From Escherichia phage vB_EcoM_ESCO32: a DNA stretch of 64,000 nt. The position numbers and the translations under genes were made by a program. How positions within the stretch are numbered: the first letter of the stretch is position 1; each line of letters opens with the position of its first letter. Shown here piece by piece: positions 1 through 64,000 of this stretch. The DNA is taken from the sequence record OM386658.1; one strand, 5' to 3'. The notes beneath the pieces are model-generated. The model was not told the DNA's origin. It did not search any database and saw nothing but the letters and a program-made list of their open reading frames with translations.

Positions 1-350
1 ACATTAGCTAATAATAACGCACCGCAACAATGTAAGGGAATACAATATACTCGTATATTGTTGCGCTTGCAATTGTTGCAAGCTACATAAGCACAAATAA
101 TAACTATCGGTGATGGTTATTATGTGGGGTGTGTAGTTGCGTTATTATTAGCCGCCTATGTGTCCGGCATAGGCTGCTAATGATACGCTTGCGAATTATA
201 TTTCTTGTTATAGTTATTGTATGAAATGATTACTACATGAAATGGTTATTTAGGTAATAGATAGGGAGGTAAAGATTAGATCATAAATAGATAGGATATT
301 AATTATTTAGCAATGTTACTAACAATTTAATAGTTACTTTGTGCAACAAT

Positions 351-398
351 TCGATAGATTATAGTTATAGTTTTAAGGGTTAGATAGATTATAGTTAG
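351..398. repeat. short direct repeat GATAGATTATAGTTA x2 in AT-rich ORF-free leader region
   Basis: 15-mer present twice about 33 bp apart inside the 860-bp AT-rich non-coding region at the window start. Confidence 0.3.
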
Positions 399-544
399 CT
401 TAGTAATGATTTACATTGATTATTGTTGTTTAATATAAGGTTATCAATAAGATAGTAACAGTATGTTATAAATAAAAGTAAGATAATTAGCTTTAATTTA
501 GTTAGATAACTTATTATTTTATAAGTTAGATGGTCTTAAGTTAA

Positions 545-617
545 GAATGATTATCATTATTGCATTATGCAGTTTATTGCATAAATAATCAGCTATAAAT
601 GAAAATGATTATCACTT
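545..617. promoter_or_regulatory. Fur-box-like palindromic sites
   Basis: GAATGATTATCATTATT (545-561) and AAATGATTATCACTT (603-617) resemble the GATAATGATAATCATTATC iron box; AT-rich context, so chance similarity is possible. Confidence 0.3.
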
Positions 618-825
618 AAGAGGAAAGACAAGAAAAAGGCTGTTTTTGCCAGATAGTTACATTGAGAAATTAAAAATAAGCGGTCTAAAACACGTTGTAA
701 GCGCCTTATGATCTTCATGGTATGGTTGTTCATCTGCTCCTTGATTAGCTCGATACCGCGATCTATTCACTTTTTTCGGTGAACGTTTTTGATAGGTAAA
801 AGCTATCATCTTTATTTAGGTAAAA

Positions 826-850
826 AGAAAGGGCGCTTTGTGCGCCCTGG
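826..850 (-). terminator. rho-independent terminator after CDS 864..1247
   Basis: minus strand reads GGGCGC-acaaa-GCGCCC stem followed by TTTCTTTTTACC. Confidence 0.6.
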
Positions 851-863
851 TGTGAAATGTTAT

Positions 864-1247
864 TTACTTATAAGCCGGATCGTTTGTTATATCAATCCAA
901 TGAGCTAAATTAATTTTATTTTTTGCTTTCATTTTCTCGATCAAACGTTCGGCTAATGTCTCGGAACGAATATAAACATGCTCGCTAAAATCTTGCCCGG
1001 TTTCTTCGTCGATCATCTCGCGATATTCAATTTTCCCGATAAACGCATGATTCAGCGCATAAGTTTTACCCGTGTACCAGTTATGTAAATGGATCTCGCA
1101 TTTATAATCATCGCTATACCCTTCGGTTGTTCTAACTTCAACCAGATCGCCTTTAAACACTGATAAGCACCACATAGGATCACGATCTACAGCGCCGTTA
1201 AAATCTTTACCGTTTACAGTAGCCGCCAGGTTGATGATATTGCTCAT
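864..1247 (-). CDS. hypothetical early protein (127 aa)
   Basis: ORF track; ATG with GAGGAA-type RBS; terminator downstream; no domain recognised. Confidence 0.55.
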   Translation of the reverse strand: MSNIINLAATVNGKDFNGAVDRDPMWCLSVFKGDLVEVRTTEGYSDDYKCEIHLHNWYTGKTYALNHAFIGKIEYREMIDEETGQDFSEHVYIRSETLAERLIEKMKAKNKINLAHWIDITNDPAYK

Positions 1248-1322
1248 GGTGATTCCTCGTTTACCGTTTAAAATTGCTTGCCCTACACGATAACTATAAG
1301 TTAACAGAGGCTATAAAGCAAG

Positions 1323-1553
1323 TTATTTTTCAAAAAATTTTTCTGCTGTGATATTCTTCCCAGTGGGGTTAGCTACTTTCAAAATTTTATCATGTACTGG
1401 ACGCCCGAAAGAATAAGATCCGTATACAGTAAACCAATAATCGCCGTCAGGCTGTACTATTACCGCCGCATAGGGTACGCCTTTTTCGTTATTGCTGACA
1501 AAATAGATCACATTGCCGTTAATAGCCTCAGCGCGTTTAATTTGTTCGATCAT
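1323..1553 (-). CDS. hypothetical early protein (76 aa)
   Basis: ORF track; ATG preceded by AGGAA and by promoter plus leader hairpin cassette. Confidence 0.55.
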   Translation of the reverse strand: MIEQIKRAEAINGNVIYFVSNNEKGVPYAAVIVQPDGDYWFTVYGSYSFGRPVHDKILKVANPTGKNITAEKFFEK

Positions 1554-1571
1554 GATATGATTCCTATATTG

Positions 1572-1632
1572 GGCGGGAAACCATTTCCCGCCTTACGTGA
1601 TACATCTTAGTATAAGGGCGATCCGGTGTCAA
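1572..1632 (-). promoter_or_regulatory. early promoter plus leader stem-loop cassette
   Basis: minus strand TTGACA-17 bp-TAAGAT then GGCGGGAAAtggTTTCCCGCC (1572-1592) immediately upstream of the RBS of CDS 1323..1553. Confidence 0.6.
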
Positions 1633-1645
1633 TAGATAAAGTTAA

Positions 1646-1882
1646 TTATTTTGCATAATCAATAACAGCGCATATTTTATCATTTACATCTTGTAAATCA
1701 AAGGCATAGGCGATCTTGCCTTGTAATTTTCCACGGGTGAAACAGATACGATAAACGCCGTTTTTACTGTCATCTTCTGATTTTAGTATTTTTGCAACTG
1801 TTGCAATTAACAGATCATCAGAGTAAGCGATAAAACCGCCACGTAAAATAGGTGATTTTTTGAGGATCATGACTTCTTTCAT
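1646..1882 (-). CDS. hypothetical early protein (78 aa after start trimming)
   Basis: ORF track frame 1646..1930; the track start lies inside the -10 element, so start moved to in-frame ATG (MKEVMILKK) downstream of the promoter. Confidence 0.5.
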   Translation of the reverse strand: MKEVMILKKSPILRGGFIAYSDDLLIATVAKILKSEDDSKNGVYRICFTRGKLQGKIAYAFDLQDVNDKICAVIDYAK

Positions 1883-1929
1883 TTTCTTTTCCTGTTTTCG
1901 TTTTGGGTATGTTCTACCCTCTAAAAACA

Positions 1930-1958
1930 ATATTAAACTGTTGTGATTTATCGGTCAA
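1930..1958 (-). promoter_or_regulatory. sigma70-type promoter
   Basis: minus strand TTGACC-17 bp-TAATAT upstream of CDS 1646..1882. Confidence 0.45.
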
Positions 1959-2052
1959 TAGATGAGATTGTAAAGATTTGATAGTTTATTCCTTTGATGT
2001 TTTGTTATTTAATAGATATTAGCTATCAATATATAGCGGGATCTTCCGGTGA

Positions 2053-2205
2053 TTATCTTCCCCTGTCCCCAGGTGCCGCCCGTTCCATAATAATAATCAA
2101 AAGCAGGATAAAAGGCAAGATAAAAGGCAAATTATTCCCTATGTGCTTTAAACGCTCTAAACAGCTTTCTAACAGCTTTTTCATCCTGGCAAGGTGATTA
2201 GTCAT
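2053..2205 (-). CDS. possible small hydrophobic protein (about 50 aa)
   Basis: ATG with AAGG RBS in the 460-bp gap; translation MTNHLARMKKLLESCLERLKHIGNNLPFILPFIL...; contains a 12-bp tandem duplication; speculative. Confidence 0.25.
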   Translation of the reverse strand: MTNHLARMKKLLESCLERLKHIGNNLPFILPFILLLIIIMERAAPGDRGR

Positions 2206-2304
2206 TGTTACCTTGTTTAAGCGGTTATAATCGGTTTTAGGCTGTTTTACGCCACCTTTTACGTTTATTCTTTACGTGTTACTTCCATCGTGAAAAAAGA
2301 ATAC

Positions 2305-2336
2305 AAAAAAGGGCGCTTAGTGCGCCCCTTTCTTTT
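2305..2336 (-). terminator. rho-independent terminator
   Basis: minus strand GGGGCGCactaaGCGCCC stem followed by TTTTTTGTATTC. Confidence 0.55.
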
Positions 2337-2344
2337 ACCGTGTA

Positions 2345-2734
2345 TTAATATTCGTTATAATACATCGCTAACTTTTCATCAAAAGCCGATTGACGATCTG
2401 CATACTCCCAAAACATTTCTTGATCCTGTTGTTCGTCATCATCCATCATGTTGAATTGCGCAACCTCCTGGTAAGTGATCGCCATATTATAACGATAGGT
2501 GATCTCTTCTGCGATGTTTTCCGGTAAAGATGATTCTACACTGTCTAACAGCATATTTAACATCATTTCAGCCGCTTTTTCATCATTATCAAAGCAGTAA
2601 GCAGACCATGCCGCATGATGTTTATTTTTCATCTTTGCAATCAAGCCGTTGACTAAAAAAGGCGCTACGTTGTTAACGATACCCTGTAAAGATTGGAATT
2701 TTTCAACGTTAGAAACAGAAACCAGGTTGCGCAT
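2345..2734 (-). CDS. hypothetical early protein (129 aa after start trimming)
   Basis: ORF track frame 2345..2770; track start lies inside the leader hairpin; in-frame ATG (MRNLVSV) with AAAGG RBS chosen. Confidence 0.5.
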   Translation of the reverse strand: MRNLVSVSNVEKFQSLQGIVNNVAPFLVNGLIAKMKNKHHAAWSAYCFDNDEKAAEMMLNMLLDSVESSLPENIAEEITYRYNMAITYQEVAQFNMMDDDEQQDQEMFWEYADRQSAFDEKLAMYYNEY

Positions 2735-2757
2735 AGTATTTACCTTTTTGATTACCT

Positions 2758-2816
2758 GGCGGGAAACCATTTCCCGCCTACGTGGTAAATAATACCATAT
2801 TGGGGATCGGTGTCAA
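2758..2816 (-). promoter_or_regulatory. early promoter plus leader stem-loop cassette
   Basis: minus strand TTGACA-16 bp-TGgTATTAT then GGCGGGAAAtggTTTCCCGCC (2758-2778). Confidence 0.6.
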
Positions 2817-2822
2817 TACTTT

Positions 2823-3209
2823 TTATTCAATATAAATCAAATTATCTTCACCAATGTAAGCATGCACCGATGGCATTAATTTAGCTGCATTTGTTAGGCG
2901 GTTGGCGGTGTTAGTAGTGTATATTTCAGGGCGATCCCAAAAGCCTACGCCGTGACCGTTACGGGTGAAATGTAAGTCATTCCCGATCTGGTTTGCTGTT
3001 GCGCCGTCGCTCATTGCCTCAGAGATAGCAGCATCATTGGCATCACAATAAGCCGCTACGTCATGAATGATCCGCTGATGGGCTTGATCTGAAAAATCAT
3101 AATCGTCTAAGTTATCAATAAAATAGCCTTCATGATCCCTGGCGGATTCAGCAAAAATAAAGGCTTCTTTATAACCGTTGATGATTTCAATAATGATTTC
3201 AGTTTTCAT
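2823..3209 (-). CDS. hypothetical early protein (128 aa)
   Basis: ORF track; ATG start overlapping the stop of the upstream gene (translational coupling). Confidence 0.55.
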   Translation of the reverse strand: MKTEIIIEIINGYKEAFIFAESARDHEGYFIDNLDDYDFSDQAHQRIIHDVAAYCDANDAAISEAMSDGATANQIGNDLHFTRNGHGVGFWDRPEIYTTNTANRLTNAAKLMPSVHAYIGEDNLIYIE

Positions 3210-3421
3210 GCTGTACGCTCGACAATAATAATGGTTTGCGGTATCTCGTTTTCTACTACTAACAAGGCTTTTTTCTGTGTGATAGATATTTTAACACGTT
3301 GTAAAGTAGCGGTAAAATCTTTCATTTCATTATGCGCGGATTTAGTGCAATGCCATATTTCAGGTTTACCAATTTGCAAGCCGCGTAAAAATTCTGTTTT
3401 ACCTGTCTTATTCGTGATCAT
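3206..3421 (-). CDS. hypothetical early protein (about 71 aa)
   Basis: ORF track frame 3206..3439 (TTG in track); in-frame ATG (MITNKTGK) with AAGGTG RBS preferred. Confidence 0.45.
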   Translation of the reverse strand: MITNKTGKTEFLRGLQIGKPEIWHCTKSAHNEMKDFTATLQRVKISITQKKALLVVENEIPQTIIIVERTA

Positions 3422-3431
3422 TTGATTCACC

Positions 3432-3536
3432 TTATCCAATACCGTGGGAAGATAGGATCATGTTAGCCATAGTTGCAACCAATCCAACCGATAACACCAG
3501 GCCAACTACTACAACCGTGAAAATTTTCTCTAACAT
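3432..3536 (-). CDS. possible small hydrophobic peptide (34 aa)
   Basis: ATG with GAGGG RBS directly downstream of a promoter/hairpin cassette; MLEKIFTVVVVGLVLSVGLVATMANMILSSHGIG; below the ORF-track size cut-off. Confidence 0.25.
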   Translation of the reverse strand: MLEKIFTVVVVGLVLSVGLVATMANMILSSHGIG

Positions 3537-3554
3537 GATTCTACCCTCATTAAT

Positions 3555-3616
3555 GGGCGTTGCCTTATTGCCCCGCCCTATGTCGTACACTTTACCAGAT
3601 AACTGAATATTGTCAA
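3555..3616 (-). promoter_or_regulatory. early promoter plus imperfect leader stem-loop
   Basis: minus strand TTGACA-16 bp-TAAAGT then GC-rich imperfect palindrome GGGCGGGGCAAtaaggCAACGCCC. Confidence 0.5.
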
Positions 3617-3617
3617 A

Positions 3618-3812
3618 CTATTTTTTACAAGGGATCAGTAAACTTCTTGCTACCGCTTCACGTAAACCTTTACTTTTTATTAAATCTATTGTTGCAGGGT
3701 GGCAAGTAAAAGCCTTTGACCATTTTTGATCACCTGGTTTACGGGCGAAAATGTAAACTTCTCCGTCGATTTCATCCCAACGAGTATTGCTTGTTAGTTT
3801 TTTAAGCGCCAT
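3618..3812 (-). CDS. hypothetical early protein (about 64 aa)
   Basis: ORF track frame 3618..3842; track start (GTG) falls in the leader hairpin; in-frame ATG (MALKKL) chosen. Confidence 0.45.
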   Translation of the reverse strand: MALKKLTSNTRWDEIDGEVYIFARKPGDQKWSKAFTCHPATIDLIKSKGLREAVARSLLIPCKK

Positions 3813-3833
3813 GCTGATTTCTCTTTTAGTTAT

Positions 3834-3892
3834 GAGCGGCACTATTGCCGCCCTACGAAATACATTCTACCCGATTTATAATTGTTGTCAAA
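3834..3892 (-). promoter_or_regulatory. early promoter plus leader stem-loop cassette (variant B)
   Basis: minus strand TTGACA-16 bp-TAGAAT then GGGCGGCAatagTGCCGCTC (3834-3853). Confidence 0.55.
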
Positions 3893-4162
3893 CTATTTTT
3901 TCAAGCTCGACCAGTCAAAACACGGGGCGATCTCGTTAAAACTTGTGCCCTGTAAAGCACATAATTTTTTAGCAATAGCCGCCGTGACCTGGCGCTGTAC
4001 GCGCGGATCTGCTACTGATTGGAGAAAGTAGGCGGCTTTATATGTGATCATGCTTTCGCCTGTTTCCTTGTTAACGTGGTGCACGGTTTTAGCCTTATCA
4101 TCTTTTACCAGGGTGTAACCGGATTCGATGGCCTTGATTGCAACGTCCAATGATATTTTCAT
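3893..4162 (-). CDS. hypothetical early protein (89 aa)
   Basis: ORF track; ATG preceded by AAGAGATAA-type sequence and hairpin. Confidence 0.55.
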   Translation of the reverse strand: MKISLDVAIKAIESGYTLVKDDKAKTVHHVNKETGESMITYKAAYFLQSVADPRVQRQVTAAIAKKLCALQGTSFNEIAPCFDWSSLKK

Positions 4163-4181
4163 GATTTATCTCTTTATTGAT

Positions 4182-4203
4182 GGCGGGGAATACTCCCCCC
4201 GCC
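4182..4203 (-). promoter_or_regulatory. intercistronic GC-rich stem-loop without promoter
   Basis: GGCGGGGaatactCCCCCCGCC sits 8 nt after the stop of the upstream small ORF and 20 nt before the next ATG; no -35/-10 pair and no U-tract. Confidence 0.5.
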
Positions 4204-4210
4204 TTATTAA

Positions 4211-4381
4211 TTACTCTTCATCGTCGCCGTTGTAGTATTCAATGCCGTTTTCATCGGTTACGGTAATATTAACGCCACCGATAGCAACACGATCACGGGC
4301 AAACGTCATGGCTTCATTTAAATCTTCAGACCAAAAAATATTGTGACCTTTGCGCGATACATAAAACATAGTCGGGATCAT
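4211..4381 (-). CDS. small hypothetical protein (56 aa)
   Basis: unannotated gap ORF MIPTMFYVSRKGHNIFWSEDLNEAMTFARDRVAIGGVNITVTDENGIEYYNGDDEE; fills the gap between two cassettes. Confidence 0.45.
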   Translation of the reverse strand: MIPTMFYVSRKGHNIFWSEDLNEAMTFARDRVAIGGVNITVTDENGIEYYNGDDEE

Positions 4382-4402
4382 GATTTGTTTCTCTTCTGTT
4401 GT

Positions 4403-4464
4403 GAGCGGGAAACCACTTCCCGCCCTATGTGATAAACTTTACTACGTTGTTTTTCTGCTGTCAA
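4403..4464 (-). promoter_or_regulatory. early promoter plus leader stem-loop cassette
   Basis: minus strand TTGACA-17 bp-TAAAGT then GGCGGGAAgtggTTTCCCGCTC. Confidence 0.6.
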
Positions 4465-4465
4465 A

Positions 4466-4750
4466 TTATTTTTTAATGTTTTGCCCTACAAAATTGATCA
4501 CTTCCTTAAGCTGTTTCTCAGTCATGATCGTGCCTGGTAATTCTTCTTTGATTTCTTCCGGTAAATAGATATTACCGCGCCAAGTTAATAAACAACAGTT
4601 TTGATCTTCGCAGATGGAATAAGAGAAGATCCACTCATTATCATTCTCAAGCTCCCAAAAGCACAAAAAATCTTCTTTCCCTAAGTTTTCAACGGTTAAG
4701 CATAATCCGCGACGTGCTGCATAGTTGGAAAGTGCTTTTGTGATCTTCAT
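4466..4750 (-). CDS. hypothetical early protein (94 aa)
   Basis: ORF track; ATG; cassette upstream. Confidence 0.55.
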   Translation of the reverse strand: MKITKALSNYAARRGLCLTVENLGKEDFLCFWELENDNEWIFSYSICEDQNCCLLTWRGNIYLPEEIKEELPGTIMTEKQLKEVINFVGQNIKK

Positions 4751-4769
4751 AGCTTATCTCTTCTTTTAA

Positions 4770-4833
4770 GGCGGGGAAACCATTTCCCCGCTCTATGAGA
4801 TACAATATACTACCCGTTCGGTGTGCTGTCAAT
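4770..4833 (-). promoter_or_regulatory. early promoter plus leader stem-loop cassette
   Basis: minus strand TTGACA-17 bp-TATATT then GCGGGGAAAtggTTTCCCCGC (4771-4791). Confidence 0.6.
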
Positions 4834-5156
4834 CAATAATCTTCAATATTTTCTACATTGACAAAAGCATGTTTATTTTCTAAGTTTTCGCCGTACCATT
4901 GCCCCATGTTGATTTCTGCGGTGCGCAACCAGGACATGCCGCGTTGTATCTTTTTACTTGCAATCTCGATCCGGCTTTTGCATAGTGCTTTCGCTTGCAA
5001 TGTAAAAACACTATTGCCCTGTAATGCTTCCAGGTCATCATGTGCAAGGCGATACTCTTTAAAGCCTGATTCTATCATTTCAATAGCATCAAGTAAACGC
5101 GCGCGATGATAGAAAAAATCAGAGTTATCCAAATAAACACCGATCACAGATTTCAT
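4833..5156 (-). CDS. hypothetical early protein (about 107 aa)
   Basis: ORF track frame 4833..5216; track start lies inside the promoter spacer; in-frame ATG (MKSVIGV) downstream of the -10 chosen. Confidence 0.5.
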   Translation of the reverse strand: MKSVIGVYLDNSDFFYHRARLLDAIEMIESGFKEYRLAHDDLEALQGNSVFTLQAKALCKSRIEIASKKIQRGMSWLRTAEINMGQWYGENLENKHAFVNVENIEDY

Positions 5157-5199
5157 AATTTTACCCTTTTGTTTGCGGCCTTTGCCGTTTTCAAGATAT

Positions 5200-5228
5200 A
5201 TTTTAAAGCATAACAAAAAATTGTCAAA
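5200..5228 (-). promoter_or_regulatory. sigma70-type promoter (no leader hairpin)
   Basis: minus strand TTGACA-16 bp-TAAAAT. Confidence 0.5.
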
Positions 5229-5256
5229 CCTTTAAAGCGTACAACTATAAAACCTA

Positions 5257-5376
5257 TTAAAACACAATATATAACAACATGGCTATAGTAGCAATATAAC
5301 ATAAAACCATGCTTGTTTTCCTTCCTTCCTCATATGCTGGATTTATTACGCTATACTGTACGGGAATAACTTTCAT
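5257..5376 (-). CDS. possible small protein (39 aa)
   Basis: gap ORF MKVIPVQYSVINPAYEEGRKTSMVLCYIATIAMLLYIVF with AAGGA RBS; speculative. Confidence 0.25.
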   Translation of the reverse strand: MKVIPVQYSVINPAYEEGRKTSMVLCYIATIAMLLYIVF

Positions 5377-5385
5377 GTTGTTTCC

Positions 5386-5481
5386 TTAATGTCTTAAAAC
5401 GTGGTTTACAATAGAAACAAGTATACAGAAGAAAAAAGATCCTGACAATAAGATCCCGAAAAATAAATGTAAATAGGGCAT
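5386..5481 (-). CDS. possible small membrane peptide (31 aa)
   Basis: gap ORF MPYLHLFFGILLSGSFFFCILVSIVNHVLRH with GGAG RBS; speculative. Confidence 0.3.
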   Translation of the reverse strand: MPYLHLFFGILLSGSFFFCILVSIVNHVLRH

Positions 5482-5485
5482 GGTT

Positions 5486-5788
5486 TTACTCCTTAAAAAA
5501 ATCATTGACAATTAAACTGATAACGCCCAGCACCAGATCACCAGGTAGCGCCGCGCTTTCGTTGTTGCTTATTTGCACTTCCTCACTAGTACCAGCATGA
5601 TAAATCGCATGGTAAGCAATAGTATAATAACCTTTCGTTATTTCTTTAAGATTAATGATTAGCACGTTATTTGTTTCATCTTGAAACAATTTAGCGGTGA
5701 TAGTATTGTTTTCTTTTACACTATCGACTTTTATTGATGGATCAGTTACACCAGAAAAAAGAAAAAACGTTTTAGCTATGCCGTTCAT
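5486..5788 (-). CDS. hypothetical early protein (100 aa)
   Basis: ORF track; ATG with AAAGGAG RBS; promoter upstream. Confidence 0.55.
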   Translation of the reverse strand: MNGIAKTFFLFSGVTDPSIKVDSVKENNTITAKLFQDETNNVLIINLKEITKGYYTIAYHAIYHAGTSEEVQISNNESAALPGDLVLGVISLIVNDFFKE

Positions 5789-5810
5789 GTAGTTCTCCTT
5801 TGTTGTGTGT

Positions 5811-5839
5811 ATCTTATAACGTGCTTTCTATGTTGTCAA
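5811..5839 (-). promoter_or_regulatory. sigma70-type promoter
   Basis: minus strand TTGACA-17 bp-TAAGAT directly upstream of CDS 5486..5788. Confidence 0.5.
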
Positions 5840-6237
5840 TCTTTTATCTCGGTGCATTTTGCTAGGGTATACGTTGCAAGTGCTGACACTAGTTTTTCAT
5901 TGCTACGATCTGCGGCTGTACTGTGTACTTTTTGAATACTTTTTAGCCACGGCGTAAAGTTTTGAGTAGTAAGCACACTAGTAATAATTTCACATGGCAC
6001 GTTTTCATTTAAACCGTTAGCTATAGATTTATCTATTTTTGCCGTTAGTTGTGTAACAGCACCATAAGCGATCATGTGTGAATCCTCCATGATTTCATCG
6101 GGGATCGCATTATTAATGATCATCACGTTTTCCATTGCATCAACGGCGCTTAATTCTGCTACTGTGGAGGATATTGCCGCGTGAGATGTTCCAACCATGC
6201 CAAAAGAGATTAAACCAGCGATCAATAATTTTTTCAT
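5836..6237 (-). CDS. secreted or periplasmic hypothetical protein with signal peptide
   Basis: ORF track frame 5836..6249; start placed at MKKLLIAGLISFGMVGTSHA with GAGG RBS; N-terminal hydrophobic signal-like segment. Confidence 0.55.
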   Translation of the reverse strand: MKKLLIAGLISFGMVGTSHAAISSTVAELSAVDAMENVMIINNAIPDEIMEDSHMIAYGAVTQLTAKIDKSIANGLNENVPCEIITSVLTTQNFTPWLKSIQKVHSTAADRSNEKLVSALATYTLAKCTEIKD

Positions 6238-6245
6238 TTCTTGCC

Positions 6246-6428
6246 TCATATATGTTTTATTGAGATTATATTGTCACTATATACAACGTTTTTCAACGTG
6301 TCAATAAAAATCTTATTGCCTTCAATCCCCAGGATCACGCCGCTAGTTATGAAGCCATATTGATCACGGTATCGGGCGCATAACCTTTGCCCCTGGGCTA
6401 GTGCCTTGCTTATTTCTTCTAATCTCAT
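6246..6428 (-). CDS. hypothetical early protein (60 aa)
   Basis: ORF track; ATG with AGGAG RBS; stop overlaps the downstream gene start. Confidence 0.45.
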   Translation of the reverse strand: MRLEEISKALAQGQRLCARYRDQYGFITSGVILGIEGNKIFIDTLKNVVYSDNIISIKHI

Positions 6429-6520
6429 TTTAAAGCTCCTGTAAAGCCGTCTAACGTTGATTTATAGGCTTGCCCTGGCGTTACCATTGCCTATGGGTAA
6501 CAAGCCTCTATATAAGCTAA

Positions 6521-6548
6521 AAGGGCGCTTATTGCGCCCTTTTTTGTT
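6521..6548. terminator. GC hairpin, possible bidirectional terminator
   Basis: AAGGGCGCttattGCGCCCTT followed by TTTTTGTT on plus strand and shorter T run on minus. Confidence 0.5.
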
Positions 6549-6684
6549 ATTCGTTCCAGTATCTTTTTGTGCTGCGATCTCTTTTTGTTTTGTTCCGCTT
6601 ATCGCCTTTCTTGGTGATCTCTTCGTTCCAATTTTTACGCGCCTTGCTGCGGTTGAATTTTTCGATCTGCTGTGATGCGTTCAT
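6547..6684 (-). CDS. small highly basic protein (45 aa)
   Basis: gap ORF MNASQQIEKFNRSKARKNWNEEITKKGDKRNKTKRDRSTKRYWNE with GAGGA RBS; lysine/arginine rich. Confidence 0.4.
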   Translation of the reverse strand: MNASQQIEKFNRSKARKNWNEEITKKGDKRNKTKRDRSTKRYWNE

Positions 6685-6699
6685 GTTTTTTCCTCTTAA

Positions 6700-7059
6700 T
6701 TACGCCACGTTATGCTGTTTTGCCAGGATTACGATCATGCTTGCAATATATAACCAATAATTTTCCCGCTCACGGGTAACGGTTGTTTCTTTGCTTGTTT
6801 CTTTTATGTACTTCCATTCAATTAACAAGTGATCGATCTCGTTATAATCAAAAGCAATATTGACTTCTGACGGTAAACCTTGTAACCATGAGGCTATTGC
6901 CTTGATCACGTTATAATTGTAACGTTTTTGATTATCGGGATACCAGTATTCAGAGTTAAAACGGCGCATCAGTTCGGTGATCTTTTCTTTTTCGGTTGTA
7001 GTACCATCAAAAGAAATAGCCGACACAATGTAAGTTTTAATTGCTTTTACTGATTTCAT
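6700..7059 (-). CDS. hypothetical early protein (119 aa)
   Basis: ORF track; ATG; cassette upstream. Confidence 0.55.
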   Translation of the reverse strand: MKSVKAIKTYIVSAISFDGTTTEKEKITELMRRFNSEYWYPDNQKRYNYNVIKAIASWLQGLPSEVNIAFDYNEIDHLLIEWKYIKETSKETTVTRERENYWLYIASMIVILAKQHNVA

Positions 7060-7079
7060 AATCTTATCTCTTTATTGAT

Positions 7080-7138
7080 GGCGGGAAACCATTTCCCGCC
7101 GTTGTTGTTACTTTACTTATAAATGATGCTACTGTCAA
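7080..7138 (-). promoter_or_regulatory. early promoter plus leader stem-loop cassette
   Basis: minus strand TTGACA-17 bp-TAAAGT then GGCGGGAAAtggTTTCCCGCC (7080-7100). Confidence 0.6.
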
Positions 7139-7145
7139 ACGGATA

Positions 7146-7316
7146 TTATTTGTTTTTTAACGTTAATGTTCCCAGCTTATCAGCGTGACGCAGACCAGGA
7201 AAGATCCATTTTCCTGATTCATCTTTTACCGGGGCTTTAAGCGTAGCGCCCAGATTGGCGGCATTAACTTTACGTGCAACGTTGCGAGCGGCTTCACGGG
7301 TGGCGAAAGTGATCAT
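7146..7316 (-). CDS. small hypothetical protein (56 aa)
   Basis: gap ORF MITFATREAARNVARKVNAANLGATLKAPVKDESGKWIFPGLRHADKLGTLTLKNK; hairpin upstream. Confidence 0.45.
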   Translation of the reverse strand: MITFATREAARNVARKVNAANLGATLKAPVKDESGKWIFPGLRHADKLGTLTLKNK

Positions 7317-7340
7317 GGTGTTTTCCTCTTCTCTTTGTTA

Positions 7341-7400
7341 GGCGGTGGGCTATTCCACCGCCTTGATGAATATAGTTTACTTTATTTTGTTAAGATTGCA
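7341..7400 (-). promoter_or_regulatory. promoter-like element plus leader stem-loop
   Basis: GGCGGTGGgctattCCACCGCC hairpin (7341-7362) preceded on minus strand by TTGCAA-16 bp-TAAACT. Confidence 0.5.
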
Positions 7401-7407
7401 AGCGGTT

Positions 7408-7623
7408 TTATGAAATAATTGTCAAAGTAAAATCATAATCTTTTGACAGTTTATATTGTACCTTGTTCCCGTAATAGTCACCTTTACGTAAAGATCCGCG
7501 AATACCTATTACATCCTTTACATCTTTAAGATTTTTCACGCCTGTAATGTCTTTATTGAAATGATCGTGATCAGAAAATAAAACCTGCTTTGCATTTTTT
7601 AACAATGTGCGGATATTAGCCAT
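7408..7623 (-). CDS. hypothetical early protein (71 aa)
   Basis: ORF track; ATG; cassette upstream. Confidence 0.5.
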   Translation of the reverse strand: MANIRTLLKNAKQVLFSDHDHFNKDITGVKNLKDVKDVIGIRGSLRKGDYYGNKVQYKLSKDYDFTLTIIS

Positions 7624-7643
7624 TTGATAATCTCTCTCACTAT

Positions 7644-7701
7644 GAGCGGCACTATTGCCGCCCTATGAATTACATTTTACTAATTTTAGTTATCTTGTCA
7701 A
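7644..7701 (-). promoter_or_regulatory. early promoter plus leader stem-loop cassette (variant B)
   Basis: minus strand TTGACA-16 bp-TAAAAT then GGGCGGCAatagTGCCGCTC (7644-7663). Confidence 0.6.
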
Positions 7702-7709
7702 TATTATTT

Positions 7710-7937
7710 TTAGTTTAATGCATCCAGGCACAACAAGCGATCAACATTTAGATCGGTTAGGCTAATCGTTGGCACCTGGTAGGATTCGATATATTCGACG
7801 CTCGACCACTGACCAAAATTAGCGACCGCCCAGCTATTCAAGGAAGAGTGAAGATCATCCCCTTTCTTCTCTGTGATGACTGCTACTACCTGGGAGCTTC
7901 CAACCGTACCGGATACGCGAACAATAACGATAGCCAT
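7710..7937 (-). CDS. hypothetical early protein (75 aa)
   Basis: ORF track; ATG with AAAGG RBS. Confidence 0.5.
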   Translation of the reverse strand: MAIVIVRVSGTVGSSQVVAVITEKKGDDLHSSLNSWAVANFGQWSSVEYIESYQVPTISLTDLNVDRLLCLDALN

Positions 7938-7960
7938 AATTATAACCTTTCTTTGATTTG

Positions 7961-8020
7961 GCGGGAAACCATTTCCCGCCCTATGTGATAAACTATACCA
8001 GAATATAAAACGTTGTCAAC
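7961..8020 (-). promoter_or_regulatory. early promoter plus leader stem-loop cassette
   Basis: minus strand TTGACA-16 bp-TATAGT then GGCGGGAAAtggTTTCCCGCC (7961-7981). Confidence 0.6.
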
Positions 8021-8028
8021 TGTTTTTA

Positions 8029-8268
8029 TTACATTCCAACCATAGCGGCACGGATTGCAGTTTTACTATACTTGAATCCGTCCGGTGTTTTATCTTGTCC
8101 AGTTTGCTCCAGGAATAACATCATATCACGCGCGGCATCATTCTTATTTGTATTAGCTGCGATAAATTCACGCGCAAGATTATAAAAACCTTCATCGTTG
8201 TTGATCCAAAGGCTTACATTCCAATGAGTTTTGTTTTTGTGACCGTTGTACATTTTAGATTTAGCCAT
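8029..8268 (-). CDS. hypothetical early protein (about 79 aa)
   Basis: ORF track frame 8029..8325; track start overlaps the -10 TATAAT; in-frame ATG (MAKSKMYNGHK) downstream of hairpin chosen. Confidence 0.5.
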   Translation of the reverse strand: MAKSKMYNGHKNKTHWNVSLWINNDEGFYNLAREFIAANTNKNDAARDMMLFLEQTGQDKTPDGFKYSKTAIRAAMVGM

Positions 8269-8291
8269 GATGTTAATCTCTTTTTCAGTGA

Positions 8292-8350
8292 GGCGGGAAC
8301 TATTCCCGCTCTCTATGCAAAACATTATACGCCTTTAAACCTAGTTTGCA
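8292..8350 (-). promoter_or_regulatory. early promoter plus leader stem-loop cassette
   Basis: minus strand TTGCAA-16 bp-TATAAT then GGCGGGAAtagTTCCCGC. Confidence 0.6.
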
Positions 8351-8370
8351 AGTGCTTTTTAAAAATATGC

Positions 8371-8601
8371 TTAGATTGCAATCGCGTCTAGGCTATAATA
8401 ATAATAAGTGCCGTATTGGTGTACTTTATTACCTTTTATTTCAGTGCTGAATGAATCCGAACGATTAGCATATGATGTTAATTTATAATACTTTGCTTTA
8501 CTAATACGTTGCCATACACCGCAGATCCGCTGTAAGTAAGTAGTTTTATTAGTAGTAGTATCTTTTACGGTTTTAACTTCGGTCATATACATATTAGCCA
8601 T
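8371..8601 (-). CDS. hypothetical early protein (about 76 aa)
   Basis: ORF track frame 8371..8634; track start is inside the leader hairpin; in-frame ATG (MANMYMTEV) chosen. Confidence 0.45.
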   Translation of the reverse strand: MANMYMTEVKTVKDTTTNKTTYLQRICGVWQRISKAKYYKLTSYANRSDSFSTEIKGNKVHQYGTYYYYSLDAIAI

Positions 8602-8620
8602 TTTATTATACCTAGTTATA

Positions 8621-8683
8621 GGCGGGGGAACCATTCCCCCGTCCTGATATGAAACATTTTACGCTTTTTATTCGTGCTGTCAA
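8621..8683 (-). promoter_or_regulatory. early promoter plus leader stem-loop cassette
   Basis: minus strand TTGACA-16 bp-TAAAAT then GGACGGGGGAAtggTTCCCCCGCC. Confidence 0.6.
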
Positions 8684-8689
8684 TGCTTT

Positions 8690-9055
8690 TTATAAATCTT
8701 TTTTACGTTTAACATCGCTTGCATGACTGTATACAGCGATCCCATTGTCACGGCAAAAACGGGAAAGGTAAGCATAATTTGAAAAGTCTTTGCCTTCCAG
8801 GTTGATGACCTTGCTAAACTCTTCCAGGGCAACGGTATCAAAATGATCCCCGTAACCATAGTGAAACGGAACGTTAACGACTTCAATCAGTTTACCGCCG
8901 ATCTCAACGTCAACCATCAAAGAGAAATAAGTATTACCATAAGACTTTTGAAACCAGCGACGGGCGCTAATATGTACCGCTTCAATGCTGGATAGTTCAA
9001 TTTTAGCAGTGTTAGCCAGGGTAGCATAAGCAGAAACATTGATATTTTTAGCCAT
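8690..9055 (-). CDS. hypothetical early protein (121 aa)
   Basis: ORF track; ATG; promoter upstream. Confidence 0.55.
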   Translation of the reverse strand: MAKNINVSAYATLANTAKIELSSIEAVHISARRWFQKSYGNTYFSLMVDVEIGGKLIEVVNVPFHYGYGDHFDTVALEEFSKVINLEGKDFSNYAYLSRFCRDNGIAVYSHASDVKRKKDL

Positions 9056-9102
9056 AGTCTTTAATCTCTTTTGATTAGTTAGGAGTATTCCCGATAAAAG
9101 TT

Positions 9103-9131
9103 ATTATGCTTGTACTATCGTTCGTTGTCAA
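9103..9131 (-). promoter_or_regulatory. sigma70-type promoter (no hairpin)
   Basis: minus strand TTGACA-17 bp-CATAAT. Confidence 0.5.
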
Positions 9132-9150
9132 TAGCACAAGACTAAAACTT

Positions 9151-9330
9151 TTAACGATAATCATCATATGCTTTATTGACCTGGCGAATATAGCATTCAA
9201 AAGCTAGATCAATAGATTTATATTCACGGATATAATTACCATAGGAAACCACATACATTTCTATAGCTTCCTCATATGCCAGGAGGATAGAATCTAAACC
9301 TACGATCTCAGTCTTCGCAATAATAGCCAT
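9151..9330 (-). CDS. small hypothetical protein (59 aa)
   Basis: gap ORF MAIIAKTEIVGLDSILLAYEEAIEMYVVSYGNYIREYKSIDLAFECYIRQVNKAYDDYR; tandem promoters upstream. Confidence 0.45.
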   Translation of the reverse strand: MAIIAKTEIVGLDSILLAYEEAIEMYVVSYGNYIREYKSIDLAFECYIRQVNKAYDDYR

Positions 9331-9367
9331 GCTTTTATTCCTTAGTAATGTTTCAATCTATATAAGC

Positions 9368-9472
9368 ATTATAGCTTACTGATTTTAGGTGTCAACTGAT
9401 TTTTTATTTCACCTTTGAGAAGTTGCCCCGCTCTATGTGGTACATATTACGGGGCTTGTTTGCATATGTCAA
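9368..9472 (-). promoter_or_regulatory. two tandem sigma70-type promoters with long-loop GC hairpin between them
   Basis: minus strand TTGACA-17-TAATAT (9444-9472) and TTGACA-16-TATAAT (9368-9395); GCCCCG...CGGGGC inverted repeat around 9424-9455. Confidence 0.5.
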
Positions 9473-9475
9473 CCC

Positions 9476-10030
9476 TTACACAATGCAATTTTCATAATTT
9501 TTTAAGGCTTGTATTTTTTCCTCTTCTGTCGGCGTGTATGGCTGGATCTCTTCCTCTTCCATGTTAGGCATGATTTCTTCCTCTTCCTCCTGGTCGTCCT
9601 GGTCTTCCTCTTGCGCTATGGTAACAAGTTTATTGATCTTCTCCTGGGCTTTAATCAATTTTGCATCTAGCACCATTTTAGCGGTGTTGTATACAGTCCA
9701 TGCCATGCGCTTTTCTTCGTATGCCTTATCTAGTGCGGCTAATTTAGCGGGATACTCTTCTAACACCTTAAAAGCCGGATCAATGCTATATAAGGGATTA
9801 TTTTTAGCGTCATCGCTTGGATCTGCGGCGCTTGCAATGTCAGCGTTACCGTTTGCCAGCCAACCAGGGCGAACGGATCGCGTCTTTGTGTGACCGTTGC
9901 TCTTTGCCGCTCGATTCCCTATCTGCTCCCCGCTGTACCCTACCATGTGATCGATCATGTCATCTGGTATTATGCGCGGATCATTAGCGTCATGCTTTAC
10001 CCATGACTGGATCACATATTCACGCCCCAT
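9476..10030 (-). CDS. hypothetical protein with strongly acidic C-terminal tail (184 aa)
   Basis: ORF track; C-terminus QEEDQDDQEEEEEIMPNMEEEEIQPYTPTEEE; start overlaps the upstream gene end. Confidence 0.55.
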   Translation of the reverse strand: MGREYVIQSWVKHDANDPRIIPDDMIDHMVGYSGEQIGNRAAKSNGHTKTRSVRPGWLANGNADIASAADPSDDAKNNPLYSIDPAFKVLEEYPAKLAALDKAYEEKRMAWTVYNTAKMVLDAKLIKAQEKINKLVTIAQEEDQDDQEEEEEIMPNMEEEEIQPYTPTEEEKIQALKNYENCIV

Positions 10031-10292
10031 GTTCGTTCGCCTCTTCTGTTAGTAGTTTACACACCTTAAACATGCTTGCCGCGTCTTTTGACGGTAGCCA
10101 GCCTATGCGATACACTCCAGGATCTGGATTCGTTATATCCGTTAGTTGGGCATTACGATGATTAAAAATAGTGTAACCGCCGCCAGCACGGGGATAAACA
10201 TTATCTTTAAACCTGATAGCGTATCTCGCCAGGTTGAACGTCGTAGCATGTTCAAAAGCGATCACATTATCAAAAACTTTTAGAAAAAACAA
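10020..10292 (-). CDS. hypothetical early protein (90 aa)
   Basis: ORF track; TTG start with GGAGGA RBS 5 nt upstream. Confidence 0.5.
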   Translation of the reverse strand: MFFLKVFDNVIAFEHATTFNLARYAIRFKDNVYPRAGGGYTIFNHRNAQLTDITNPDPGVYRIGWLPSKDAASMFKVCKLLTEEANEHGA

Positions 10293-10294
10293 GA

Positions 10295-10441
10295 TTATCC
10301 TCCCCAGCGTTTAAAGCCCGTTGCACGGTTATTTTTTAACTCTCGTTTTAGTCTCTTGCAACGGTTTACAAGTGCAAACCGTGCCGGAGTGGTAACAGTA
10401 GCGCCGTTTTTGGTGTGAATACTCATTACATATTGTTTCAT
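10295..10441 (-). CDS. possible small basic protein (48 aa)
   Basis: gap ORF MKQYVMSIHTKNGATVTTPARFALVNRCKRLKRELKNNRATGFKRWGG downstream of cassette. Confidence 0.35.
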   Translation of the reverse strand: MKQYVMSIHTKNGATVTTPARFALVNRCKRLKRELKNNRATGFKRWGG

Positions 10442-10460
10442 AAAGTTTTATCCTATGTAA

Positions 10461-10514
10461 GCGGGAACTATTCCCGCTTTAAGATAGCTTATCAGGTTTT
10501 AGTGCAATGTCAAC
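10461..10514 (-). promoter_or_regulatory. early promoter plus leader stem-loop cassette
   Basis: minus strand TTGACA-16 bp-TAAGCT then GCGGGAAtagTTCCCGC. Confidence 0.55.
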
Positions 10515-10519
10515 CGTTT

Positions 10520-10882
10520 TTATTCGTAAATTTTACCGCTTTCCACCCATACCATAACACGGCGCATGTTATCCCATGCATCTTGTCGCAGATTTAAGGC
10601 ATGCAATTCTTCCGTGGTGCTCATACCTGGAACGGGCTTATTATACGTTACAAAGAGATCGCCAGCATATTCATAAGCCAGGGTAAGATCACATTGAATC
10701 ATCTTTTTAATCATAGCATCAAGCATCATATTAGCGGCATGTTGATCACGTTTTAACGGTAATGTCGCGATCTGTGTGCGATAGCTTTCGATCCGTGCAT
10801 CCACTGCATCACGCGAAAGATTTTTCACGTCATCGCGGAAAGATACCAGGTTTAACATGATAGTATTGATTTGCTTGCTCAT
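10520..10882 (-). CDS. hypothetical early protein (120 aa)
   Basis: ORF track; ATG with AAAGGG RBS. Confidence 0.55.
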   Translation of the reverse strand: MSKQINTIMLNLVSFRDDVKNLSRDAVDARIESYRTQIATLPLKRDQHAANMMLDAMIKKMIQCDLTLAYEYAGDLFVTYNKPVPGMSTTEELHALNLRQDAWDNMRRVMVWVESGKIYE

Positions 10883-10904
10883 TGTGTTACCCTTTCTTTG
10901 ATTT

Positions 10905-10964
10905 GGCGGGAAACCATTTCCCGCCCTATGTGGTATATATTACTAAATTATTTTTCAGTGTCAA
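10905..10964 (-). promoter_or_regulatory. early promoter plus leader stem-loop cassette
   Basis: minus strand TTGACA-16 bp-TAATAT then GGCGGGAAAtggTTTCCCGCC (10905-10925). Confidence 0.6.
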
Positions 10965-10967
10965 GCC

Positions 10968-11240
10968 TTAAAGCAAAAATGCTACATCTTGCGCTTTTAG
11001 TGTAGTGTCGATCATTTTCGGGCTTTTATAATCAACAAAGCGCGCGGTTTTTTCAATAGCGAAACCTAAATAATCTTGCTTATTGAAATTACATTCTTTT
11101 TTAAATGTTTCCCGTGCCACGGTGATCGCTGCATCCAGGGATAAACGCCCATCAATATTAATATTAGCGAAAGATCCGCCACCGCGCATAGGTTTACCAG
11201 TGATACCCATTACGATCATTGATGCGCTATATGATGCCAT
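10968..11240 (-). CDS. hypothetical early protein (90 aa)
   Basis: ORF track; ATG; cassette upstream. Confidence 0.55.
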   Translation of the reverse strand: MASYSASMIVMGITGKPMRGGGSFANINIDGRLSLDAAITVARETFKKECNFNKQDYLGFAIEKTARFVDYKSPKMIDTTLKAQDVAFLL

Positions 11241-11262
11241 GATTATTTCTCTCTTCTGTTAT

Positions 11263-11320
11263 GAGCGGCACTATTGCCGCCCTATGTGATACATCTTATC
11301 AGATTAAAAAACGTTATCAA
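11263..11320 (-). promoter_or_regulatory. early promoter plus leader stem-loop cassette (variant B)
   Basis: minus strand TTGATA-16 bp-TAAGAT then GGGCGGCAatagTGCCGCTC (11263-11282). Confidence 0.55.
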
Positions 11321-11328
11321 GAATATTT

Positions 11329-11424
11329 TTAAAAAATAATAACCGCTACTACAACCCAAAATGGAACGGCGAGAATGATAGCGTTAATCGTTCCAACCGC
11401 CAAGCTGTTTTCTTTCTTGATCAT
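11329..11424 (-). CDS. possible small membrane peptide (31 aa)
   Basis: gap ORF MIKKENSLAVGTINAIILAVPFWVVVAVIIF; first gene position of the minus array; speculative. Confidence 0.2.
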   Translation of the reverse strand: MIKKENSLAVGTINAIILAVPFWVVVAVIIF

Positions 11425-11692
11425 CGTTATCAACCTTTTATAAGTAATGTTATTGTGACGGTGGATTGTGGAGATCCTCACCTTTGCCCGTCCTGCATTG
11501 CGCCCTCCTTTTGTTTATTGTCGTTGTGCCTCGCCCCCCTCGACAAGATGAATAATACGCTACCAGGTGAGGAACGTCAACCCCTTTTTTAATCTTTTTT
11601 TCATTTCTTTTTTGCTTGCTATCTATAAAGGAAAGGGGCTATTATCTTTCTACCGCGCCAACCAGGGCGCACATCAAAGAAAGGGCGATACC

Positions 11693-11959
11693 ATGACAAA
11701 TACTACTTTACACCTCATGCACTCATTAGGCTGGCAAGGCGGCACGGTGCACCAGGTAGCAAGCGCAACGGGCTTAAAGGTTGAAACCGTTCTCAACCTG
11801 GGCGATCATAAGGTGGAAGAAATAGATCATTTTGATACGTTCGCAAATGGTTATCTATGGGCTTGCAGTGGCGGCGGGGAAAGCAAGATCCCACCAGGGG
11901 CGCGGGGTGATATGTATTTTTGGTTAGGTGTCCTATCCTGGCAAGAAAACAAAAAATAA
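11693..11959 (+). CDS. hypothetical protein (about 88 aa)
   Basis: ORF track frame 11567..11959; start placed at in-frame ATG (MTNTTLHLMH) with AAAGGG RBS. Confidence 0.4.
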   Translation: MTNTTLHLMHSLGWQGGTVHQVASATGLKVETVLNLGDHKVEEIDHFDTFANGYLWACSGGGESKIPPGARGDMYFWLGVLSWQENKK

Positions 11960-11962
11960 TAT

Positions 11963-11990
11963 TGACAAGCCCAGGGATCGGGCTTATACT
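11963..11990 (+). promoter_or_regulatory. sigma70-type promoter with palindromic spacer
   Basis: TTGACA-16 bp-TATACT on plus strand; spacer contains AGCCC...GGGCT inverted repeat; no downstream ORF identified. Confidence 0.45.
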
Positions 11991-12221
11991 GTCTTACATA
12001 CAGAAGAGGAAGCGCCACCCCCACGGCGTAAAGGCGGGGCTAACATACCAGGGCACTACTGGTTGGAAGGTTGATCGCCGGTAGCTCGTCTAAAATAAAT
12101 TTGTAAAGAAATGTAAAGATAAAAATAATTGCTTGCTTTTGTTGTTGGTTATGCTATTCTTATTGTATGGCGAGGGGACACGGGAGCGCGAGACAAACAC
12201 CGCCCCTGCGCGTTATTCTCT

Positions 12222-12332
12222 AAATGAGAAAATTCTCATTTGCTAATGATTCTCATTCTCTTACTGAGAATGATTATCACTTACATAGTTAAATGATAAT
12301 GATTCTCATTTACAAATGAGAATCATTATCAT
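12222..12332. promoter_or_regulatory. cluster of AT-rich palindromes with Fur-box similarity
   Basis: AAATGAGAAaaTTCTCATTT (12222-12241) and perfect 19-bp inverted repeat ATGATAATGATTCTCATTTacAAATGAGAATCATTATCAT (12293-12332); halves fit TGATAATnATTATCA at 13-14 of 15. Confidence 0.4.
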
Positions 12333-12353
12333 ACGCACACCTATAAAAACACG

Positions 12354-12552
12354 AAATTGAACTTTTCATTTTTGATTTTTCTACGGAAAAAGGCAAAAAA
12401 ACTTTAAATAAACTGGGGAATTTTTAAAAAATTGAAGTTTTCATTTTCTAAACCTGGATAGAAATACGTACAAAAACTTTAAATAATTTTGACCAAACTT
12501 GAACTTTTCATTTTCTAAATTTGTACCCAAAAATCTGTAAAAACTTTAAATA
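12354..12552. repeat. three tandem imperfect 58-bp direct repeats (iteron-like)
   Basis: units at 12354-12411, 12429-12486, 12495-12552 share TTGAAcTTTTCATTTTcTAAA ... AAAAACTTTAAATAAtTTTG; ORF-free AT-rich region. Confidence 0.6.
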
Positions 12553-12772
12553 ATTTTGTCCTTTTTATAAAAATGATTTTACTGTTCTGTTATAAATAGT
12601 AGCTAAGAGATAATGTGTCTTTTAAAAACCAAATAGCATAGTCCAACAAACAAATTAAATAATTTATTAACAGAGTACAAAATAATACTTACTCTGGATA
12701 TATTATTCAGAGGGTGAATTTCCGTACATGAAACCCACACCCCTTTTTATAAAAATAAAAATTTTCAAAATA

Positions 12773-13324
12773 TCAGGAAATATCAGATTGTGCTTTTAGA
12801 TAAACAGCAAGGTCTGTATGCCATTTTCCTAAAAGATTTTGTCCTTTCCAACAGTCCTTATTTTCCACATCACGATCCCACATCCCCATTTTGATACCAT
12901 AAATAGAATCATAAGGGCTTGCCTCTACGAACTCCTTATCGGCGTAAGCAATAAGTTTATTTTTGAGATCTTCATTTTGTGTGTATTTAAGATACAAACC
13001 ACGCTTGACAATCTTCTCTCGTAAAGAAGTCCAGGTATCTTCATCATAATCTTTAACTAATCTGCCTAGTCGCTTATAATATGCTTGTTCTTTTTCTCCT
13101 GTATATCTTAGACCTCCGGTTAAAATAGAAGATGCAATGTTGTAATCATAAAATAAACATGCTTTTCTCCACATCATATATTGTTCCACACAAGTAAATT
13201 CAACAGAACTTGTAATAGAATTATTATACTTGGGAGCTAAAGGTTCAATAAAAGATGATAGATACCAGTTGCTAAATTCATCTTTTGCCGAGAAGAAGAA
13301 CACATACTTATCAGTAATCCGCAT
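12773..13324 (-). CDS. NADAR-domain (YbiA-like) protein, putative ADP-ribose or N-glycoside hydrolase
   Basis: ORF track 183 aa; FFFSAKDEFSNWYLSSF ... EQYMMWRKA ... ASPYDSIYGIKMG ... GQNLLGKWHTDLAVYL follows the NADAR pattern recalled from E. coli YbiA. Confidence 0.7.
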   Translation of the reverse strand: MRITDKYVFFFSAKDEFSNWYLSSFIEPLAPKYNNSITSSVEFTCVEQYMMWRKACLFYDYNIASSILTGGLRYTGEKEQAYYKRLGRLVKDYDEDTWTSLREKIVKRGLYLKYTQNEDLKNKLIAYADKEFVEASPYDSIYGIKMGMWDRDVENKDCWKGQNLLGKWHTDLAVYLKAQSDIS

Positions 13325-14503
13325 TTACACCTCCTTACTGTATACTAACTTGCCACCATGTTGTGTAATAATTTTTTGAAGATTTTCCAAATCAGAAGCA
13401 CTTACTGTTTCTGTATGACCATCTTTCAACTCTCTTGCTGTTAAAATACCAGTTTTTAGTTTTTTCTTTATAGCTCTTTCAGCAGCCTTACACTGTTTCA
13501 CTGTACTAAAATCATATAAACAAATACGCTCCATAAAAAACATATTATGCCTATTTTGATTGTTTAATCGCCTGTCACTATCTTTAGCTATGCCAAACTT
13601 AAGAGCAACTATAATATCATTATCTTTAACAATATTAATATATAATTGCTGTTGACTATGACCTGCACATTGTGGACAACCTTGACCGTGGCTTAATAAG
13701 TTATTAACACGCCCTATCTGCTCCCCATGCACAAGACAAAGATATTTAAACTTACCTGTAGAAGATGGTTTGGTAATCCAATCTACCCAGACATACCCTT
13801 TCCCTTCTACTTCCTTTTTTACCCTATAGGTGATCTGGTCTTCTGTATACTGATAGTTCCCACAACGACACGGAATGTACCCTTGTTTAAGGCGATTTCC
13901 TTTAGAGTAAAATTTACCATCACAAACACCTGCTTGAACATATTCATCATGAGAGCAAACAGGACATTCAACCATCCAGGTAATATGCCTACATCCTTTA
14001 CCCCGTGTTCCTGTGTTAGTGAAGATAGTGCCTTCCTTAAATTTCCCTGTAGAAAAGAAACCTGCAATATGTTGATCGTCGGACATTGTTTGTTTCTCCC
14101 TCCTACATTGTGGACAACCTCGACCGACTTTAAATTGATCAATTGCTGTACTTTGCCATCTATTCCCACAATGGCACAACAAATCAAGTTTTGTGTAACA
14201 CCCTTTCCATTCTCCAACGTACCCTAATACTTGATACTCCTTCTTCTGTGCTATCTCTTCCAAGATCGGTAATTCTGCTTCCCATGTTAACGGCTTATTC
14301 CTTGCACATGTCGGACAACCACGTCCATTCTTAAAATCATTAATGCTCGTGGTGTTCCATTCTCCATGATCAGAGCAAGATAGCTTAAGTTTAGTCTTGT
14401 TCCCTTTCCATTCTCCCGTCCATCCTAAGATTTGGATTTGCTTACTCTCTGCTATTGGTTGACACTCTTCTTTATATTGTTCCCATGATTTTGGTGCTAC
14501 CAT
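13325..14503 (-). CDS. zinc-ribbon repeat protein with C-terminal GIY-YIG/T5orf172-like domain
   Basis: ORF track 392 aa; at least three copies of G(W/Y)xGEWKG...KLxLxC..(H)G..W.....I..FK.GRGCP.CA; C-terminal LYINIVKDNDIIVALKFGIAKDSDRRL. Confidence 0.65.
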   Translation of the reverse strand: MVAPKSWEQYKEECQPIAESKQIQILGWTGEWKGNKTKLKLSCSDHGEWNTTSINDFKNGRGCPTCARNKPLTWEAELPILEEIAQKKEYQVLGYVGEWKGCYTKLDLLCHCGNRWQSTAIDQFKVGRGCPQCRREKQTMSDDQHIAGFFSTGKFKEGTIFTNTGTRGKGCRHITWMVECPVCSHDEYVQAGVCDGKFYSKGNRLKQGYIPCRCGNYQYTEDQITYRVKKEVEGKGYVWVDWITKPSSTGKFKYLCLVHGEQIGRVNNLLSHGQGCPQCAGHSQQQLYINIVKDNDIIVALKFGIAKDSDRRLNNQNRHNMFFMERICLYDFSTVKQCKAAERAIKKKLKTGILTARELKDGHTETVSASDLENLQKIITQHGGKLVYSKEV

Positions 14504-14540
14504 CTACTACTCCTTTTATTAAATCTGGCATCAATACAAG

Positions 14541-14568
14541 AAAACCCGCCGGAGCGGGTTTTTATTTG
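14541..14568. terminator. intergenic GC hairpin, possible attenuator/terminator
   Basis: AAACCCGCcggaGCGGGTTT followed by TTTATTTG on plus strand and weaker U-tract on minus; lies between two minus-strand genes. Confidence 0.4.
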
Positions 14569-14577
14569 CTGGCTTAC

Positions 14578-15705
14578 TTAAAACACGCTTGCCAAAGTTG
14601 CACCATTGGTGATAGTTGGTTCCAGAACAATACGGAAAGAATCTTCTGGATCATCACTAAACACAACGATTTTACCACCTGTAATAAGATCTGCTTTCAT
14701 TTTTGTCGCATTCAATGGAATTCGAGCATCGCCTTCATCATCAAAAACCACGTAAGAGCTATTAGCAAGGGCTTCTTTAGAGTCTGCATCACTTGGAGAT
14801 GACAAGTACACGTCTAGTGTGCACGAGCCACCTAAAAAGATTGCAGGTGTAAAGTTATGCCAACTAGATACCCAGCTAACTTTCTGAAGTTTTCCATTAA
14901 TAACAACGCTACTGATATCCCATTTATTACCCCCACCCAAAGAAACGCCCATCATAGAGATACATTCTTTAAAGGATAAATCAGGGTAGAAATTAAGTTC
15001 TTCTACTATACCTTGGATCACATCAAAGGACAACTCTAAACTTACATCCCAAAGTCTTTGGAAATTATCAAAGTGTGCTTTGTTATCCAGGTTTTTATCT
15101 AAATAGTCAATCATAGTTTCTAGTGAGATTTTATCATAATTAAAATTATAAAACACACGACTAGGACGATTTAAAAAGAATTCAGAGATAAAACCACTGT
15201 TTTTAGTCAGAATAAACAGTTTATTACCACTGCCAGTACCATCTAACAAAGTGAGAAGTGCTTCTTGATCTTGTTTCTTCTCATACACTTTATCAAACTC
15301 GTCAAAAATAATCACTGCTTTGTCGGTGATCTTGCTAATAAGTTCAATGAAATTAGCATCACTGTAGGCTTGAGTAACCATAATAGTAGGAATACCTTCT
15401 TCTACAAGGTCACGACTAATGAGTTTGGCTAACATAGTTTTACCACTACCCTTAGTTCCTGTCAGAAGCAATCCTGTATTTTTACCTTGTGCACTCCGGC
15501 GATGGAATGTACGGATAACGTGATTTGCTCGTTTTTCTGTTTCACCATACAGAACATCCGGTACACCTGTCAGATTACCACGGCTTAAAAAATAATTGCC
15601 AAGGGGATCACGACTAACAGTATAGAATCCAGGTGGAAGATAGTTAGATTCCACGCCCATATCTTTATTTACACTTACAATATCACCATAAATCGTGTAT
15701 TTCAT
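14578..15705 (-). CDS. P-loop NTPase (AAA-like), paralog of CDS 30467..31627
   Basis: ORF track 375 aa; Walker A GTKGSGKT, Walker B IIFDEFD; about 45 percent identical by eye to the N-terminal 230 aa of the plus-strand paralog. Confidence 0.8.
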   Translation of the reverse strand: MKYTIYGDIVSVNKDMGVESNYLPPGFYTVSRDPLGNYFLSRGNLTGVPDVLYGETEKRANHVIRTFHRRSAQGKNTGLLLTGTKGSGKTMLAKLISRDLVEEGIPTIMVTQAYSDANFIELISKITDKAVIIFDEFDKVYEKKQDQEALLTLLDGTGSGNKLFILTKNSGFISEFFLNRPSRVFYNFNYDKISLETMIDYLDKNLDNKAHFDNFQRLWDVSLELSFDVIQGIVEELNFYPDLSFKECISMMGVSLGGGNKWDISSVVINGKLQKVSWVSSWHNFTPAIFLGGSCTLDVYLSSPSDADSKEALANSSYVVFDDEGDARIPLNATKMKADLITGGKIVVFSDDPEDSFRIVLEPTITNGATLASVF

Positions 15706-15716
15706 TTTAACCCCTT

Positions 15717-16154
15717 TTATTTTTGTTGAGATGAACGAATTAAATCAGCAGCAAATTCAATCAGATACACTTTTGGTGCAATAATGATTTTTAGCCAATC
15801 AAAATTCGAAAAGAAAATAACAAATCCTAAAAAGAAAAAGAAAGCACAGACAACAAGGCCAACAATAGGTAAAGCAGATACTTCACCATAGCGATCTCGT
15901 GACCACAGGCATTCTTTATCTTTAATTGCTTTTACGAGGTTCCGCACAGCAATAAAAGTAATAAACATAAAGCAAATACTAAAAAGTTGCCATAAACCTG
16001 CGGATACTGCTTTCCACACTAATAGTTGATGGATTACTTCTGGAATTTGTTGTTTTCCAAACTCTACAACATCACTCATTGTTTGAATAGTGACGTTAAC
16101 CATGTTCAGAAGTACATCCGTTGCTTTATCTGCGATTGCGTTTGTTTTACTCAT
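15717..16154 (-). CDS. membrane protein (2-3 predicted TM helices)
   Basis: ORF track 145 aa; hydrophobic stretches LWQLFSICFMFITFIAV and IVGLVVCAFFFFLGFVIFF. Confidence 0.6.
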   Translation of the reverse strand: MSKTNAIADKATDVLLNMVNVTIQTMSDVVEFGKQQIPEVIHQLLVWKAVSAGLWQLFSICFMFITFIAVRNLVKAIKDKECLWSRDRYGEVSALPIVGLVVCAFFFFLGFVIFFSNFDWLKIIIAPKVYLIEFAADLIRSSQQK

Positions 16155-16168
16155 TCTTTATTCCTCAC

Positions 16169-16342
16169 TTACCTTTTAAGGAAACCAATCATAATGAAGA
16201 ACCACATCCAGGCAGGAGAGATAATAAAGCCAAAGAAACCGCAAATAACCGCTTTCTTAATCTCTTCCAGACAACCCACCAGGAAAAGAACGAGTGAGAC
16301 TACAATCCAAATAGCCATAAATACTGTAACAAAGAAACTCAT
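16169..16342 (-). CDS. small membrane protein (57 aa)
   Basis: gap ORF MSFFVTVFMAIWIVVSLVLFLVGCLEEIKKAVICGFFGFIISPAWMWFFIMIGFLKR with GGAGAAAGG RBS. Confidence 0.4.
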   Translation of the reverse strand: MSFFVTVFMAIWIVVSLVLFLVGCLEEIKKAVICGFFGFIISPAWMWFFIMIGFLKR

Positions 16343-16362
16343 ACCTTTCTCCCGTCTGTATT

Positions 16363-16614
16363 TTAAAATTCAACCACCACTTTATCGAGGTGCTCTGCTT
16401 CAACTTGATCTAATGTTAACACCTCAACTAAACCCTTGTCAATACCTAATTTAATAACATCAACATATTGTCCAAACAGATCCTGGATAGATATCTTGTG
16501 TTCGACAACAACAACCACTTCATTCCCTTTTGTGAATTCTCTCCATACACGTCCACATTTGAAAATAAAGTCTGCTTCATCTGCTGTTATCATTTTAGGT
16601 TTGATACTTAACAT
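16363..16614 (-). CDS. hypothetical protein (83 aa)
   Basis: ORF track; start overlaps the stop of the upstream gene. Confidence 0.5.
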   Translation of the reverse strand: MLSIKPKMITADEADFIFKCGRVWREFTKGNEVVVVVEHKISIQDLFGQYVDVIKLGIDKGLVEVLTLDQVEAEHLDKVVVEF

Positions 16615-16952
16615 TATAAAACTCCGTACTCTGGTTCAATATTATGCTTACGACAAATGGCATCCCAACGCTCATTACCAAAACTTCTTCCATGTAGTGC
16701 ATCGTATGCGAAATGTTCTGCCAACCACATTACTACACCATCTGGTTCAGTGTCAAGCGGAATTCGAAACTCTCGATCATAACGCATACGGAGAACAAAC
16801 TCATTACCGTCTTCCAGCAGGTGCATATGACTTTTAGCTCGTGATGCCAAATCGAAGAAAGGAGGTTCATCGTTCCAAACGTGACGCTCAACTTCAACAC
16901 CATGATCAACTACCAAAGTGGCAATTACTTCTCTCATTTCTTTACTAAACAT
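16614..16952 (-). CDS. hypothetical protein (112 aa)
   Basis: ORF track; ATG. Confidence 0.55.
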   Translation of the reverse strand: MFSKEMREVIATLVVDHGVEVERHVWNDEPPFFDLASRAKSHMHLLEDGNEFVLRMRYDREFRIPLDTEPDGVVMWLAEHFAYDALHGRSFGNERWDAICRKHNIEPEYGVL

Positions 16953-17050
16953 ATTAAAGCCCTCCTAATTTAATAGTCCACTCAACACCTGTTAGATAAC
17001 TTCTTTACACAAGTATACTAAGAACATATAAGTGATTTTACCAGATATGT

Positions 17051-17404
17051 TTAGCTCCACAAATTATGGAAATACTTAGCAAACAAAATACGACCTTCTA
17101 AACGCTTTTGCCGTTGTTTTTCATTAACTTCTTCAGGTGGAGTTGAATCCTTAAAAGAGGACTCCATTTTTTCAAGAATTTCTAACCAGTGTTCTGCTGC
17201 TCGTTCTTCCATATAAGGTAGATAGTCACCTTTAGCGTGTGGGTACATCCGACGAAGTAACCCGCTAGGAATTTTAACATTGTTTGTGGCTATCACTTTT
17301 GCACGATATGCAGAAAGTGCGTTGTAGATCAGTTTACTTAGTGTCACATCCAGATCAAGAAGATCACTCTCTTCAAATTGAATTTTATCGTGTACAATTT
17401 TCAT
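17051..17404 (-). CDS. hypothetical protein (117 aa)
   Basis: ORF track; ATG with AGGAG RBS. Confidence 0.55.
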   Translation of the reverse strand: MKIVHDKIQFEESDLLDLDVTLSKLIYNALSAYRAKVIATNNVKIPSGLLRRMYPHAKGDYLPYMEERAAEHWLEILEKMESSFKDSTPPEEVNEKQRQKRLEGRILFAKYFHNLWS

Positions 17405-17415
17405 ATCACTCTCCT

Positions 17416-17706
17416 TTATAGTAAAACACGTTTTGCACTGCTTGGTGCATTGTCGAACATGTTTATCACTTTGTCAAGTTTGTGTATTAACTCGTTCGTA
17501 ATGTTCCACTCTTTGTATGATCTCCATTGTTTCTTATTCTCACCTACCTGGTGTAAAACTTTGATTGGTGCATTCAAACGTACATTGCGTTCTTTGTCCT
17601 CTTCAAAAGAGGCTAACCATTTTTCGTTATGCCCATGAACAGCAATAATAATGCCAAAACCATCAAAAGTTTCTGTAATATTCTTAGTTGCTAGTGTGAT
17701 GTTCAT
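17416..17706 (-). CDS. hypothetical protein (96 aa)
   Basis: ORF track; first gene of minus island next to the divergent promoter region. Confidence 0.55.
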   Translation of the reverse strand: MNITLATKNITETFDGFGIIIAVHGHNEKWLASFEEDKERNVRLNAPIKVLHQVGENKKQWRSYKEWNITNELIHKLDKVINMFDNAPSSAKRVLL

Positions 17707-17765
17707 ATCTAACCTCTTTTGTTACGATACCCACAGAGTACCAGAAACTAATTTCAAATCAAGTA

Positions 17766-17793
17766 TTGACATACATTTTTATTTTGTTAAGAT
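17766..17793 (+). promoter_or_regulatory. sigma70-type promoter starting the plus-strand block
   Basis: TTGACA-16 bp-TAAGAT on plus strand in the divergent intergenic region 17707-17824. Confidence 0.5.
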
Positions 17794-17824
17794 TAGCGCA
17801 TACCAAATGAAAGGAGAAAAACAA

Positions 17825-18004
17825 ATGCAAAACATCGAACTAACTTCTATCGAAGCTAAAGAAGCAATGAAGGAAGATAGACGTGTTGAACATAACCGTT
17901 TTTGCGGTGGTGAGTGGTTTGAGATGGAATTCAGATCGGAAGTTTGGCAAGGGAGTGATGGGGCTGTAATCAAAAAGGAAAGAAGAAATGATCTACAAAA
18001 ATAA
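17825..18004 (+). CDS. hypothetical protein (59 aa)
   Basis: ORF track frame 17651..18004; start placed at ATG with AAAGGAGAAAAA RBS (MQNIELTS). Confidence 0.45.
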   Translation: MQNIELTSIEAKEAMKEDRRVEHNRFCGGEWFEMEFRSEVWQGSDGAVIKKERRNDLQK

Positions 18005-18140
18005 GTTCACTGGCTGTCTGCGTAAATTTATTGACAAAAAAGGGTATGTTTCTGTTGACAATGGTGTTACGTGGGTGCAAAATGGCACTTCAGAACAACT
18101 GGTCAAGGCTTTACCTTACTACGAGGAGTTTACAAAATGA
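17988..18140 (+). CDS. possible small protein (50 aa)
   Basis: overlapping-frame ORF MIYKNKFTGCLRKFIDKKGYVSVDNGVTWVQNGTSEQLVKALPYYEEFTK; ATGA overlap with next start; speculative. Confidence 0.3.
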   Translation: MIYKNKFTGCLRKFIDKKGYVSVDNGVTWVQNGTSEQLVKALPYYEEFTK

Positions 18141-18337
18141 CAGAATGGGTAAAAGTAGAAGATCCATACGATATCCCACTAGGTGAGTATGTGGTGGTAA
18201 TGGAAGATGGTGAAAAAGGGTATTGTGAAGTGCATAAAAGTATGTCTGGTAAGATTATTGTGGTGAACCATCATTTTCACTTTGATTACCCTCCTATTGT
18301 GGCATATATGCCTTTACCTAAATATGAAGGGGATTAA
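18137..18337 (+). CDS. hypothetical protein (66 aa)
   Basis: ORF track frame 18071..18337; start placed at ATG with GGAG RBS (MTEWVKVEDPYD). Confidence 0.45.
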   Translation: MTEWVKVEDPYDIPLGEYVVVMEDGEKGYCEVHKSMSGKIIVVNHHFHFDYPPIVAYMPLPKYEGD

Positions 18338-18484
18338 ATGTTATTCTTTAAACTTAATATTGCTTTTTGTTTGTTTGCAAACATTGCATTCTGGGTACTA
18401 GGTAGTGTAAAATTAGGCTACTTCTTTACTGTACTACAAGCTATTTGTTTAGCTGGTCAAATAATCACTAAGGGGCGAGTATGA
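18338..18484 (+). CDS. small membrane protein (48 aa)
   Basis: gap ORF MLFFKLNIAFCLFANIAFWVLGSVKLGYFFTVLQAICLAGQIITKGRV; TAAATG and ATGA couplings with neighbours. Confidence 0.4.
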   Translation: MLFFKLNIAFCLFANIAFWVLGSVKLGYFFTVLQAICLAGQIITKGRV

Positions 18485-18909
18485 CACAACAAATTCAAGA
18501 CAAATTTAATGAACTCTATCCAGCAAGTGAAAGCGGCACTCATAACGTGCGTAAATCGCTCTATAACGTCTTTAAAGCAGGATGGGAGGCTTGCCTTCAG
18601 GCTCAAGAAAAACCAGCGTCAGAGACGCGTAACGGCTTTTATATCCCGATTGTTGAAAGTGAGGAAGGATGGGGTAGCAAACATGATGGTTATATGGTAG
18701 GATTCACCATAGAAGATCTTGAAGAACGCCGTAAAGTCTTTGAGGCAGCTAATACAGAAAAGTATGGCTACTATTATGAACGACCTGTTCGTTACATTCC
18801 TGTTGTGCTTAGTCCTAAAGCTGTTGAAACAATGTCTGCAACAGAAAAAGAAAGGACGCGCCATTGTGTATGGTTTGATGATATTGACGACTTTCGATTT
18901 GGAGAATAA
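18481..18909 (+). CDS. hypothetical protein (142 aa)
   Basis: ORF track; ATG with AAGGGG RBS. Confidence 0.6.
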   Translation: MTQQIQDKFNELYPASESGTHNVRKSLYNVFKAGWEACLQAQEKPASETRNGFYIPIVESEEGWGSKHDGYMVGFTIEDLEERRKVFEAANTEKYGYYYERPVRYIPVVLSPKAVETMSATEKERTRHCVWFDDIDDFRFGE

Positions 18910-18912
18910 TTT

Positions 18913-19185
18913 ATGAAAAATAAACACCCTTACTATCAACTATTGCATGTACTGCGCCGATTGCGCAATAAGCAGATTGAAGATTTCCGTCACTTCAAGC
19001 GTGATCGTGTGAATCGTCAATGGATGGATCATCGTTTCTTCTCTTTAACTGTACGTAAGTTCCGTGAAGAGATTAAGAAGACAGACCAGGTAATTGCAGG
19101 TGCTAAACGTGCAATCTCTATGTCAAAAATCACAGGTGTAAATCATATGTACGACTTCAAAACAGACTCTGTTGTACCTATGTAA
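18913..19185 (+). CDS. hypothetical basic protein (90 aa)
   Basis: ORF track; ATG. Confidence 0.55.
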   Translation: MKNKHPYYQLLHVLRRLRNKQIEDFRHFKRDRVNRQWMDHRFFSLTVRKFREEIKKTDQVIAGAKRAISMSKITGVNHMYDFKTDSVVPM

Positions 19186-19348
19186 AGTATTTTGTAAAGT
19201 TTTGTGGAGAGTATTGACTTTTTCAGAAAAACATGCTACCCTAAACCTGAAAGGTGACGAGCGAAGCGAGTTAGTATTCTCTATAGATATTGTTCCTGTC
19301 ACTCATGGAGGGGCAGGAACAGAGTATATTACTGTATAGGAGAATGCT

Positions 19349-19555
19349 ATGGATATTACTACACTAAAGTTTATACTTCTCTTCTTACTTATAGTTATAG
19401 GATTAATTGTTATACCCTATCTATATGTCTACATGTTATCTCGTAAGTATGGTTATGAGCGTATACCATTTTACTATTTAATACCTGTCTTAGTTATCTA
19501 TCTATTTCTCTTTTGTAGATATTGTCCTGAACTAGTCCTGAACATTGGAAGTTAG
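19349..19555 (+). CDS. small membrane protein (68 aa)
   Basis: ORF track; AGGAGAA RBS; two hydrophobic helices; leader contains 9-bp stem CTGTTCCTG...CAGGAACAG (19281-19313). Confidence 0.55.
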   Translation: MDITTLKFILLFLLIVIGLIVIPYLYVYMLSRKYGYERIPFYYLIPVLVIYLFLFCRYCPELVLNIGS

Positions 19556-19674
19556 AACCTGTTGAAGTTTACCATCGTGTATGGAAGACAAAATACAGAT
19601 CTAACAGTAATTAGTTATTGACTCTATCTACTAAATAATCTAGACTCTATGTAAAGTTTACTAAGGAGATTACT

Positions 19675-19839
19675 ATGCAAAACATTTCTATCACTAAAAC
19701 AAAAAGATCTGTACCTAAACTTACTCACTCTACCTACCCTGTTATCATCCGAAAAGGAAAAGAATGGATTAAAGATGATCATGGTGGTTATGTAGAAGTG
19801 TCAAAGCTGAAAGAAGCAGAAGTTAACTTTGTACGCTAA
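19675..19839 (+). CDS. small hypothetical protein (54 aa)
   Basis: gap ORF MQNISITKTKRSVPKLTHSTYPVIIRKGKEWIKDDHGGYVEVSKLKEAEVNFVR with AAGGAG RBS. Confidence 0.45.
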   Translation: MQNISITKTKRSVPKLTHSTYPVIIRKGKEWIKDDHGGYVEVSKLKEAEVNFVR

Positions 19840-19849
19840 GGAGTAGATT

Positions 19850-20131
19850 ATGACTGAAGAGTTTAAGCAATGGTTTGATAAAAACTTTCTACCCCATCTG
19901 TGGCCTAATGAAGAAGAACGTCAAGAGATGATGATCTACACTTGGCTTGCCTGGCGGGATGGCATCCGTAGCAAAGAAGCACAGGAAGAGGAACCTATTG
20001 CTTACATCTTTAAACATCCGGCAGGTAAGTTGTTTTGGGCTTTAACAGACGAAAGTAATAAAGATCACCATGATGTTATTCCTGTGTATGCCAAGAACAA
20101 TGTGAAGGATCAATCAGATGACAATGTATAG
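19850..20131 (+). CDS. hypothetical protein (93 aa)
   Basis: ORF track; AAGGAG RBS. Confidence 0.6.
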   Translation: MTEEFKQWFDKNFLPHLWPNEEERQEMMIYTWLAWRDGIRSKEAQEEEPIAYIFKHPAGKLFWALTDESNKDHHDVIPVYAKNNVKDQSDDNV

Positions 20132-20600
20132 CATATGGGGTAGAATGGGTGAAGACCATGACTACTATTGCTTGAAAAGTAACGTTGAACAGGCAGATGT
20201 TGATCAAATTATAAAGCACTACCTGAAAACATGGCGTGAGGTGGAGTTTAGAGAGTTCGCTATCCTCCATAGTCAAGAAGGAGAAAAGGAGATAGACATG
20301 AGTACACTAACTAAAGCAGTACAAACGCATAAGGAATACGAGGAAGCAGTTAAAGACGAAGTGAACCCTACTTCACTGACGTTCGAAAACCTTACTCCTT
20401 TATTTTGGTCATATGATGGTAATGAAATTTTTACACATGATACACCAGAGGCTGTTAAAAATTGGGAAGGCTGTTGTAATTCCTATGAGGTATTATATGT
20501 CGTAGAAGAAGATGATACGTACATTATGTTCCGCATAGATAACGGTTGTGGTGATCAGTGGGATATTGTTCTTTCTAAACATTTGCAATTGGGTGGTTAA
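20118..20600 (+). CDS. hypothetical protein (160 aa)
   Basis: ORF track; overlaps upstream stop. Confidence 0.6.
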   Translation: MTMYSIWGRMGEDHDYYCLKSNVEQADVDQIIKHYLKTWREVEFREFAILHSQEGEKEIDMSTLTKAVQTHKEYEEAVKDEVNPTSLTFENLTPLFWSYDGNEIFTHDTPEAVKNWEGCCNSYEVLYVVEEDDTYIMFRIDNGCGDQWDIVLSKHLQLGG

Positions 20601-20601
20601 A

Positions 20602-20964
20602 ATGCTAAAGTACCTGATGATCACTTGGTTATGTTTACTTTCATTTGCGGGACATGCAACAGAGGGTTTTAAACTTGGTGCTGACGGTACTAAATTCTTT
20701 ACATATTGGGGTGGGAAAGCCTTATACCAAGAAGAAAAGAATAGCATAGAGTGTACGGTTAGTAAGAAGATTAAATCAGTAGATCAATATGGGGATGCCT
20801 ATACTGGTGTAGGTTTTAACTGTGGAAAAGATTTATTTCTATTTGTTAAGAAGTATTTAGATGTTAACCTTGTATTGCTTATTGTTGTAGATCCTGCTAA
20901 GTTTGAAGAGCGTAAAGCATATCGTGCAGATATGTTCCTAGAATATGATGATAAGGAGAAATAA
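20602..20964 (+). CDS. secreted hypothetical protein with signal peptide
   Basis: ORF track frame 20548..20964; start placed at MLKYLMITWLCLLSFAGHA with GGTGG RBS. Confidence 0.55.
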   Translation: MLKYLMITWLCLLSFAGHATEGFKLGADGTKFFTYWGGKALYQEEKNSIECTVSKKIKSVDQYGDAYTGVGFNCGKDLFLFVKKYLDVNLVLLIVVDPAKFEERKAYRADMFLEYDDKEK

Positions 20965-21315
20965 ATGCTTGATGTAATTATTAATGGTGTTAAATATATT
21001 CCTTATGTAGAGAAAAGCAATCCTGATGCCTTGGATGTTATGTTTGAGGATTCAGATCTTGGTACTGTCACTGTACGGGAATATTTCCGACAACTACTCT
21101 CTACGTTATGGAGAGAAGAAGAGTGTTTTAATGGTAAACGTCCATTTGGTAACTCATGCTGGCAATTTGATATGATCCGCGCCTTAATTGAGGCAGGGTA
21201 TATTGAAGGTACAGTTGTGTACGATGAAGATGGATATCCAGAAGAGACTGACTACGACAGCAAAGAAGCTAATAAATTTATACAGGGCTTGATTGCACAG
21301 ATGTGTTTGGGTTAA
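20965..21315 (+). CDS. hypothetical protein (116 aa)
   Basis: ORF track; AAGGAGAAA RBS. Confidence 0.6.
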   Translation: MLDVIINGVKYIPYVEKSNPDALDVMFEDSDLGTVTVREYFRQLLSTLWREEECFNGKRPFGNSCWQFDMIRALIEAGYIEGTVVYDEDGYPEETDYDSKEANKFIQGLIAQMCLG

Positions 21316-21316
21316 T

Positions 21317-21703
21317 ATGAAAGTATTAAATTTTTACCACTTAGGTAAAGTAATACCTGAAGGTGCAGTTTACATTGGCAGAGCTATGCCTCATATGGGG
21401 TTAAAAGCCTCAAAGTTTGCAAATCCTTTTAAGTTAAAGGATGATGAACCACGAGGGTCAACTATACAAAGATATAAAGAGTGGTTGTGGGAACAAATTC
21501 GTTGTGGTAAAATCACTCTTGAGGATTTGTTAGAATTAGAAGGGAAAGACTTAGTTTGCTTCTGCGCACCTCAACCTTGTCATGGTGATGTGTTGGTAGC
21601 AGCGGTTGCTTGGGCTAGAACAGAGTGGGATAAAAGGCATCCTACTTACACAGATGATTATTGGATTTGGGAGGATATTTATGAAGACTACACAAGAAAT
21701 TAA
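21317..21703 (+). CDS. DUF4326-like protein (tentative)
   Basis: ORF track frame 21293..21703; motifs YIGRAMPHMG ... ANPF ... GKDLVCFCAPQPCHGDVL match my recollection of the DUF4326 pattern; not verified. Confidence 0.5.
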   Translation: MKVLNFYHLGKVIPEGAVYIGRAMPHMGLKASKFANPFKLKDDEPRGSTIQRYKEWLWEQIRCGKITLEDLLELEGKDLVCFCAPQPCHGDVLVAAVAWARTEWDKRHPTYTDDYWIWEDIYEDYTRN

Positions 21704-22046
21704 GGTATTTGATCTGTCAGGCTTAGATATGGAAAAAGCAACCCTGTATCATCACGATAAAGATAATATTACGTACATCTACATCGGAGCAGATAAATAT
21801 AACATTCCTGAAAACTCCCTAGCGGTAATGAAGGAAGGGGATATGCCTTTGCAAGAGAAGATGATTGGTTTTTCCTTTCGTCAAGATGTTAAGATGGATG
21901 GTGTTATTGCTATCTTCCAGGTAGACGAGTTTTATATGGTTACTTTTGTCACACCAAATTTCACCAATATCAATGGGGAAGAGGCAGCAAACGATGTTAT
22001 TGTTCTAACGTTGGGTAATGCCTTAAAAGATTTAGAAAACGTTTAA
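21681..22046 (+). CDS. hypothetical protein (about 121 aa)
   Basis: ORF track frame 21606..22046; start placed at ATG with GGAGGA RBS (MKTTQEIKVF). Confidence 0.5.
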   Translation: MKTTQEIKVFDLSGLDMEKATLYHHDKDNITYIYIGADKYNIPENSLAVMKEGDMPLQEKMIGFSFRQDVKMDGVIAIFQVDEFYMVTFVTPNFTNINGEEAANDVIVLTLGNALKDLENV

Positions 22047-22067
22047 CAAACCAATAAGGAAAATATA

Positions 22068-22583
22068 ATGTTTTTTGATGCTCAATCTCCACTTGTTGAC
22101 TCTGTAAGCAGGGCGGTAATATATCCAGACTTTGATGAAAGAGAAATATGGCTTAAGGAACACCACTATGATCCAGAAAATGTCAACTGGTGCAATCTGG
22201 ATGTTGGTAAGTATCCGCGAGATAAGGGCATCTTGAAATATTATGCTTGCTATACGGTGGATAACATCTATGAATACTACGTGTTTCGTAGTTTGATTAT
22301 CCATTTAAATAAATTGGGTGCTCTAACAGGGGATTCTCAATTCACTCTAGGCCACTATAAACCATTTAAGAAAGGTGGAGAGCACTTTCCAAGCAATTGG
22401 ATTATACAAACATTAAAAGATAATTCTCGTGCTAGTGATGTTATCCCAGACAAAAAAGAAAAGTGGACATGGCATGAGCAAATGGAGTATATTATACAAC
22501 ATATGCCACAACGTGTATTGTATGAGGAAAAGTTGGTCAACCGTTGTGCCGAGTTAATACAGATTGTTAAAGGGTTTTACTAG
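22068..22583 (+). CDS. hypothetical protein (171 aa)
   Basis: ORF track; AAGGAAAA RBS. Confidence 0.6.
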   Translation: MFFDAQSPLVDSVSRAVIYPDFDEREIWLKEHHYDPENVNWCNLDVGKYPRDKGILKYYACYTVDNIYEYYVFRSLIIHLNKLGALTGDSQFTLGHYKPFKKGGEHFPSNWIIQTLKDNSRASDVIPDKKEKWTWHEQMEYIIQHMPQRVLYEEKLVNRCAELIQIVKGFY

Positions 22584-22591
22584 GGGGAAAT

Positions 22592-23068
22592 ATGTCTAAA
22601 CGTTTTGGTCGTAATCAAAAAAGAAAGTTAAGTGCTCAACTAGCAGCTTTGCAAAAAGAGGTTAACACTTTACAAAAAAGTGTTTGTGAACTTAAGGAAC
22701 AAAACCAACTTGAAAAAGAGTGTATCCAGCTTACACAGGAAGTTATTGGTGAGTATTTTCCTTCACTAGTTCCTAAGAAGGTGGCTCTTAGGGAAAATCT
22801 ACCTTTTACCTTGTCCTTAATGCAAGCAAATGATAGATTCCAAACTGAAACTGATGATTTGATGTTTGCAATGCATCAATTACATGGTTTAGAATATACA
22901 GCACAAGTGGATAAACTTCGTAACATGTTATATGTGCGGGTAGAAACACCTAAAGGTGAGACAGTAGCTTTTAATTATAATTTCCAACAGCTACCTGATC
23001 ATATTATTGAACAAATTTTAAAACGAGATTTTGTTCCTATGCTTGTTAAACAAATTAAGAGAGGTTGA
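22592..23068 (+). CDS. hypothetical coiled-coil protein (158 aa)
   Basis: ORF track; AGGGGGAAA RBS; heptad-like N-terminal region. Confidence 0.55.
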   Translation: MSKRFGRNQKRKLSAQLAALQKEVNTLQKSVCELKEQNQLEKECIQLTQEVIGEYFPSLVPKKVALRENLPFTLSLMQANDRFQTETDDLMFAMHQLHGLEYTAQVDKLRNMLYVRVETPKGETVAFNYNFQQLPDHIIEQILKRDFVPMLVKQIKRG

Positions 23069-23069
23069 A

Positions 23070-25844
23070 ATGGCTAAGAAAGAGTTGAGCTTCACTCCGA
23101 CAGAAGAGCAAACAGCTATTAAGGAGGCTTTTCCAGACCATCGCTTTTTAACTATCCAAGCTAAATCTGGGTCAGGCAAAACGTCAACACTTTATTTGCT
23201 GGCTAACAGTACAGAAGATCGCATTCTTTACTTAGCTTTCAATAAAAGCATGGCAGAAGAAGCACGACGTAAGATGCCACTAAATGTAGAATGCCGTACA
23301 TTGCATTCTATTTGCTATCAATTCCTGGATCATCGTTTACGTGCAAAACTGTCACGACCAGAAGGACAGTATGTTAACGTTGCAGGTACAGGTAGTGAGA
23401 TAGCAAAGAAATTTAAGATTAATAATCTTATTGATAAACGAGGGAAAACACTTTTAACTCGTGCTATGATCGGTTTAATGATCAAGCAAACCGTAGGTAA
23501 GTTTGAATTTTCGGATGATCCTTTTATCAGCCGTAAACATTTTCCTAGTGTACATCTTGCAGATATTAAAAGAAAAGGTATTAACGAACACAAACTAATT
23601 ACAGAAGTAGTTAAGTATGCAAAACAATTGTGGCGAGAGCGCATCGATCCTAACACAGACACTTTGATGACGCATGACACCTATGTAAAATTGTTTGAAT
23701 TATCTGGTGCTGATCTTGGTTATGATATTATTTTTGGTGATGAATTCCAGGATGTTAACCCTGCATTCTTATCTATTCTGCGAAATGCTAAATCTGCAAA
23801 ACAAATTGTGGTAGTGGGCGATGAATTCCAATGTGTGTCGGAAAACACGGTACTTAATACCGAGAATGGTCAGGTTACAATGAAAGACCTGCAAATCGGT
23901 GATAAGGTAGAGTCTTATTCTAATGGTAAAGTTACATTTAGAAAAGTAACAAATAAGACTTTATCTACACGTACAAAAGGTAGGAATATTATTACTGCCA
24001 CAGGTAAAACTTTAGATATGACACATAACCATCGTATTTGGGCTTCATCCTATGTTCTGAAAGATGATCAGATGGTGGTATACCTAATGTGGAGGAAAGA
24101 TTTAGGTTTCCGAGTAGGGATCACTAACAAATTCGATGATAAAGAAGGTTTTTCTAAACTGGGGCAACGTACACGTTCTGAAAAAGCACAGAAATTGTGG
24201 GTGTTGGATATTGTTGAAAACCGTGAAGCTGCTATGGAAAAAGAAATGGCATACAGTTTACAATATGGCATTCCTACTTGTGTATTTGAAGCAAGTTCAC
24301 GCGGCATTAATCAAGAAAGGATCAATAACATTTTTGAACAATTCGGACAAAACGGTTTTAAACTTTTAGAGGATAAAGATTATCATTTTGCTTATCCACA
24401 TTGGCACAGCATCAATTGTGCAGTAGATGAAAGAAAAATGTTAACAGTGACTTTGCGAGCACAAGGTTGTAAAGGAACACAAGTTAGTTTTGAGTGGACA
24501 GAAAGTGAAATGTCAATCTATGCTTCACTCATTGAAGCAGGTGTAAGCGTAAGTGTTGCTAAGTTGGAAGGTCGTTACCGTGTACGTAAATATTTCAATT
24601 CTTATCGTGAAGCATTGAGTTTTGCACAAAAGATCCTTGAAATAGTGCCGTTTGCATCTTTAAAAGAATGCATGTCCTCTGTGAACACCGCCAAATATAC
24701 TTTAATTCCGGCGGCGGGTTTGTTTAAAGGCATGTCTGTGTTGGTAAAAGATGGTGATACTGTAACGGCAGAAGAAATTGTGGACATTGTAGATAGTGAA
24801 GGTATCTATTATGATATTGAAGTAGAGGATACTGCTAACTTCTTTGGCAATGAAATTCTTAGCCACAACTGCATTTATCAATTTAGAGGTAGCTCTAATA
24901 TGATGATTGAAACAGCTAAGTATGGGGCAGAGCTTCCATTAACTGCTTGCTTCCGTTTTGGCCCCAAAGTGGCAAACATTGCCAATATGATTTTAAGCGA
25001 TAAAGAACCTTTGCGTCATCCTTTGGTTGGTAAAGGCTTTGATACTGTAGTAGGTAGCTACAAATCAGATGTTGTAGACTATACAAAACCTTACACTATC
25101 ATCTTTCGCAAGAATTTAACCTTGCTTATGGAGGCAATGGATCGTATTGCAGATGGGGAAGAAATTATTATTAACGTAGACACCAGGGATTTTATCTCTA
25201 TGGTAGATAGTGTTAATGCTCTTCGGAGAGGAGATATTGAGAAAGTAAAACATGAAACTGTATTACCTTACGCAGACTGGGATGAATTTGTTGAGTGTGC
25301 AGAGGCTGATCCAGATGCTAAACGCTTGTTAAACATTGTAGTTTCTGGTAAGGCAAACACTATAGCACATACACTTAGAACGCATAGAAATTCTCCTACA
25401 GCAAAAGTCACACTGACTACAGCACATAAGTCTAAAGGTTTGGAGTGGGATCAGGTTATTGTTGCTAATGATTTTCCTTCCAATTATGATAAAAAGACTG
25501 GTGAGTGGGTAGGACTAGAAGAGGCAGAGCGAAACCTACTGTATGTAGCGCATACCCGTTGTGTTAAATGCTTACAATGGAACACAACCGTACAGGAGAT
25601 TATAGATATCAACCGTGTTGCAACAGAGAAAGTACCAACAAGCACCACTTTACCGATCAATGGTATTAAACTTGGTGTATTTGGCGCTGGCACATCTCGA
25701 AAAGCTGTAGAAAAATTTGTTGCAGATTCTTTTGATGGTAACTATAATCATGCACAAGCATATGAGAGTTGGCTAGAGGAAGGTGAAGGTGATTTTTTAG
25801 GTGAAATAAATCTTTTACCAGACATAAATAAACTGGTAAACTAA
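23070..25844 (+). CDS. UvrD/PcrA-like SF1 DNA helicase interrupted by an intein
   Basis: ORF track frame 23031..25844; Walker A AKSGSGKTS; motif III split as VVVGDEFQ / [intein] / CIYQFRGSS; motif VI TTAHKSKGLEWD. Confidence 0.85.
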   Translation: MAKKELSFTPTEEQTAIKEAFPDHRFLTIQAKSGSGKTSTLYLLANSTEDRILYLAFNKSMAEEARRKMPLNVECRTLHSICYQFLDHRLRAKLSRPEGQYVNVAGTGSEIAKKFKINNLIDKRGKTLLTRAMIGLMIKQTVGKFEFSDDPFISRKHFPSVHLADIKRKGINEHKLITEVVKYAKQLWRERIDPNTDTLMTHDTYVKLFELSGADLGYDIIFGDEFQDVNPAFLSILRNAKSAKQIVVVGDEFQCVSENTVLNTENGQVTMKDLQIGDKVESYSNGKVTFRKVTNKTLSTRTKGRNIITATGKTLDMTHNHRIWASSYVLKDDQMVVYLMWRKDLGFRVGITNKFDDKEGFSKLGQRTRSEKAQKLWVLDIVENREAAMEKEMAYSLQYGIPTCVFEASSRGINQERINNIFEQFGQNGFKLLEDKDYHFAYPHWHSINCAVDERKMLTVTLRAQGCKGTQVSFEWTESEMSIYASLIEAGVSVSVAKLEGRYRVRKYFNSYREALSFAQKILEIVPFASLKECMSSVNTAKYTLIPAAGLFKGMSVLVKDGDTVTAEEIVDIVDSEGIYYDIEVEDTANFFGNEILSHNCIYQFRGSSNMMIETAKYGAELPLTACFRFGPKVANIANMILSDKEPLRHPLVGKGFDTVVGSYKSDVVDYTKPYTIIFRKNLTLLMEAMDRIADGEEIIINVDTRDFISMVDSVNALRRGDIEKVKHETVLPYADWDEFVECAEADPDAKRLLNIVVSGKANTIAHTLRTHRNSPTAKVTLTTAHKSKGLEWDQVIVANDFPSNYDKKTGEWVGLEEAERNLLYVAHTRCVKCLQWNTTVQEIIDINRVATEKVPTSTTLPINGIKLGVFGAGTSRKAVEKFVADSFDGNYNHAQAYESWLEEGEGDFLGEINLLPDINKLVN
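23832..24869 (+). mobile_element. intein (346 aa) inside the helicase
   Basis: begins CVSENTVLNTENG (block A), contains TxxH block B (MTHNHRIW) and ends VEDTANFFGNEILSHN followed by +1 Cys; in frame with host protein. Confidence 0.8.
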
Positions 25845-25854
25845 GGGGGTTAAA

Positions 25855-26106
25855 GTGGCAGGGTATCATTTGAAGGAGATTAGCAAAGAGGAATATGGTT
25901 CTGTTGCTAAGATTCAAGAAGAGCTTTATGAACTTCAAGATGCTATTGATCAAGATTGCAAGCTGATGCAACTTATTGAGTTATCAGATATTGTAGGCGC
26001 TGTTGAAGGTGTTCTTGAACAGCATTTTCCTGGTATGACGCTTCAAGATTTGATCACTATGTCAAACATTACTAAACGTGCATTCCGCAATGGAGGTCGA
26101 TCATGA
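25855..26106 (+). CDS. hypothetical protein (83 aa)
   Basis: ORF track; GTG start with AAGGGGG RBS. Confidence 0.45.
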   Translation: MAGYHLKEISKEEYGSVAKIQEELYELQDAIDQDCKLMQLIELSDIVGAVEGVLEQHFPGMTLQDLITMSNITKRAFRNGGRS

Positions 26107-26675
26107 ATGTTGCAGTAATAGCTCAAGCTATTGATTACTATGGTCGATTTGCACAAATGTTAGAAGTTCCATATCTCGTGGATGCTGATATACTGGCGTA
26201 TACACTACCAGAAAATAAAGAGGATCGCCCATTAGGGCATCCTAACGGTAAATACTATGTAGCTAGTGCAGAACAATCTTTCCTGCAAATGGAGAAGGAT
26301 GGTTTTGAATTTGCAGTAGGTAATCCGTATATGGCACTAACACCATGTTACCGCACAGAAGAAAATTTAGATGATACCCATTTTAATATTTTCTTGAAAT
26401 TGGAGTTGATTGAGTTCTACCCTGATGCTACAATTGAAGAGTATGCTAACTCTATACGCTGTTTCTTCTCTACTTATTATGGAGTTAAAACATATTTAGT
26501 ACCCACTAATATTGGGGTTGACGTAGAGGATGAATATGGTTTAGAATTAGGTTCATTCGGTATGAGGGAGTCTCCAAGAGGTCATCCTTATATCTATGCA
26601 ACAGGTATTGCGGAGCCTAGGGCTTCACTGGCAATAAACCGTGTTGTAAATAACATTCAAAGCATTAGCAAATAA
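26103..26675 (+). CDS. hypothetical protein with class-II aminoacyl-tRNA-synthetase-like motif 2 (tentative)
   Basis: ORF track 190 aa; CYRTEENLDDTHFNIFLKLELIEF resembles the FRxE...EFxxxE motif 2 of class II synthetase cores; weak, unverified. Confidence 0.55.
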   Translation: MNVAVIAQAIDYYGRFAQMLEVPYLVDADILAYTLPENKEDRPLGHPNGKYYVASAEQSFLQMEKDGFEFAVGNPYMALTPCYRTEENLDDTHFNIFLKLELIEFYPDATIEEYANSIRCFFSTYYGVKTYLVPTNIGVDVEDEYGLELGSFGMRESPRGHPYIYATGIAEPRASLAINRVVNNIQSISK

Positions 26676-26687
26676 AAGGAGAATAGA

Positions 26688-27122
26688 ATGTCTATTGTGA
26701 CACAAATGAAAGCAGATCGTATCTTAGCACGTACAACCGATAAGGGTGCTTTTGCTTTGTTAACTAATATTATTGGTGAGTTTGACCTTGCTCGTACTCA
26801 AAAGGCAAATCTAAACAAATCAGAAGACGATATTATGATTAACATTGTTAAGATTGGTATTGCACACGCTAAAGAGGAACTAGACTCACTTAAGAAAGTT
26901 AATGCCTCCATTAGCAAATGTGAGCGAGCTATGCGTGATATCACCACTCTGGAAAAATATTTGCCAGAAATGCTATCTGAAGATGATCTTCGAGCTATTG
27001 CTGAAGAATTTGCCTTGACAGGCAAGAAAATGCCAGATATGATGAAACACCTTAAAGCAGAGTATCCGAATCAATATGATGGAAAACTTGCTTCTACCAT
27101 TGCAAAAGAAATTTTAAACTAA
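26688..27122 (+). CDS. GatB/YqeY-domain protein
   Basis: ORF track 144 aa; length and C-terminal LEKYLPEMLSEDDLRAIAEEF ... GKKMPDMMKHLKAEYPNQYDGKLASTIAKEIL match the YqeY pattern. Confidence 0.6.
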   Translation: MSIVTQMKADRILARTTDKGAFALLTNIIGEFDLARTQKANLNKSEDDIMINIVKIGIAHAKEELDSLKKVNASISKCERAMRDITTLEKYLPEMLSEDDLRAIAEEFALTGKKMPDMMKHLKAEYPNQYDGKLASTIAKEILN

Positions 27123-27139
27123 TTTAGAAGGAGAACATA

Positions 27140-28090
27140 ATGATTGCATTTTACGCTAATAAACTGGAAGTTAAAAAAGCAGCAGAAGAGATGGGTATCC
27201 TGCATATTCTTAACGAAGCAATTCACAAGAGTTTTGGTTACACAACTGAAGCAGAAATCAATGATCTGATTCACAGTGTTAATGATTTGTTCTTCTACCC
27301 TAACTTTCTACAGCAGTTAGATGGTTGTGGATTTGAATATATGGAGCTTCATCCTGAATATACATTTATGGAAGTAACACCTGAAGGTTTTCTGGAGATT
27401 ATTCGTACTGAATATCTTGCTAAAGAGGATAAAGAAAAAGATATGGCTGAAAAAGTACAACTGACTGTGCATAATACGTGTTTCCTGGATACTGAGGCCA
27501 CGGAAGAAAATATTAATTATCTGCTTTCCGTTTGTAATCCTCGTTGTCCACAACCACATTGGAAAAATGCAGATCATTATCTAATGTATTCAACTGAAGA
27601 AAACATTACTTTCTTCGATGAAAACAGTGGTATTAATGGTGCACATAAGAATTCTCCATATAGGAAAGATCGGTTTGTAGTTGATGTAAAAACATTTACT
27701 AAACTGTTTGATGAGTATTATTCAAAAAATGAAAGTAAGACTGAATCTTCACCAAAACCACGTTTTCGCCGACCGCGTAAACCTGTGCCTACTCGTTCTG
27801 TAAGTTATGTTCGTATCATTTACACTACACAGCAGGTATATACTCTTAAGAACGTAAGTGCTCTTACTGTACAAGAAGATGCAATTAATATTGTGCGCAA
27901 TAATGTTATTACAGAGGGTATTGAGGAAAAGATTATGTCTGTTATCGATCCTAAACTTGTTATGGCAATCATTATTAATGAACCAAAAGGTGTAACAACA
28001 TTGTTCCGAAATATTCACGGTACTTGGGAAACTCAAGTTGACGGTTTGACTTCTGACGGTTGTACACGTATTACCAAAAACCTTGACTAA
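27140..28090 (+). CDS. hypothetical protein (316 aa)
   Basis: ORF track; AGAAGGAGAA RBS; terminator downstream. Confidence 0.65.
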   Translation: MIAFYANKLEVKKAAEEMGILHILNEAIHKSFGYTTEAEINDLIHSVNDLFFYPNFLQQLDGCGFEYMELHPEYTFMEVTPEGFLEIIRTEYLAKEDKEKDMAEKVQLTVHNTCFLDTEATEENINYLLSVCNPRCPQPHWKNADHYLMYSTEENITFFDENSGINGAHKNSPYRKDRFVVDVKTFTKLFDEYYSKNESKTESSPKPRFRRPRKPVPTRSVSYVRIIYTTQQVYTLKNVSALTVQEDAINIVRNNVITEGIEEKIMSVIDPKLVMAIIINEPKGVTTLFRNIHGTWETQVDGLTSDGCTRITKNLD

Positions 28091-28137
28091 GATCAAGGAC
28101 AATCTTACGAAAAAGATTTAAAATAAAGATCCACCCT

Positions 28138-28166
28138 AAAGCCAGCTTAATGCTGGCTTTTATTTT
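28138..28166 (+). terminator. rho-independent terminator
   Basis: AAAGCCAGCttaaTGCTGGCTTT followed by TATTTT. Confidence 0.6.
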
Positions 28167-28179
28167 CCACGGAGGATTA

Positions 28180-29979
28180 ATGACCCAAAAACTATATGAG
28201 GATGTAATCGGATTCCTCGAACAAACATCCGAAGAATTTACTCGTGAAAATGCAAACAAACCTGCAATGATTGTTAATACTCACCGAGACTTACTAGCAG
28301 GTATCCTAAGCAAGCACATGGCAATGACCCATATTTTACCGGAAGATCTGGCAGAATGGCATAAGAGTGGGTATGGTCACATTCACGATTTAGATTATTT
28401 ACTCTCACCTCTAACTAATTGTTGCCTGGTAAATTACCAAGATATGCTTGAGAACGGTTTCCGTATTGGTAATGCGCATATTGAAAAACCAAAATCTATT
28501 GGCGTAGCAACTACTGTCCTAACTCAAATTATTCAAGCAGTAGCTTCTAGCCAATATGGTGGACAAACTTGTGCACATGTTGATACTGGGCTTAGTCAAT
28601 ACGTTAAAGCAAGTTTTAATAAAATATATGCCGATGTTGGCGATTATGATATTGCTATGCGTATGGTAGATAAACAGGTCTATGATGCAATGCAAACTTT
28701 AATCTACCAGGTGAACACTCTAATGAGTGTAAATGGTCAGTCACCTTTTATAACAATTAGTTTAGGTTTGGATACCTCTGCTTTTGGTAGAATGATCACT
28801 AAAAACTACCTAATGGTGCACAAACAAGGATTGGGAAAAGATAGGGTAACTCCTGTGTTTCCTAAAGTTATCTTCTTCTTGGAAGATGGTGTTAACATGA
28901 AAGCTGGCGATCCAAATTATGATTTGAAGCAACTGGCAATGGAGTGTTGTGCTGAACGCATTTATCCTGATTTTATCTCTGTACCTTTAAACAAAGAAGT
29001 TACAGGATCTTCAGATGGTCGCGTTACAAGCATGGGTTGCCGTAGCTTCTTGTCATACTATGCAACAGAGCAAGGTGAAAAATATGATGGTCGTTTCAAC
29101 TTAGGCGTAGTTTCTTTAAACTTACCTATCATTGCAGCAGAGTCCCGTGAAAAGGGCATCTTATTTACTGAACTGTTGGAACAACATATGGAGATGGCGT
29201 ATAAGGCACATATGCTACGTGTTAACCGTATTAGACATACCAAAGCATCTCAAAACCCTACATTGTTTATGGAAGGGGCTTTAGCTCGACTAGAAGCTAA
29301 TGAAGAGATTGGTAAACTATTCGAAGGTGGTTATGCCTCTATTAGTATCGGTTATGTAGGTTTAGCAGAAGCTATGGAGATTTTATACCCAGGTAACACC
29401 AATCCAAAAGCAATGGGTAAAAACATCCTTCAATATATGAAGGATATCTGTGGCACATTTAAAGAACGTTCTGGTTTAGCTTTTAGTTTGTATGGAACAC
29501 CAGCAGAATCCTTGTGCTATAAATTTGCCAAAGCATTAAATGATCGCTATCCTGGTTCTATTGATCGTGACTACTTGACAAACTCTTTCCATCAACCTGT
29601 GTGGATGCACACTACCCCGTTCCAAAAGTGGGATTATGAGGAAGGTTTTGCACAAATCAGTAATGGTGGGAACATAGGTTATGTAGAAACACCAAACCTT
29701 AAAAATAACTTGCAAGCACTGGAAACTCTTGTAGATTATGCCTACAACAAAATTCCTTATTTTGGCGTGAACCAACCTGTAGATCAGTGTTTCAAATGTG
29801 GTTTTCATGGTGAATTTAAGGCAACAGCTAAAGGCTTCGAGTGTCCAAGTTGTGGCAATCATGAGGAAGAATCTATATCTGTAATCAGAAGAGTGTCAGG
29901 ATATCTTTCTGCCCCTAACTCTCGCCCTTATAATAAAGGTAAAATGCAAGAGGTATTAGAAAGGGAGAAACATTTTTGA
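28180..29979 (+). CDS. nrdD: anaerobic ribonucleoside-triphosphate reductase (class III RNR)
   Basis: ORF track frame 28150..29979; start at ATG with GGAGGA RBS; C-terminal zinc ribbon CFKCGF...CPSCGN and glycyl-radical motif RVSGYL. Confidence 0.9.
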   Translation: MTQKLYEDVIGFLEQTSEEFTRENANKPAMIVNTHRDLLAGILSKHMAMTHILPEDLAEWHKSGYGHIHDLDYLLSPLTNCCLVNYQDMLENGFRIGNAHIEKPKSIGVATTVLTQIIQAVASSQYGGQTCAHVDTGLSQYVKASFNKIYADVGDYDIAMRMVDKQVYDAMQTLIYQVNTLMSVNGQSPFITISLGLDTSAFGRMITKNYLMVHKQGLGKDRVTPVFPKVIFFLEDGVNMKAGDPNYDLKQLAMECCAERIYPDFISVPLNKEVTGSSDGRVTSMGCRSFLSYYATEQGEKYDGRFNLGVVSLNLPIIAAESREKGILFTELLEQHMEMAYKAHMLRVNRIRHTKASQNPTLFMEGALARLEANEEIGKLFEGGYASISIGYVGLAEAMEILYPGNTNPKAMGKNILQYMKDICGTFKERSGLAFSLYGTPAESLCYKFAKALNDRYPGSIDRDYLTNSFHQPVWMHTTPFQKWDYEEGFAQISNGGNIGYVETPNLKNNLQALETLVDYAYNKIPYFGVNQPVDQCFKCGFHGEFKATAKGFECPSCGNHEEESISVIRRVSGYLSAPNSRPYNKGKMQEVLEREKHF

Positions 29980-30446
29980 ATTACGCCGGATATGAACCTG
30001 TTGACATGCTCAACGGTGACGGTGTAAGATGCTCTTTGTGGGTGAGCGGTTGTAGCCACGGTTGCCGTGGCTGCTTTAACCAGAAAGCCTGGTCGTATAA
30101 CTACGGACAAGAGTTCACTACTGAAACATTAGATCTTATCTTGAAAGATTTATCTCGACCTTTCATTAAAGGATTAACAGTTTTAGGTGGTGAACCTCTT
30201 GACAAAGAGAACATTGACACTGTAGCGTATGTTCTTGAGAAGGTAAGAGATTGTTTTGGAAACAAAAAAGATATTGTCTTATACACAGGATATCTTTTTG
30301 AAGAAATTCCAGAGAAAATTAAAAAACTGGTTGACATAGTGATAGATGGTAAGTATGATATGAATCAACCAACAACGAAACGTTATAGAGGCTCAGATAA
30401 TCAACGAATGTGGGTTAAGAAAGACAACATTTGGGAATCTGACTAA
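29976..30446 (+). CDS. nrdG: anaerobic RNR activating enzyme (radical SAM)
   Basis: ORF track 156 aa; TTG start overlapping nrdD stop; N-terminus NYAGYEPVDMLNGDGVRCSLWVSGCSHGCRGCFN parallels E. coli NrdG as recalled. Confidence 0.85.
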   Translation: MNYAGYEPVDMLNGDGVRCSLWVSGCSHGCRGCFNQKAWSYNYGQEFTTETLDLILKDLSRPFIKGLTVLGGEPLDKENIDTVAYVLEKVRDCFGNKKDIVLYTGYLFEEIPEKIKKLVDIVIDGKYDMNQPTTKRYRGSDNQRMWVKKDNIWESD

Positions 30447-30466
30447 ATTAAATAGAGGAGAAAACT

Positions 30467-31627
30467 ATGTTTACAGTATTCGGCAATCAAATCTTCCTGC
30501 GTCAGAAATCTGGTACAGATATTGAAGAAATTCCAGCAGGAACTTTTGGTGTAGGTGTTACTCAAAGTGGTGAGTTCTTCCTGTATCCTAAAAACGATAT
30601 GGAAGTGCCTTCAGTAACATACGGTGATACTGATGATAAATCAGAACGTATTATCAAAACGTTCCTTAGCCGCAAAGGTAAAAACACAGGTGTTCTCCTT
30701 GAGGGTACGAAAGGTAGCGGTAAAACTTTGCAAGCTAAAATGCTGTCTTCTGCTCTTCGTGAAATGGGTATTCCTACTATTTCTATCGGCAGTGCTTTTA
30801 ATGGCGAAGGTTTTATCAATTTTATGTCTAAAATCACACAACCTGTGATGATTATGATCGATGAATTTGATAAACTGTATGCTGAAAAAGATGCACAAGA
30901 TGGTTTGCTTACCCTGTTGGATGGTGTTGGTGGCTACGACAAACTGTTTGTATTGACTAAAAATGATGGTTATGTATCAGAATTTTTGCGTAATCGTCCT
31001 AGCCGTATTTTCTACAGTTTTAGCTATAAGAAACTACCTAAAGCTACTATGGATGATTATCTGGCTAAAAATCTGGAGAACAAAGCCTTCTTACCAGATT
31101 TTGAAACGCTTTATAATCTCTCCGTGGATTTGAACTTTGATATTGTTCAGTCATTAGTAGAAGAACTTAACCGTTACCCTAATGACAAATTCTCTGATGC
31201 ACTTGCATTGATGGGTATCAGTATTACTGAACACCGCTATGCTGCAAAAGAGGTTAAACTTCTGAAAGTTAACGGTGTAGATCGTACAGGAGATGTTTCG
31301 TCAGATACCGATATTGACGGTATGACAGCACAAGGTTTGTTTAGCGGTAATCGTTATGTTGTAGCTGTAGACCATAAACTAGGTGAAGAGCATCTTCCTG
31401 AAATGGAAGGGATTGTTACCGTAGAAGATAAAGATGAAGAAGGTGACTACTACTGGGGTGTAGACCGTATCTTGCTAACGTATGATGAAAAACACATTCG
31501 TACAATGGGTGGTGACGGTTATCACTTTATGTTCACCGATGATAAAGGTAACAACATTGAAGTTGTTATTAAAAACAAAGAACGTAAAAACTACACAGAG
31601 TATGTGTTTGGTGGTCGTTCTTACTAA
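30467..31627 (+). CDS. P-loop NTPase (AAA-like), paralog of CDS 14578..15705
   Basis: ORF track 386 aa; Walker A GTKGSGKT, Walker B IMIDEFD; shared blocks LLTLLDG, LTKN.G..SEF, NRPSR.FY. Confidence 0.8.
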   Translation: MFTVFGNQIFLRQKSGTDIEEIPAGTFGVGVTQSGEFFLYPKNDMEVPSVTYGDTDDKSERIIKTFLSRKGKNTGVLLEGTKGSGKTLQAKMLSSALREMGIPTISIGSAFNGEGFINFMSKITQPVMIMIDEFDKLYAEKDAQDGLLTLLDGVGGYDKLFVLTKNDGYVSEFLRNRPSRIFYSFSYKKLPKATMDDYLAKNLENKAFLPDFETLYNLSVDLNFDIVQSLVEELNRYPNDKFSDALALMGISITEHRYAAKEVKLLKVNGVDRTGDVSSDTDIDGMTAQGLFSGNRYVVAVDHKLGEEHLPEMEGIVTVEDKDEEGDYYWGVDRILLTYDEKHIRTMGGDGYHFMFTDDKGNNIEVVIKNKERKNYTEYVFGGRSY

Positions 31628-31633
31628 GTGATA

Positions 31634-31660
31634 AAAGGAGGCGAAAGCCTCCTTTATTTA
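31634..31660 (+). terminator. rho-independent terminator
   Basis: AAAGGAGGCgaaaGCCTCCTTT followed by ATTTAT. Confidence 0.6.
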
Positions 31661-31673
31661 TATGGAGGGTATT

Positions 31674-31865
31674 ATGGATCATTATTTTGTTTTTAAAGAT
31701 AAAGTTGATACCGCAGGTGGTCACGTTGCTAAAAATGATCGTGACATTAAAGAAGTATTAGGAGATCTGATTAACATTTTAGAACAAAAAGAGTTGCTTT
31801 TAGATAAGGATATTGCTAGACTTCTGGGTGTGGGGATAAGTGACATACAAAGATTACCATTCTAA
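31674..31865 (+). CDS. hypothetical protein (63 aa)
   Basis: ORF track frame 31662..31865; start placed at ATG (MDHYFVFKDK) with GGAGGG RBS. Confidence 0.45.
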   Translation: MDHYFVFKDKVDTAGGHVAKNDRDIKEVLGDLINILEQKELLLDKDIARLLGVGISDIQRLPF

Positions 31866-31876
31866 AGGGGAAGAAA

Positions 31877-32032
31877 ATGCTTACAGATGATGAATATAAA
31901 GCTATCCAGGAAAAACTAACGGAGCTTGAAATTCTTGCTGTCAATATTAAAGATCAATCACATGCTGGAAAGTTACTACAGCAAGAGATCAATAAAATTA
32001 AGCAGATGATATTCTTTTGGACGGAGGATTAA
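31877..32032 (+). CDS. small hypothetical protein (51 aa)
   Basis: gap ORF MLTDDEYKAIQEKLTELEILAVNIKDQSHAGKLLQQEINKIKQMIFFWTED with AAGGGGAAGAAA RBS. Confidence 0.45.
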   Translation: MLTDDEYKAIQEKLTELEILAVNIKDQSHAGKLLQQEINKIKQMIFFWTED

Positions 32033-32034
32033 AA

Positions 32035-32691
32035 ATGACTGTTAAGCATATTTCTTTTGATGTATGGAATACTCTTATTACTGCTAATCCTTTGTATGCA
32101 GAAGAACGCAACAAGGTTATTGCCGAGTATGCCTCTTGTTCTGAGGTAGAAGCAACTACCGTATATAAAGAGGTAAAAACTCTCCTGGATTTAAAAGCAG
32201 AAAAAGGTATTTGTGGAACATCTAGGCATGCTTGGGAAACACTTTCTGCTCATTTGAACATTGATCTTGATAAGGTGGATGGGTTAAAAAGAGACTGTTT
32301 AGCAATGTTTATAAAACATCCTCCAACATTAAACCCTGAACTTTGCAAGAAGTTGGAAGAGCTAAGTTCAACCTATTCTTTGAGTATTAAAAGCAATACT
32401 AATTTTGTACCTGGTAGTTTTTTAGCTGTATATTCTGGCTTGACAAAATTACCATTCGACTTTATGCATTTTTCTGACGAGTTTTGCTTGTGTAAACCAG
32501 ATCCTAGGTTTTTTAAACTCTCTTTTGATGAAATGGTAACGTTTGATCTCGCACCAGAGGAGATCTTACACGTTGGAGATAGTTTGATCTATGATGGAAA
32601 AGCTGTTGACATAGGGATGAAGTTCTGTCATATTATTAATCCAGAAGACTTGTTGGCTAAACTTAAAAAAGAGGAACTTATTAATGCGTAA
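32035..32691 (+). CDS. HAD-like hydrolase (tentative)
   Basis: ORF track frame 32017..32691; start at ATG with GGAGGA RBS; ISFDVWNTLI (motif I-like, second Asp not conserved) and HVGDSLIYDGKA (motif IV-like). Confidence 0.55.
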   Translation: MTVKHISFDVWNTLITANPLYAEERNKVIAEYASCSEVEATTVYKEVKTLLDLKAEKGICGTSRHAWETLSAHLNIDLDKVDGLKRDCLAMFIKHPPTLNPELCKKLEELSSTYSLSIKSNTNFVPGSFLAVYSGLTKLPFDFMHFSDEFCLCKPDPRFFKLSFDEMVTFDLAPEEILHVGDSLIYDGKAVDIGMKFCHIINPEDLLAKLKKEELINA

Positions 32692-33541
32692 TCAAATTCA
32701 ACATTTTGCTAATACTTTTACTAACCTGAAGGAAGCAAAATTTAACATTGCAGATTATTCCAAGCTAAAGTTTGGTAGTAACCAGGCAGCAAAAAGAATG
32801 GGGCGCATTCTGGCTGAAAGTTTCTTTTCCAAGTATGAAGAACGACTGGTAAATGAAAGTTTTGTTGTTATTCCATCTCCATATAACTATGTGAAAAATG
32901 CAGCTACAGTGTTATCTGAACATTTTGTAGATCACCTCAACTACCTAATCTCTATCAAAGGAGGTAAAGCAGTGGAGTGGGATATCGTTCATCGTAAAGT
33001 GAGCTATATCAATGATTATGGATTTCTTAGCAAAGAAGATCGTAAGGCTTTGATCGATGGTGACACTTTCTCTATCAATCGTGATTTCTGGGGTAATAAA
33101 ACTCTGATTTTCATTGATGATGTTAATATTACAGGAACGCACGAAGAAAAACTTATTGAAATTTTAGACAAAGAAGGTGTTGAAAACGATACGTTTTTCC
33201 TGTACTTTGCAAAGTATGAAGGTACAGAAGCCAATACCGAAGCTGCACTTAACTTCAACTATATCAATAACCTGGCAGCTTTTATTAAAATGATTAAACA
33301 AGAAACTGATGCTAAATGTTTGGTTCGTCCTATTAAGTATCTAATGAGTCAAAGCGAAGTTGATTTTAAAATTGCACTTTCACAGCTTCCTTTGTATTAT
33401 GTAGAACAACTGTTCTTTGGTTGCCTTGCAGAAGGCTACAATAACATTGAAAAATATAAAGAGAACTTTGATTTCCTACGTCAATTTTTTGAAAGCAACA
33501 TTATCAACAAATCTAATGTTAAAGGGGATTATTATGTCTAA
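32684..33541 (+). CDS. phosphoribosyltransferase-like protein
   Basis: ORF track 285 aa; PRPP-binding-type motif KTLIFIDDVNITGTHEEK. Confidence 0.65.
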   Translation: MRNQIQHFANTFTNLKEAKFNIADYSKLKFGSNQAAKRMGRILAESFFSKYEERLVNESFVVIPSPYNYVKNAATVLSEHFVDHLNYLISIKGGKAVEWDIVHRKVSYINDYGFLSKEDRKALIDGDTFSINRDFWGNKTLIFIDDVNITGTHEEKLIEILDKEGVENDTFFLYFAKYEGTEANTEAALNFNYINNLAAFIKMIKQETDAKCLVRPIKYLMSQSEVDFKIALSQLPLYYVEQLFFGCLAEGYNNIEKYKENFDFLRQFFESNIINKSNVKGDYYV

Positions 33542-34250
33542 TAAAGTAATGACTTTCGGAGATCCTATCACCAATATTACAGAAAAAGATTTTGGGCGTG
33601 TAGCAACAGATAAAGATGGTGTCTTAAGAATTCGTGTACAAGGTATTACAGCACAGGATGAATATGCTGTGTATGTTTCAGGTCTTAACTATATTGATGA
33701 TCGCATTACACAAAACTTTGCACTGATCGGTGGTGTAGAGAAAATGTATTGGGAAGATGAAATTGTAACAAGTTATCCGGCAGGTATCATTGAGGTATAC
33801 GGTGATCTTTTAGCAGCAGCCGAGAGAGGCGATATAGACGCTATAGCACACTGCTGTAACTGTTTTTGCACTATGGGTAGTGGTATTGCACCAAAAATTA
33901 AAAGCAAGTGGCCTGGTGCGTTTAAAGCAGATTGTGCCACTAAACGTGGTGATTATAAAAAATTAGGTACGTTTACCAAATATATAGAAAACAATTTGAC
34001 AATTTATAATTTATATGGACAATATGGTTATAGTCGTCGTGAGGAAGGTAAGCGTGACCTGAATTATGAAGCTATCTACAATGCGTTAGATAGTATGGGA
34101 GACGATGTTGTATCTTCAGGCGGTAAAATTGTAGGTTTACCAATGCTTGGTTGTGGTTTGGCTGGAGGTTCTTGGAGTATTGTAAAACTTATGATCGAAG
34201 AAACTCTAGTAAACAAAGGTTTAAATGTAATTGTTTACAAACTGAAATAA
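33534..34250 (+). CDS. macro-domain-like protein (ADP-ribose binding or hydrolase)
   Basis: ORF track frame 33417..34250; start at ATG with AAAGGGG RBS; DAIAHCCNCFCTMGSGIAPKI and IVGLPMLGCGLAGGSW resemble macro-domain glycine-rich motifs. Confidence 0.6.
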   Translation: MSNKVMTFGDPITNITEKDFGRVATDKDGVLRIRVQGITAQDEYAVYVSGLNYIDDRITQNFALIGGVEKMYWEDEIVTSYPAGIIEVYGDLLAAAERGDIDAIAHCCNCFCTMGSGIAPKIKSKWPGAFKADCATKRGDYKKLGTFTKYIENNLTIYNLYGQYGYSRREEGKRDLNYEAIYNALDSMGDDVVSSGGKIVGLPMLGCGLAGGSWSIVKLMIEETLVNKGLNVIVYKLK

Positions 34251-34259
34251 GGAGAAAGT

Positions 34260-34466
34260 ATGGCAGGTGTTTTAGCAGTATTAGGTTGTTTTATTGTTGT
34301 GTTTTTGATTGTGTTAATCCCTAGTTGGCTACTGCTTTTAGCATACAACTATATGATTGACATTATCGGCTTAGACTGGCATCATGTTCCTGTAACGTTT
34401 TGGAGTGTAGTCTGTGTGACGTTCATTCTTGCGGTACTTCGTGGTATCTTTCAATCTAACAAATAA
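34260..34466 (+). CDS. small membrane protein (68 aa)
   Basis: ORF track; two hydrophobic helices. Confidence 0.5.
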   Translation: MAGVLAVLGCFIVVFLIVLIPSWLLLLAYNYMIDIIGLDWHHVPVTFWSVVCVTFILAVLRGIFQSNK

Positions 34467-34480
34467 GAGAGGATTTTTAT

Positions 34481-34729
34481 ATGCGTAAAGTAAATGTTGA
34501 AGTGCTTGAAAAATTTAGAAACACTCGTGATTGTACTATCGGCAAGGTTTACGAGGCTATTCTCCTTGAAGATGGAGATCAAGTTCCTGCCCCGTATCAC
34601 GCCTTTAATGGTCAAATCAGCAAAGTGGAAGGTGGTCTTGCTATTTGCTTTATTGATGACGTAGGTGATGCTGTAGCTTTCCCTGTCATTAACAAAGAAG
34701 ATAAACTTAAAATTACAGAACTGAACTAG
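34481..34729 (+). CDS. hypothetical protein (82 aa)
   Basis: ORF track; AGAGAGGA RBS. Confidence 0.55.
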   Translation: MRKVNVEVLEKFRNTRDCTIGKVYEAILLEDGDQVPAPYHAFNGQISKVEGGLAICFIDDVGDAVAFPVINKEDKLKITELN

Positions 34730-34788
34730 TTGACTTTCTTTAAAAACAGTTTATAGTATAAGACATAGAGCGGAGGATTGTCCTCCGC
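34730..34788 (+). promoter_or_regulatory. promoter plus leader stem-loop cassette (plus-strand copy) upstream of terC
   Basis: TTGACT-16 bp-TATAGT then CATAGAGCGGAGGAttgTCCTCCGC; same architecture as the minus-strand early cassettes. Confidence 0.55.
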
Positions 34789-34806
34789 ATTAAAGAGGAG
34801 AAAAGA

Positions 34807-35784
34807 ATGCAACTGGGTTTCCCAATTATTGATGTGGTTGTTTTAGTGGGTATTTTAGTCTTGTCGATTTGTATTGACTTCTTTGGACACAGAGAAAACA
34901 AAGAAATTTCATTTAAATCTGCAATTGGCTGGTCAATTTTCTGGATTGGGGTATCATTAGCCTACTATGGTTTTGTATACTTCCAACACGGTGCTGATTT
35001 TGCGAGCTTGTTCTTGAGTGGGTATGTGTTGGAGAAATCTCTTTCTGTAGATAACTTAGTAGTATTTGTAGCAGTATTCGCAAGTTTTGGTATTAAAAGC
35101 ACACACTTGCAGCACAAGATTCTACTTTGGGGTATTGCAGGTGCGATTGTCTTCCGAGGTGTGTTTGTAGCAGTAGGTACTTACTTGTTGAGTTTGGGCT
35201 GGTATGTTAATATCTTCTTCGGTGCTGTCATCCTTTTCTGTGCGGCTAAAATGGTATTCGCTGGAGATAATGATGCAGAAGTTGATTACTCTAAACACTG
35301 GGCTACTCGCATTGTTCGTAAGCTGTTCCCTGTATCTGATCAGATGGATGGTGAGAAGTTCTTCACAATCAAAAATGGTGTTCGTGTAGCAACTCCGGCT
35401 CTGGTTTGTGTGTTTGTAATGGAAATGGTTGACGTAATCTTTGCAGTAGACTCTGTTCCAGCAGTAATTGCAGTGACACAAGAACCTCTGCTGGTGTTCT
35501 CTTCGATGCTCTGTGCAATCTTAGGTTTACGTGCTCTGTTCTTTGTTCTTAGTGTTGCACTGAAGTATTTGGTTCATCTGGAGAAAGCAGTTATCGTAGT
35601 CCTGGTGTTTGTGGGTGTAAAACTGATGTATCACCCGTTTGCAGAAACTCTGCACGCAAAAGTGAGTTTCCTGCCAGCACACATTGACCCGACGATCAGT
35701 ATGTATATTGTGTTAGGTACTCTTGGGCTGGGTGTTCTTGCAAGTTTAATCTTCCCTGAAAAAGAAGACCAGGCTGTTGCTTAA
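34807..35784 (+). CDS. terC: TerC-family integral membrane protein
   Basis: ORF track 325 aa; multiple TM helices; TerC-type motifs LEKSLSVDNLVVFVAVF and VDVIFAVDSVPAVIAV. Confidence 0.85.
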   Translation: MQLGFPIIDVVVLVGILVLSICIDFFGHRENKEISFKSAIGWSIFWIGVSLAYYGFVYFQHGADFASLFLSGYVLEKSLSVDNLVVFVAVFASFGIKSTHLQHKILLWGIAGAIVFRGVFVAVGTYLLSLGWYVNIFFGAVILFCAAKMVFAGDNDAEVDYSKHWATRIVRKLFPVSDQMDGEKFFTIKNGVRVATPALVCVFVMEMVDVIFAVDSVPAVIAVTQEPLLVFSSMLCAILGLRALFFVLSVALKYLVHLEKAVIVVLVFVGVKLMYHPFAETLHAKVSFLPAHIDPTISMYIVLGTLGLGVLASLIFPEKEDQAVA

Positions 35785-35790
35785 TTCATT

Positions 35791-35813
35791 AAGCCCCTTC
35801 GGGGGCTTTATTG
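35791..35813 (+). terminator. rho-independent terminator
   Basis: AAGCCCCttcgGGGGCTT followed by TATTG. Confidence 0.55.
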
Positions 35814-35823
35814 AGGTGATCTG

Positions 35824-36030
35824 ATGGTGGTTTTACGTGTTCTTTGGATTCTGTTTGAAAATATTTGTTTTGCTCTAGGGTTGTTTTGTTTGATTTTTAT
35901 CTTGACAACATATATTGATAACCATACAATTACTATCAACAGGAACGGAGAACAGATGTATTGTTTCTCTAGGGATTTTAAAAATTGTGTTGAGATTTTA
36001 AATGAGAGGGTTACAAATGAAAAACATTAA
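35824..36030 (+). CDS. possible small membrane protein (68 aa)
   Basis: ORF track; GAGGTG RBS; hydrophobic N-terminus. Confidence 0.35.
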   Translation: MVVLRVLWILFENICFALGLFCLIFILTTYIDNHTITINRNGEQMYCFSRDFKNCVEILNERVTNEKH

Positions 36031-36607
36031 ATCTTTTATTGTTGCAGTTGTTTTAGGTAGTGCATTGCTGGTAGGTTGTGATGATTCTGAAAATGTACAA
36101 AATCAACGTTACCAACAAACACCAAATCAGATGGTAGATGAACAATATGTAAATCAGCCTGCACCTCAAGTTGTTCAAGCAGCACCTGCACAACCTTCAA
36201 CAGTTGTTGTGCAAGGAGGCGGCAGTGGTTCTTCTGGCGTAGGTGAGTTTGCTACAGGTATGCTTCTTGGTCATATGTTGAGTGGTAATAGTGGCGGTGG
36301 TGGTTATAGAGATGGCGGTAGCAATACAACAATTATCAATAACAACGCTGCTCCTACAACTAATAGTAAAGCATATACAACACAAAAGCATAGGTTTTAT
36401 GATAAACAAGGGAATACATATACAACCACTAAACAAAACACAATTAAGCAGCAAAGTGTACAAACGTATTCACGCCCATCAACAACAAAAGTGAATAGTG
36501 ATTACTCTGCTCGTAAGTCTTACTCAAGTCCTATTAGCTCTTATAGTAAGTCTTCGAAAAGTTATTCTTCGTCGAAACGTAGTTTTAGTAGCTCACGTCG
36601 TCGTTAA
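36017..36607 (+). CDS. lipoprotein with Ser/Tyr/Lys-rich low-complexity tail
   Basis: ORF track frame 36002..36607; start at MKNIKSFIVAVVLGSALLVGC (lipobox LVGC); C-terminal SYSKSSKSYSSSKRSFSSSRRR. Confidence 0.6.
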   Translation: MKNIKSFIVAVVLGSALLVGCDDSENVQNQRYQQTPNQMVDEQYVNQPAPQVVQAAPAQPSTVVVQGGGSGSSGVGEFATGMLLGHMLSGNSGGGGYRDGGSNTTIINNNAAPTTNSKAYTTQKHRFYDKQGNTYTTTKQNTIKQQSVQTYSRPSTTKVNSDYSARKSYSSPISSYSKSSKSYSSSKRSFSSSRRR

Positions 36608-36642
36608 TAATTTAATACAGATTAAATAAGAAGGAGAAACAG

Positions 36643-37494
36643 ATGAAACTAGAAGTTGGTAAAGTGTATCGCCTGGAAGGTTGGATCTTTAATCAAGAAA
36701 TTCTTGAGAAGAATAAAGATGGTTTTGAGTTTGTTGGTACTACCAAGGAAAGTATGCACAATGACGAATACTGTAAATTCGTTGGTAAAAATACAGGTCA
36801 AGAACAATTTTGCTTTAAGAGCGCAATCGGTGATTATGCTTCTGTAATGCCAACACCAGAAAAGACTTCGAAGCAATATACTGTCTTTGGTGTAAAACTT
36901 GAAGAACTTGTAGAACACCCACGTTTTGAAGAGTTCAAGGTTGCTGCAATGCGCAAGCATTCTGAAATTAAAATACATAATTTGTTTGATTTAGAAGATC
37001 GGTTTGATATCTTTATGTATGATCGCAGGGAAAAGCATTTTGATGCAACGACTTCAAAATTTGCTGCAACAGAGGATATTAAAATCCTTGATGTTGATAC
37101 CTTTCTTGAGAGTGTATCGTTTGTATTCATTCCTAAATACAAAAAACGTAGTGATCATAAACGTGTGAAAGGAACTCCTCGTAAAAAACGTACTGTAAAC
37201 AAAGCAACTTTGCACTTCACTTCTGGTGATAAATATACTCTCAAAGGGTTTGAAAGTGTTTTGTATGATGCTGGAACGGGTAATATCAAGTTTATCATTA
37301 AGGCAACCTACAAAGGTACGGTATTGCACGAAGAGGCTGTTACACTACCTGTATTCGATATCTCTCGTGTTGAGGTACGGGGTGTTAAAGAGTCCTTCGA
37401 TCTGGATTTCTTAACCGCTAATGATACTGGTTATGTTAATCTGGAAGCAGATGGAGCATTTATTACTACAAATTATTTAGATATGTTTGTTTAA
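36643..37494 (+). CDS. hypothetical protein (283 aa)
   Basis: ORF track; AAGGAGAAA RBS. Confidence 0.65.
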   Translation: MKLEVGKVYRLEGWIFNQEILEKNKDGFEFVGTTKESMHNDEYCKFVGKNTGQEQFCFKSAIGDYASVMPTPEKTSKQYTVFGVKLEELVEHPRFEEFKVAAMRKHSEIKIHNLFDLEDRFDIFMYDRREKHFDATTSKFAATEDIKILDVDTFLESVSFVFIPKYKKRSDHKRVKGTPRKKRTVNKATLHFTSGDKYTLKGFESVLYDAGTGNIKFIIKATYKGTVLHEEAVTLPVFDISRVEVRGVKESFDLDFLTANDTGYVNLEADGAFITTNYLDMFV

Positions 37495-37562
37495 TACTTA
37501 ACTTGTGTTATGATGGTGGTACAGAGGTATCACCATTTACTAAAGAATATGGAGGAAAATGA

Positions 37563-38666
37563 ATGTCCAGTCCTTTTATCAGTGCCGTAAAAAGCAAACC
37601 GTCTGAAATGAGTGTATTCACGGCAACAACAGAAAAAAGTAAGTCTTTGTTTGCTCCAAGTGCTATGGATGCAAGCCCTGTATATGCCCCTGCTGTTGCA
37701 CGACCTGTACAAATGCTGCCTCCAATGTCTCGTGAAGAGATTGAACAAGTTGGTGCTGATGCAGGACTTACTCTTCGTAACCTTAATGCTGAAGTGCTTA
37801 AACACCAACGTTCATCTCAGGGGGATGAAATGAGTGAACGTTTAACTGCACTTATTAAGCAAGCAAAGCAACTTGATCCTAACTCTATTAAACAATCTAA
37901 AGGCTTAGGTAAACTAGTTAAGAAAGTATTAGGTATGAAAGAAGATTTGTTTGGTGAATTTGACACCATCAATAATCGTATTGAAGGTTTGGTAAAGACA
38001 CTACAAACAGATTTGAAAAAAGAAGAAGATTCTTTACGATATCTGCAACGTTTAGAAGAGGCTATTGCAAAATATGCTCTTAGCTTAAACAGGGATATAG
38101 AGCTTCTAACAGCTACTTATGAAAAAGAAGAAGTTCGCCTTAATACACTACCTGAAAATGAAGTAGAAGAACGTCAACGTACTCGTGATACTATGGATCT
38201 GCTTGAAATTCGTATTGCAGACCTGAAAGCCTTGCGTTTACTGTGTGTTCAGATGGGGCCACGTGTACAAAGTATGCAGAAAGTATCTGCAAGTTTGATG
38301 CGATCAGCCCGTAATATTGTGAATAATGTTATTCCTGCTTACTCTGCAAACTTTTCTATGTATATTGAAAGTCTACGCCAGAAGAAAGCAGCAGATACAC
38401 AGAACAATGTACTGAATGAGTTTAATGCTGCTATTGCAATGGGTAGTGATCTGGCTGCACAAAACCAAATTGAAGCTACACAACTTGCTAATCGTCAAGT
38501 ATTGGATATTGAGACATTACGTCGCGATCAAGAAAACTTAGTTAAAATGTTGGAAGAAACTAATCGGATCAACACTGAAGCCCGTGCTGCTCGTATTGAT
38601 TACATTCAGGAAGTGCAATCTCTTGAAGATGGTATGATTCAAACTGTTAAACGTGGTCTACTTTAA
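37563..38666 (+). CDS. telA: TelA-like (toxic anion resistance family) protein, tentative
   Basis: ORF track 367 aa; long alpha-helical protein of TelA size in a TerC/TerD neighbourhood; assignment rests mainly on context. Confidence 0.5.
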   Translation: MSSPFISAVKSKPSEMSVFTATTEKSKSLFAPSAMDASPVYAPAVARPVQMLPPMSREEIEQVGADAGLTLRNLNAEVLKHQRSSQGDEMSERLTALIKQAKQLDPNSIKQSKGLGKLVKKVLGMKEDLFGEFDTINNRIEGLVKTLQTDLKKEEDSLRYLQRLEEAIAKYALSLNRDIELLTATYEKEEVRLNTLPENEVEERQRTRDTMDLLEIRIADLKALRLLCVQMGPRVQSMQKVSASLMRSARNIVNNVIPAYSANFSMYIESLRQKKAADTQNNVLNEFNAAIAMGSDLAAQNQIEATQLANRQVLDIETLRRDQENLVKMLEETNRINTEARAARIDYIQEVQSLEDGMIQTVKRGLL

Positions 38667-38679
38667 GGAGAAATATATT

Positions 38680-38886
38680 ATGAATATTAAAATTTACAAA
38701 CTGTCTGGTTCTATGATCGCTGTCCAGTACGACAATGAAGATCGTTATGTTCTCCTCCAGGATGCTTGGTTAGATGATCCTAATGTATTTACTGTCCTGC
38801 GAGAACTACGTTCTGTCTATACCTATTCTTCTAAAGATGGTTTTGATAGTTCAACGATGGAATTGGTAAAAGAGGAGAATGTGTAA
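38680..38886 (+). CDS. hypothetical protein (68 aa)
   Basis: ORF track frame 38653..38886; start at ATG with AAGGAGAAA RBS. Confidence 0.5.
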   Translation: MNIKIYKLSGSMIAVQYDNEDRYVLLQDAWLDDPNVFTVLRELRSVYTYSSKDGFDSSTMELVKEENV

Positions 38887-39086
38887 TGAATAAAGATATT
38901 CACTTAACTCGTGAAGAATTACAAACCATTATGGAAGATGCTTTCATTGATGGTTGGAAACAAGGTCAAGAGTCAGATTGGTATGATGCCGAAGACTTTT
39001 TGTATTATCATATGACTGCACCTGTAGACGAGCAAACACACTCTGAAACAACTTTGGCTATAATTGATCTTAAGGCTGGTGTATAA
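38886..39086 (+). CDS. hypothetical protein (66 aa)
   Basis: ORF track; TAATG coupling; contains LTREELQTIMEDAFIDGWKQG motif shared with next gene. Confidence 0.5.
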   Translation: MNKDIHLTREELQTIMEDAFIDGWKQGQESDWYDAEDFLYYHMTAPVDEQTHSETTLAIIDLKAGV

Positions 39087-39649
39087 TGGGATGTTTTAGT
39101 TTCTTGTGCAAAGAATCTGGTAATGCTGCTCTTTCTACCTCTTTCGATGGCTCTCCTTGCTACCTATTTCTTTTGAAAGGTGGTAAAGTTGTTGAAGAGA
39201 TGTATGGCAATTATGATAGCTATGGTAGTGTTTTCTCTAACGAAGAAGATAAACATGGCAATCGTAAAAGATTCAAGTGGTCTATGTCTTGGGAAGAAGT
39301 TTGTAATTTGATGTTCTCTTCCGATCTTGGAGATGGGATTGCTCTGGTATTAGAAGAGCACTTTACAGGCGAGATCCCAACAGAAAGATCTGAAGAAGAT
39401 CCTAACCAGGGTTGGGGTGATGGGGAAGAAGATCCAGATTGCTTCTTCAGCACTGAAAATAATAAATTTAAATGTGTTGACAATCCTTACCACAAAGTGC
39501 ATAATACTTGCATTGAGACAGAAGAAGACTCAAAGCTAGAAATTGAAGATGATTTAGTTGTAACTATCTCTTTAAACGAGTTGCAAAAAATCACTAGAGA
39601 GGCTTTCTATTTAGGTTGGAAAGTAGGTAAAGGAGGAGATAGTGCTTAA
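39086..39649 (+). CDS. hypothetical acidic protein (187 aa)
   Basis: ORF track; C-terminal LNELQKITREAFYLGWKVG repeats the motif of the preceding gene. Confidence 0.55.
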   Translation: MGCFSFLCKESGNAALSTSFDGSPCYLFLLKGGKVVEEMYGNYDSYGSVFSNEEDKHGNRKRFKWSMSWEEVCNLMFSSDLGDGIALVLEEHFTGEIPTERSEEDPNQGWGDGEEDPDCFFSTENNKFKCVDNPYHKVHNTCIETEEDSKLEIEDDLVVTISLNELQKITREAFYLGWKVGKGGDSA

Positions 39650-39911
39650 ATTTAATATCAAAGACGACAAATCAGATGAACCTAAATGTTTTGGAGAACT
39701 TGACGTAGGTGATACATTTGTATATTATGTTGCCTATCAAGATTCTGGTTTAGATACATTCAGAAATTTAGTGTTTATTAAGGTTAATACAAACCAAGCA
39801 ATGTGTCTGAACGGTTCGCAAAGAGGTCAACTTAGCTGTATTTCGTATGATACAGAAATGGTAGAAGTGGATTTAGAAGTTACTAACATTACACTCAGAA
39901 AGGAGAAATAA
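39642..39911 (+). CDS. hypothetical protein (89 aa)
   Basis: ORF track; GTG start with AAAGGAGGAG RBS. Confidence 0.45.
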   Translation: MLKFNIKDDKSDEPKCFGELDVGDTFVYYVAYQDSGLDTFRNLVFIKVNTNQAMCLNGSQRGQLSCISYDTEMVEVDLEVTNITLRKEK

Positions 39912-39912
39912 T

Positions 39913-40707
39913 ATGTCCAATAAAATCAGTCTTAAAAAACGTCAAGAAACTCTTACCGTATCTCTGCGTAAGAAAAAGATTAACGATGTTGTTCTTCGTG
40001 TCGGTAGTGCCTTAGATATTTCGGGTAGTATGTGTGAGCTGTATCGTGATGGCACTGTCAGTGATTTTGTAGGTAAGCTACTGCCGTTTGGTATGAAGTT
40101 TGATGATAATGCACAGATTGACATGTGGGCTTTCAATAGTTCTTCTTTTGAACTGCCTCCTGCAACGGCTGATGTATATGATGATTATGTCGGCTCTTGT
40201 ATGTCTAATGTTTGCATCAATGGTGGTACAGCTTATGCTCCAGTAATGCAAGAGATCTATGATACATACTTCGGTAGTGTACCTATGAAAAATATTACAC
40301 GCGAAGTCGTTGAGTATGAAGAAGTTCCGGCTAAGGGTTTCCTTGCTAAACTAACTGGTAAAAAAGAACGTGTAGAAGTTACACGTACTGTTGTAGAACA
40401 GGTTGTAGATACTGATGCACAAGTTGATCGTACTCCTGCAATGATTTTCTTCCAAACTGACGGGGAGAACATGGATACTTCAGCAGTACGTAGTTTGCTG
40501 AACAAACACCGCAACACTCCTGTTTACTGGTTTATGGTTGGTGTAGGTAATGCAAACTTTAAATTCCTGAAAGACTTGGCAAAAGAATACGATAACGTTG
40601 ATTTTATCGGTATTGCAGATTTGTCCTTGTCTGACGAAGAACTTTACGATAAACTGCTATCCGAAGAGTTTGGCGAGTGGGTTAAAAAATTTGGAGCAAA
40701 AGCGTAA
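39913..40707 (+). CDS. von Willebrand factor A domain protein (TerY-like)
   Basis: ORF track 264 aa; MIDAS-type DISGSM ... TDGEN; N-terminal ISLKKRQETLTVSL resembles the TerD N-terminus. Confidence 0.65.
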   Translation: MSNKISLKKRQETLTVSLRKKKINDVVLRVGSALDISGSMCELYRDGTVSDFVGKLLPFGMKFDDNAQIDMWAFNSSSFELPPATADVYDDYVGSCMSNVCINGGTAYAPVMQEIYDTYFGSVPMKNITREVVEYEEVPAKGFLAKLTGKKERVEVTRTVVEQVVDTDAQVDRTPAMIFFQTDGENMDTSAVRSLLNKHRNTPVYWFMVGVGNANFKFLKDLAKEYDNVDFIGIADLSLSDEELYDKLLSEEFGEWVKKFGAKA

Positions 40708-40714
40708 AAAACGC

Positions 40715-40742
40715 TTGACTTTGTAGAAAAGATTAGTAAAAT
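40715..40742 (+). promoter_or_regulatory. sigma70-type promoter upstream of terD
   Basis: TTGACT-16 bp-TAAAAT. Confidence 0.45.
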
Positions 40743-40779
40743 AGACAACGTAAATTAACAACAAAGGAGATAATAAATT

Positions 40780-41376
40780 ATGACTCAGAAAATTTCCCTG
40801 AAAAAAGGTTCTAGCGAAAAAGTTTCTCTGAAAAAGATTGCACCAGCACTGAAACGCATTCGTCTGGAATTCTCTTGGAAATCTAACGAAAAACTGGATC
40901 TGGATGTTAGTGCTCTGATTTGCCGACACAATGCATCTGGTCTGCCGGAACTGTTGTCTCCTCGCCACCTGGTATGCTACGCACAGAAATTTGATCCTGA
41001 ACGTTCTACTTTTGCAGGTGAAGATGTTCGTGACGGTGTAGGACAAATGGAGCAGATTGATGTTACACTGGATAATATCTCTGCTGAAGCACAGGAAATT
41101 GCATTCGTAATCACTATTGATGACGAAACGGGTAAGAAACGCCTTGGTCACGCTACCGAAGGTTTCCTTAAAATCTTCGATGATGAACGTAACGTTGAAC
41201 TGCTGGATTTTGACTTCTTGGCTCCAGAACTTGCAGGTAATACCATTTGCCACGTTGCCTCCCTGGTGCGGGAAGATAGCGAATGGAAACTGAAAGCATA
41301 TGGTGTAGGTAAAGCTGGACTTGACATTTATGATGTAGTTAAAGCGTTTGGCGCTGGCGACGATTGGTTCGAGTAA
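40780..41376 (+). CDS. terD: TerD-family tellurium-resistance/stress protein
   Basis: ORF track 198 aa; ISLKKGSSEKVSLKK ... KLDLDVSALIC ... FVITIDDE ... EDSEWKLKAYGVG aligns by eye with E. coli TerD. Confidence 0.85.
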   Translation: MTQKISLKKGSSEKVSLKKIAPALKRIRLEFSWKSNEKLDLDVSALICRHNASGLPELLSPRHLVCYAQKFDPERSTFAGEDVRDGVGQMEQIDVTLDNISAEAQEIAFVITIDDETGKKRLGHATEGFLKIFDDERNVELLDFDFLAPELAGNTICHVASLVREDSEWKLKAYGVGKAGLDIYDVVKAFGAGDDWFE

Positions 41377-41384
41377 TAAATCAT

Positions 41385-41408
41385 AGCGCCCTTCTGGGCG
41401 CATATTTT
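41385..41408 (+). terminator. rho-independent terminator
   Basis: AGCGCCCttctGGGCGC followed by ATATTTT. Confidence 0.55.
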
Positions 41409-41428
41409 AAATAGAAGAGGAGAAAACA

Positions 41429-42031
41429 ATGGGTATTACTTTAGAAGGTCAAAAACTTATTCGCAGCGGTAATTTTCTTGTGGATATTGACAACAATGAA
41501 GATTATGCTTTAGAAGTTAGTGATGTACTGTTTAATGCTTTGCAGTCTGGTTTCAATTTTGAAGTTTATGAAGTAATCCGTGGAACTAAACTCAGAGAAA
41601 CCCTTGGATCAACTAGTGATGTTTATTCTGCGATCTGGCAATATTTCGGGTTAATGGATGGTAAGACATACCTTACTGATAGTTATTCTGAAGATGTTGT
41701 TTATCTTGATATGGAAGAGTTTCGTCGTCTGTTCAAAAGTGAAGAAAATGAAGAAGAGGGTGAACTTTTTGAAGGAATTACTCTCGAAGGTAATGTTGAA
41801 ATTGTGTATAAAGCAGGAAAAACATTCCACTTGCGTGAAAACGGTAAAGCAAAAGTTGATTTTGTAAACAAGACAGTAACAACTGAACATAATTATCTTA
41901 AAGATGGTCAACCAGCTTTTGAACGTGTAACAATTAAATTTAAAGTATTGTCTGCACTAGTTACGGATCAAGAACGTATTGATTTTGTAGAAGATGGTGT
42001 AGTAACTCATACAAAGGTTTACAACATCTAA
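41429..42031 (+). CDS. hypothetical protein (200 aa)
   Basis: ORF track; AGAGGAGAAAA RBS; followed by GC hairpin AGAGGGGGgataaTCCCCCTC. Confidence 0.65.
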   Translation: MGITLEGQKLIRSGNFLVDIDNNEDYALEVSDVLFNALQSGFNFEVYEVIRGTKLRETLGSTSDVYSAIWQYFGLMDGKTYLTDSYSEDVVYLDMEEFRRLFKSEENEEEGELFEGITLEGNVEIVYKAGKTFHLRENGKAKVDFVNKTVTTEHNYLKDGQPAFERVTIKFKVLSALVTDQERIDFVEDGVVTHTKVYNI

Positions 42032-42124
42032 CAGGGTGTAAGAGGGGGGATAATCCCCCTCCACTTGCAAAACAGCCTCTTCTGTGTTACAATAAAAGTT
42101 CGTTTAACAAAATAGGAGGCAAGT

Positions 42125-42634
42125 TTGTCAATAAAAACCTTTGTCGCAATTGCGTTACTATCCTTAACTGCTTTTACATTTACACCTGTTGTGGCGCAAG
42201 CCGAAGCTGCAAACGTAAAAACTGCTAAAGTAGTTCACAAGTGTACAAAGCGTGATAGTAAAGAAAATCTATTAGCTTGTGCAATCTATGCAGAAAGTCG
42301 TAATCAAGGAAAGCGCGGTATGGCTGCTGTTGGTAATGTAGTATTGAATAGGGCTAGAGATTCATATTTCCCTGATACTATAAAAGAAGTTTTGTTTCAA
42401 AAAGGACAATTCTCTTACACAAAGACATTCAACGTTATGGAACGTGATAAGTGGAAGGAAGCTAAGACTATAGCAGAACGTCTACTTTATCTCGATACGC
42501 ATTTTCCAGAATTACGAATTGCATTAGATATTACAAAAGGAGCATTATACTTTAAAAAATCTACAATAAGAGCACACTGGGAAAAAGATATGGTTCTAGT
42601 GTACCGCTACAAAGAACATCAATTCTATCGCTAA
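42125..42634 (+). CDS. SleB-type cell-wall hydrolase with signal peptide (candidate endolysin)
   Basis: ORF track 169 aa; TTG start after AGGAGG; signal peptide ending VVAQA; core AVGNVVLNRARDSYFPDTIKEVLFQKGQFSY. Confidence 0.7.
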   Translation: MSIKTFVAIALLSLTAFTFTPVVAQAEAANVKTAKVVHKCTKRDSKENLLACAIYAESRNQGKRGMAAVGNVVLNRARDSYFPDTIKEVLFQKGQFSYTKTFNVMERDKWKEAKTIAERLLYLDTHFPELRIALDITKGALYFKKSTIRAHWEKDMVLVYRYKEHQFYR

Positions 42635-42644
42635 GGAGATATAG

Positions 42645-42923
42645 ATGAAAGATGGCGTTATCGTTGCAAGTTATCTTGTTATTGGTCTTACAGAAGAGGA
42701 TGTACATTACATTAGGAAACATTTAGAACAGTTTGCAATGATGTTCATCGAAGACGAAGACAATATGGATGTTTATTCAATTGAAATGATCAATGATAAC
42801 GTCTATCCTTGTATAGCTTTACGAGTCGATGAAGATGTTTGGGAACGTTTTTCACGTAGTCACGATAATGTTGAATGTTCTATGGTTATGTCACAAAGCA
42901 ACATACTGGGAGTGTTACACTGA
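42645..42923 (+). CDS. hypothetical protein (92 aa)
   Basis: ORF track; AAGGAG RBS. Confidence 0.5.
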   Translation: MKDGVIVASYLVIGLTEEDVHYIRKHLEQFAMMFIEDEDNMDVYSIEMINDNVYPCIALRVDEDVWERFSRSHDNVECSMVMSQSNILGVLH

Positions 42924-43153
42924 TGGCTGATGTTATTGAAGTTAACTTTAAAACAAAAAAGAAAGTTGATAAGTATACAATCTTAAAAAATATTTGCGTT
43001 GTGTGCTTCAATTCTGTAATATATGACTCACGTAAGGGCGAAAATGAAAATGAACCTTACATCCAGATTTCTAAAGGTAAAGGGCAGTGTATCTGCAAAA
43101 ACTGTGCTGTAGCAATTAAGGAGGTTGTAGATGAAAACCATTGGGATCAATGA
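42923..43153 (+). CDS. small zinc-finger protein (about 76 aa)
   Basis: ORF track frame 42875..43153; start at ATG overlapping upstream stop; CVVCFNS ... CICKNC Cys pairs. Confidence 0.5.
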   Translation: MADVIEVNFKTKKKVDKYTILKNICVVCFNSVIYDSRKGENENEPYIQISKGKGQCICKNCAVAIKEVVDENHWDQ

Positions 43154-43325
43154 TACTGGTGAAGTTGTAAAATCTTGGGATGATCTTAGTGGTATCCCTA
43201 CAGATAAACTGATTAAACTGCGTGATGTTTGTCGTGATCATCTTAATGAAACATATAAAGAGTATATGGAAGCACGAGATCACAGTTTAGCTATCCAAAT
43301 GGAACTCGCAAAACGTAATCAATAG
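43131..43325 (+). CDS. hypothetical protein (64 aa)
   Basis: ORF track; GGAGG RBS. Confidence 0.45.
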   Translation: MKTIGINDTGEVVKSWDDLSGIPTDKLIKLRDVCRDHLNETYKEYMEARDHSLAIQMELAKRNQ

Positions 43326-43382
43326 GTAAAACCATTTGGACTTTTTAGTCTAAAAATGCTAAAGTAATAATACGGAGGGAGT

Positions 43383-43946
43383 ATGATATTTCACATAACT
43401 CCCTATCTTTCTGGAGATATTGGAAAAGGTATCAATGACACAATAAGTGTCTTACCAGAAGATAGTTGGATTTGCCTAAGAGACATTGATACAATGTTTC
43501 TTCTTCCAGAACAACCTGCTTGGCTGGAATCAATAGTCCGTTCAAATCCTGATTTTGATGTTCTTGGTGCATCTTGTAATAGATTGGGATCAACATATCA
43601 ATTATTTAATAATGAAAGAAGTGAAGATCCAAATATATTACACCACATTGAGATTGCAAAAAGAGCACATCTAGAATGGGGAAACTCAATAGAGGAAGTA
43701 CCTACAGATGCTATCTTAGCAGGATTCTTTCTTCTCTTTCGTAAGAGCCTGTGGAATGAAATCCCTTTTGAGGAAAGATCAATACAGTTTGATATAATTT
43801 TCTCTAAAGCATTGCACGCTAACAATAAAAGGCTAGGTTTACTACGTGGGTTATATTTATTTCACACATACCGTTTAGGTAATGATGATCCTAGAAAAGC
43901 TATTTCACACCTTTTACATTGTCAAGACATGAATAAAATTATTTAA
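43383..43946 (+). CDS. hypothetical protein, possible glycosyltransferase-associated (187 aa)
   Basis: ORF track; ACGGAGGGAG RBS; precedes three glycosyltransferase-like genes. Confidence 0.55.
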   Translation: MIFHITPYLSGDIGKGINDTISVLPEDSWICLRDIDTMFLLPEQPAWLESIVRSNPDFDVLGASCNRLGSTYQLFNNERSEDPNILHHIEIAKRAHLEWGNSIEEVPTDAILAGFFLLFRKSLWNEIPFEERSIQFDIIFSKALHANNKRLGLLRGLYLFHTYRLGNDDPRKAISHLLHCQDMNKII

Positions 43947-43955
43947 GGAGTTATT

Positions 43956-44642
43956 TTGGAAAATACAAAAATTGGTGTTGGTGTTATTACTGTAGGTAAG
44001 CGTCCTCTTAAAGATTATCTTGTGACTGATCCTAATGCTACTTTTGTTGTACAGTATGATCGGGAACGAAAAGGTGTTGCATATGCTCGTAATGAACTGA
44101 TGAAAAAGTTTTATGATGAAGGGTATGATTACTGGTTTATTTTTGATGATGATTGCTATCCTGTTGTTCAAGGTTGGGAAACATATTTTGTAAAACAAGC
44201 GAAGGAAAATGGTTGGGATTTCTTTGGTATGCCTGAATACTTTAAAGATAAAGTAAAAGGTATTGAAGGGGAAGTGGTTATTTGGGAACTAGGTATGTGC
44301 CAGTTTGGTATGTATTCCCGTGCAGTTATTGAGAAAGCTGGCTATTTCCGCTCATACACCCACGGTTATGGATATGAAGATGCAGAGTGGATTCATCGCG
44401 TTCCACTGGCAGGTTTGAACCGAGGTATTCAAGGCGTGCCATGTCCTATTCGAATTATGGCGTTTATCCATCCTGATGATGTATTTGGAGACAATCCTTT
44501 ACCTTTTGCGAATCTGTCAAAAGAAGAGAAAGAACAGGGTATTGGTGTAAACTGGGAACAATATAAACAATCCCTGGAGGATCTTCGCAATGGTAAAACT
44601 TTTATCTCTTATGAGGAGGCTCAAAAATATGGTAAATCCTAA
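43956..44642 (+). CDS. GT-A-type glycosyltransferase (tentative)
   Basis: ORF track 228 aa; TTG start after AAGGAG; GVGVITVGKRP ... YDYWFIFDDDCYP. Confidence 0.6.
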   Translation: MENTKIGVGVITVGKRPLKDYLVTDPNATFVVQYDRERKGVAYARNELMKKFYDEGYDYWFIFDDDCYPVVQGWETYFVKQAKENGWDFFGMPEYFKDKVKGIEGEVVIWELGMCQFGMYSRAVIEKAGYFRSYTHGYGYEDAEWIHRVPLAGLNRGIQGVPCPIRIMAFIHPDDVFGDNPLPFANLSKEEKEQGIGVNWEQYKQSLEDLRNGKTFISYEEAQKYGKS

Positions 44643-45603
44643 TACTCCTGTACTTAAGTGTGATAATAAGTTAGGCAGTGGTTGTGATTACCATCGTATT
44701 GTAATGCCATTTGCTGGAAATACGTTTAAACCTAAGAAAGACGTTTTAGTTTTTAATAGAGTGTATTCTCGTGGAGCAGACGAGGTTAAACGCCTGAAGG
44801 CACAAGGTGTTAAGATTATTGTTGATTTAGATGACTTTTATTCACTTAATCCTGAACATTATATGGCTGGCGTATTTACTAATCATTCAAAGACTATTGT
44901 AGAGATGGTTAAGTTAGCAGATGTTGTTACTGTAACAACAGAATACCTAGCTTACAAAATTCGTCATTTAAATCGTAATGTTGTCGTAATTAGAAACGCA
45001 CTACCTTACGACGAAGGTCAATTTACTTTGACAAAAGACCGTAATTCTGACACGCCTATTATCTGGGCTGGAGGAGCAAGCCACGAGCCTGATTTATCTC
45101 TTGTAGCTAATACATTTGATGATACACTATTGACAATTGCAGGGTATGAAGTGTATCCTTCTGCACCTGTTGGAAATAACAGTCAGTATCTAACTACTGC
45201 GGAGTGGGTTAAAGTAAAACGTAAAATTCCAAATGCACAGTATAAACCAGCTATTAAAAATTTAGGTGAGTATATGTCTGTGTATGACGGTCACAGTATT
45301 GCAATTGCTCCCCTGGTAGATAATGACTTCAACAACTGTAAAAGCAATTTGAAGATTTTGGAAGCAGGTGCAAAGGGTCTTCCTATTATCTGTTCTCCTG
45401 TGCTGCCGTACTTCAATCCGGTAGATGCAAAGGCTGTTATCTATGCAGACTCTAAAGCATCTTGGCATTATGAAGTTGTCAAGCTAATGAGGAACCCTAG
45501 ATACACAGAAGATCGTGGTATGATGCTTGCAGAACACGTTCGTCTTAATTATAATCTTGCAGATGCCAATGAACTGCGTCGTCAAGTTATTGAAAGTCTT
45601 TAA
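44629..45603 (+). CDS. glycosyltransferase-like protein, paralog A
   Basis: ORF track frame 44590..45603; start at ATG after GAGGAGG; shares AIAPLV.N.FNN.KSNLKILEAGAKGLP...CSP with next gene. Confidence 0.65.
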   Translation: MVNPNTPVLKCDNKLGSGCDYHRIVMPFAGNTFKPKKDVLVFNRVYSRGADEVKRLKAQGVKIIVDLDDFYSLNPEHYMAGVFTNHSKTIVEMVKLADVVTVTTEYLAYKIRHLNRNVVVIRNALPYDEGQFTLTKDRNSDTPIIWAGGASHEPDLSLVANTFDDTLLTIAGYEVYPSAPVGNNSQYLTTAEWVKVKRKIPNAQYKPAIKNLGEYMSVYDGHSIAIAPLVDNDFNNCKSNLKILEAGAKGLPIICSPVLPYFNPVDAKAVIYADSKASWHYEVVKLMRNPRYTEDRGMMLAEHVRLNYNLADANELRRQVIESL

Positions 45604-45614
45604 CAAGGAGTTAT

Positions 45615-46559
45615 ATGCCTAATATTATTCTTGACACACGCGGAAATGAAAAGTATAGTGTATGTGATTTTCATAGAATCATTTTGCCATATAAACGCAA
45701 ACTGACCATTAATCCTAAGCATAATATTTTTGTGTTCAATGGAGTACCAACACGTGGAAAGCCAGGTTTCCTGGCTCTTAAACAACTTGGGTTTAAATTG
45801 GTAATGGATCTGGATGATTCTTTAATTATTCCTGAAGGGCATATGCTTGAAGGATTATTTGAAAATCAAATCCGAGATGACCTAAAATGGTTCCTTGAAA
45901 GAAGCGATCTTGTAACTACAACAACTCCAGCATTAAAGGTTGAATTAAGCCAATACAATGATAATGTACATATTGTGCCTAACGGACTACCTTTTGATGA
46001 AGGACAGTTTGTTCTTACGAAAGATCGTTATTCTAAAAGTCCACTGGTTTGGGCGGGAAGTGAAACACATAAACATGATTTAGCAATTCTTCCTGCTTTT
46101 GGTAAAGAGTTAACTTTATGCGGATTTCGTAGAGATCACGAAGAGTTAAGTAGTGCTCAATGGTTGCAAATTAAAGAAGATATTCAACCAGATTGTGTTT
46201 ATGAAGGTATTCGTCCTTATGAGTGTTATATGGAAGCATACGATGGTCATCAAATCTCCATAGCTCCATTAGTAAATAATCATTTTAATAATGCCAAAAG
46301 TAATTTAAAAATTCTTGAAGCTGGTGCTAAAGGTTTGCCACTCGTTTGTTCGCCACGGGAGAACTATTATACTGAAGAATTTAAAGATCTAATCTTCTTT
46401 GCTGATTCAGTTAAAGAGTGGAAAGATATTGTAGAATACTTAATCGAATCTCCTGACGTTTGTATTGAGAAGGGATTGGCTCTTGCTAAGTATGTAAGAG
46501 ATAACTACAATATTGATGATTTAAATGAAACCCGCAGACTGCTTATCGAGGATTTATAA
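45615..46559 (+). CDS. glycosyltransferase-like protein, paralog B
   Basis: ORF track 314 aa; AAGGAG RBS; SIAPLVNNHFNNAKSNLKILEAGAKGLPLVCSP. Confidence 0.65.
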   Translation: MPNIILDTRGNEKYSVCDFHRIILPYKRKLTINPKHNIFVFNGVPTRGKPGFLALKQLGFKLVMDLDDSLIIPEGHMLEGLFENQIRDDLKWFLERSDLVTTTTPALKVELSQYNDNVHIVPNGLPFDEGQFVLTKDRYSKSPLVWAGSETHKHDLAILPAFGKELTLCGFRRDHEELSSAQWLQIKEDIQPDCVYEGIRPYECYMEAYDGHQISIAPLVNNHFNNAKSNLKILEAGAKGLPLVCSPRENYYTEEFKDLIFFADSVKEWKDIVEYLIESPDVCIEKGLALAKYVRDNYNIDDLNETRRLLIEDL

Positions 46560-46828
46560 TGAACACTTTTGATTTTGAGTATAAACAAGATAATAAAGAA
46601 CCTATTATTGTTGAAGTAGATTACTATTATGAAGAACCTAATCCTTTCTCACGAGAAAGTGATTGGGATTATTATGGTGGCCTTATTGTTGATGGTATTA
46701 GGTTCTATTCTGGTACAAAAGAACTTTTTGATATAGATATTTCCCCATCGGAAATTGTTTACCAATTTAAGAAACATATGGAAGATTTGGAAATGCAATA
46801 TATTATGGAGACAAACGAATCATTTTAG
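46559..46828 (+). CDS. hypothetical protein (89 aa)
   Basis: ORF track; start overlaps upstream stop. Confidence 0.5.
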   Translation: MNTFDFEYKQDNKEPIIVEVDYYYEEPNPFSRESDWDYYGGLIVDGIRFYSGTKELFDIDISPSEIVYQFKKHMEDLEMQYIMETNESF

Positions 46829-46840
46829 TAGGAGAATCAT

Positions 46841-48613
46841 GTGTCTTATGTTGTAAATAAATATGGGTATAACATTGACCTAAGTCAAGAAGGACATACT
46901 GGGTGTCCTCGTTGTATGAAAGGAGGGCGTGATCGATCACAAAACAATTTGATGGTATATGGCTTAGATGCCGATGAAGACCATCGAGGCGCACATTGTT
47001 TTTCTTGTGGCTTTACTATCCCTGATCAAAAATGGTTAAATGCACACGGTGAAGAAATTGAAGAGGAGGATATCTTGGGTAGTGAGTTTAATCCAGAAGT
47101 ACATGATAAACTAAAAGCCAGCACTGGAACTAATCCAAAAGGTTATCGCGGTATTCGTGAAGATATCTCTAAACCTTTCGGTGTACGCTATATGTACGAT
47201 GAAGCTACTGGCGAAGTAATTTCAACACTATACCCTACAACTAAAGATTACAATATTGCTGGGTATAAACAACGTATCGATCCAAAAGATTTTTCGCATC
47301 CTATTGGTGAAACAGGAAAGGATTGTGATCTTTTTGGTGAGTTTAAATATCGTAACCACAGTGGTACTATTCTAATCGTTGGTGGTGAACACGATATGCT
47401 GGCTGCAACACAGATGCTAAAAGATTATAACAAGGGCGGTAAATATCCTGTTCCTGCTGTAGTGTCTGGTACTTGTGGCGAAACATCTCTGCATAAGCAG
47501 CTTCAACATCGTTATAAATTCTTAGATCAATTTAAAAAGATTGTTCTGTGTATGGATAATGATGAAGCTGGACGTGCAGCAGTTGAGAAATGTGTTAAAA
47601 TCTTACCACGTAATAAAGTTTACGTGATGGAACTAACGGATGTTAAAGATCCTAACCAGGCACTAGTAGAAGGAAAAATTGATCATTTTATTGATCGCTT
47701 TTTCAAAGCTAAATTGTACACACCTGCTGGTGTTTACGCTTCTAACGTACTGTATGAAGCAGCCTTGGAATGCCTGGAAGCTAAAATGATCACCCTTCCT
47801 CCATTCATGCGTGTTGCTTCTAATATGTTAGGTGGAGGCTTGGTAGAAGAAGAAATTACTGTTATACTTGCAAAAACAAGTATCGGTAAGACACTGTTGG
47901 TTAACGAGATTACGAAACACATTATTCTTGCACACCCAGAACATACTCTTGGTATTTTATCTTTGGAGGCAACGTATAAGAAGTATTCTCGTAACTTGCT
48001 GTCTTCATTCTTGCATATCCCTCTTCACCGTAAAACAAAAGAAGAGAAGGAAAAGATTTTAAAAGATAATGAAGAAAAGATTCGTGATTTTTACGAACGA
48101 GAAGATGGAACACCACGTTTCTATGTTTGTGATGATCGTGGGGCTAACGTAGATGTGATTAAAGAGAAGGTTCTGGAAATGATTATTTATTTCGGAGTAA
48201 CCATTCTTGTTATCGACCCTTATTCTGACTTGCTTTCTGGTATGGACGTGTCACAACAAGAGGAACTTGCGACGTGGCTGAAACGCATTATGAAAGAGTA
48301 CGCAATAACCATTGTTGTAATTTCACACGTTAAAAAGTCTTCTAACAATAGTAATGAACATATTGTAGAAGATGATGCAATGGGTAGTAGCTTCCTTGCT
48401 AAAGGTGCTGGTATCACAATTGCGCTGGAGCGTGATAAACAAGCTGAAGATCCTATGGAACGTAACCGCACATATTGCTACATTCTAAAGAACCGTGAGT
48501 TCTCAGAGACTGGTGCAGCAGGTAGTTTCTTCTATGAGATTAAAACAGCTACACTTCACGATTACGATCAATACACAAGTAACCCAGAAAATATTTCTGC
48601 TGGTTCTTATTAA
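46841..48613 (+). CDS. bifunctional DNA primase-helicase (T7 gp4-like)
   Basis: ORF track 590 aa; GTG start after AGGAG; zinc ribbon CPRC...CFSCGF; Toprim-like LIVGGEHDMLAA / MDNDEAG; DnaB-type Walker A AKTSIGKT. Confidence 0.85.
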   Translation: MSYVVNKYGYNIDLSQEGHTGCPRCMKGGRDRSQNNLMVYGLDADEDHRGAHCFSCGFTIPDQKWLNAHGEEIEEEDILGSEFNPEVHDKLKASTGTNPKGYRGIREDISKPFGVRYMYDEATGEVISTLYPTTKDYNIAGYKQRIDPKDFSHPIGETGKDCDLFGEFKYRNHSGTILIVGGEHDMLAATQMLKDYNKGGKYPVPAVVSGTCGETSLHKQLQHRYKFLDQFKKIVLCMDNDEAGRAAVEKCVKILPRNKVYVMELTDVKDPNQALVEGKIDHFIDRFFKAKLYTPAGVYASNVLYEAALECLEAKMITLPPFMRVASNMLGGGLVEEEITVILAKTSIGKTLLVNEITKHIILAHPEHTLGILSLEATYKKYSRNLLSSFLHIPLHRKTKEEKEKILKDNEEKIRDFYEREDGTPRFYVCDDRGANVDVIKEKVLEMIIYFGVTILVIDPYSDLLSGMDVSQQEELATWLKRIMKEYAITIVVISHVKKSSNNSNEHIVEDDAMGSSFLAKGAGITIALERDKQAEDPMERNRTYCYILKNREFSETGAAGSFFYEIKTATLHDYDQYTSNPENISAGSY

Positions 48614-48623
48614 GGAGAAAAAT

Positions 48624-49019
48624 ATGAAAGACAACGAAAACATCCTCTATGGGGTATGCCCTTCTGCTTTAGCGTATGATTATACGAAAACTATTGCTAA
48701 GTTTAAATTTCAAGACGGATCAGAATTAGAACCATACGGTTATGCTTATGGTGAACATTTGTGGTTTGAGGATGGTTGTCTATACCTTCTCATTCAAACT
48801 ACCAGTGGTTTTGTGGGAGAGCTTGTAGATCGTATGTTGAAAAATGTCAGTGATAAAGTTATTCTTGATATCACTAGTAAGGATGAAAACATTAATAACA
48901 TTGTTTCCACTTTTAATGGTTTGACAGGCACTGTTAAAATTGAACGTGTAGGCTTGAGAAATACCAATGGTGTCCCTAATTGCCTTATTAAAGTACAACT
49001 AAGTGCTGACAATAAATAA
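48624..49019 (+). CDS. hypothetical protein (about 131 aa)
   Basis: ORF track frame 48495..49019; start at ATG after AAGGAGAAA. Confidence 0.55.
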   Translation: MKDNENILYGVCPSALAYDYTKTIAKFKFQDGSELEPYGYAYGEHLWFEDGCLYLLIQTTSGFVGELVDRMLKNVSDKVILDITSKDENINNIVSTFNGLTGTVKIERVGLRNTNGVPNCLIKVQLSADNK

Positions 49020-49109
49020 CAAGAAGGGGCGAAAGCCCCTTTACAAAACAATTAATTTGTGGTACAGTATTAACAAATTAAGACTTTAGAAATATTTTAA
49101 GGAGGGAGA

Positions 49110-52100
49110 ATGGGAGCTTTTACTTTCGACATTGAAAGTAACAACTTGCTTAATGACGAAAGTGTAGATTACTTGGCAAGTCCATATCGTTTAAAAGATA
49201 GTTTTGCAATGCACTGTATTGTGTGCGAAAGTCATGATACTGGAGAGATTATTGCTTTCCATGATGGTGATAAATATCTTTTCGATGGTCGTCCGTATGT
49301 TGAGACTGACGGAAAGTATGAATACCGACTGGAGGAATATGAGCATTTAGAATATACCCATTTCCCTCTTAAAGATTTTCCTGATTTTGTAAATGGAACA
49401 GGTAAATTTAAAGGTAATTCAAACTATAAAATTACCAAAGTAGTTGGACATAACATCATTAACTTTGACTTACTGGCAATTAAATTATTTTTTAAACTCA
49501 ACTACAGTATTAAGTACAATACTTGGGGTAATAGTAACATTGAAATTTGTGATACTATGATCTTAAGTAAGACACTAAACCCTGATCGCTTCGGTGGTCA
49601 TAGTCTGGCAGAGTTATCTAAGAAGGCTGGAGGGGATGTTAAAATTGATTTTAGAAAAAACATTCCTGAAACTGAAAGATTTAAAACATTTGCAGCAGAT
49701 ATGCTGTATTACTGTATTTACGATAACAAAGCTAACACCGCAGTGTTCCGTTATTTGATGGAAGAGTGGGGTGATTATAATAAGTGGTCTGAACCATTTA
49801 ACTTAGAACAACGTGTAGCTGATATTATTACACGTCAAGAGCACCGTGGCTTTGCTTTCAATATGAAACAAGCAGAAGATAATATTCGTGATCTGGATGC
49901 TCGAATGGAAGCATGTCGTTTAGAGGCAGAACCTGTGCTACCTCCTAAACCTGCTACTAAAGGTTATTTGAAATCATTCATTCCACCTAAACTACAGTTT
50001 AAAAAGAATGGTGAACCTTCAAGTAACATGATAAAGTTTGCAGAGAAACATTCTGGTGAACTTGTACAAAAAGAAGATGGTTGGTGGCTATTTGCATTAG
50101 GTAAAGAGTTTAAACTACCTATTCCAGCAGAAGAACCTATTTGTGATCCTACAGTACCTGCTACTTTAGACGACACTACACATATTAAAAACTGGTTAGT
50201 TGGTTTAGGTTGGAGTCCATCTGAATATAAAGATAAAGATATCACTCTTAAATCTGGCACTAAGATTAAGAAAGATGAAGCACAGATGGAGAAAGCTATT
50301 CGTGACTATGTTGATCAAACGTTAGCATCTAATTTCTGCCAGGACAGATGTGATCATCTGGAGTGCACACCAGAAACTTTGGAATGGAAACTAAGAGATC
50401 GTATTGCTAAAGCTAAAGGTCGTGGTGTTAAAGTGCTTACTAACCCTTCCTTTACAAAAGGGCAAGAGAAAGATATTTGTCCTAACTTGGAAGCACTAGG
50501 TGAAAAGTTTCCTTATGCTACGCAGATTGTGCAGTATCTTACGTATAAACACCGTAGGAACTCTATTCTAGGGGGTGGTGCTGATTGGGAAGAAGATGAA
50601 GAGGATTATGATAAAGGTTATCTGGCAGCAGTAAGGGCTGATGGTCGTATACCAACTCCTGCTGCAACGTGTGATGCAGCTACGTCTCGTATGAAACATA
50701 GGTTAGTAGCAAATATCCCACGTGTAACATCTCTGTACGGATATGAAATGCGTAACTTATTTGGTGTAGAAGTTCCAAAATACTTCCAAATTGGTTATGA
50801 TTTTGATTCTCTTGAGGCAAAAATAGAATCACACTACTGTGTACCTATGGATGCACAAGCACTAACCCGTAAAGGTTGGGTTGGTTATCACGATCTACAA
50901 GAAGGGGATGAAATCTTAGGATATAACCCAGAAACAGGACTTAAAGAATGGACTAAAGTAAAAGGTAAGGTCTTCTATAAAAATAGTAAGACGTTTGAGA
51001 TTAAAGGAAAATCCCATACTTACCGTGCAACAGCAGATCACCGTTGGTATGTTAATACCCGTAGTAAAGGGAATACTTATGTGCCTAAAGTCAGAACAAC
51101 TGCCGAGCTTTGCACAGGAGATAATATTATTTGTAATGCTCCATTTAACATGGAACAAGATCAGGTAAATAGTTTAACTTCTGTTCAACAAGGTAAATGG
51201 GATGTTCCGTGGGTAGAGCGTGTAGTTAATATGTCTCATGCCGAGCGTGTAGCTTTCTTGGAAGGTTTCTTGATTGCAGATGGTTACTGGCATGAACATA
51301 AACAAAAACCTGTTTGGCGTTGGGCGCAGAACCCAGGTGAACTTTTTGAAGCAGCTTTAACTGCCTCGTACCTGGTGCATGGAGGCAATATCTCTGTAGC
51401 TTTCAATACAAAAGAGCAGAAAGTAAAAGTGGCAACATTGGCTAACCGCTCTCACATTCCTGTTCAAAGTTTGACTATTGAAGAGTGGGGTGTAGAGGAT
51501 GTTTGGTGTCCACAAACAGAACTTGGTACGTGGGTCATGCGTCAGAAAGACTGCATTACCATCACAGGAAACTGTTGGCGGTACGAGCAGGAACCACACG
51601 AATATTGTAATGCTCTATTATTGGAAAAACCTAATGATGTTCATACAATGATGGCTCGACGTATTTCTGACACTATTGGTCGTAAGTTTGAACGAAGCCC
51701 TGCTAAATCTGTTAAGTATGGTATTACTTATGGTGCTCAAGCTGCAAAAGTAGCAAAAACTATAGGTAGTGATATGTATACCGGACAGCTTGTATACGAT
51801 GCTTTCTGGGAAGCTGCAAAACCTCTTGCGCTTCTTAAAGAACGTCTGCATGACTTTTGGGTTAAAACAGGTAAGAAATACATTCTGGGTATTGATGGTA
51901 GGAAAGTACCTACACGATCTGCACACGCAATACTTAACTCTCTGTTCCAGAGTGGTGGTGTTATTTGTGCAAAAAGAGCAATGGTTATCTACGACGATCT
52001 TATCGAAGAAGAAGGATTAGCTGTTGACTTTTTTGTTGATGACTGGAAAAATAAGTCATTCGTTCAACAAATGATTGCATATCACGATGAAGCACAGCTT

Positions 52101-52424
52101 GAAGTAACTCGTGATCTGGTGCATTTTAAATGGTTCTCTAAAGAATCTTTAGGTTGGACTCAAGTTGATGATCCAGAAGAACAAAAGAAAATTGATAAAG
52201 AATGTTTGGATAAAGTTAATGCCTGGAAAGAAGAGGAAGAGAAACGTACTGGCAAGATTTGGGCTAACGTACATGAATCTCCGAAAGGTGGTTGGTTTAC
52301 AGCCTACAGTCGTGCTGGAGAATTAGCATCTATCGCTGTTAATAAAGCTGGTGAGTATTACAATCTTAATGTACCTCTCACTGCTGGTTACGATGTTGGT
52401 AACTCATGGGCCAGTTGTCATTAG
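49110..52424 (+). CDS. family-A DNA polymerase (T7-like) interrupted by an intein
   Basis: ORF track 1104 aa; exo FDIESNNL; motif A DFDSLEAKIESHY; post-intein CWRYEQEPHEY...DVHT parallels T7 pol as recalled; motif B KYGITYGAQ; motif C YHDE. Confidence 0.9.
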   Translation: MGAFTFDIESNNLLNDESVDYLASPYRLKDSFAMHCIVCESHDTGEIIAFHDGDKYLFDGRPYVETDGKYEYRLEEYEHLEYTHFPLKDFPDFVNGTGKFKGNSNYKITKVVGHNIINFDLLAIKLFFKLNYSIKYNTWGNSNIEICDTMILSKTLNPDRFGGHSLAELSKKAGGDVKIDFRKNIPETERFKTFAADMLYYCIYDNKANTAVFRYLMEEWGDYNKWSEPFNLEQRVADIITRQEHRGFAFNMKQAEDNIRDLDARMEACRLEAEPVLPPKPATKGYLKSFIPPKLQFKKNGEPSSNMIKFAEKHSGELVQKEDGWWLFALGKEFKLPIPAEEPICDPTVPATLDDTTHIKNWLVGLGWSPSEYKDKDITLKSGTKIKKDEAQMEKAIRDYVDQTLASNFCQDRCDHLECTPETLEWKLRDRIAKAKGRGVKVLTNPSFTKGQEKDICPNLEALGEKFPYATQIVQYLTYKHRRNSILGGGADWEEDEEDYDKGYLAAVRADGRIPTPAATCDAATSRMKHRLVANIPRVTSLYGYEMRNLFGVEVPKYFQIGYDFDSLEAKIESHYCVPMDAQALTRKGWVGYHDLQEGDEILGYNPETGLKEWTKVKGKVFYKNSKTFEIKGKSHTYRATADHRWYVNTRSKGNTYVPKVRTTAELCTGDNIICNAPFNMEQDQVNSLTSVQQGKWDVPWVERVVNMSHAERVAFLEGFLIADGYWHEHKQKPVWRWAQNPGELFEAALTASYLVHGGNISVAFNTKEQKVKVATLANRSHIPVQSLTIEEWGVEDVWCPQTELGTWVMRQKDCITITGNCWRYEQEPHEYCNALLLEKPNDVHTMMARRISDTIGRKFERSPAKSVKYGITYGAQAAKVAKTIGSDMYTGQLVYDAFWEAAKPLALLKERLHDFWVKTGKKYILGIDGRKVPTRSAHAILNSLFQSGGVICAKRAMVIYDDLIEEEGLAVDFFVDDWKNKSFVQQMIAYHDEAQLEVTRDLVHFKWFSKESLGWTQVDDPEEQKKIDKECLDKVNAWKEEEEKRTGKIWANVHESPKGGWFTAYSRAGELASIAVNKAGEYYNLNVPLTAGYDVGNSWASCH
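50838..51572 (+). mobile_element. intein (245 aa) with LAGLIDADG-type homing-endonuclease motif inside the DNA polymerase
   Basis: starts CVPMDAQALTRKGW (block A), TADHRWY (block B), LEGFLIADGYW (LAGLIDADG-like), ends ITGN followed by +1 Cys; inserted right after polymerase motif A. Confidence 0.7.
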
Positions 52425-52453
52425 TCTAACATATTGTTTTATAAGGAGTTTTT

Positions 52454-53041
52454 ATGGTATATGGTCATGGTATTTTTGATGGAGATTTTACTGTAAGATC
52501 TCCTAGAGGAACTATGCACCCTGCTTATATGAAATGGATGTCTATGTTGGGGAGGTGTTACTCCCCTTGTCAACAAGAACGTGATCCTTGTTATAATGGG
52601 GTGACAGTTTGTGAAGAATGGAAGTTGTTCTCCAATTTCTATTCCTGGTTGCAAACTTGGGATGACTGGGAAAACTTAGAACTTGATAAAGATATTATAG
52701 GAGGGAGAGTTTACTCTCCCAATACCTGTCTTTTAGTAACAGGAGATCTTAATAAGTTCTTAGCTTATAGAGTAAGTAAAAGATCTCATGGGACTATGGT
52801 GGGATGTAGTTACGAGAAAGATCGTAAAAAGTATAAAGCCAACATAAAAGTAGGCGGTCGCATGAAAACGCTGGGACGTTTTAATACTGAAATTGAAGCG
52901 CATCTTTGTTGGTTGAAGGCTAAGGCAGAACAGCTTACAAAATTCTTTGAAACTGAAGATGAAAGAGTTGTTCCACATCTTAAAGCACTATATAATGAAA
53001 TGCTTGAGCATGTAGAACAACACAAAGAGTGGACACGATAG
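52454..53041 (+). CDS. AP2-domain DNA-binding protein (possible homing-endonuclease-related)
   Basis: ORF track 195 aa; AP2-like GCSYEKDRKKYKANIKVGGRMKTLGRFNTEIEAHLCWLKA; N-terminal Cys/Trp-rich region of unknown type; no HNH or GIY-YIG motif seen. Confidence 0.6.
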   Translation: MVYGHGIFDGDFTVRSPRGTMHPAYMKWMSMLGRCYSPCQQERDPCYNGVTVCEEWKLFSNFYSWLQTWDDWENLELDKDIIGGRVYSPNTCLLVTGDLNKFLAYRVSKRSHGTMVGCSYEKDRKKYKANIKVGGRMKTLGRFNTEIEAHLCWLKAKAEQLTKFFETEDERVVPHLKALYNEMLEHVEQHKEWTR

Positions 53042-53049
53042 GAGAAAAT

Positions 53050-53643
53050 ATGAATATTGAAGATCAAAAAGTACGAGCTTTAGAAGTATTACGTATGTGC
53101 CAACTGGTAGATCCGTTTGCAATTGTAGCTGGCGGCGCTGTACGTGACTGGCGATTAGAGAAACCTGCGCAAGATATTGACATTTACTTGCGTATGCCTA
53201 ACCACAATACACTCGTATTAGTAGAGAAATTTTTGATGTTGGGTGTTGGTGCACGTAATGTTAAACAACTTACTAAGCAAACAGAACACACTTATGCCGA
53301 ACTACCACATTTGAAATGGGTATTTGAAGCATACTATAAAGATCTTAAGTTTAACTTTATGATCATGGAAGAAGGTGTACGCAGTGAAATCGTATGGAAC
53401 TTTGATGTGGCTATTTGCCTGTGTTACTGGGATGGTCAAAATTATGTATATCATCCAGACTTTGAATTTGCACTGAAAACTAATATTTGTACTATTAATC
53501 ACCGATACACAGGTAAGGAAGCACACGTCCGTAAAATGGCAGAACGTTTCCCTATGTTCCGCTTTGTAAAAGACGTTTTCATTCCCAAAGAACCAGAAGT
53601 ACGTACACTGGATTCATTTAACAACGAAGAATTTAAGATTTAA
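53050..53643 (+). CDS. nucleotidyltransferase (CCA/poly(A)-polymerase head-domain type)
   Basis: ORF track frame 53029..53643; start at ATG after AGGAGAAAA; IVAGGAVRDWRLEKPAQDIDIYL matches the GGxVRD...DxD motif. Confidence 0.6.
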   Translation: MNIEDQKVRALEVLRMCQLVDPFAIVAGGAVRDWRLEKPAQDIDIYLRMPNHNTLVLVEKFLMLGVGARNVKQLTKQTEHTYAELPHLKWVFEAYYKDLKFNFMIMEEGVRSEIVWNFDVAICLCYWDGQNYVYHPDFEFALKTNICTINHRYTGKEAHVRKMAERFPMFRFVKDVFIPKEPEVRTLDSFNNEEFKI

Positions 53644-53686
53644 GTGTTGACAAACATTATAATTATGTGTTATTATGAGGACTTGA

Positions 53687-54085
53687 ATGACAGATAATCG
53701 TTCTAAAATCTTAGTCGAGACGTTCTACAGTAGAGAAACTAACCGTCTTGAGCTAACTAAAAAAGATGTTGAACCTCAAGATAATACCTTTTTTATTCAA
53801 ATACTATGTCTCTTTGGTGGATACAACCGTTTAACAGTGCGGGTAGAAAACAAAGAGATATCTGAAACCACTATCACAAAACGTGAGCTTATGTTACTAC
53901 AGGATACAATACGAGATGTTTTGGATAATCCTGGAAAAGCAAAAGTAATTAACCTTGGTGGAGAAAAGATACAAATCCTCCATTTCGAAAGTGGTGAAAT
54001 AGGATTTGGTATTGGTCTTGGTAAATACCTGTTGGAAGAAACTGACGCTACTCTTTTACGAGAGTTTTGTGTTAAAGTAATGTAA
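53687..54085 (+). CDS. hypothetical protein (132 aa)
   Basis: ORF track; TTGACA-type promoter just upstream. Confidence 0.55.
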   Translation: MTDNRSKILVETFYSRETNRLELTKKDVEPQDNTFFIQILCLFGGYNRLTVRVENKEISETTITKRELMLLQDTIRDVLDNPGKAKVINLGGEKIQILHFESGEIGFGIGLGKYLLEETDATLLREFCVKVM

Positions 54086-54101
54086 TTATAGAGGAGAATT
54101 T

Positions 54102-55049
54102 ATGCCAGTAATTAATTCTGAAATCGACCGTCGTACTAAAAAAGAAGCATTCTGGGCTGAAGGTATCGTTGAATATGTCAAACTGGATAAGTTTGATGAA
54201 ATGAAAGTCTCTTATATTAAGGTTGCAGGTCAGCCAGATAAGAAAATTGAATCAACTCACAAAGCATCTCTGCTTATTAAAGAGAAAGGTGCTAGTGCTG
54301 ATGATAAAGGTGTTTGGGTTAGCCTAGGTGAAGTTAAACTGCATCCAGAACATGAAAACCTGCAAGTTAAAGATGGTGACAAGTGGGTTACTATCGAAAA
54401 AGGTGTAGAACTAACTATGGATGTTAAACCTTCTGAATGGAATGGCAAAACATACTACAATTCCTCTAAAGGTAAAATCACTATTCTTTCAACAGAAGGT
54501 GTTCAGCAAGCACAATCTTCTTCAAAAGGTGGAAATAAGCCATCTAATAACGAAGGTAGCAAGCCTAACTACAAAAAACGTGATACCGTAGGGATTGAAA
54601 CAGGACACGCTGTAAACGGCGCTCTGGAGCTTCTACGTGCTGGTGTGAAAGGTGATGCTTTCGACTTGGCTGGTGTGGTACAATCTGCAACTGTTACTCT
54701 GAAAGCAGAAATTGCTAAAGATCGTGGCGTTGATGTGACTGACTATGATCTTGGTGCTTCAGTTGGACACGCAATTCTTAACGCTTGTCGTGATCATACA
54801 GGTAAAACTGTAACGGCAGAAGAGATTATTGAAGCTGCTCGTGAAGTTCTTGCTTTGTCTGATAAAGTAGCTGCTGCTATCCGTGGAATGTCTACCCCAG
54901 TACAAGAAGTTAAGAAAGAAACTAAAAAAGTAGAGAAGAAAGAGCCAGCACCGAAAGAACCAGAACCTGTTGTTCAAGATTTCGATGATGATATCCCATT
55001 TGCTCCTATTGGTTTGCAGTATGGTCGAAACTTCCTGCACTGTTTCTAA
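54102..55049 (+). CDS. putative ssDNA-binding protein with SSB-type acidic tail motif
   Basis: ORF track 315 aa; AGAGGAGAA RBS; near C-terminus QDFDDDIPF matches the E. coli SSB tail as recalled, followed by 16 more residues. Confidence 0.5.
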   Translation: MPVINSEIDRRTKKEAFWAEGIVEYVKLDKFDEMKVSYIKVAGQPDKKIESTHKASLLIKEKGASADDKGVWVSLGEVKLHPEHENLQVKDGDKWVTIEKGVELTMDVKPSEWNGKTYYNSSKGKITILSTEGVQQAQSSSKGGNKPSNNEGSKPNYKKRDTVGIETGHAVNGALELLRAGVKGDAFDLAGVVQSATVTLKAEIAKDRGVDVTDYDLGASVGHAILNACRDHTGKTVTAEEIIEAAREVLALSDKVAAAIRGMSTPVQEVKKETKKVEKKEPAPKEPEPVVQDFDDDIPFAPIGLQYGRNFLHCF

Positions 55050-55071
55050 TAGTTAAATATTGTGTAAATAT

Positions 55072-55097
55072 AAGGAGCCTAACGGCTCCTTTTCTTT
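55072..55097 (+). terminator. rho-independent terminator
   Basis: AAGGAGCCtaacGGCTCCTT followed by TTCTTTG. Confidence 0.55.
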
Positions 55098-55109
55098 GAA
55101 GGAGATATA

Positions 55110-55841
55110 ATGAGCGAATTTGTAAACAACACCGCGTTAAACTACCTGCAAACCCTCGAAAGCAATAGTGTAGATTTGATTCTTACTGACCCACCATATG
55201 CTATTTCTCGTGACACAAATTTTCAATCTGGAGAGCCTACTGGAAAAGATACAGATAGATTCCGTGTATCTTACAACTTTGGGGATTGGGATGTTGTAGA
55301 TATTCCTTACTTTAAAGAAGTATTCAAAGAAGCCTATAGGGTGCTTAGAAAAGGTGGTACTTGCATAGTTTGGTATGATATCTGGAAGATCCAGGAGCTA
55401 CGTGAAATCCTTGAACCGCTTGGTTTTCGTATGTTCCGTACTATTGAATGGATTAAAACAAACCCTGTACCCATCAACAGTGGTGTTAACTACCTTAGTA
55501 ACGCTAAAGAGATGGCTATTGTTTGTGTTAAAGGTTCTAAGCCAACCTTCAATGCCTCCTACCACAAGGGTGTGTTTGAGTATCCTATCTATCAAGGAGC
55601 AGATCGTTTTCATCCGACACAAAAACACTTGACTTTGTTTTGTGACCTTATTAATATACATACCAACGAAGGAGATGTAGTCTTAGACTTCTTCTCTGGA
55701 AGTGCAACAACACAAGTTGCGGCACTTTTAACAGGTAGAGAATACTTAGGCTGTGAAGCCGATGTAAATATTTTTAAGCAAGCGGAGGAACGACTAAATG
55801 AGTACACTGAACAGCAAAATCACCCTGAAAGCACTGATTAA
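55110..55841 (+). CDS. DNA amino-methyltransferase (N6-adenine or N4-cytosine), beta class
   Basis: ORF track 243 aa; DPPY catalytic motif (LILTDPPYAI) precedes SAM-binding DFFSGSATT. Confidence 0.8.
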   Translation: MSEFVNNTALNYLQTLESNSVDLILTDPPYAISRDTNFQSGEPTGKDTDRFRVSYNFGDWDVVDIPYFKEVFKEAYRVLRKGGTCIVWYDIWKIQELREILEPLGFRMFRTIEWIKTNPVPINSGVNYLSNAKEMAIVCVKGSKPTFNASYHKGVFEYPIYQGADRFHPTQKHLTLFCDLINIHTNEGDVVLDFFSGSATTQVAALLTGREYLGCEADVNIFKQAEERLNEYTEQQNHPESTD

Positions 55842-56229
55842 CAACGGTATGAACCTGGACTCTGGTCTGTCTCCAAAGATTTCTATGGCACGACTAGAAC
55901 AAGTTACTGGTCTTCGTCAAGTAAGTAATGGCGGTAAGATTATTCGTGATGACGCTGTACCTTTTAATAAATTTCAGATTGAACGTCATTACGATCCTGT
56001 AACTGCAAGTCTCACTGGTGTAACTTTCTCAGGTTATCGTACTGCCGGATACCAACGTAAGGTTGTAGCTGAACGTATTAAAAATCGCAAACAGAAAATT
56101 GCAACATTGAAGAAACTAGTAGAGAAAGATGTTTCAGAACTTCTTAACCTGTATGAAACTCTTGAGACAAAAGGTGAAGATCATAAACTCTTCTCTAAAG
56201 AAGATGTGAGCGTAATTTTCACTGATTAA
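55798..56229 (+). CDS. hypothetical protein (143 aa)
   Basis: ORF track; last plus-strand gene before the convergent late genes. Confidence 0.5.
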   Translation: MSTLNSKITLKALINNGMNLDSGLSPKISMARLEQVTGLRQVSNGGKIIRDDAVPFNKFQIERHYDPVTASLTGVTFSGYRTAGYQRKVVAERIKNRKQKIATLKKLVEKDVSELLNLYETLETKGEDHKLFSKEDVSVIFTD

Positions 56230-56237
56230 GATAAAAG

Positions 56238-56264
56238 AAAAGGAGCCTATTGGCTCCTTTTTGT
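56238..56264. terminator. bidirectional terminator between convergent transcription units
   Basis: AAAGGAGCCtatTGGCTCCTTT with T runs on both sides. Confidence 0.5.
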
Positions 56265-58151
56265 TTATGTAACATTGACTGTAAATCTGACAAGAGGTGA
56301 TAACACGTCATTATCAGCATCATAGTGTGCAACATCAAACACTGCTGTACCTGCTGCAAACCCGTATTGTTCAACCTGATCTGCATAAGTAAATGTGTAA
56401 GTGTTAGTATCAAGAGTTTGTTCTGTAAGAATTGCTGCTGTGAGGACGTTTACATTTCGGAAGTAATGTTTGGTATATCCTGCTGGTTCCCAAGAAATAA
56501 TTGCATCTTGGTTAGCTTGTCTTACAGCGGCTCCTCCTGTTGGAACAGACATATCAACCCAAACAGGTGGTGTTGATGTTAAATCTGTACCGTCTGCTGC
56601 TGATTTAGCAAGTTTTGTAGCTGCTGTTTGATATACAGAAGAAATATAATGGATACGACCATCAATACCTTCTTCATAAACATAACCACTGTAACGTTCA
56701 GCACCATCTACCCAAGAACCAATGATAACATCATCACGTGCTGTAGAGATGGTTCTTTGTACATTTCTGTACTTCTGCCAATCCACACCATTAACTTCTA
56801 CACCATATAAATAAGAACGTCCTAGGATCTGCCAAACAATTTTTGCTTGAGAAGCAGGAACTATTGTACGCATCTTATCAAAGATAGCTATCGTAGCATC
56901 ATGGTAACGTGTAGTGTTACTGTACCTACCTGCAACAGTCGAAGATGCTGATACAGCATCATTTTCACCTTGTCCCCAAATAATTGCTTTAACCTTACTT
57001 GCATAAGGTGTGACTTTAGTGATAAAGTTAGTTAAGCATGGCCCATCTGCTGTGTTATCCAGATCATACCAGTAGTTGTCTGGTGTACCTGTTCCAGCTT
57101 TATCGTCAGCATATTTATCTGCTGCTGATGATCCAGAAGCTGTATTTAACGGAAGAACTTCAGCATTTGCTAAACCACGTTGCGTAGCATATGCATTACG
57201 GGTTGTTGTGCTACTCATTACTGCTTTATTTGCACCAGATAATTCTGTAAAGTGTGCATTTACGTTATCTTGTCCAGCAAAGACAATAACTTCTTTAATG
57301 AACGAATCATCTGTAGCTATTGAGTTATTAAAGATAACGGCTGCTGCTTTGGTGCTCTTAACGCTAATTTTAAGGTATGTTGGAGCAAACCCATAAAGAG
57401 GAATAGAGTCAGAGATATCAAAGTAAGCGTAAGTATTCGTGGTTGTTGTAGTCCACTGAACACTATTATCACTTAAATCTAATACTTCTACAGTATAAGT
57501 ATCACCGTCTAGTGGATCAGTTACATCCCAAGCAACACGAACGTCTCCATAACTGTTTGCCACGGCTGTTACATTAGAAATAACAGGAATAGCATTAACA
57601 CCTAAATAAGAACTATCAGAGGCCACAACTGTTCCTTGATACGTTGCAGTACAACCTATACGGCAATTGCCATCTTTAAGAGCAGTTATTAATCCTGTAG
57701 GGCTTACAGTAGCTACTTCTGGATCTGTTGTGGTGTATGTAATTACCATATCTGGAAGGTCTTTAGCACCTTCTGGACTGATTGTAGCAACCAACTGTTG
57801 AGTAGTGCCTACATCCATAGCCGATAGACTTTCAGTGTACACACTTAATTCTGAAGCATAACCACCAGATTGATCAGTTAAGACAGCACCTAAATTATTT
57901 TTAGCTGTCATTATTGCATCAAAACCACCTTCAGCAACAAACTCCATCATACCATTATTATCTATAACCATTTTGGTATTATCTGAAGATGAAAAAGCTA
58001 TATCAAATAACGCACCATCTTCGGGTGTAACTGTATATGTCAGTTGTTTTTTACTACCAACTATTGCAATGCCAATAGAGGAAGTGGTTATAGATGTAGC
58101 TGTTACTACTGAAGCTGATGTTGTTGACATAAATAAAGGAATAGGATACAT
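56265..58151 (-). CDS. tail fibre/spike protein with Ig-like domains and SASA/SGNH-type carbohydrate esterase domain
   Basis: ORF track 628 aa; Big_2-like ITYTTTDPEVATVSPTGLITALKDGNCRI; esterase-like VIVFAGQDNVNAHF and AIIWGQGENDA. Confidence 0.65.
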   Translation of the reverse strand: MYPIPLFMSTTSASVVTATSITTSSIGIAIVGSKKQLTYTVTPEDGALFDIAFSSSDNTKMVIDNNGMMEFVAEGGFDAIMTAKNNLGAVLTDQSGGYASELSVYTESLSAMDVGTTQQLVATISPEGAKDLPDMVITYTTTDPEVATVSPTGLITALKDGNCRIGCTATYQGTVVASDSSYLGVNAIPVISNVTAVANSYGDVRVAWDVTDPLDGDTYTVEVLDLSDNSVQWTTTTTNTYAYFDISDSIPLYGFAPTYLKISVKSTKAAAVIFNNSIATDDSFIKEVIVFAGQDNVNAHFTELSGANKAVMSSTTTRNAYATQRGLANAEVLPLNTASGSSAADKYADDKAGTGTPDNYWYDLDNTADGPCLTNFITKVTPYASKVKAIIWGQGENDAVSASSTVAGRYSNTTRYHDATIAIFDKMRTIVPASQAKIVWQILGRSYLYGVEVNGVDWQKYRNVQRTISTARDDVIIGSWVDGAERYSGYVYEEGIDGRIHYISSVYQTAATKLAKSAADGTDLTSTPPVWVDMSVPTGGAAVRQANQDAIISWEPAGYTKHYFRNVNVLTAAILTEQTLDTNTYTFTYADQVEQYGFAAGTAVFDVAHYDADNDVLSPLVRFTVNVT

Positions 58152-58190
58152 TTAATCTCCTTAAACAATAAGCCCCCGAAGGGGCTTTGA

Positions 58191-60152
58191 TTATGTGCGT
58201 TTAGCAACAATAGCATCCACGTAATCACCAACACCACAATATGTTAGTTGTAGTATTGTTACTCCGTTAGGATCTGTATTAATATCACTAGAACCAATTA
58301 CTTTATAAGATGGATCTAAAGTAACAGTACGACCTCCAGTGGCATCTTGGATAAGATAAACTATTGCAGAGAATGGTTTAGGTTTTGTGCTATCTTCGAC
58401 ACCAGGCCATGCTTTTATAGTAGAGTTACCAGTAAGATTCAACACATTCATGTTATGTGTTCCTGGAGGTGTCCAGTCACCTGTAACAGAGTTGTTGGTA
58501 TATGCTGTAACCTCTATAAAATTAGTTGTTACTTTTGTTGGAACTATATCTTGACCATCTACAGAACTGGTGAGTTCTTCCCATGCTCCATCTTTACGAG
58601 CATAGATCTTACCGTCACTAGGTGCATCTGTGATGCTAGGTAGTGTACCTTGAGAAGTCCAGACAGTTGCAGATGTTTTTAAGAACACCTCGCCAGTGGA
58701 GATATTAAAGGCATAATCACCTTGTTTACCATCACTAGAGATTGGATCTGTTGTTTTAACAATCCAAGTTGCACCGTCTGTACCGTTAGTACCAGCGTCA
58801 CCTTTTTCACCCTTATCACCTTTCAAACTACCCATATCTACATATTCAGCAGTTTGAGTTTGTTCGTCATAGGTGTAAATGTAAAGATGGCCTGTATCTT
58901 CCGTCAGATAAGCGTCACCGTAATTGGCTGTAGGAGGAAGTGCACTTGCAGACGCAACGTGTCCTTTTGCAGTGATTGGAGTACCAGCTAAACGACCAAC
59001 ATTTGTCCACTCTGTGGCTCCTTGCAACCAGACCCAAAGTTCATTATTGATCAGATAACCATCACCATCTTCTCCAGTTTGTGGTAGTTCAGAAGTGCTA
59101 GTCAGAATATCAATAATAGTCAACCCTGCGCCAGTTGGCCCCGTCAAGCCTTGTATACCCTGCTCACCTTGATCACCCTTGTCTCCCTTATCACCTTTTT
59201 CTCCTTTCAGAGAGGCAATATATTCGTCAATAGTACCAACGTTACCAGCATTTAACCAGACTTGATAAGCAGAATCACCAGTGTTACCCTTATCTCCTTT
59301 GTCGCCTTTATCTCCTTTTGGCCCCACTATAGCGCCCATATTGATCCATTCTACACCGTTTGACACGTATAGATATGTACCAATACTCCATGCTTGAGAT
59401 GTGTTTCCAGGAGATGCAGAAGGAAGATCTGAAACAGAGTTAGCTGCACCTTGGTAATCAAAACCATTAGCATTATTACCTGGTACACCTTGTGGCCCCT
59501 CTGGGCCAGGCTCCCCTTTATCACCTTTAATTGAAGCAAGATAATCTAGTTCTGTACCTTGGTTCCCTGCTGCAAGCCAAACTTGATAAGCAGATTTACC
59601 CTCTGGCCCCTGTGAGTTTACTTTTCTCCAAGCAGTACCATCCCAAGCATACATATTCTCGCCTACAATCCATGCATCTCCTGCATTGTTTCCAGTTGTA
59701 GGTAATTGGTTGGTATTAGATAGTGTCCCTAGTAGCTTTAATGGAGCACCTGGATCACCTTTTAAAGAAGCCAACCACTGTGTCTCAGTACCTTGGAAAC
59801 CATTGTCTACGGCAATCTGGTAAGCTGATTTACCAGCTTCTGGGATGGATTCTCTAAGATCTTCAATTTCAGCTTCAATAGCATCTAATTCTGATTCTAT
59901 TTGAGCAATGTCATCTGCATTACCCACATTTTTCCAAGCTGTATCTGAAATCCCTCCAGTAGATGTAGGAGTAGAGTTAGCAGGTACAACTTTAGGTAGA
60001 GAACCTTTCCACTGATAGTAGTTACCGTCAGCTTCAAAGAGCAATGCTTCACGAGCATCTCTTAAGGTAAAACCACTTGCAAAACTTCTACGCTTTCTAT
60101 AGCGAGACTCTACCATGTCTGCAATGGCACTATTTGGACGTGTTAAAATCAC
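58191..60152 (-). CDS. tail fibre protein with collagen-like Gly-X-Y repeats
   Basis: ORF track 653 aa; GDKGEPGPEGPQGVPG, GPKGDKGDKGDKGNTGD, GEKGDKGDKGDQGEQGIQGLTGPTG. Confidence 0.8.
   Translation of the reverse strand: MILTRPNSAIADMVESRYRKRRSFASGFTLRDAREALLFEADGNYYQWKGSLPKVVPANSTPTSTGGISDTAWKNVGNADDIAQIESELDAIEAEIEDLRESIPEAGKSAYQIAVDNGFQGTETQWLASLKGDPGAPLKLLGTLSNTNQLPTTGNNAGDAWIVGENMYAWDGTAWRKVNSQGPEGKSAYQVWLAAGNQGTELDYLASIKGDKGEPGPEGPQGVPGNNANGFDYQGAANSVSDLPSASPGNTSQAWSIGTYLYVSNGVEWINMGAIVGPKGDKGDKGDKGNTGDSAYQVWLNAGNVGTIDEYIASLKGEKGDKGDKGDQGEQGIQGLTGPTGAGLTIIDILTSTSELPQTGEDGDGYLINNELWVWLQGATEWTNVGRLAGTPITAKGHVASASALPPTANYGDAYLTEDTGHLYIYTYDEQTQTAEYVDMGSLKGDKGEKGDAGTNGTDGATWIVKTTDPISSDGKQGDYAFNISTGEVFLKTSATVWTSQGTLPSITDAPSDGKIYARKDGAWEELTSSVDGQDIVPTKVTTNFIEVTAYTNNSVTGDWTPPGTHNMNVLNLTGNSTIKAWPGVEDSTKPKPFSAIVYLIQDATGGRTVTLDPSYKVIGSSDINTDPNGVTILQLTYCGVGDYVDAIVAKRT
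59118..59555 (-). repeat. collagen-like (G-X-Y)n coding repeats within the tail fibre gene
   Basis: three Gly-X-Y blocks rich in GDKGDKGDKG; coordinates approximate. Confidence 0.55.
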
Positions 60153-60168
60153 TTTACTACTCCTTTTA

Positions 60169-60189
60169 TAAAGGGGCTTTCGCCCCTTT
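60169..60189. terminator. intergenic GC hairpin between tail genes
   Basis: AAAGGGGCtttcGCCCCTTT flanked by T/A runs on both strands. Confidence 0.45.
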
Positions 60190-60192
60190 TAA

Positions 60193-62607
60193 TTAAGCAT
60201 TATTGACAGTAACAAAAGTAACAGGGTTCAGAGCTTTAATTTTTGTATTCTCTGCTGTAGGTGTTACAATTGGATCTGCAATATCTATTGTGTACAAACT
60301 ATTTGTCACATATGTAGCACGTGCTATAGTTGTCACAAGATCGCCGCCATTTACACCTGCACCTGGAATAACAATCTTAGTACCTGCTGCTTTAGCGTAG
60401 CCATTACTAGCCCAGTTTAAAGCATTAGACTGTAGATAGGTTTGACCTGTAACAGTTGCTTTTATTTTCTCATTATCACTAAAGAAAGCACCACCTGCTG
60501 TAACAACGTGTTTTTTACCGCTTGCACAATGAATAACTGTTCCAGTAGGGAAGTCACGCCCACCTGGGAATTCATCATAAGCTGTAAAATATTGTTCAGA
60601 AATAGTAGTTAAAACTGGCCCACGATGACCTGTACCATCAACAGCAGTTGGAACACCAAAGTTATTTCCAACCTGATCGCAACGATCAGTGTAGATTTTA
60701 GCAAAAGAAACTGTTATTTCATCTCCGCTAAGTGCTGTACATCCTACCCACTTCATATACGTGAATTGGCTGCGAGTATAGAAACCGCCACCACTTCCTT
60801 CTCCGCTTCCATGTTGACCAATAAAGTCAATGCTACGGCAACGAATGTTATTAAAGGTAGAGCTAGATGGTAGTCCACGCCATTTAAAAACATTACAATT
60901 GATGTTACTAACAATTGTAGAGTTTTCCCAGGCATCTGATCCAGCCGTTGCAATCTCAATTGAAGATTCTGGAATATCCAAATTCTTAATTGTAAAGTTA
61001 ATTGGTGGCCCCGCATATCTTCCACTGTTAACACCCCAGTCAATAAAGACCATGCGTGTTGAAACAGACGGATCATTAAGCAGATAACCAGTTAAACCAT
61101 CAACTTCAAAATCTTGGCATCCGTATAATGCAACACCACAAGTAGTTAAACCTGTACCTGTTGAAACTGCTGTGTTAGGATAAACTTCGTTATCACGTAT
61201 TGTGAAGTTTTTACCCATTTCAACGTGTAAACATTGACGGCAATTGTAAACCCTATTCCCAACGATACTGAAATTACGTACATATTGTGAATCAGGAACA
61301 TCAACACCATATGGGCCACTACCTGCTACACCAATACCAATACCCCAGTTTGCCCCTTGTCCAGAAGCATCTACGTTAGCAATGTGGTTATTCTCGATAA
61401 TCAAACCTTCAGTGTAGTGTTTTTGAACTACGTTAAGTTCAATAGCATCACCTTTAATATCGTGAATATAGTTGTTAGAGTAACGCCCGTAGGTCATTAC
61501 TTCTCCAGTACCTTGTTGCAGGATCGCATATTTACAACCATACATTTCGTTGTAACTGAAGTCCAACGTACCTTCACTTGTCATTGCTTGCATTAAGAAT
61601 GCTGCTGTAGATGTTGCGTTGGAGAAGATATTACGATAGAATCGGCAATCACCACCTAACATCTTAACATAACATTTTTCAAAGCGAACGTTTTCCATCC
61701 AACAAGACACAGTAGAAATCATTGTTCCACCGTTACCAGTGAATGTACCACCATACCAACGAATACCAGACATAGCAATTGAGCTTGTGAATCTATAATT
61801 CTTATCTGCACGTACTTGAATGTTATTCGTGTTAGCGAAAGTAATGGTTTTTAAAATTGCTTGAGTATCATCGGTAACTCCATCACCAATTGCACCAAAC
61901 TGCTCAGGCGTTACAAAGTATTGAGCTTGTAAGAGGTTGCCTCCAGATGGAAGACCAACCATTGCTGCACCAGTGGTGGATGACAAAAGGTTTTTCTCTA
62001 CGTAAGAAGTAGAGGCTGTTGTTTTACCAATAAAAGCAAACAATTTGTTAGGTAGACCAGTAGACGGATCTAAACCTAGTGGTTCTGCCAGAATAATTTT
62101 ACTATCTTTGATAGTAAATGCTTCACCTTGAATCTGAATTACACCGTTAATGGTGACAATAGCATTATCAAAGATATAAGGAGGACTGATTTCTGTTTCA
62201 TATCCTGTAGCACCTTTAAAATACCAAGGATACACATCTGAAGCTAACTGTTCAGTTTTAAGAGCGTACAGAGTCCAGTTACTATCTCCTACAGGTGTTC
62301 CCTGCATAGGTACAGGGTTCGCAGTAGTGGCAGATGGGGCATAATAGTACCCACTCAAGATACCGTTTTCAAAATAACGTAACTGGTTAAATACAGTTTC
62401 AGTTGATCCTGCTGACCAAGCAACAGGACTCTTAAAGAAGAAGTTATCAACAAGTGCTTTACGCAGTGTAGGTATTAAACCTGTTTCGGTTTCTACAGTT
62501 GCTGTAGCATCTCCATTAATAACATCATGCATCTGGTTAGACGAGAATATAACCAGATCAACACCTTGTTCTAGTGTCGTAGCAGGATATGTTGGAAAAT
62601 TCGCCAT
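60193..62607 (-). CDS. tailspike/tail fibre with right-handed beta-helix (pectate-lyase-like) domain, candidate depolymerase
   Basis: ORF track 804 aa; N-x-I-x-N-rich repeats (NNYIHDIKGDAIELN ... IIENNHIANV ... IVGNRVYNC ... IRDNEVY). Confidence 0.7.
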   Translation of the reverse strand: MANFPTYPATTLEQGVDLVIFSSNQMHDVINGDATATVETETGLIPTLRKALVDNFFFKSPVAWSAGSTETVFNQLRYFENGILSGYYYAPSATTANPVPMQGTPVGDSNWTLYALKTEQLASDVYPWYFKGATGYETEISPPYIFDNAIVTINGVIQIQGEAFTIKDSKIILAEPLGLDPSTGLPNKLFAFIGKTTASTSYVEKNLLSSTTGAAMVGLPSGGNLLQAQYFVTPEQFGAIGDGVTDDTQAILKTITFANTNNIQVRADKNYRFTSSIAMSGIRWYGGTFTGNGGTMISTVSCWMENVRFEKCYVKMLGGDCRFYRNIFSNATSTAAFLMQAMTSEGTLDFSYNEMYGCKYAILQQGTGEVMTYGRYSNNYIHDIKGDAIELNVVQKHYTEGLIIENNHIANVDASGQGANWGIGIGVAGSGPYGVDVPDSQYVRNFSIVGNRVYNCRQCLHVEMGKNFTIRDNEVYPNTAVSTGTGLTTCGVALYGCQDFEVDGLTGYLLNDPSVSTRMVFIDWGVNSGRYAGPPINFTIKNLDIPESSIEIATAGSDAWENSTIVSNINCNVFKWRGLPSSSTFNNIRCRSIDFIGQHGSGEGSGGGFYTRSQFTYMKWVGCTALSGDEITVSFAKIYTDRCDQVGNNFGVPTAVDGTGHRGPVLTTISEQYFTAYDEFPGGRDFPTGTVIHCASGKKHVVTAGGAFFSDNEKIKATVTGQTYLQSNALNWASNGYAKAAGTKIVIPGAGVNGGDLVTTIARATYVTNSLYTIDIADPIVTPTAENTKIKALNPVTFVTVNNA

Positions 62608-62948
62608 TAATTTTTGTCCTTACTTTGTGTGCGCTTTGTAATCTCCTCTAGCATTAATTGAACAGGAGCATTTTTTAAATCCATTATTTTTTCAATCTTC
62701 TGTTCTAAGGCAGTATTATTTGCCATTAATGTAGAGTTGATCTGGTTAAGCATTTGAGCAAGTTCTGCTTTGGTAGCATAAGTGGATTCAACAAACACCA
62801 ACTTCTTTTCTAGTTCGCGGTATTTGTCTTCCATTTTATCCAAATCACTTGCCATATCATCTATCTTCTGTTTGAAGACCACCCAGATTACGCCAATAAG
62901 AGGGATAATCGCCTCTTTAGCGATATCCCATACTTCTGTTAGCTCCAT
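62607..62948 (-). CDS. hypothetical protein with N-terminal hydrophobic helix and coiled coil (113 aa)
   Basis: ORF track; IIPLIGVIWVVF hydrophobic segment then heptad-rich region. Confidence 0.5.
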   Translation of the reverse strand: MELTEVWDIAKEAIIPLIGVIWVVFKQKIDDMASDLDKMEDKYRELEKKLVFVESTYATKAELAQMLNQINSTLMANNTALEQKIEKIMDLKNAPVQLMLEEITKRTQSKDKN

Positions 62949-62957
62949 ACATTGCCC

Positions 62958-63509
62958 CTATTTCTTAGGTCTTGTAGGCCAAGTTATATTAGGTGCATCT
63001 TCAACGTTAATTTGAATTAATGTTGCACGATAGAGTTTAACTTTTCCTAACCAATCTTTTTGTTCTTCAGATAAACCTTGTAATTCCTCTAAATCTTGAA
63101 TCGCAGACACTTGATTCGTAGCCCAAGTTAGCTCCTTTTCTAACTTAAGAGTAGCATCTTCAATAGCAAGATTATTGTGAGGAACAAACTTACCTTCAAC
63201 ATATTGCCAAGAGCCAATATTACTTTCATCTTCTATTTTATCTGGTACATTATATGTAACTAAAATAGATTGTCCGGCAGGGAAATAGGTAGTAACATCT
63301 TTAGTAGCACCACGTACAATATTATTATCATCTAAGGTAATAAAATAAGCGTCGGGATATTCTACCATCAAAGTTTTTTGAAGCTGATACCAGTCGTTAC
63401 CATCTTTGTCTTGCAAAAAACCACCACCAACAGAAAGATAAAGAATATTTTCTTCTGTTAATTCTGGTTCATACAATTCAAAACCTGTAAAAATAACGTC
63501 TTTTTTCAT
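62958..63509 (-). CDS. hypothetical tail-associated protein (183 aa)
   Basis: ORF track; position within the tail fibre module. Confidence 0.55.
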   Translation of the reverse strand: MKKDVIFTGFELYEPELTEENILYLSVGGGFLQDKDGNDWYQLQKTLMVEYPDAYFITLDDNNIVRGATKDVTTYFPAGQSILVTYNVPDKIEDESNIGSWQYVEGKFVPHNNLAIEDATLKLEKELTWATNQVSAIQDLEELQGLSEEQKDWLGKVKLYRATLIQINVEDAPNITWPTRPKK

Positions 63510-63518
63510 AGACTCTCC

Positions 63519-63992
63519 TTACGAAACGTTGGTTACTGTTATCCAGCTACCATTAATATAATATTGTAGCGGGGCTGACCAATACCAAGCACCACGAAGT
63601 TCTTTCTTGTCACCAAAACCCCAACCTGTGATCACGTGACCAGCATAGAAACGAGACTCAGACACACCAGCTTGGATACGTGTTCCAAGACGGATAGCAG
63701 ACACAACAGAAGAAACTCTATTGTTAATGCTATTAATTTGGCCTTGCAAGTTACTATTAACGTTGTTAATATTATTTTGCAGTGTGCTTTGCAATGAGTT
63801 TAGTCTGGAGTTAAGATAATCTAATCTTACAAGAGCATTACCATTACCAGTATCTTGACCAGAATTAGAACGAGGGTTGTCTATTAAAACATAACCTGCA
63901 TCATATAAACGGACTGCACAAGATGTTCCTCCAGTTGATGGGTTCATTCTATAAATATAGAGTTGACCACCTGCACCTGGTTCAGAGGACAT
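63519..63992 (-). CDS. hypothetical structural protein (157 aa)
   Basis: ORF track; lies within 8 nt of the window end, upstream context not visible. Confidence 0.5.
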   Translation of the reverse strand: MSSEPGAGGQLYIYRMNPSTGGTSCAVRLYDAGYVLIDNPRSNSGQDTGNGNALVRLDYLNSRLNSLQSTLQNNINNVNSNLQGQINSINNRVSSVVSAIRLGTRIQAGVSESRFYAGHVITGWGFGDKKELRGAWYWSAPLQYYINGSWITVTNVS

Positions 63993-64000
63993 ATTACCTA

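Follow-up and report, generated by a model that had tools for sequence, protein, structure and literature searches.

Two adjacent genes in Escherichia phage vB_EcoM_ESCO32 (sequence record OM386658.1) raise the question of what a phage could do with a protein resembling an aminoacyl-tRNA synthetase but far too small to be one, and with which partner it would do so. The locus lies in a 64,000-nucleotide stretch of this genome, referred to here as the window. A preliminary description of the window, made from the sequence alone, had pointed to a 190-amino-acid (aa) protein carrying a class-II synthetase-like peptide and to a following gene for a YqeY/GatB-like domain, and had proposed that the two could form a translationally coupled tRNA- or amino-acid-directed ligase system.

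Gene content of the locus

Both open reading frames are present and represent real genes rather than chance frames, with matches to PHROG 4806 (E value, 6e−70) for the 190-aa protein and PHROG 1460 (E value, 1.5e−36) for the 144-aa protein downstream (Table 1). An 83-aa gene upstream of the 190-aa gene had gone unmentioned in the preliminary description. The region is 98 to 99% identical to 55 phi92-like phage genomes, and a hairpin probably closes a unit comprising a helicase gene, the 83-aa gene, the 190-aa gene, the 144-aa gene, and a gene for a 316-aa protein, as judged from the sequence. Rfam and ARAGORN identified no RNA gene in the window, and thus no local tRNA or tRNA-like partner. 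No match was returned by PADLOC for any of four genes of the locus.

TABLE 1 Features of the locus, with positions counted from the first nucleotide of the window
Feature	Position	Strand	Remarks
83-aa MazG/HisE-like putative all-alpha nucleotide pyrophosphohydrolase	25855..26106	+	GTG start, AGGGGG ribosome-binding site
MazG-like acidic motifs, predicted metal-binding: KIQEELYELQDA (E22, E23, E26, D29) and ELSD (E42, D45)	25909..25989	+	
ATGA overlap of 83-aa stop codon and 190-aa start codon, translational coupling	26103..26106	+	From sequence
190-aa minimal class-II (SerRS-derived) predicted adenylate-forming enzyme	26103..26675	+	
Motif 1, LEVPYLV (P23)	26160..26180	+	Aligned with VPYLV at residue 195 of E. 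coli SerRS
Amino-acid-binding TxE-type motif, YVASAEQSF (S55, E57)	26256..26282	+	Aligned with SerRS TAEVP (T237, E239)
Motif 2, ALTPCYRTEENLDDTHFNIFLKLELI (R84, E86, F97, K99, E101), with acidic shortened loop	26334..26411	+	Aligned with SerRS TPCFRSE...HQFDKVE
ELGSFGMR segment (E148, S151, R155)	26544..26567	+	Counterpart of SerRS REISS (E355, S358)
Motif 3, IYATGIAEPRASLAI (T167, R173)	26592..26636	+	In register with SerRS NGSGLAVGR (S391, R397)
144-aa stand-alone YqeY/GatB-tail domain protein	26688..27122	+	Own AGGAG ribosome-binding site; PHROG 1460; Pfam YqeY
Terminator-like hairpin	28138..28160	+	Consensus match only

The 190-aa protein as a minimal SerRS core

The peptide that had suggested a class-II synthetase, CYRTEENLDDTHFNIFLKLELIEF, corresponds to residues 82 to 105 of the 190-aa protein (nucleotides 26346 to 26417). 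Its resemblance to motif 2 is genuine and reaches beyond it to motifs 1 and 3. Residues 14 to 129 align with residues 186 to 322 of E. coli seryl-tRNA synthetase (EcSerRS), the phage protein beginning at the motif 1 region. All the characteristics of the class-II superfamily were found, namely, the antiparallel beta-sheet catalytic fold, motif 1, motif 2 (fRxE...FxKxE), and motif 3 (GxGxxxxR), as were the residues with which SerRS binds serine and the adenylate (TxE; Arg and Glu of motif 2; Ser/Thr and Arg of motif 3). By alignment, S55, E57, R84, E101, T167, and R173 are the equivalents of EcSerRS T237, E239, R268, E291, S391, and R397, respectively. Motif 2 reads TPCYRTE...FLKLE and motif 3, which the preliminary description had singled out for checking together with the ATP-binding residues, is intact and reads ATGIAEPR. 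Conservation is 96% for P23 of motif 1, 100% for S55 and E57 (195 sequences) and for R84, F97, K99, and E101, and 99% for T167, P172, and R173; overall, the catalytic residues, including the arginines of motifs 2 and 3 and the Mg-binding glutamate, are 99 to 100% conserved across ∼195 divergent sequences.

The protein had also been judged too short for a full synthetase, and comparison with SerRS (E. coli SerS; Thermus thermophilus, PDB 1SER; Aquifex, PDB 2DQ3), of ∼430 residues, bears this out. The N-terminal coiled-coil arm, which binds the variable arm of tRNA-Ser, is entirely absent, as are the C-terminal tail and ∼60 residues of insertions, including those between motifs 2 and 3. The full-length basic motif 2 loop that contacts the acceptor stem in SerRS is also absent; the loop reads EENLDDTH, compared with SEAGSYGRDTRGLIRMH in EcSerRS, and is both acidic and 6 residues shorter. 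The protein as a whole is strongly acidic. Pfam gave only a subthreshold match to tRNA-synt_2d (E value, 0.16), NCBIfam gave none, and a single-sequence search of PDB sequences was likewise negative. We conclude that the 190-aa protein derives from a bacterial-type SerRS, reduced to a minimal catalytic core.

Given that motifs 1 to 3 and every EcSerRS residue that holds the seryl-adenylate are kept, this core is most likely to bind ATP together with serine (or a close analogue) and to produce an aminoacyl-adenylate. The class-II fold, the intact motifs, and the ATP- and serine-binding residues thus make the ligase-type, adenylate-forming activity foreseen in the preliminary description a well-founded prediction. 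Specificity for serine is inferred from the conserved contacts; in SerRS-like amino acid:carrier protein ligases, pockets of this kind can shift to Gly or Ala.

Other synthetase cores lacking anticodon-binding modules, such as EpmA/PoxA, AsnA, and GluQRS, likewise donate an activated amino acid to acceptors that are not the 3′ end of tRNA. However, these derive from LysRS, AspRS, and class-I GluRS, respectively, have at least 300 residues, and are not coupled to a MazG-type enzyme. The amino acid:[carrier protein] ligases (e.g., Bradyrhizobium Bll0957; PDB 3MEY) are ∼300 aa and come from the atypical, methanogen-type SerRS, and the partner of the phage core is not a carrier protein.

The conserved partner of the mini-synthetase

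Neighborhoods of the mini-synthetase gene were compared across 89 loci. A MazG/HisE-like gene accompanied it in 86 and was fused to it in 6, a partnership that also sets the phage core apart from SerRS. The reverse search, starting from the MazG-like gene, found the synthetase in 10 of 10 loci. Almost all loci have the two genes side by side, their order varies, and in several phages they form a single fused polypeptide; an identical 4-nucleotide overlap to that in the window occurs in 23 related loci. In Pectobacterium phage PcCB7V, a two-gene insertion separates them. BLAST clustering of ∼1,800 neighboring ORFs and a Pfam scan of 148 immediate neighbors revealed no third conserved partner. 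Minor recurrent neighbors were RlaP (12 loci), a CCA-type nucleotidyltransferase (NTase; 6 loci), and scattered nucleotide and RNA-repair genes. A scan of genome contigs identified only 15 loci, all on contigs from metagenome bins, and consequently provided no informative cellular operon.

The 83-aa protein shows one hallmark of the all-alpha NTP pyrophosphohydrolases, a helical bundle bearing twin acidic, predicted metal-binding motifs of the form ExxE(x)nExxD. Its predicted structure consists of three long helices (pLDDT, 90.7), and E22, E23, E26, E42, and D45 do not vary among 33 diverse family members, with D29 present in 30 of 33. HisE was among its best Pfam and PDB sequence matches, which include the region of the N-terminal (S/G)Y motif. 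A role as carrier protein was considered and rejected because S44, the sole candidate attachment residue, is not conserved (S in 27, A in 5, and C in 1 of 33) and sits inside the ExxD metal motif. One locus (L007) encodes a fusion of the MazG-like domain with a P-loop kinase (SKI), and only four, from megaphages, encode fusions with cupin-like N-terminal domains; the latter domains had no PDB or Pfam match and no homology to a C-terminal extension in T4-like Acinetobacter phages.

The pairing calls to mind histidine biosynthesis, where the class-II synthetase-like HisZ and HisE also act on consecutive nucleotide steps. A HisZ/HisG arrangement was rejected: the mini-synthetase keeps its catalytic residues, its signature and best profile matches are to SerRS rather than HisRS, and no HisG was found among the 25 commonest neighbor families (148 neighbors scanned).

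The YqeY gene downstream

The 144-aa protein does carry the YqeY/GatB C-terminal-like domain attributed to it. Pfam YqeY (PF09424) matched residues 38 to 143 on profile positions 34 to 143 with 30.3 bits (E value, 5.3e−7), above the gathering score of 27 bits, and homologues bear the same domain. Unlike in GatB or Deinococcus GlnRS, the domain stands alone; the GatB catalytic (cradle) domain is absent, NCBIfam GatB gave no match, and no Gat family was present among the 25 commonest of the 44 Pfam families matched by ORFs of the window. The database label "tRNA amidotransferase" overstates its content.

Translational coupling to the synthetase gene, in the strict sense, was not borne out; the genes are separated by 12 nucleotides, and YqeY has its own ribosome-binding site (Table 1). 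Nor did comparison across phage genomes support a functional pair, as the two genes occur in largely different phage groups. A synthetase lay within 6 kb of a YqeY relative in 2 of 48 viral loci, both from near-identical phi92-like phages; conversely, among the 89 synthetase loci, YqeY was nearby in the phi92-like loci only, plus one (L004) in which it lies two genes away. The phAPEC8-like relatives encode synthetases 74 to 83% identical to that of the window with no adjoining YqeY, and no synthetase-YqeY fusions were seen. We counted 272 isolate records with the synthetase (Escherichia, 111; Acinetobacter, 61; Caulobacter, 13; and others) and 151 with YqeY (Vibrio, 52; Escherichia, 45; and others), two largely distinct sets. 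YqeY went undetected in at least 66 Escherichia and 61 Acinetobacter phage records that contain the synthetase. The YqeY searches relied on a profile or query centered on the phi92 protein, by which very distant YqeYs may have been missed.

The mini-synthetase thus has its conserved partner in the upstream MazG/HisE-like gene and not in YqeY, which is co-transcribed with the synthetase but is a lineage-specific accessory neighbor, independent of the MazG-like/synthetase pair. Of the proposed ligase system, the adenylate-forming core and the YqeY domain stand, while the pairing of the two is not supported. A looser shared tRNA theme may apply, because about one in three loci of each family lies close to tRNA gene arrays.

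Relationship to Atd1

Across its full length, the 83-aa protein shares 50% identity (E value, 5e−30) with QQG33500.1 of phage PcCB7V. This was the only MazG-like ORF found beside QQG33502.1, the NTase used in the screen by Ho et al., and we infer that QQG33500.1 is very probably Atd1. In experiments, Atd1 hydrolyzed ppGpp in vitro, lowered cellular (p)ppGpp, and blunted TIR-based abortive infection, and it did not hydrolyze rNTPs in vitro (bioRxiv 10.1101/2022.06.09.495361). Protection of cells and ppGpp hydrolysis were obtained without the synthetase, and the report by Ho et al. makes no mention of the accompanying mini-synthetase gene (bioRxiv 10.1101/2022.06.09.495361). The 83-aa protein is of equal size, has the same twin acidic motifs, and is probably orthologous to the Atd1 family.

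Possible functions of the pair

The best overall reading, held tentatively and at a little short of an even chance, is that the SerRS core and the MazG-like protein form a nucleotide-directed two-enzyme counter-defense module rather than a tRNA ligase. That the pair acts as one nucleotide-directed unit is the less certain step. The synthetase core would apply Ser-AMP chemistry to a nucleotide acceptor, either by adenylyl transfer to the 5′-polyphosphate of an alarmone, as full-length synthetases do in making Ap4A or ApppGpp, or by seryl transfer onto a nucleotide. The pyrophosphohydrolase subunit would cleave the acceptor nucleotide before or after this step, and the outcome would be suppression of the host alarmone or starvation signaling that drives abortive infection. 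Several observations weigh against this module. Atd1 was active and protective by itself, so that a partner would not be strictly needed for ppGpp activity and the contribution of the synthetase is left unexplained. The acidic loop and surface would disfavor a polyanionic acceptor, the two genes are split in PcCB7V, and the genomic context fits a tRNA-directed role equally well: 19 of 60 synthetase loci fall within or close to tRNA gene arrays, and some adjoin genes for a CCA-adding enzyme, peptidyl-tRNA hydrolase, RlaP, or RNA ligase.

In a stronger form of the preferred reading, which we consider rather unlikely, the pair would be a single previously unrecognized enzyme system, using seryl-adenylate chemistry on a nucleotide rather than on tRNA to cap or convert alarmones (ApppGpp type) or to make a seryl-nucleotide, with the pyrophosphohydrolase completing the reaction. 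Large phages would then own a dedicated means of erasing or rewriting nucleotide signals of host stress or immunity, and Atd1 would so far have been studied without its obligate partner.

Biosynthesis of a nucleotide modified with serine or another amino acid is unlikely. Here, the MazG-like enzyme would supply a monophosphate from an NTP or dNTP, to which the core would join serine, yielding a product for nucleic acid modification or a metabolite. The phage MazZ-PurZ pair is a precedent, and the logic of T4 gp56-gp42 can likewise be invoked. A nucleotide pyrophosphohydrolase as sole constant partner, the fusions of the two proteins, the SKI and cupin-like fusions, and nucleotide metabolism neighbors in many loci (NrdD/NrdG here; RNR, ThyA, and dCMP deaminase elsewhere) agree with this route. 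However, no conserved downstream kinase or transferase travels with the pair, and the probable orthologue Atd1 did not hydrolyze rNTPs in vitro. Carriers are also very diverse (T4-like, phi92-like, phiCbK-like, and cyanophages), and we know of no exotic modification common to them.

Quite improbable is a genuine minimal SerRS that recharges host or phage tRNA-Ser and so leaves less uncharged tRNA to activate RelA, the MazG-like partner removing existing (p)ppGpp in parallel. Limitation of seryl-tRNA, as caused by serine hydroxamate, classically triggers the stringent response; the core retains an intact active site of the SerRS type; tRNA arrays, the CCA-adding enzyme, and peptidyl-tRNA hydrolase provide a suitable context; and Atd1 depletes (p)ppGpp. 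Against this stand the complete loss of the arm recognizing tRNA-Ser and the shortened, acidic loop of a strongly acidic protein, and the recurrent gene fusion is not explained by parallel action.

A noncatalytic sensor or regulatory subunit, comparable to HisZ for ATP-phosphoribosyltransferase or the HisRS-like domain of GCN2, in which the core binds serine, ATP, or uncharged tRNA and tunes the MazG-like hydrolase, is very improbable. Near-complete conservation of catalytic residues is not a pattern known from HisZ-type pseudoenzymes, and Atd1 was active by itself.

The YqeY domain appended to Deinococcus GlnRS reportedly enhances tRNA binding. Least credible of all is a split tRNA-directed ligase in which YqeY supplies in trans the tRNA binding that the core lacks. 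In its favor, the domain on GlnRS is described as paralogous to the GatB tail (PMC1865053), phi92-like phages have the two genes side by side and co-transcribed, and both families occur near tRNA arrays. The neighborhood counts, largely disjoint host distributions, and lack of fusions given above speak against it.

Distribution and implications

The synthetase family comprises ∼1,600 clusters at 50% identity, with members of 175 to 200 residues, in carriers that include phi92-like, phAPEC8-like, phiTE-like, T4-like Acinetobacter, phiCbK-like, and Microcystis phages. Public labels vary between "histidyl tRNA synthetase" and "seryl-tRNA synthetase" for the synthetase and between "tRNA amidotransferase" and "aspartyl/glutamyl-tRNA synthetase" for YqeY; such inconsistent and misleading annotations matter for the curation of therapeutic phage genomes. 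Homology labels for these genes are already public, and the two-gene module itself appears undescribed, no description of it having been found in the literature.

If the module works as proposed, we know of no smaller natural class-II synthetase-type enzyme with a complete active site, and the finding would bear on the minimal size of a working synthetase core and on the range of synthetase paralogues whose acceptor is not tRNA. Atd1, an experimentally validated counter-defense protein that depletes (p)ppGpp and counters TIR effectors, would be one half of a widespread two-enzyme unit.

Organization of the locus

The 25.8- to 28.2-kb region of the window shared 98.6 to 99.0% identity in nucleotide searches with >50 phi92-like coliphages (genus Justusliebigvirus), including VivaForever, phi92 (gp194 to gp198), and JLBYU50. 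Four "Campylobacter phage" records with C. jejuni as host (MG065639, MG065645, MG065656, and MG065689; matching records H12 to H15 and H33) matched this phi92-like region of E. coli phages at 98.8% identity and probably reflect contamination or mislabeling in public data. The adjacent genes picked out in a preliminary description, encoding a class II synthetase-like mini-protein (190 aa) and a GatB/YqeY-domain protein (144 aa), were both found as plus-strand ORFs with strong PHROG matches. Public records already carry homology labels for both, which are inconsistent and in part misleading: "histidyl tRNA synthetase," "putative seryl-tRNA synthetase," or "putative tRNA synthetase" for the 190-aa gene, and "tRNA amidotransferase," "GatB/YqeY domain-containing protein," or "putative aspartyl/glutamyl-tRNA synthetase" for the 144-aa gene. 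The translational coupling suggested for the two was not borne out, as they lie 12 nt apart and the 144-aa gene has its own AGGAG ribosome-binding site. A terminator-like hairpin suggests that the helicase, 83-aa, 190-aa, YqeY, and 316-aa genes form a single transcription unit.

Features of the ESCO32 window
Feature	Position	Strand	Remarks
UvrD-type helicase, 937 aa	23031-25844	+	Upstream; intein-like insertion
83-aa gene (MazG/HisE-like)	25855-26106	+	Overlaps start of 190-aa gene
ATGA overlap junction	26103-26106		Sole overlapping ATGA; couples 83-aa gene to 190-aa gene
190-aa ORF	26103-26675	+	PHROG 4806, E value 6e-70
144-aa ORF	26688-27122	+	PHROG 1460, E value 1.5e-36; Pfam YqeY
316-aa gene	27140-28090	+	PHROG 15930, E value 3.6e-184; 3′ of YqeY, cotranscribed
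Terminator-like hairpin	28138-28160
NrdD and NrdG	28150-30446		After 316-aa gene
Ter stress system-type cluster	~32000-46000
TerC-like gene (probable)	34807-35784		ORF length matched to JLBYU50 annotation
TelA-like gene (probable)	37563-38666		ORF length matched to JLBYU50 annotation

The helicase insertion is bordered by GDEFQ/CVSENTVL and LSHN/CIYQFRG; related records are annotated "intein-containing UvrD," and the JLBYU50 homologue, of only 578 aa, suggests that the insertion is absent there. The 316-aa gene is labeled "ribonucleotide reductase" in PHROGs and GenBank, apparently without basis: no Pfam or NCBIfam domain was found in it, and the genuine NrdD and NrdG genes come after it. The Ter-type gene set, unusual for a lytic phage, had Pfam matches to TerC, TelA, vWA-TerF-like, PRTase ComF-like, CapR, and NADAR.

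A SerRS-type core without its tRNA-binding parts

The class II assignment of the 190-aa protein was upheld by profile and motif comparisons. Its family profile found Aquifex SerRS at the sequence level (E value, 9.7e-5), and hhalign against E. coli SerS (E value, 3.3e-6) spanned motif 1 (with an identical VPYLV stretch), the TAE/SAE motif, and motif 2, the last corresponding to the peptide noticed earlier (residues 82 to 105). The C-terminal half could be matched in register to the REISS and NGSGLAVGR segments of SerS, identifying motif 3, which the preliminary description had marked for checking, as ATGIAEPR. An AlphaFold model from a 37-sequence alignment had a mean pLDDT of 95.1. Neither an unrelated fold nor a missing YqeY profile match, which would have spoken against the preliminary description, was found.

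In E. coli SerRS bound to seryl-sulfamoyl-adenosine, T237, E239, R268, E291, and S391 touch the seryl moiety and the adenine is stacked on F287 (10.1101/586255). The equivalents in the 190-aa protein are S55, E57, R84, E101, T167, and F97. These six residues, along with E148, S151, and R173 of motif 3, were 99 to 100% conserved across 195 family representatives (≤50% identity). By sequence, the active site is intact and of SerRS type, and purifying selection on its residues points to a functional adenylate-forming enzyme whose predicted substrate is serine or a close analogue. As had been noted, the protein is too short for a full synthetase: the entire N-terminal coiled-coil arm (tRNA-Ser recognition in SerRS), ~60 residues of insertions, and the C-terminal tail are absent. 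The motif 2 loop is acidic (EENLDDTH) and 6 residues shorter than the Arg-rich SerRS loop, and the protein has a pI of 4.5 and a net charge of -13.

An exhaustive profile search gave 1,593 clusters at 50% identity (1,064 at an E value of 1e-30 or better), nearly all members being 175 to 200 aa. Carriers included phi92-/phAPEC8-like, phiTE/CR3-like, Erwinia, T4-like Acinetobacter, phiCbK-like Caulobacter, and Microcystis phages. Only 15 matches were obtained from 185,579 species genomes, all on metagenome-bin contigs; the family is therefore essentially phage specific.

The conserved partner is a MazG/HisE-like protein, not YqeY

The 144-aa protein exceeded the Pfam YqeY cutoff (30.3 versus 27 bits), confirming that assignment. 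The GatB catalytic domain was not found in Pfam or NCBIfam searches, so the protein is a stand-alone YqeY domain rather than an amidotransferase. The proposed synthetase-YqeY functional system was not supported. Among 89 synthetase loci, an adjoining YqeY gene was confined to phi92-like loci, with one further locus (L004) having YqeY two genes upstream. Conversely, only 2 of 48 viral YqeY loci, both phi92-like and near-identical, had the synthetase within 6 kb. Isolate records also differed, Vibrio (52) and phi92-like Escherichia phages (45) leading the 151 with YqeY and Escherichia (111) and Acinetobacter (61) those with the synthetase, and the phAPEC8-like sister group (synthetase 74 to 83% identical) has a different downstream gene. 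The adjacency thus reflects chance gene order within one lineage or, at most, an addition peculiar to that lineage.

YqeY relatives in other phages had tRNA genes within 6 kb at 15 of 40 loci; among YqeY loci L091 to L136, L119 and L126 lay inside arrays of 11 to 13 tRNAs and L118 beside a tmRNA gene. The Deinococcus GlnRS appendage and GatB tails reportedly bind tRNA. Such a role would fit the tRNA-array proximity of phage YqeY, separately from the synthetase. The GlnRS appendage is a YqeY domain that has been described as paralogous to the GatB tail (PMC1865053).

The true partner of the mini-synthetase is the 83-aa MazG/HisE-like protein. By profile, a homologue was present at 86 of 89 synthetase loci: directly upstream in 57 (23 with the same 4-nt overlap), directly downstream in 12, 0.1 to 1.4 kb upstream in 11, and fused with the synthetase in one ORF in 6. 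Library representatives P0143, P0160, and P0221 are such natural fusions (~260 aa). In the reverse test, a search with the 83-aa protein recovered 10 loci, every one with an adjoining synthetase, and isolate genus counts were nearly the same for the two families (272 records for the synthetase by tblastn; 260 for the 83-aa protein). Comparison of the window with Vibrio phage 2.275.O and a marine contig gave 45 to 54% identity for the 83-aa protein, a higher level of conservation than for the synthetase. Since neighbors were otherwise heterogeneous, apart from RlaP-family nucleotidyltransferases (12 loci by BLAST clustering; seen at L001, L006, L017, and L163, among others), the pair is a self-contained module.

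On four megaphage contigs (L040, 5070 to 6017; L052, 4953 to 5858; L054, 5175 to 6002; L055, 6567 to 7436), the MazG-like domain is preceded in the same protein by a further domain of ~200 aa. This N-terminal addition has an invariant HDH ... H pattern, resembles a cupin, and had no Pfam or PDB sequence match. At L007 (2406 to 6579), the MazG-like domain encoded immediately 5′ to the mini-synthetase is fused with a genuine shikimate kinase domain (Pfam SKI; E value, 7e-21). With a DHQ synthase gene lying 2 kb upstream, this module-encoding contig has aroB/aroK-like material.

Relationship to Atd1

Ho et al. screened ORFs beside phage nucleotidyltransferase genes (bioRxiv 10.1101/2022.06.09.495361). 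In that report, Atd1 of Pectobacterium phage PcCB7V hydrolyzes ppGpp (apparent Km, ~50 µM) but not rNTPs or c-di-GMP, reduces cellular (p)ppGpp, protects cells from TIR-STING toxicity, and restores T5 plating tenfold on a retron-TIR host; the paper does not contain the word "synthetase." Their supplement includes the PcCB7V nucleotidyltransferase QQG33502.1 (Pfam RlaP). Two genes away is QQG33500.1, annotated as "phosphoribosyl-ATP pyrophosphatase" (86 aa), which is the sole MazG/PRA-PH-like protein among the flanking ORFs scanned and shows 50% full-length identity to the 83-aa protein (E value, 5e-30). This position and similarity suggest that Atd1 is probably QQG33500.1 and a member of the 83-aa family. 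A 198-aa "seryl-tRNA synthetase" lies just past a two-gene insertion (L163, 5355 to 6277; one ORF of 208 aa and one of 73 aa, the latter on the opposite strand), and a CCA-adding enzyme and peptidyl-tRNA hydrolase are upstream. In the related phage phiTE, the MazG-like and synthetase genes are contiguous, and the two ORFs that part them in PcCB7V could represent a mobile insertion. As phage nucleotidyltransferases of the QQG33502.1 kind are reported to make competitor cyclic dinucleotides (10.1101/2022.06.09.495361), the module in RlaP-carrying phages may sit in an anti-defense island.

Proposed function

At the sequence level, the family combines an intact SerRS-type adenylate site lacking tRNA-recognition elements, an obligate and sometimes fused putative nucleotide pyrophosphohydrolase, and restriction to phages. 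Full-length synthetases, including SerRS, use the aminoacyl-adenylate as the AMP donor for the polyphosphate of another nucleotide, yielding Ap4A or, with ppGpp, ApppGpp, a Salmonella stress nucleotide. Such chemistry would need just the ATP and serine sites that the stripped core keeps, and a MazG-type enzyme would be a natural partner to cut its product or substrate. With fair confidence, we infer that the pair functions as a single unit whose substrate is a nucleotide rather than tRNA; more tentatively, the target would be the host alarmone system. The main weakness of this two-protein reading is that Atd1 is reported to be active alone in vitro and in cells (10.1101/2022.06.09.495361).

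An alternative in which the pair would make a seryl-nucleotide, in the manner of MazZ-PurZ, is possible though unlikely. tRNA-directed readings are kept alive by tRNA genes within 6 kb at 19 of 60 module loci (a raw count with no random-window control), by modules inside arrays of 12 to 18 tRNA genes (L033, L034, L045, L053, and L061), and by RlaP, RNA ligase, CCA enzyme, or Pth neighbors at some loci; with the tRNA-recognition arm absent, a true minimal SerRS working in parallel with the MazG-like protein is rather improbable. A HisZ/GCN2-like sensor, set against the intact active site, is less probable still, and the YqeY-assisted tRNA ligase originally proposed, with its phi92-restricted adjacency, is very improbable.

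The pairing is widespread in large phages, and no description of it was found in the literature searched. What stands out, rather than a synthetase-YqeY system, is the tight association of a near-minimal SerRS core, a synthetase paralogue with a putative noncanonical role, with a MazG/HisE pyrophosphohydrolase of probable Atd1 type.

Follow-up and report, generated by a model that had tools for sequence, protein, structure and literature searches.

The locus under study, positions 32035-42031 of the window (the whole 64,000-nt stretch of Escherichia phage vB_EcoM_ESCO32 DNA analysed, OM386658.1), consists of 17 tightly packed plus-strand genes that correspond one-to-one to the annotated genes Phi92_gp187 to gp171. 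The phage is a phi92-like, virulent-type myovirus (Justusliebigvirus) infecting E. coli, with 99.2% identity to sequenced phages, and nrdD/nrdG immediately precede the block, with more nucleotide-metabolism genes near, corroborating a sequence-only reading that had described a virulent-looking phage and a position beside nucleotide-metabolism genes. Pfam profile searches of the 17 ORFs supported HAD, PRTase_3, Macro, TerC, TelA, TerF-like vWA and TerD, which upholds all the domain assignments of that reading, and returned no match for 10 of the 17, in keeping with its mention of unrecognisable interleaved ORFs. Six families belonging to one described system fall inside 9.3 kb. The cluster is not new, as its genes are so annotated in many GenBank records.

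The first gene (32035..32691, phi92 gp187) encodes a HAD-superfamily hydrolase (PHROG 14393) whose match to Pfam PF00702 (E=3.5e-6) lies barely over the curated cut-off. Motifs II-IV are intact, and motif I reads D-V-W-N-T with a Trp at Asp+2, conserved in all homologues; the nearest PDB entry, 2om6, has FDVWNTL in common. Because the general acid/base at Asp+2 is missing, a simple 'nucleotide phosphatase' step is not assured. The 3' end of the HAD gene overlaps by 8 nt with the next gene (32684..33541, phi92 gp186), which encodes a type I phosphoribosyltransferase of the PRTase_3 (ComF-like) family (PF15610, 1.1e-41) with a C-terminal helical extension. Its motif LIFIDDVNITGT forms the PRPP loop, with D145, D146, T150 and G151 invariant across 32 homologues, and an AF2 model (pLDDT 91.9), best matched in Foldseek by HG(X)PRT, H. 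pylori ComF and PyrR, confirms the predicted PRTase fold. The translationally coupled pair would most likely use PRPP and some base-like acceptor to form a small molecule resembling a nucleotide or nucleoside. Against this, PRTases of the ComF type may bind nucleic acid instead of producing nucleotides.

The adjoining gene (33534..34250, phi92 gp185) encodes a macrodomain protein of the DarG/SCO6735/TARG1 class (PF01661 1.1e-6, residues 106-217), with an NCBIfam DarG match of 8e-13 and a PADLOC DarG match covering positions 6-144 of 329. It also carries a ~85-aa N-terminal extension. Alignment with PDB 5e3b (5e-16) revealed that the equivalents of Asn27, Gln85 and Gly128 are kept; SCO6735 removes thymidine-linked ADP-ribose, for which Asn27 and Gln85 are required, while G128E lowers activity (PMC9411070). 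If the phage protein is a hydrolase, it would strip DarT-type ADP-ribose off phage DNA, and AdfM is a demonstrated phage macrodomain anti-DarT factor (PMC13309987). The sequence-only reading had counted this gene as part of the module, but its family occurs in 2,901 phage records, T4 Tk.4 included, versus 143-156 for TerD and PRTase_3, and it is adjacent to the HAD-PRTase_3 pair only in Stephanstirmvirinae. The macro gene probably encodes a stand-alone orphan enzyme, an anti-DarT hydrolase of ADP-ribosylated DNA, rather than a Ter component; the Gln at its catalytic position, where DarG has Lys, and the N-terminal extension speak against this reading.

Upstream, the first transcription unit is bounded by a terminator-like hairpin with a 9-bp stem and T-rich tail (31634..31655, plus strand), which lies after the AAA ATPase gene and carries a terminator annotation in phage Paula, and a GC-rich hairpin resembling a bidirectional terminator (41386..41401) follows TerD, so that terminator-like hairpins flank the units. 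TerC is preceded by a promoter and leader (34730..34806, plus strand) comprising a sigma-70-type promoter (TTGACT-16-TATAGT, 34730-34757), a 5' UTR hairpin (34770-34788) and an unpaired Shine-Dalgarno sequence. The hairpin (-15 kcal/mol, z = -4.2) is kept in phAPEC8 with an altered stem sequence, a host-dependent promoter is annotated in phAPEC8 at the place corresponding to the TerC promoter, and an Rfam search of the leader detected no riboswitch. A second sigma-70-type promoter, recognised by its sequence pattern (TTGACT-16-TAAAAT, 40715..40742, plus strand), lies ahead of TerD, in agreement with the earlier claim that TerC and TerD have promoters of their own. The window has 17 copies of this pattern where 0.69 would be expected, on the strand matching that of the genes.

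TerC, two small hydrophobic proteins and a lipoprotein are encoded side by side. The first small protein (34260..34466) has two hydrophobic, predicted transmembrane segments and 60% identity in phAPEC8. TerC (34807..35784, phi92 gp182; Pfam TerC 1.2e-38) is a TerC/Alx-family polytopic inner-membrane protein with ~9 hydrophobic segments, a putative divalent-metal transporter that scored 323 bits with NCBIfam TIGR03718 TerC/Alx, for which the cut-off is 246. It is followed by a small protein with one hydrophobic segment and a weak, sub-threshold DUF6693 match (35824..36030), and by the predicted lipoprotein (36017..36607, start as annotated in Paula), in which the hydrophobic N-terminus, signal peptide, lipobox LVGC and subsequent Asp-Asp (+2, +3) substantiate the earlier lipoprotein call; its mature part is low-complexity, rich in Ser, Gly and Gln, and has 36% identity in phAPEC8. 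Under the E. coli Lol sorting rule, Asp+2 leads to inner-membrane retention, which would therefore be expected for this lipoprotein.

Further downstream, the TelA-family protein (37563..38666, phi92 gp178; PF05816 5.1e-34, positions 13-330 of 332; PHROG 5890) has 79% identity in phAPEC8. The vWA protein (39913..40707, phi92 gp173; PF10138 7.2e-39) is of the TerF C-terminal type with a ~45-aa insert, and its MIDAS (DxSxS, T, D) is intact, with D35, S37, S39, T106 and D183 invariant. The TerD-domain protein (40780..41376, phi92 gp172) matched PF02342 (5.1e-28) and PDB 2kxt (8.6e-15), and alignment with phage TerDs revealed that its acidic calcium-binding loop is partly degenerate (GEDVRDGVGQMEQ vs GDNRTGEGDGDDE).

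The unrecognised interleaved ORFs at 36643, 39086 and 41429 do not belong to the conserved module. The 283-aa product of ORF 36643 (36643..37494, phi92 gp179) is an ORFan without a Pfam match, having two close homologues among 5.8 billion proteins and weak conservation in phAPEC8 in its C-terminal part only. The 200-aa product of ORF 41429 (41429..42031, phi92 gp171), also without a Pfam match, comes from a phage family of very few members that is absent from phAPEC8; one distant relative has a weak homologue, placed between TerC and vWA. Judged by homologue distribution, these two ORFs are restricted to this lineage, and together with a small 82-aa ORF (34481..34729; no family match, no homologue in phAPEC8) they are best described as putative lineage-specific fillers. 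By homologue survey, ORF 39086 (39086..39649, phi92 gp175) is a member of a phage family that is widespread and strongly conserved and lacks a recognisable fold. Its homologues elsewhere occur in unrelated contexts with no Ter linkage, and a near-identical phage lacks this ORF. Two small ORFs (38680..39086, phi92 gp177 and gp176) and a small 89-aa ORF duplicated in phAPEC8 (39642..39911) matched no family.

In Phapecoctavirus phAPEC8 the whole block is syntenic with 36-81% protein identity, ORFs 34481 and 41429 excepted, and PRTase_3 and TerD have 131 records each in the identity bands of Stephanstirmvirinae-type phages. Across distant phages, jumbo phages among them, 8 of ~15 independent lineages have HAD-PRTase_3 no more than 10 kb from TerD, vWA, TelA and TerC/DUF475, and a vWA-anchored survey found TerD and a TerC-like gene within 10 kb in 11 of 12 lineages. 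TerC-like, TerD and vWA genes thus form a core compactly clustered in at least 11 distant phage lineages, to which TelA and the HAD-PRTase_3 pair are frequent additions in differing gene order, as in TerC-x-vWA-TerD-TerD-TelA-HAD-PRT in one lineage (L021) and TelA-vWA-DUF475-HAD-PRT-TerD in another (L017). Because many phages without close relationship share this clustering of families while the gene order differs, the clustering goes beyond chance. PRTase_3 was directly preceded by HAD in 26 of 26 phage loci examined, but the pair stands without a Ter gene within 8-10 kb, the extent of each locus, in ~7 phage lineages, indicating that it can act alone, and it likewise stands without a nearby Ter gene on rhizobial plasmids and replicons, where the annotated genes show no phage context. 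The link of HAD-PRTase_3 to Ter is frequent, not obligatory: the single module of the earlier reading does recur in phages, but the pair also occurs without Ter, and the clustering expected of homologous phages is found in many. Of the phages whose pair has no Ter gene close by, Xanthomonas phage XaC1 and the Caulobacter phages do carry TerD, 28-165 kb away from PRTase_3.

Phage Ter systems with PRTase and HAD have been described, with superinfection exclusion as the proposed function (Iyer et al. 2021, PMC7824862), and phage Ter genes were noted for phiKp34 (PMC8386662). Our literature search found no experiment on any phage Ter gene, consistent with the earlier statement that such a set has no characterised phage function, and the biological role is therefore approached by analogy with plasmid and chromosomal ter loci. 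Bacterial ter determinants confer phage inhibition and colicin resistance, dependent on terC, terD and terZ, and deletion of Klebsiella terC gave larger phage plaques and less Zn and Mn resistance (PMC12054061).

Taking these observations together, we tentatively favour, at a little short of an even balance, the reading that the phage encodes a Ter-type system in this block, with an envelope- or ion-changing, exclusion role, with unrelated accessory genes beside and within it and the macro gene separate. The Ter part would comprise the TerC/Alx-type metal transporter, two small membrane proteins, the lipoprotein, TelA, the TerF-type MIDAS vWA and TerD, with the HAD-PRTase_3 pair as its companion. 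We infer from the sigma-70-type promoters at TerC and TerD that host RNA polymerase would make the system at an early stage of infection, without a Mn/pH riboswitch. Following Anantharaman, Iyer and Aravind, the Ter proteins may assemble into a divalent-cation-dependent complex at the inner membrane that would alter both the envelope of the infected cell and its ion state, blocking superinfecting phages and colicin-type attack and keeping the membrane functional until programmed lysis; the small molecule from HAD-PRTase_3 may serve as TerD ligand or signal.

A metal-homeostasis helper, in which the TerC/Alx-type exporter with metal-binding TerD and vWA resets Mn, Zn or Ca levels, might favour the phage's metalloenzymes or load metal onto phage proteins that are periplasmic or secreted, with exclusion a side effect at most. 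The placement of TerC in the TerC/Alx 'metal homeostasis' subfamily over the curated cut-off, the metal ligands in the MIDAS motif and TerD acidic residues, and the nearby nrdD/nrdG and other nucleotide-metabolism genes are consistent with this. Anaerobic RNR, however, has no Mn requirement. The Klebsiella ter operon is itself induced by Zn and Mn, beside the resistance that terC provides (PMC12054061), but with the riboswitch lost, expression would seem to be constitutive and not responsive to metal, and the recurrent linkage with TelA and HAD-PRTase_3 is left unexplained, so that we consider this helper role not very likely. We rate as unlikely a counter-defence function, whereby Ter would shield the inner membrane from depolarising or perforating Abi effectors, and/or the HAD-PRTase_3 molecule would disturb host immune signalling or nucleotide depletion. 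Bacterial ter loci do guard against pore-forming colicins (as summarised in PMC12054061), the adjoining macro gene as a plausible anti-DarT factor suggests a counter-defence neighbourhood, host sigma-70-type promoters point to early expression, and HAD-PRTase_3 neighbours NMN adenylyltransferase/Nudix, Nudix, RNA ligase and NT5C genes in other phages; against it, a PADLOC and anti-defence family search gave no match for the Ter proteins, PRTase or HAD, and the rhizobial plasmids carry the pair outside a phage context among their annotated genes.

The genes might also form no single system but an accessory region of independently acting genes brought together by chance, as the clearly independent macro gene, the independent and variably present ORF 39086, the lineage-specific fillers, the ability of HAD-PRTase_3 to stand alone and the TerD-PRTase_3 distances in Caulobacter phages and XaC1 would suggest. 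This is quite improbable given that in many phage lineages unrelated to one another the same five or six families are packed into at most 10 kb, in differing order, that the PRTase_3 and TerD record counts are equal, and that bacteria show the same association (Anantharaman 2012, per summary in PMC7824862). As for the DNA-modification role also raised by the sequence-only reading, in which a modified base or nucleoside precursor made by PRTase and HAD would feed the hypermodification of phage DNA, only the position by nucleotide-metabolism genes and the PRPP-dependent chemistry speak for it, and nothing else in the analysis favours it. The block has no transglycosylase, DNA glycosyltransferase, kinase or polymerase-linked partner by Pfam, the pair's conserved partners are membrane and metal-binding proteins, and its presence on rhizobial plasmids is likewise adverse, making such a role highly improbable.

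Some features count against the favoured reading. The Pfam search of the block detected neither TerB, a standard component of bacterial Ter loci, nor the ATP-grasp, TRSP and C-C lyase enzymes that the biosynthetic module has in bacteria, and the HAD motif I and the TerD loop depart from the usual pattern as described above. Bacterial alx/terC-family genes are under Mn/pH riboswitch control, whereas the phage TerC leader is without a riboswitch, and most other phage TerDs have an acidic loop without the degeneration seen here. By contrast with DarG, which has a Lys at the catalytic position, the phage macrodomain protein has a Gln there; the catalytic residues of SCO6735, itself a DarG-like hydrolase acting on ADP-ribosylated DNA, are retained in it.

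Pfam profile searches on the 17 plus-strand ORFs of the block at 32035–42031 bore out all seven domain assignments of the sequence-only reading, which had taken the block for a Ter-associated module. In gene order, and all on the plus strand, these are a HAD protein (32035–32691; E = 3.5e-6, 28.0 against a cut-off of 26.4), a 'ComF-like' phosphoribosyltransferase of the PRTase_3 family (32684–33541; PF15610, E = 1.1e-41, 143 bits against a cut-off of 28.7), a macrodomain protein (33534–34250; E = 1.1e-6), TerC (34807–35784; PF03741, E = 1.2e-38), TelA (37563–38666; PF05816, E = 5.1e-34), a TerF-like vWA protein (39913–40707; PF10138, E = 7.2e-39) and TerD (40780–41376; PF02342, E = 5.1e-28, with a match to PDB entry 2kxt at 8.6e-15). 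TerC also scored above the curated cut-off of the NCBIfam TerC/Alx model TIGR03718 (323 bits versus 246) and contained about nine hydrophobic segments, and its neighbourhood was rich in membrane proteins. The ORFs starting at 34260 and 35824 encode small, hydrophobic proteins, and a plus-strand gene at 36017–36607 encodes a predicted lipoprotein with a signal peptide and an LVGC lipobox, directly after which come two Asp residues. The MIDAS of the vWA protein was intact, with DxSxS, T and D invariant, and the protein carried an insert of ~45 aa; sequence searches of the PDB returned no match for vWA or TelA. In TerD, residues D40, D42, D82 and E91 were invariant among phage TerDs, while several acidic positions were lost from the loop, which reads GEDVRDGVGQMEQ as against the canonical calcium-binding GDN(R/L)TGxGDGDDE and is partly degenerate relative to Klebsiella TerD and most other phage TerDs. 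Ten block ORFs had no Pfam family, and the Pfam scan detected TerB in none of the 17 ORFs and no ATP-grasp, TRSP or C-C lyase in the block. We are highly confident that the block encodes a Ter-type system.

The locus is real but already known: sequences and annotations of it go back to phi92, a 2015 screen of a therapeutic cocktail picked it out as 'TerD / tellurite resistance' (PMC4690881), and its system class was interpreted in 2021 (PMC7824862). By megablast, 54 GenBank phage records each covered at least 80% of 32035–42031, with Escherichia phages outra and vB_EcoM_ESCO8 matching best at 99.2% identity, and the block matched Phi92_gp187 down to gp171 gene for gene; the annotated relative Paula is a Justusliebigvirus (Stephanstirmvirinae, phi92-like). 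GenBank records already bear the labels 'tellurite resistance protein', 'integral membrane protein TerC', 'VWA domain-containing protein', 'putative phosphoribosyltransferase', 'putative macrodomain protein' and 'HAD-like', and our literature search found no experimental study of a phage Ter system. The block is preceded by nrdD, nrdG and an AAA ATPase gene and followed by a SleB-type cell-wall hydrolase, glycosyltransferases and a T7-like primase/helicase. The 386-aa AAA ATPase (30467–31627), which lies just upstream of the block and is followed by a strong terminator-like hairpin, was kept in Justusliebigvirus-type relatives and missing from the Phapecoctavirus phAPEC8. Five records named 'Campylobacter phage' with the host label C. 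jejuni (MG065639, MG065645, MG065656, MG065689 and MG065650) were 97.7% identical over the block to E. coli Justusliebigvirus or Phapecoctavirus genomes, and their host labels are probably wrong or the result of contamination.

The whole block was syntenic in phAPEC8, with protein identities of 81% for TerD, 79% for TelA, 71% for TerC, 67% for vWA, 65% for PRTase, 50% for HAD and 49% for Macro, and PRTase_3 and TerD were each found in 131 records within Stephanstirmvirinae-type identity bands. Outside the subfamily, loci were collected from PRTase_3 matches in metagenomes, IMG/VR and GenBank phages, and their ORFs were searched with family-built profiles. In these pattern-seeded samples, HAD lay directly upstream of PRTase_3 in all 26 loci, and in 8 of ~15 independent lineages outside Stephanstirmvirinae the HAD–PRTase_3 pair lay within 10 kb of TerD, vWA-TerF and TelA together with either TerC or its paralogue DUF475. 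These eight arrangements were often compact operons whose gene order differed, as in TerC-x-vWA-TerD-TerD-TelA-HAD-PRT (L021) and TelA-vWA-DUF475-HAD-PRT-TerD (L017), the others being L005, L008, L023, L025, L026 and L030. A reciprocal scan of viral contigs, seeded with the vWA-TerF alignment, covered 12 lineages; in 11 of these both TerD and a TerC-like protein were encoded no more than 10 kb away, and TelA was recovered in ~7 and HAD-PRTase_3 in 6. From both neighbourhood scans, therefore, the core of the system is a TerC-like membrane protein together with TerD and vWA, and TelA and HAD-PRTase_3 are frequent accessories. Scattering of these genes in homologous phages, the finding that would have spoken against the module, was confined to a minority, namely Caulobacter phages, with ~28 kb between the PRTase and TerD genes, and Xanthomonas phage XaC1, with ~165 kb between them. 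Unannotated proteins of 317–389 aa adjoined TerD at L017:11436–12389, L008:1514–2557, L023:11530–12468 and L005:4603–5772; they showed weak similarity to the TelA profile (hhalign probability 40–67%) and may be divergent TelA-like components.

The accessory pair also exists by itself. Free-standing copies were found in Rhizobium phages, Xanthomonas phage XaC1 and several metagenomic phages, and in rhizobial plasmids and chromosomes (L032–L043), where the proteins were ~40% identical to those of the phages and no Ter gene lay within 10 kb; on plasmid pRL10 of R. johnstonii 3841 (L046, record 107669–109142) the pair stood as a unit of two genes close to repA. Two Bacteroidota MAG contigs carried the pair next to TerD, and one of them had a TerC-like gene adjoining it as well. 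Other frequent phage neighbours were nucleotide, NAD or RNA-repair genes (NMNAT/Nudix, Nudix, RNA ligase and NT5C). In Xanthomonas phage XaC1_252, a 528-aa DUF2828/DUF7788 protein (L003:8941–10527) is encoded directly downstream of HAD-PRTase_3. The PRPP loop of the phosphoribosyltransferase, LIFIDDVNITGTHE, in which T-G-T comes after an acidic pair, was invariant in 32 diverse homologues, with D145, D146, T150 and G151 all unchanged. Its AlphaFold (AF2) model (pLDDT 91.9) matched HG(X)PRT, H. pylori ComF and PyrR with a Foldseek probability of 1.0 and contained an extra C-terminal helical domain, and a sequence search of the PDB gave no significant match (best E-value 0.086), no close relative with a solved structure or characterised function being found. 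In the HAD protein, motifs II–IV, with their Ser/Thr, Lys and paired acidic residues, were conserved (SIKSNT, cKPdp and HVGDsxxyD), and the phosphatase form of motif I, DxDx(T/V), was present neither in the 32035–32691 protein nor in its homologues; motif I reads D-V-W-N-T here and D-[VF]-W-[NK]-T across homologues. Because Trp replaces the Asp+2 general acid/base in every homologue, and also in the nearest PDB relative, 2om6, a phosphatase step in which HAD removes the 5' phosphate is plausible but not assured.

The macrodomain gene had been counted in the Ter module by the sequence-only reading, and here that reading did not hold. The macro family occurred in 2,901 phage records, including T4 Tk.4, compared with 143–156 records for TerD and PRTase_3, and adjoined the HAD–PRTase_3 pair only in Stephanstirmvirinae. 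Its closest solved relatives were SCO6735 (5e3b, 5.4e-16), BT1257, TARG1 and DarG, the PDB matches to 2fg1 and TARG1 being at 1.9e-15 and 4e-10. The NCBIfam DarG model matched at 8e-13 (48 bits against a cut-off of 250) and the PADLOC DarG model at 3.5e-13 over profile positions 6–144 of 329, that is, the macrodomain part only, and with these profiles the C-terminal DarT-binding domain of full-length DarG was not found. In the alignment, the equivalents of SCO6735 Asn27, Gln85 and Gly128 were conserved, Gln took the place of DarG Lys80 (TARG1 Lys84) and Ala that of TARG1 Asp125, precisely the substitutions seen in SCO6735, and SCO6735 Lys34 and Lys89 were replaced by Ser, with an Arg-Arg adjacent. 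SCO6735 strips DarT-made thymidine-linked ADP-ribose, needs Asn27 and Gln85 to do so, and loses activity in part upon the G128E substitution (PMC9411070); in chimalliviruses, the phage macrodomain protein AdfM was shown in 2026 to be an anti-DarT2 factor (PMC13309987). Given its wide distribution, its likeness to SCO6735 and DarG, the kept residues and the AdfM precedent, we propose the macro protein as an independent candidate orphan antitoxin that belongs to the Gln-type (SCO6735-like) subclass and could plausibly act against DarT2. Its N-terminal extension of ~85 aa was confined to close relatives (Justusliebigvirus). Phage members of the macro family are usually annotated as 'phosphatase', and judged from sequence the family is a candidate broad class of anti-DarT2 factors.

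Along with the macro gene, three ORFs without recognised domains, starting at 36643, 39086 and 41429, lie outside the Ter system. The N-terminal 140 residues of the 39086–39649 protein define a widespread and very conserved phage family (294 clusters) with the invariant motifs GCFSF..C, GNYDSYG, DPNQGWG and P.H, whose members elsewhere sit among replication, phosphoesterase and Zeta-toxin/AAA_33-type kinase-like genes, not among Ter genes, and a near-identical phage (L013) is without this ORF. Its structural model was confident (pLDDT 84) and matched no known fold, and a sequence search gave no PDB match. The 36643 protein is an ORFan with only two near-identical homologues, and the 41429 family had 12 representatives, was absent from phAPEC8, and had a weak homologue between TerC and vWA in one distant relative, L021 (hhalign 79%; BLASTP 4e-6). 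Compared directly, 36643 and the 41429 family were unrelated, and hhalign comparisons of the unknown ORFs with each other and with other phage Ter-locus unknowns gave weak signals only. The ORF starting at 34481 was specific to this lineage. By eye, a 66-aa ORF (38886–39086) and the C-terminal tail of the 39086 protein (39560–39649) seem to share the short motif EL..I..eAF..GWK.G.

The block contains three transcription units. A terminator-like hairpin (31634–31655) precedes a tightly packed HAD/PRTase_3/Macro unit with an 8-nt overlap at each junction, and plus-strand promoters were placed ahead of TerC (34730–34757, TTGACT-16-TATAGT) and TerD (40715–40742, TTGACT-16-TAAAAT), the latter gene being followed by a GC hairpin (41386–41401). 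For the promoter pattern TTGACW-N16-17-TAWRRT, 17 occurrences were counted in the window where 0.69 would be expected, all of them on the coding strand. These sites fell in 1600–9400 on the minus strand and in 17766–45659 on the plus strand; 11 sigma-70-like promoters were packed into the minus-strand 1.6–9.4 kb, which suggests a densely promoted early region. The TerC leader was only 77 nt long and consisted of the promoter and a simple 5' UTR hairpin (−15 kcal/mol, z = −4.2) that left the Shine-Dalgarno sequence free. In phAPEC8, a hairpin with another stem sequence occupied the same place (−14.3 kcal/mol), and the authors of that genome had marked a host-dependent promoter at the corresponding position. 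A yybP-ykoY Mn/pH riboswitch in this leader was considered and rejected, as Rfam gave no match in the whole window at the gathering threshold or in 34450–34900 at E ≤ 10.

What the system may do for the phage is suggested by its bacterial and phage counterparts. Phage inhibition and colicin resistance by bacterial ter loci depend on terC, terD and terZ, and Klebsiella deleted for terC had enlarged phage plaques and was less resistant to Zn and Mn (PMC12054061). In the scheme of Iyer et al., PRTase and HAD synthesise a signal, TerD and TerB sense the ligand, TerC provides a response at the membrane, and TelA and TerF-vWA account for structures beneath it; they proposed competition with superinfecting phages (PMC7824862). 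By analogy, we tentatively favour, at somewhat less than even chances, a role in which the phage would build a Ter complex early in infection that adjusts the infected cell's envelope and its ion state, excludes competitors and shields the membrane up to lysis, with a PRPP-derived small molecule acting on TerD. A bolder reading, in which a hitherto undescribed ribosylated metabolite made by HAD-PRTase_3 would bind TerD and thereby switch a TerC/TelA/vWA complex that shields the inner membrane from superinfecting phages, colicins and membrane-disrupting abortive-infection effectors, is quite unlikely as stated.

Other accounts read the same evidence differently. A purely metal-homeostatic role would fit the Zn and Mn phenotype of the Klebsiella deletion, and we regard it as unlikely. 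Counter-defence against membrane-targeting abortive-infection effectors or immune nucleotides we hold to be decidedly improbable; no PADLOC defence-system model matched any Ter, PRTase or HAD protein. That the block is a mosaic of unrelated genes, a reading for which its macro gene and unrecognised ORFs speak and against which the clustering in both neighbourhood scans speaks, is very unlikely. DNA modification, raised by the sequence-only reading, was rejected, as no supporting partner gene was found, and we give it next to no credence.

Ter determinants occur widely among pathogens and on plasmids, resistance to tellurite, colicins and phages has been linked to them since the 1990s, and to our knowledge the Ter mechanism and its predicted nucleoside-like product have stayed unsolved for decades. 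Virulent phages that plate on K-12 and carry a compact Ter set, several of them in the public BASEL collection, offer a tractable model, in which the Ter genes are candidates for being non-essential, have simple promoters and act in a host without its own ter operon. Gene function also matters for phage therapy, since 'tellurite resistance' annotations are flagged in the safety screening of cocktails (PMC4690881). If the small-molecule-gated shielding of the inner membrane were true, it would constitute a new class of phage counter-defence and the first mechanistic handle on Ter. To the known locus, the present analysis adds the core/accessory split, made cleaner by setting aside the macro gene and the three unrecognised ORFs, the invariable pairing of HAD with PRTase_3 and the free-standing existence of the pair, the variant HAD motif, the macro protein as a separate candidate anti-DarT factor, and the 39086 family as an unrelated unknown.

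Bacterial Ter systems comprise terZABCDEF on IncHI2 plasmids and the O157 island, telA/klaB, and B. subtilis yceCDEFGH, and were reportedly defined as stress-response systems through comparative genomics by Anantharaman, Iyer and Aravind in 2012. The phage block resembles them in TerC, TerD, TelA and the TerF-type vWA, in the accompanying PRTase and HAD, and in a membrane-linked architecture rich in metal ligands. It differs in lacking TerB, in having a single TerD paralogue, whose acidic loop is partly degenerate, in the ~45-aa vWA insert, and in its carrier, a virulent phage; phage promoters of host sigma-70 type serve it, and no riboswitch or stress-type regulation was found in the block. 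It is also without the ATP-grasp, TRSP/PRTase_2 and C-C lyase that the 2012 bacterial biosynthetic module is said to include. With the TerY-P triad (TerY vWA, PP2C phosphatase and Ser/Thr kinase) it has a Ter-associated vWA in common, and PADLOC gave no TerY-P match for the vWA or its neighbours, nor did Pfam detect a kinase or PP2C phosphatase in the block.

The sole robust PADLOC match was that of the macro protein to DarG; marginal, sub-significant matches to mad8 (the AAA ATPase outside the block) and Cas12g (36643) were disregarded. The macro protein falls in the same macrodomain subclass as DarG2, SCO6735 and TARG1 and has the stand-alone architecture of an orphan antitoxin, as does AdfM. 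Unlike DarG and AdfM, it carries Gln for Lys at the catalytic position, as SCO6735 does, and unlike DarG it is without a DarT-binding domain and has the additional N-terminal region of ~85 aa.

Close counterparts of the block are the PRTase- and HAD-containing phage Ter operons that Iyer et al. reported from Acinetobacter phage ME3 and Caulobacter jumbo phages and extended to 'certain other related smaller tailed phages' (PMC7824862), the system having also been noted in the phiKp34 study (PMC8386662). Whereas PRTase and TerD lie ~28 kb apart in the Caulobacter phages, the module here spans 9.3 kb, with nine unrelated ORFs and the macro gene interspersed, in the 146-kb genome of a non-jumbo phage of E. 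coli. PRTase, HAD, TerD, TerC, TerF-vWA and TelA are shared with those operons, and the same interpretation applies.
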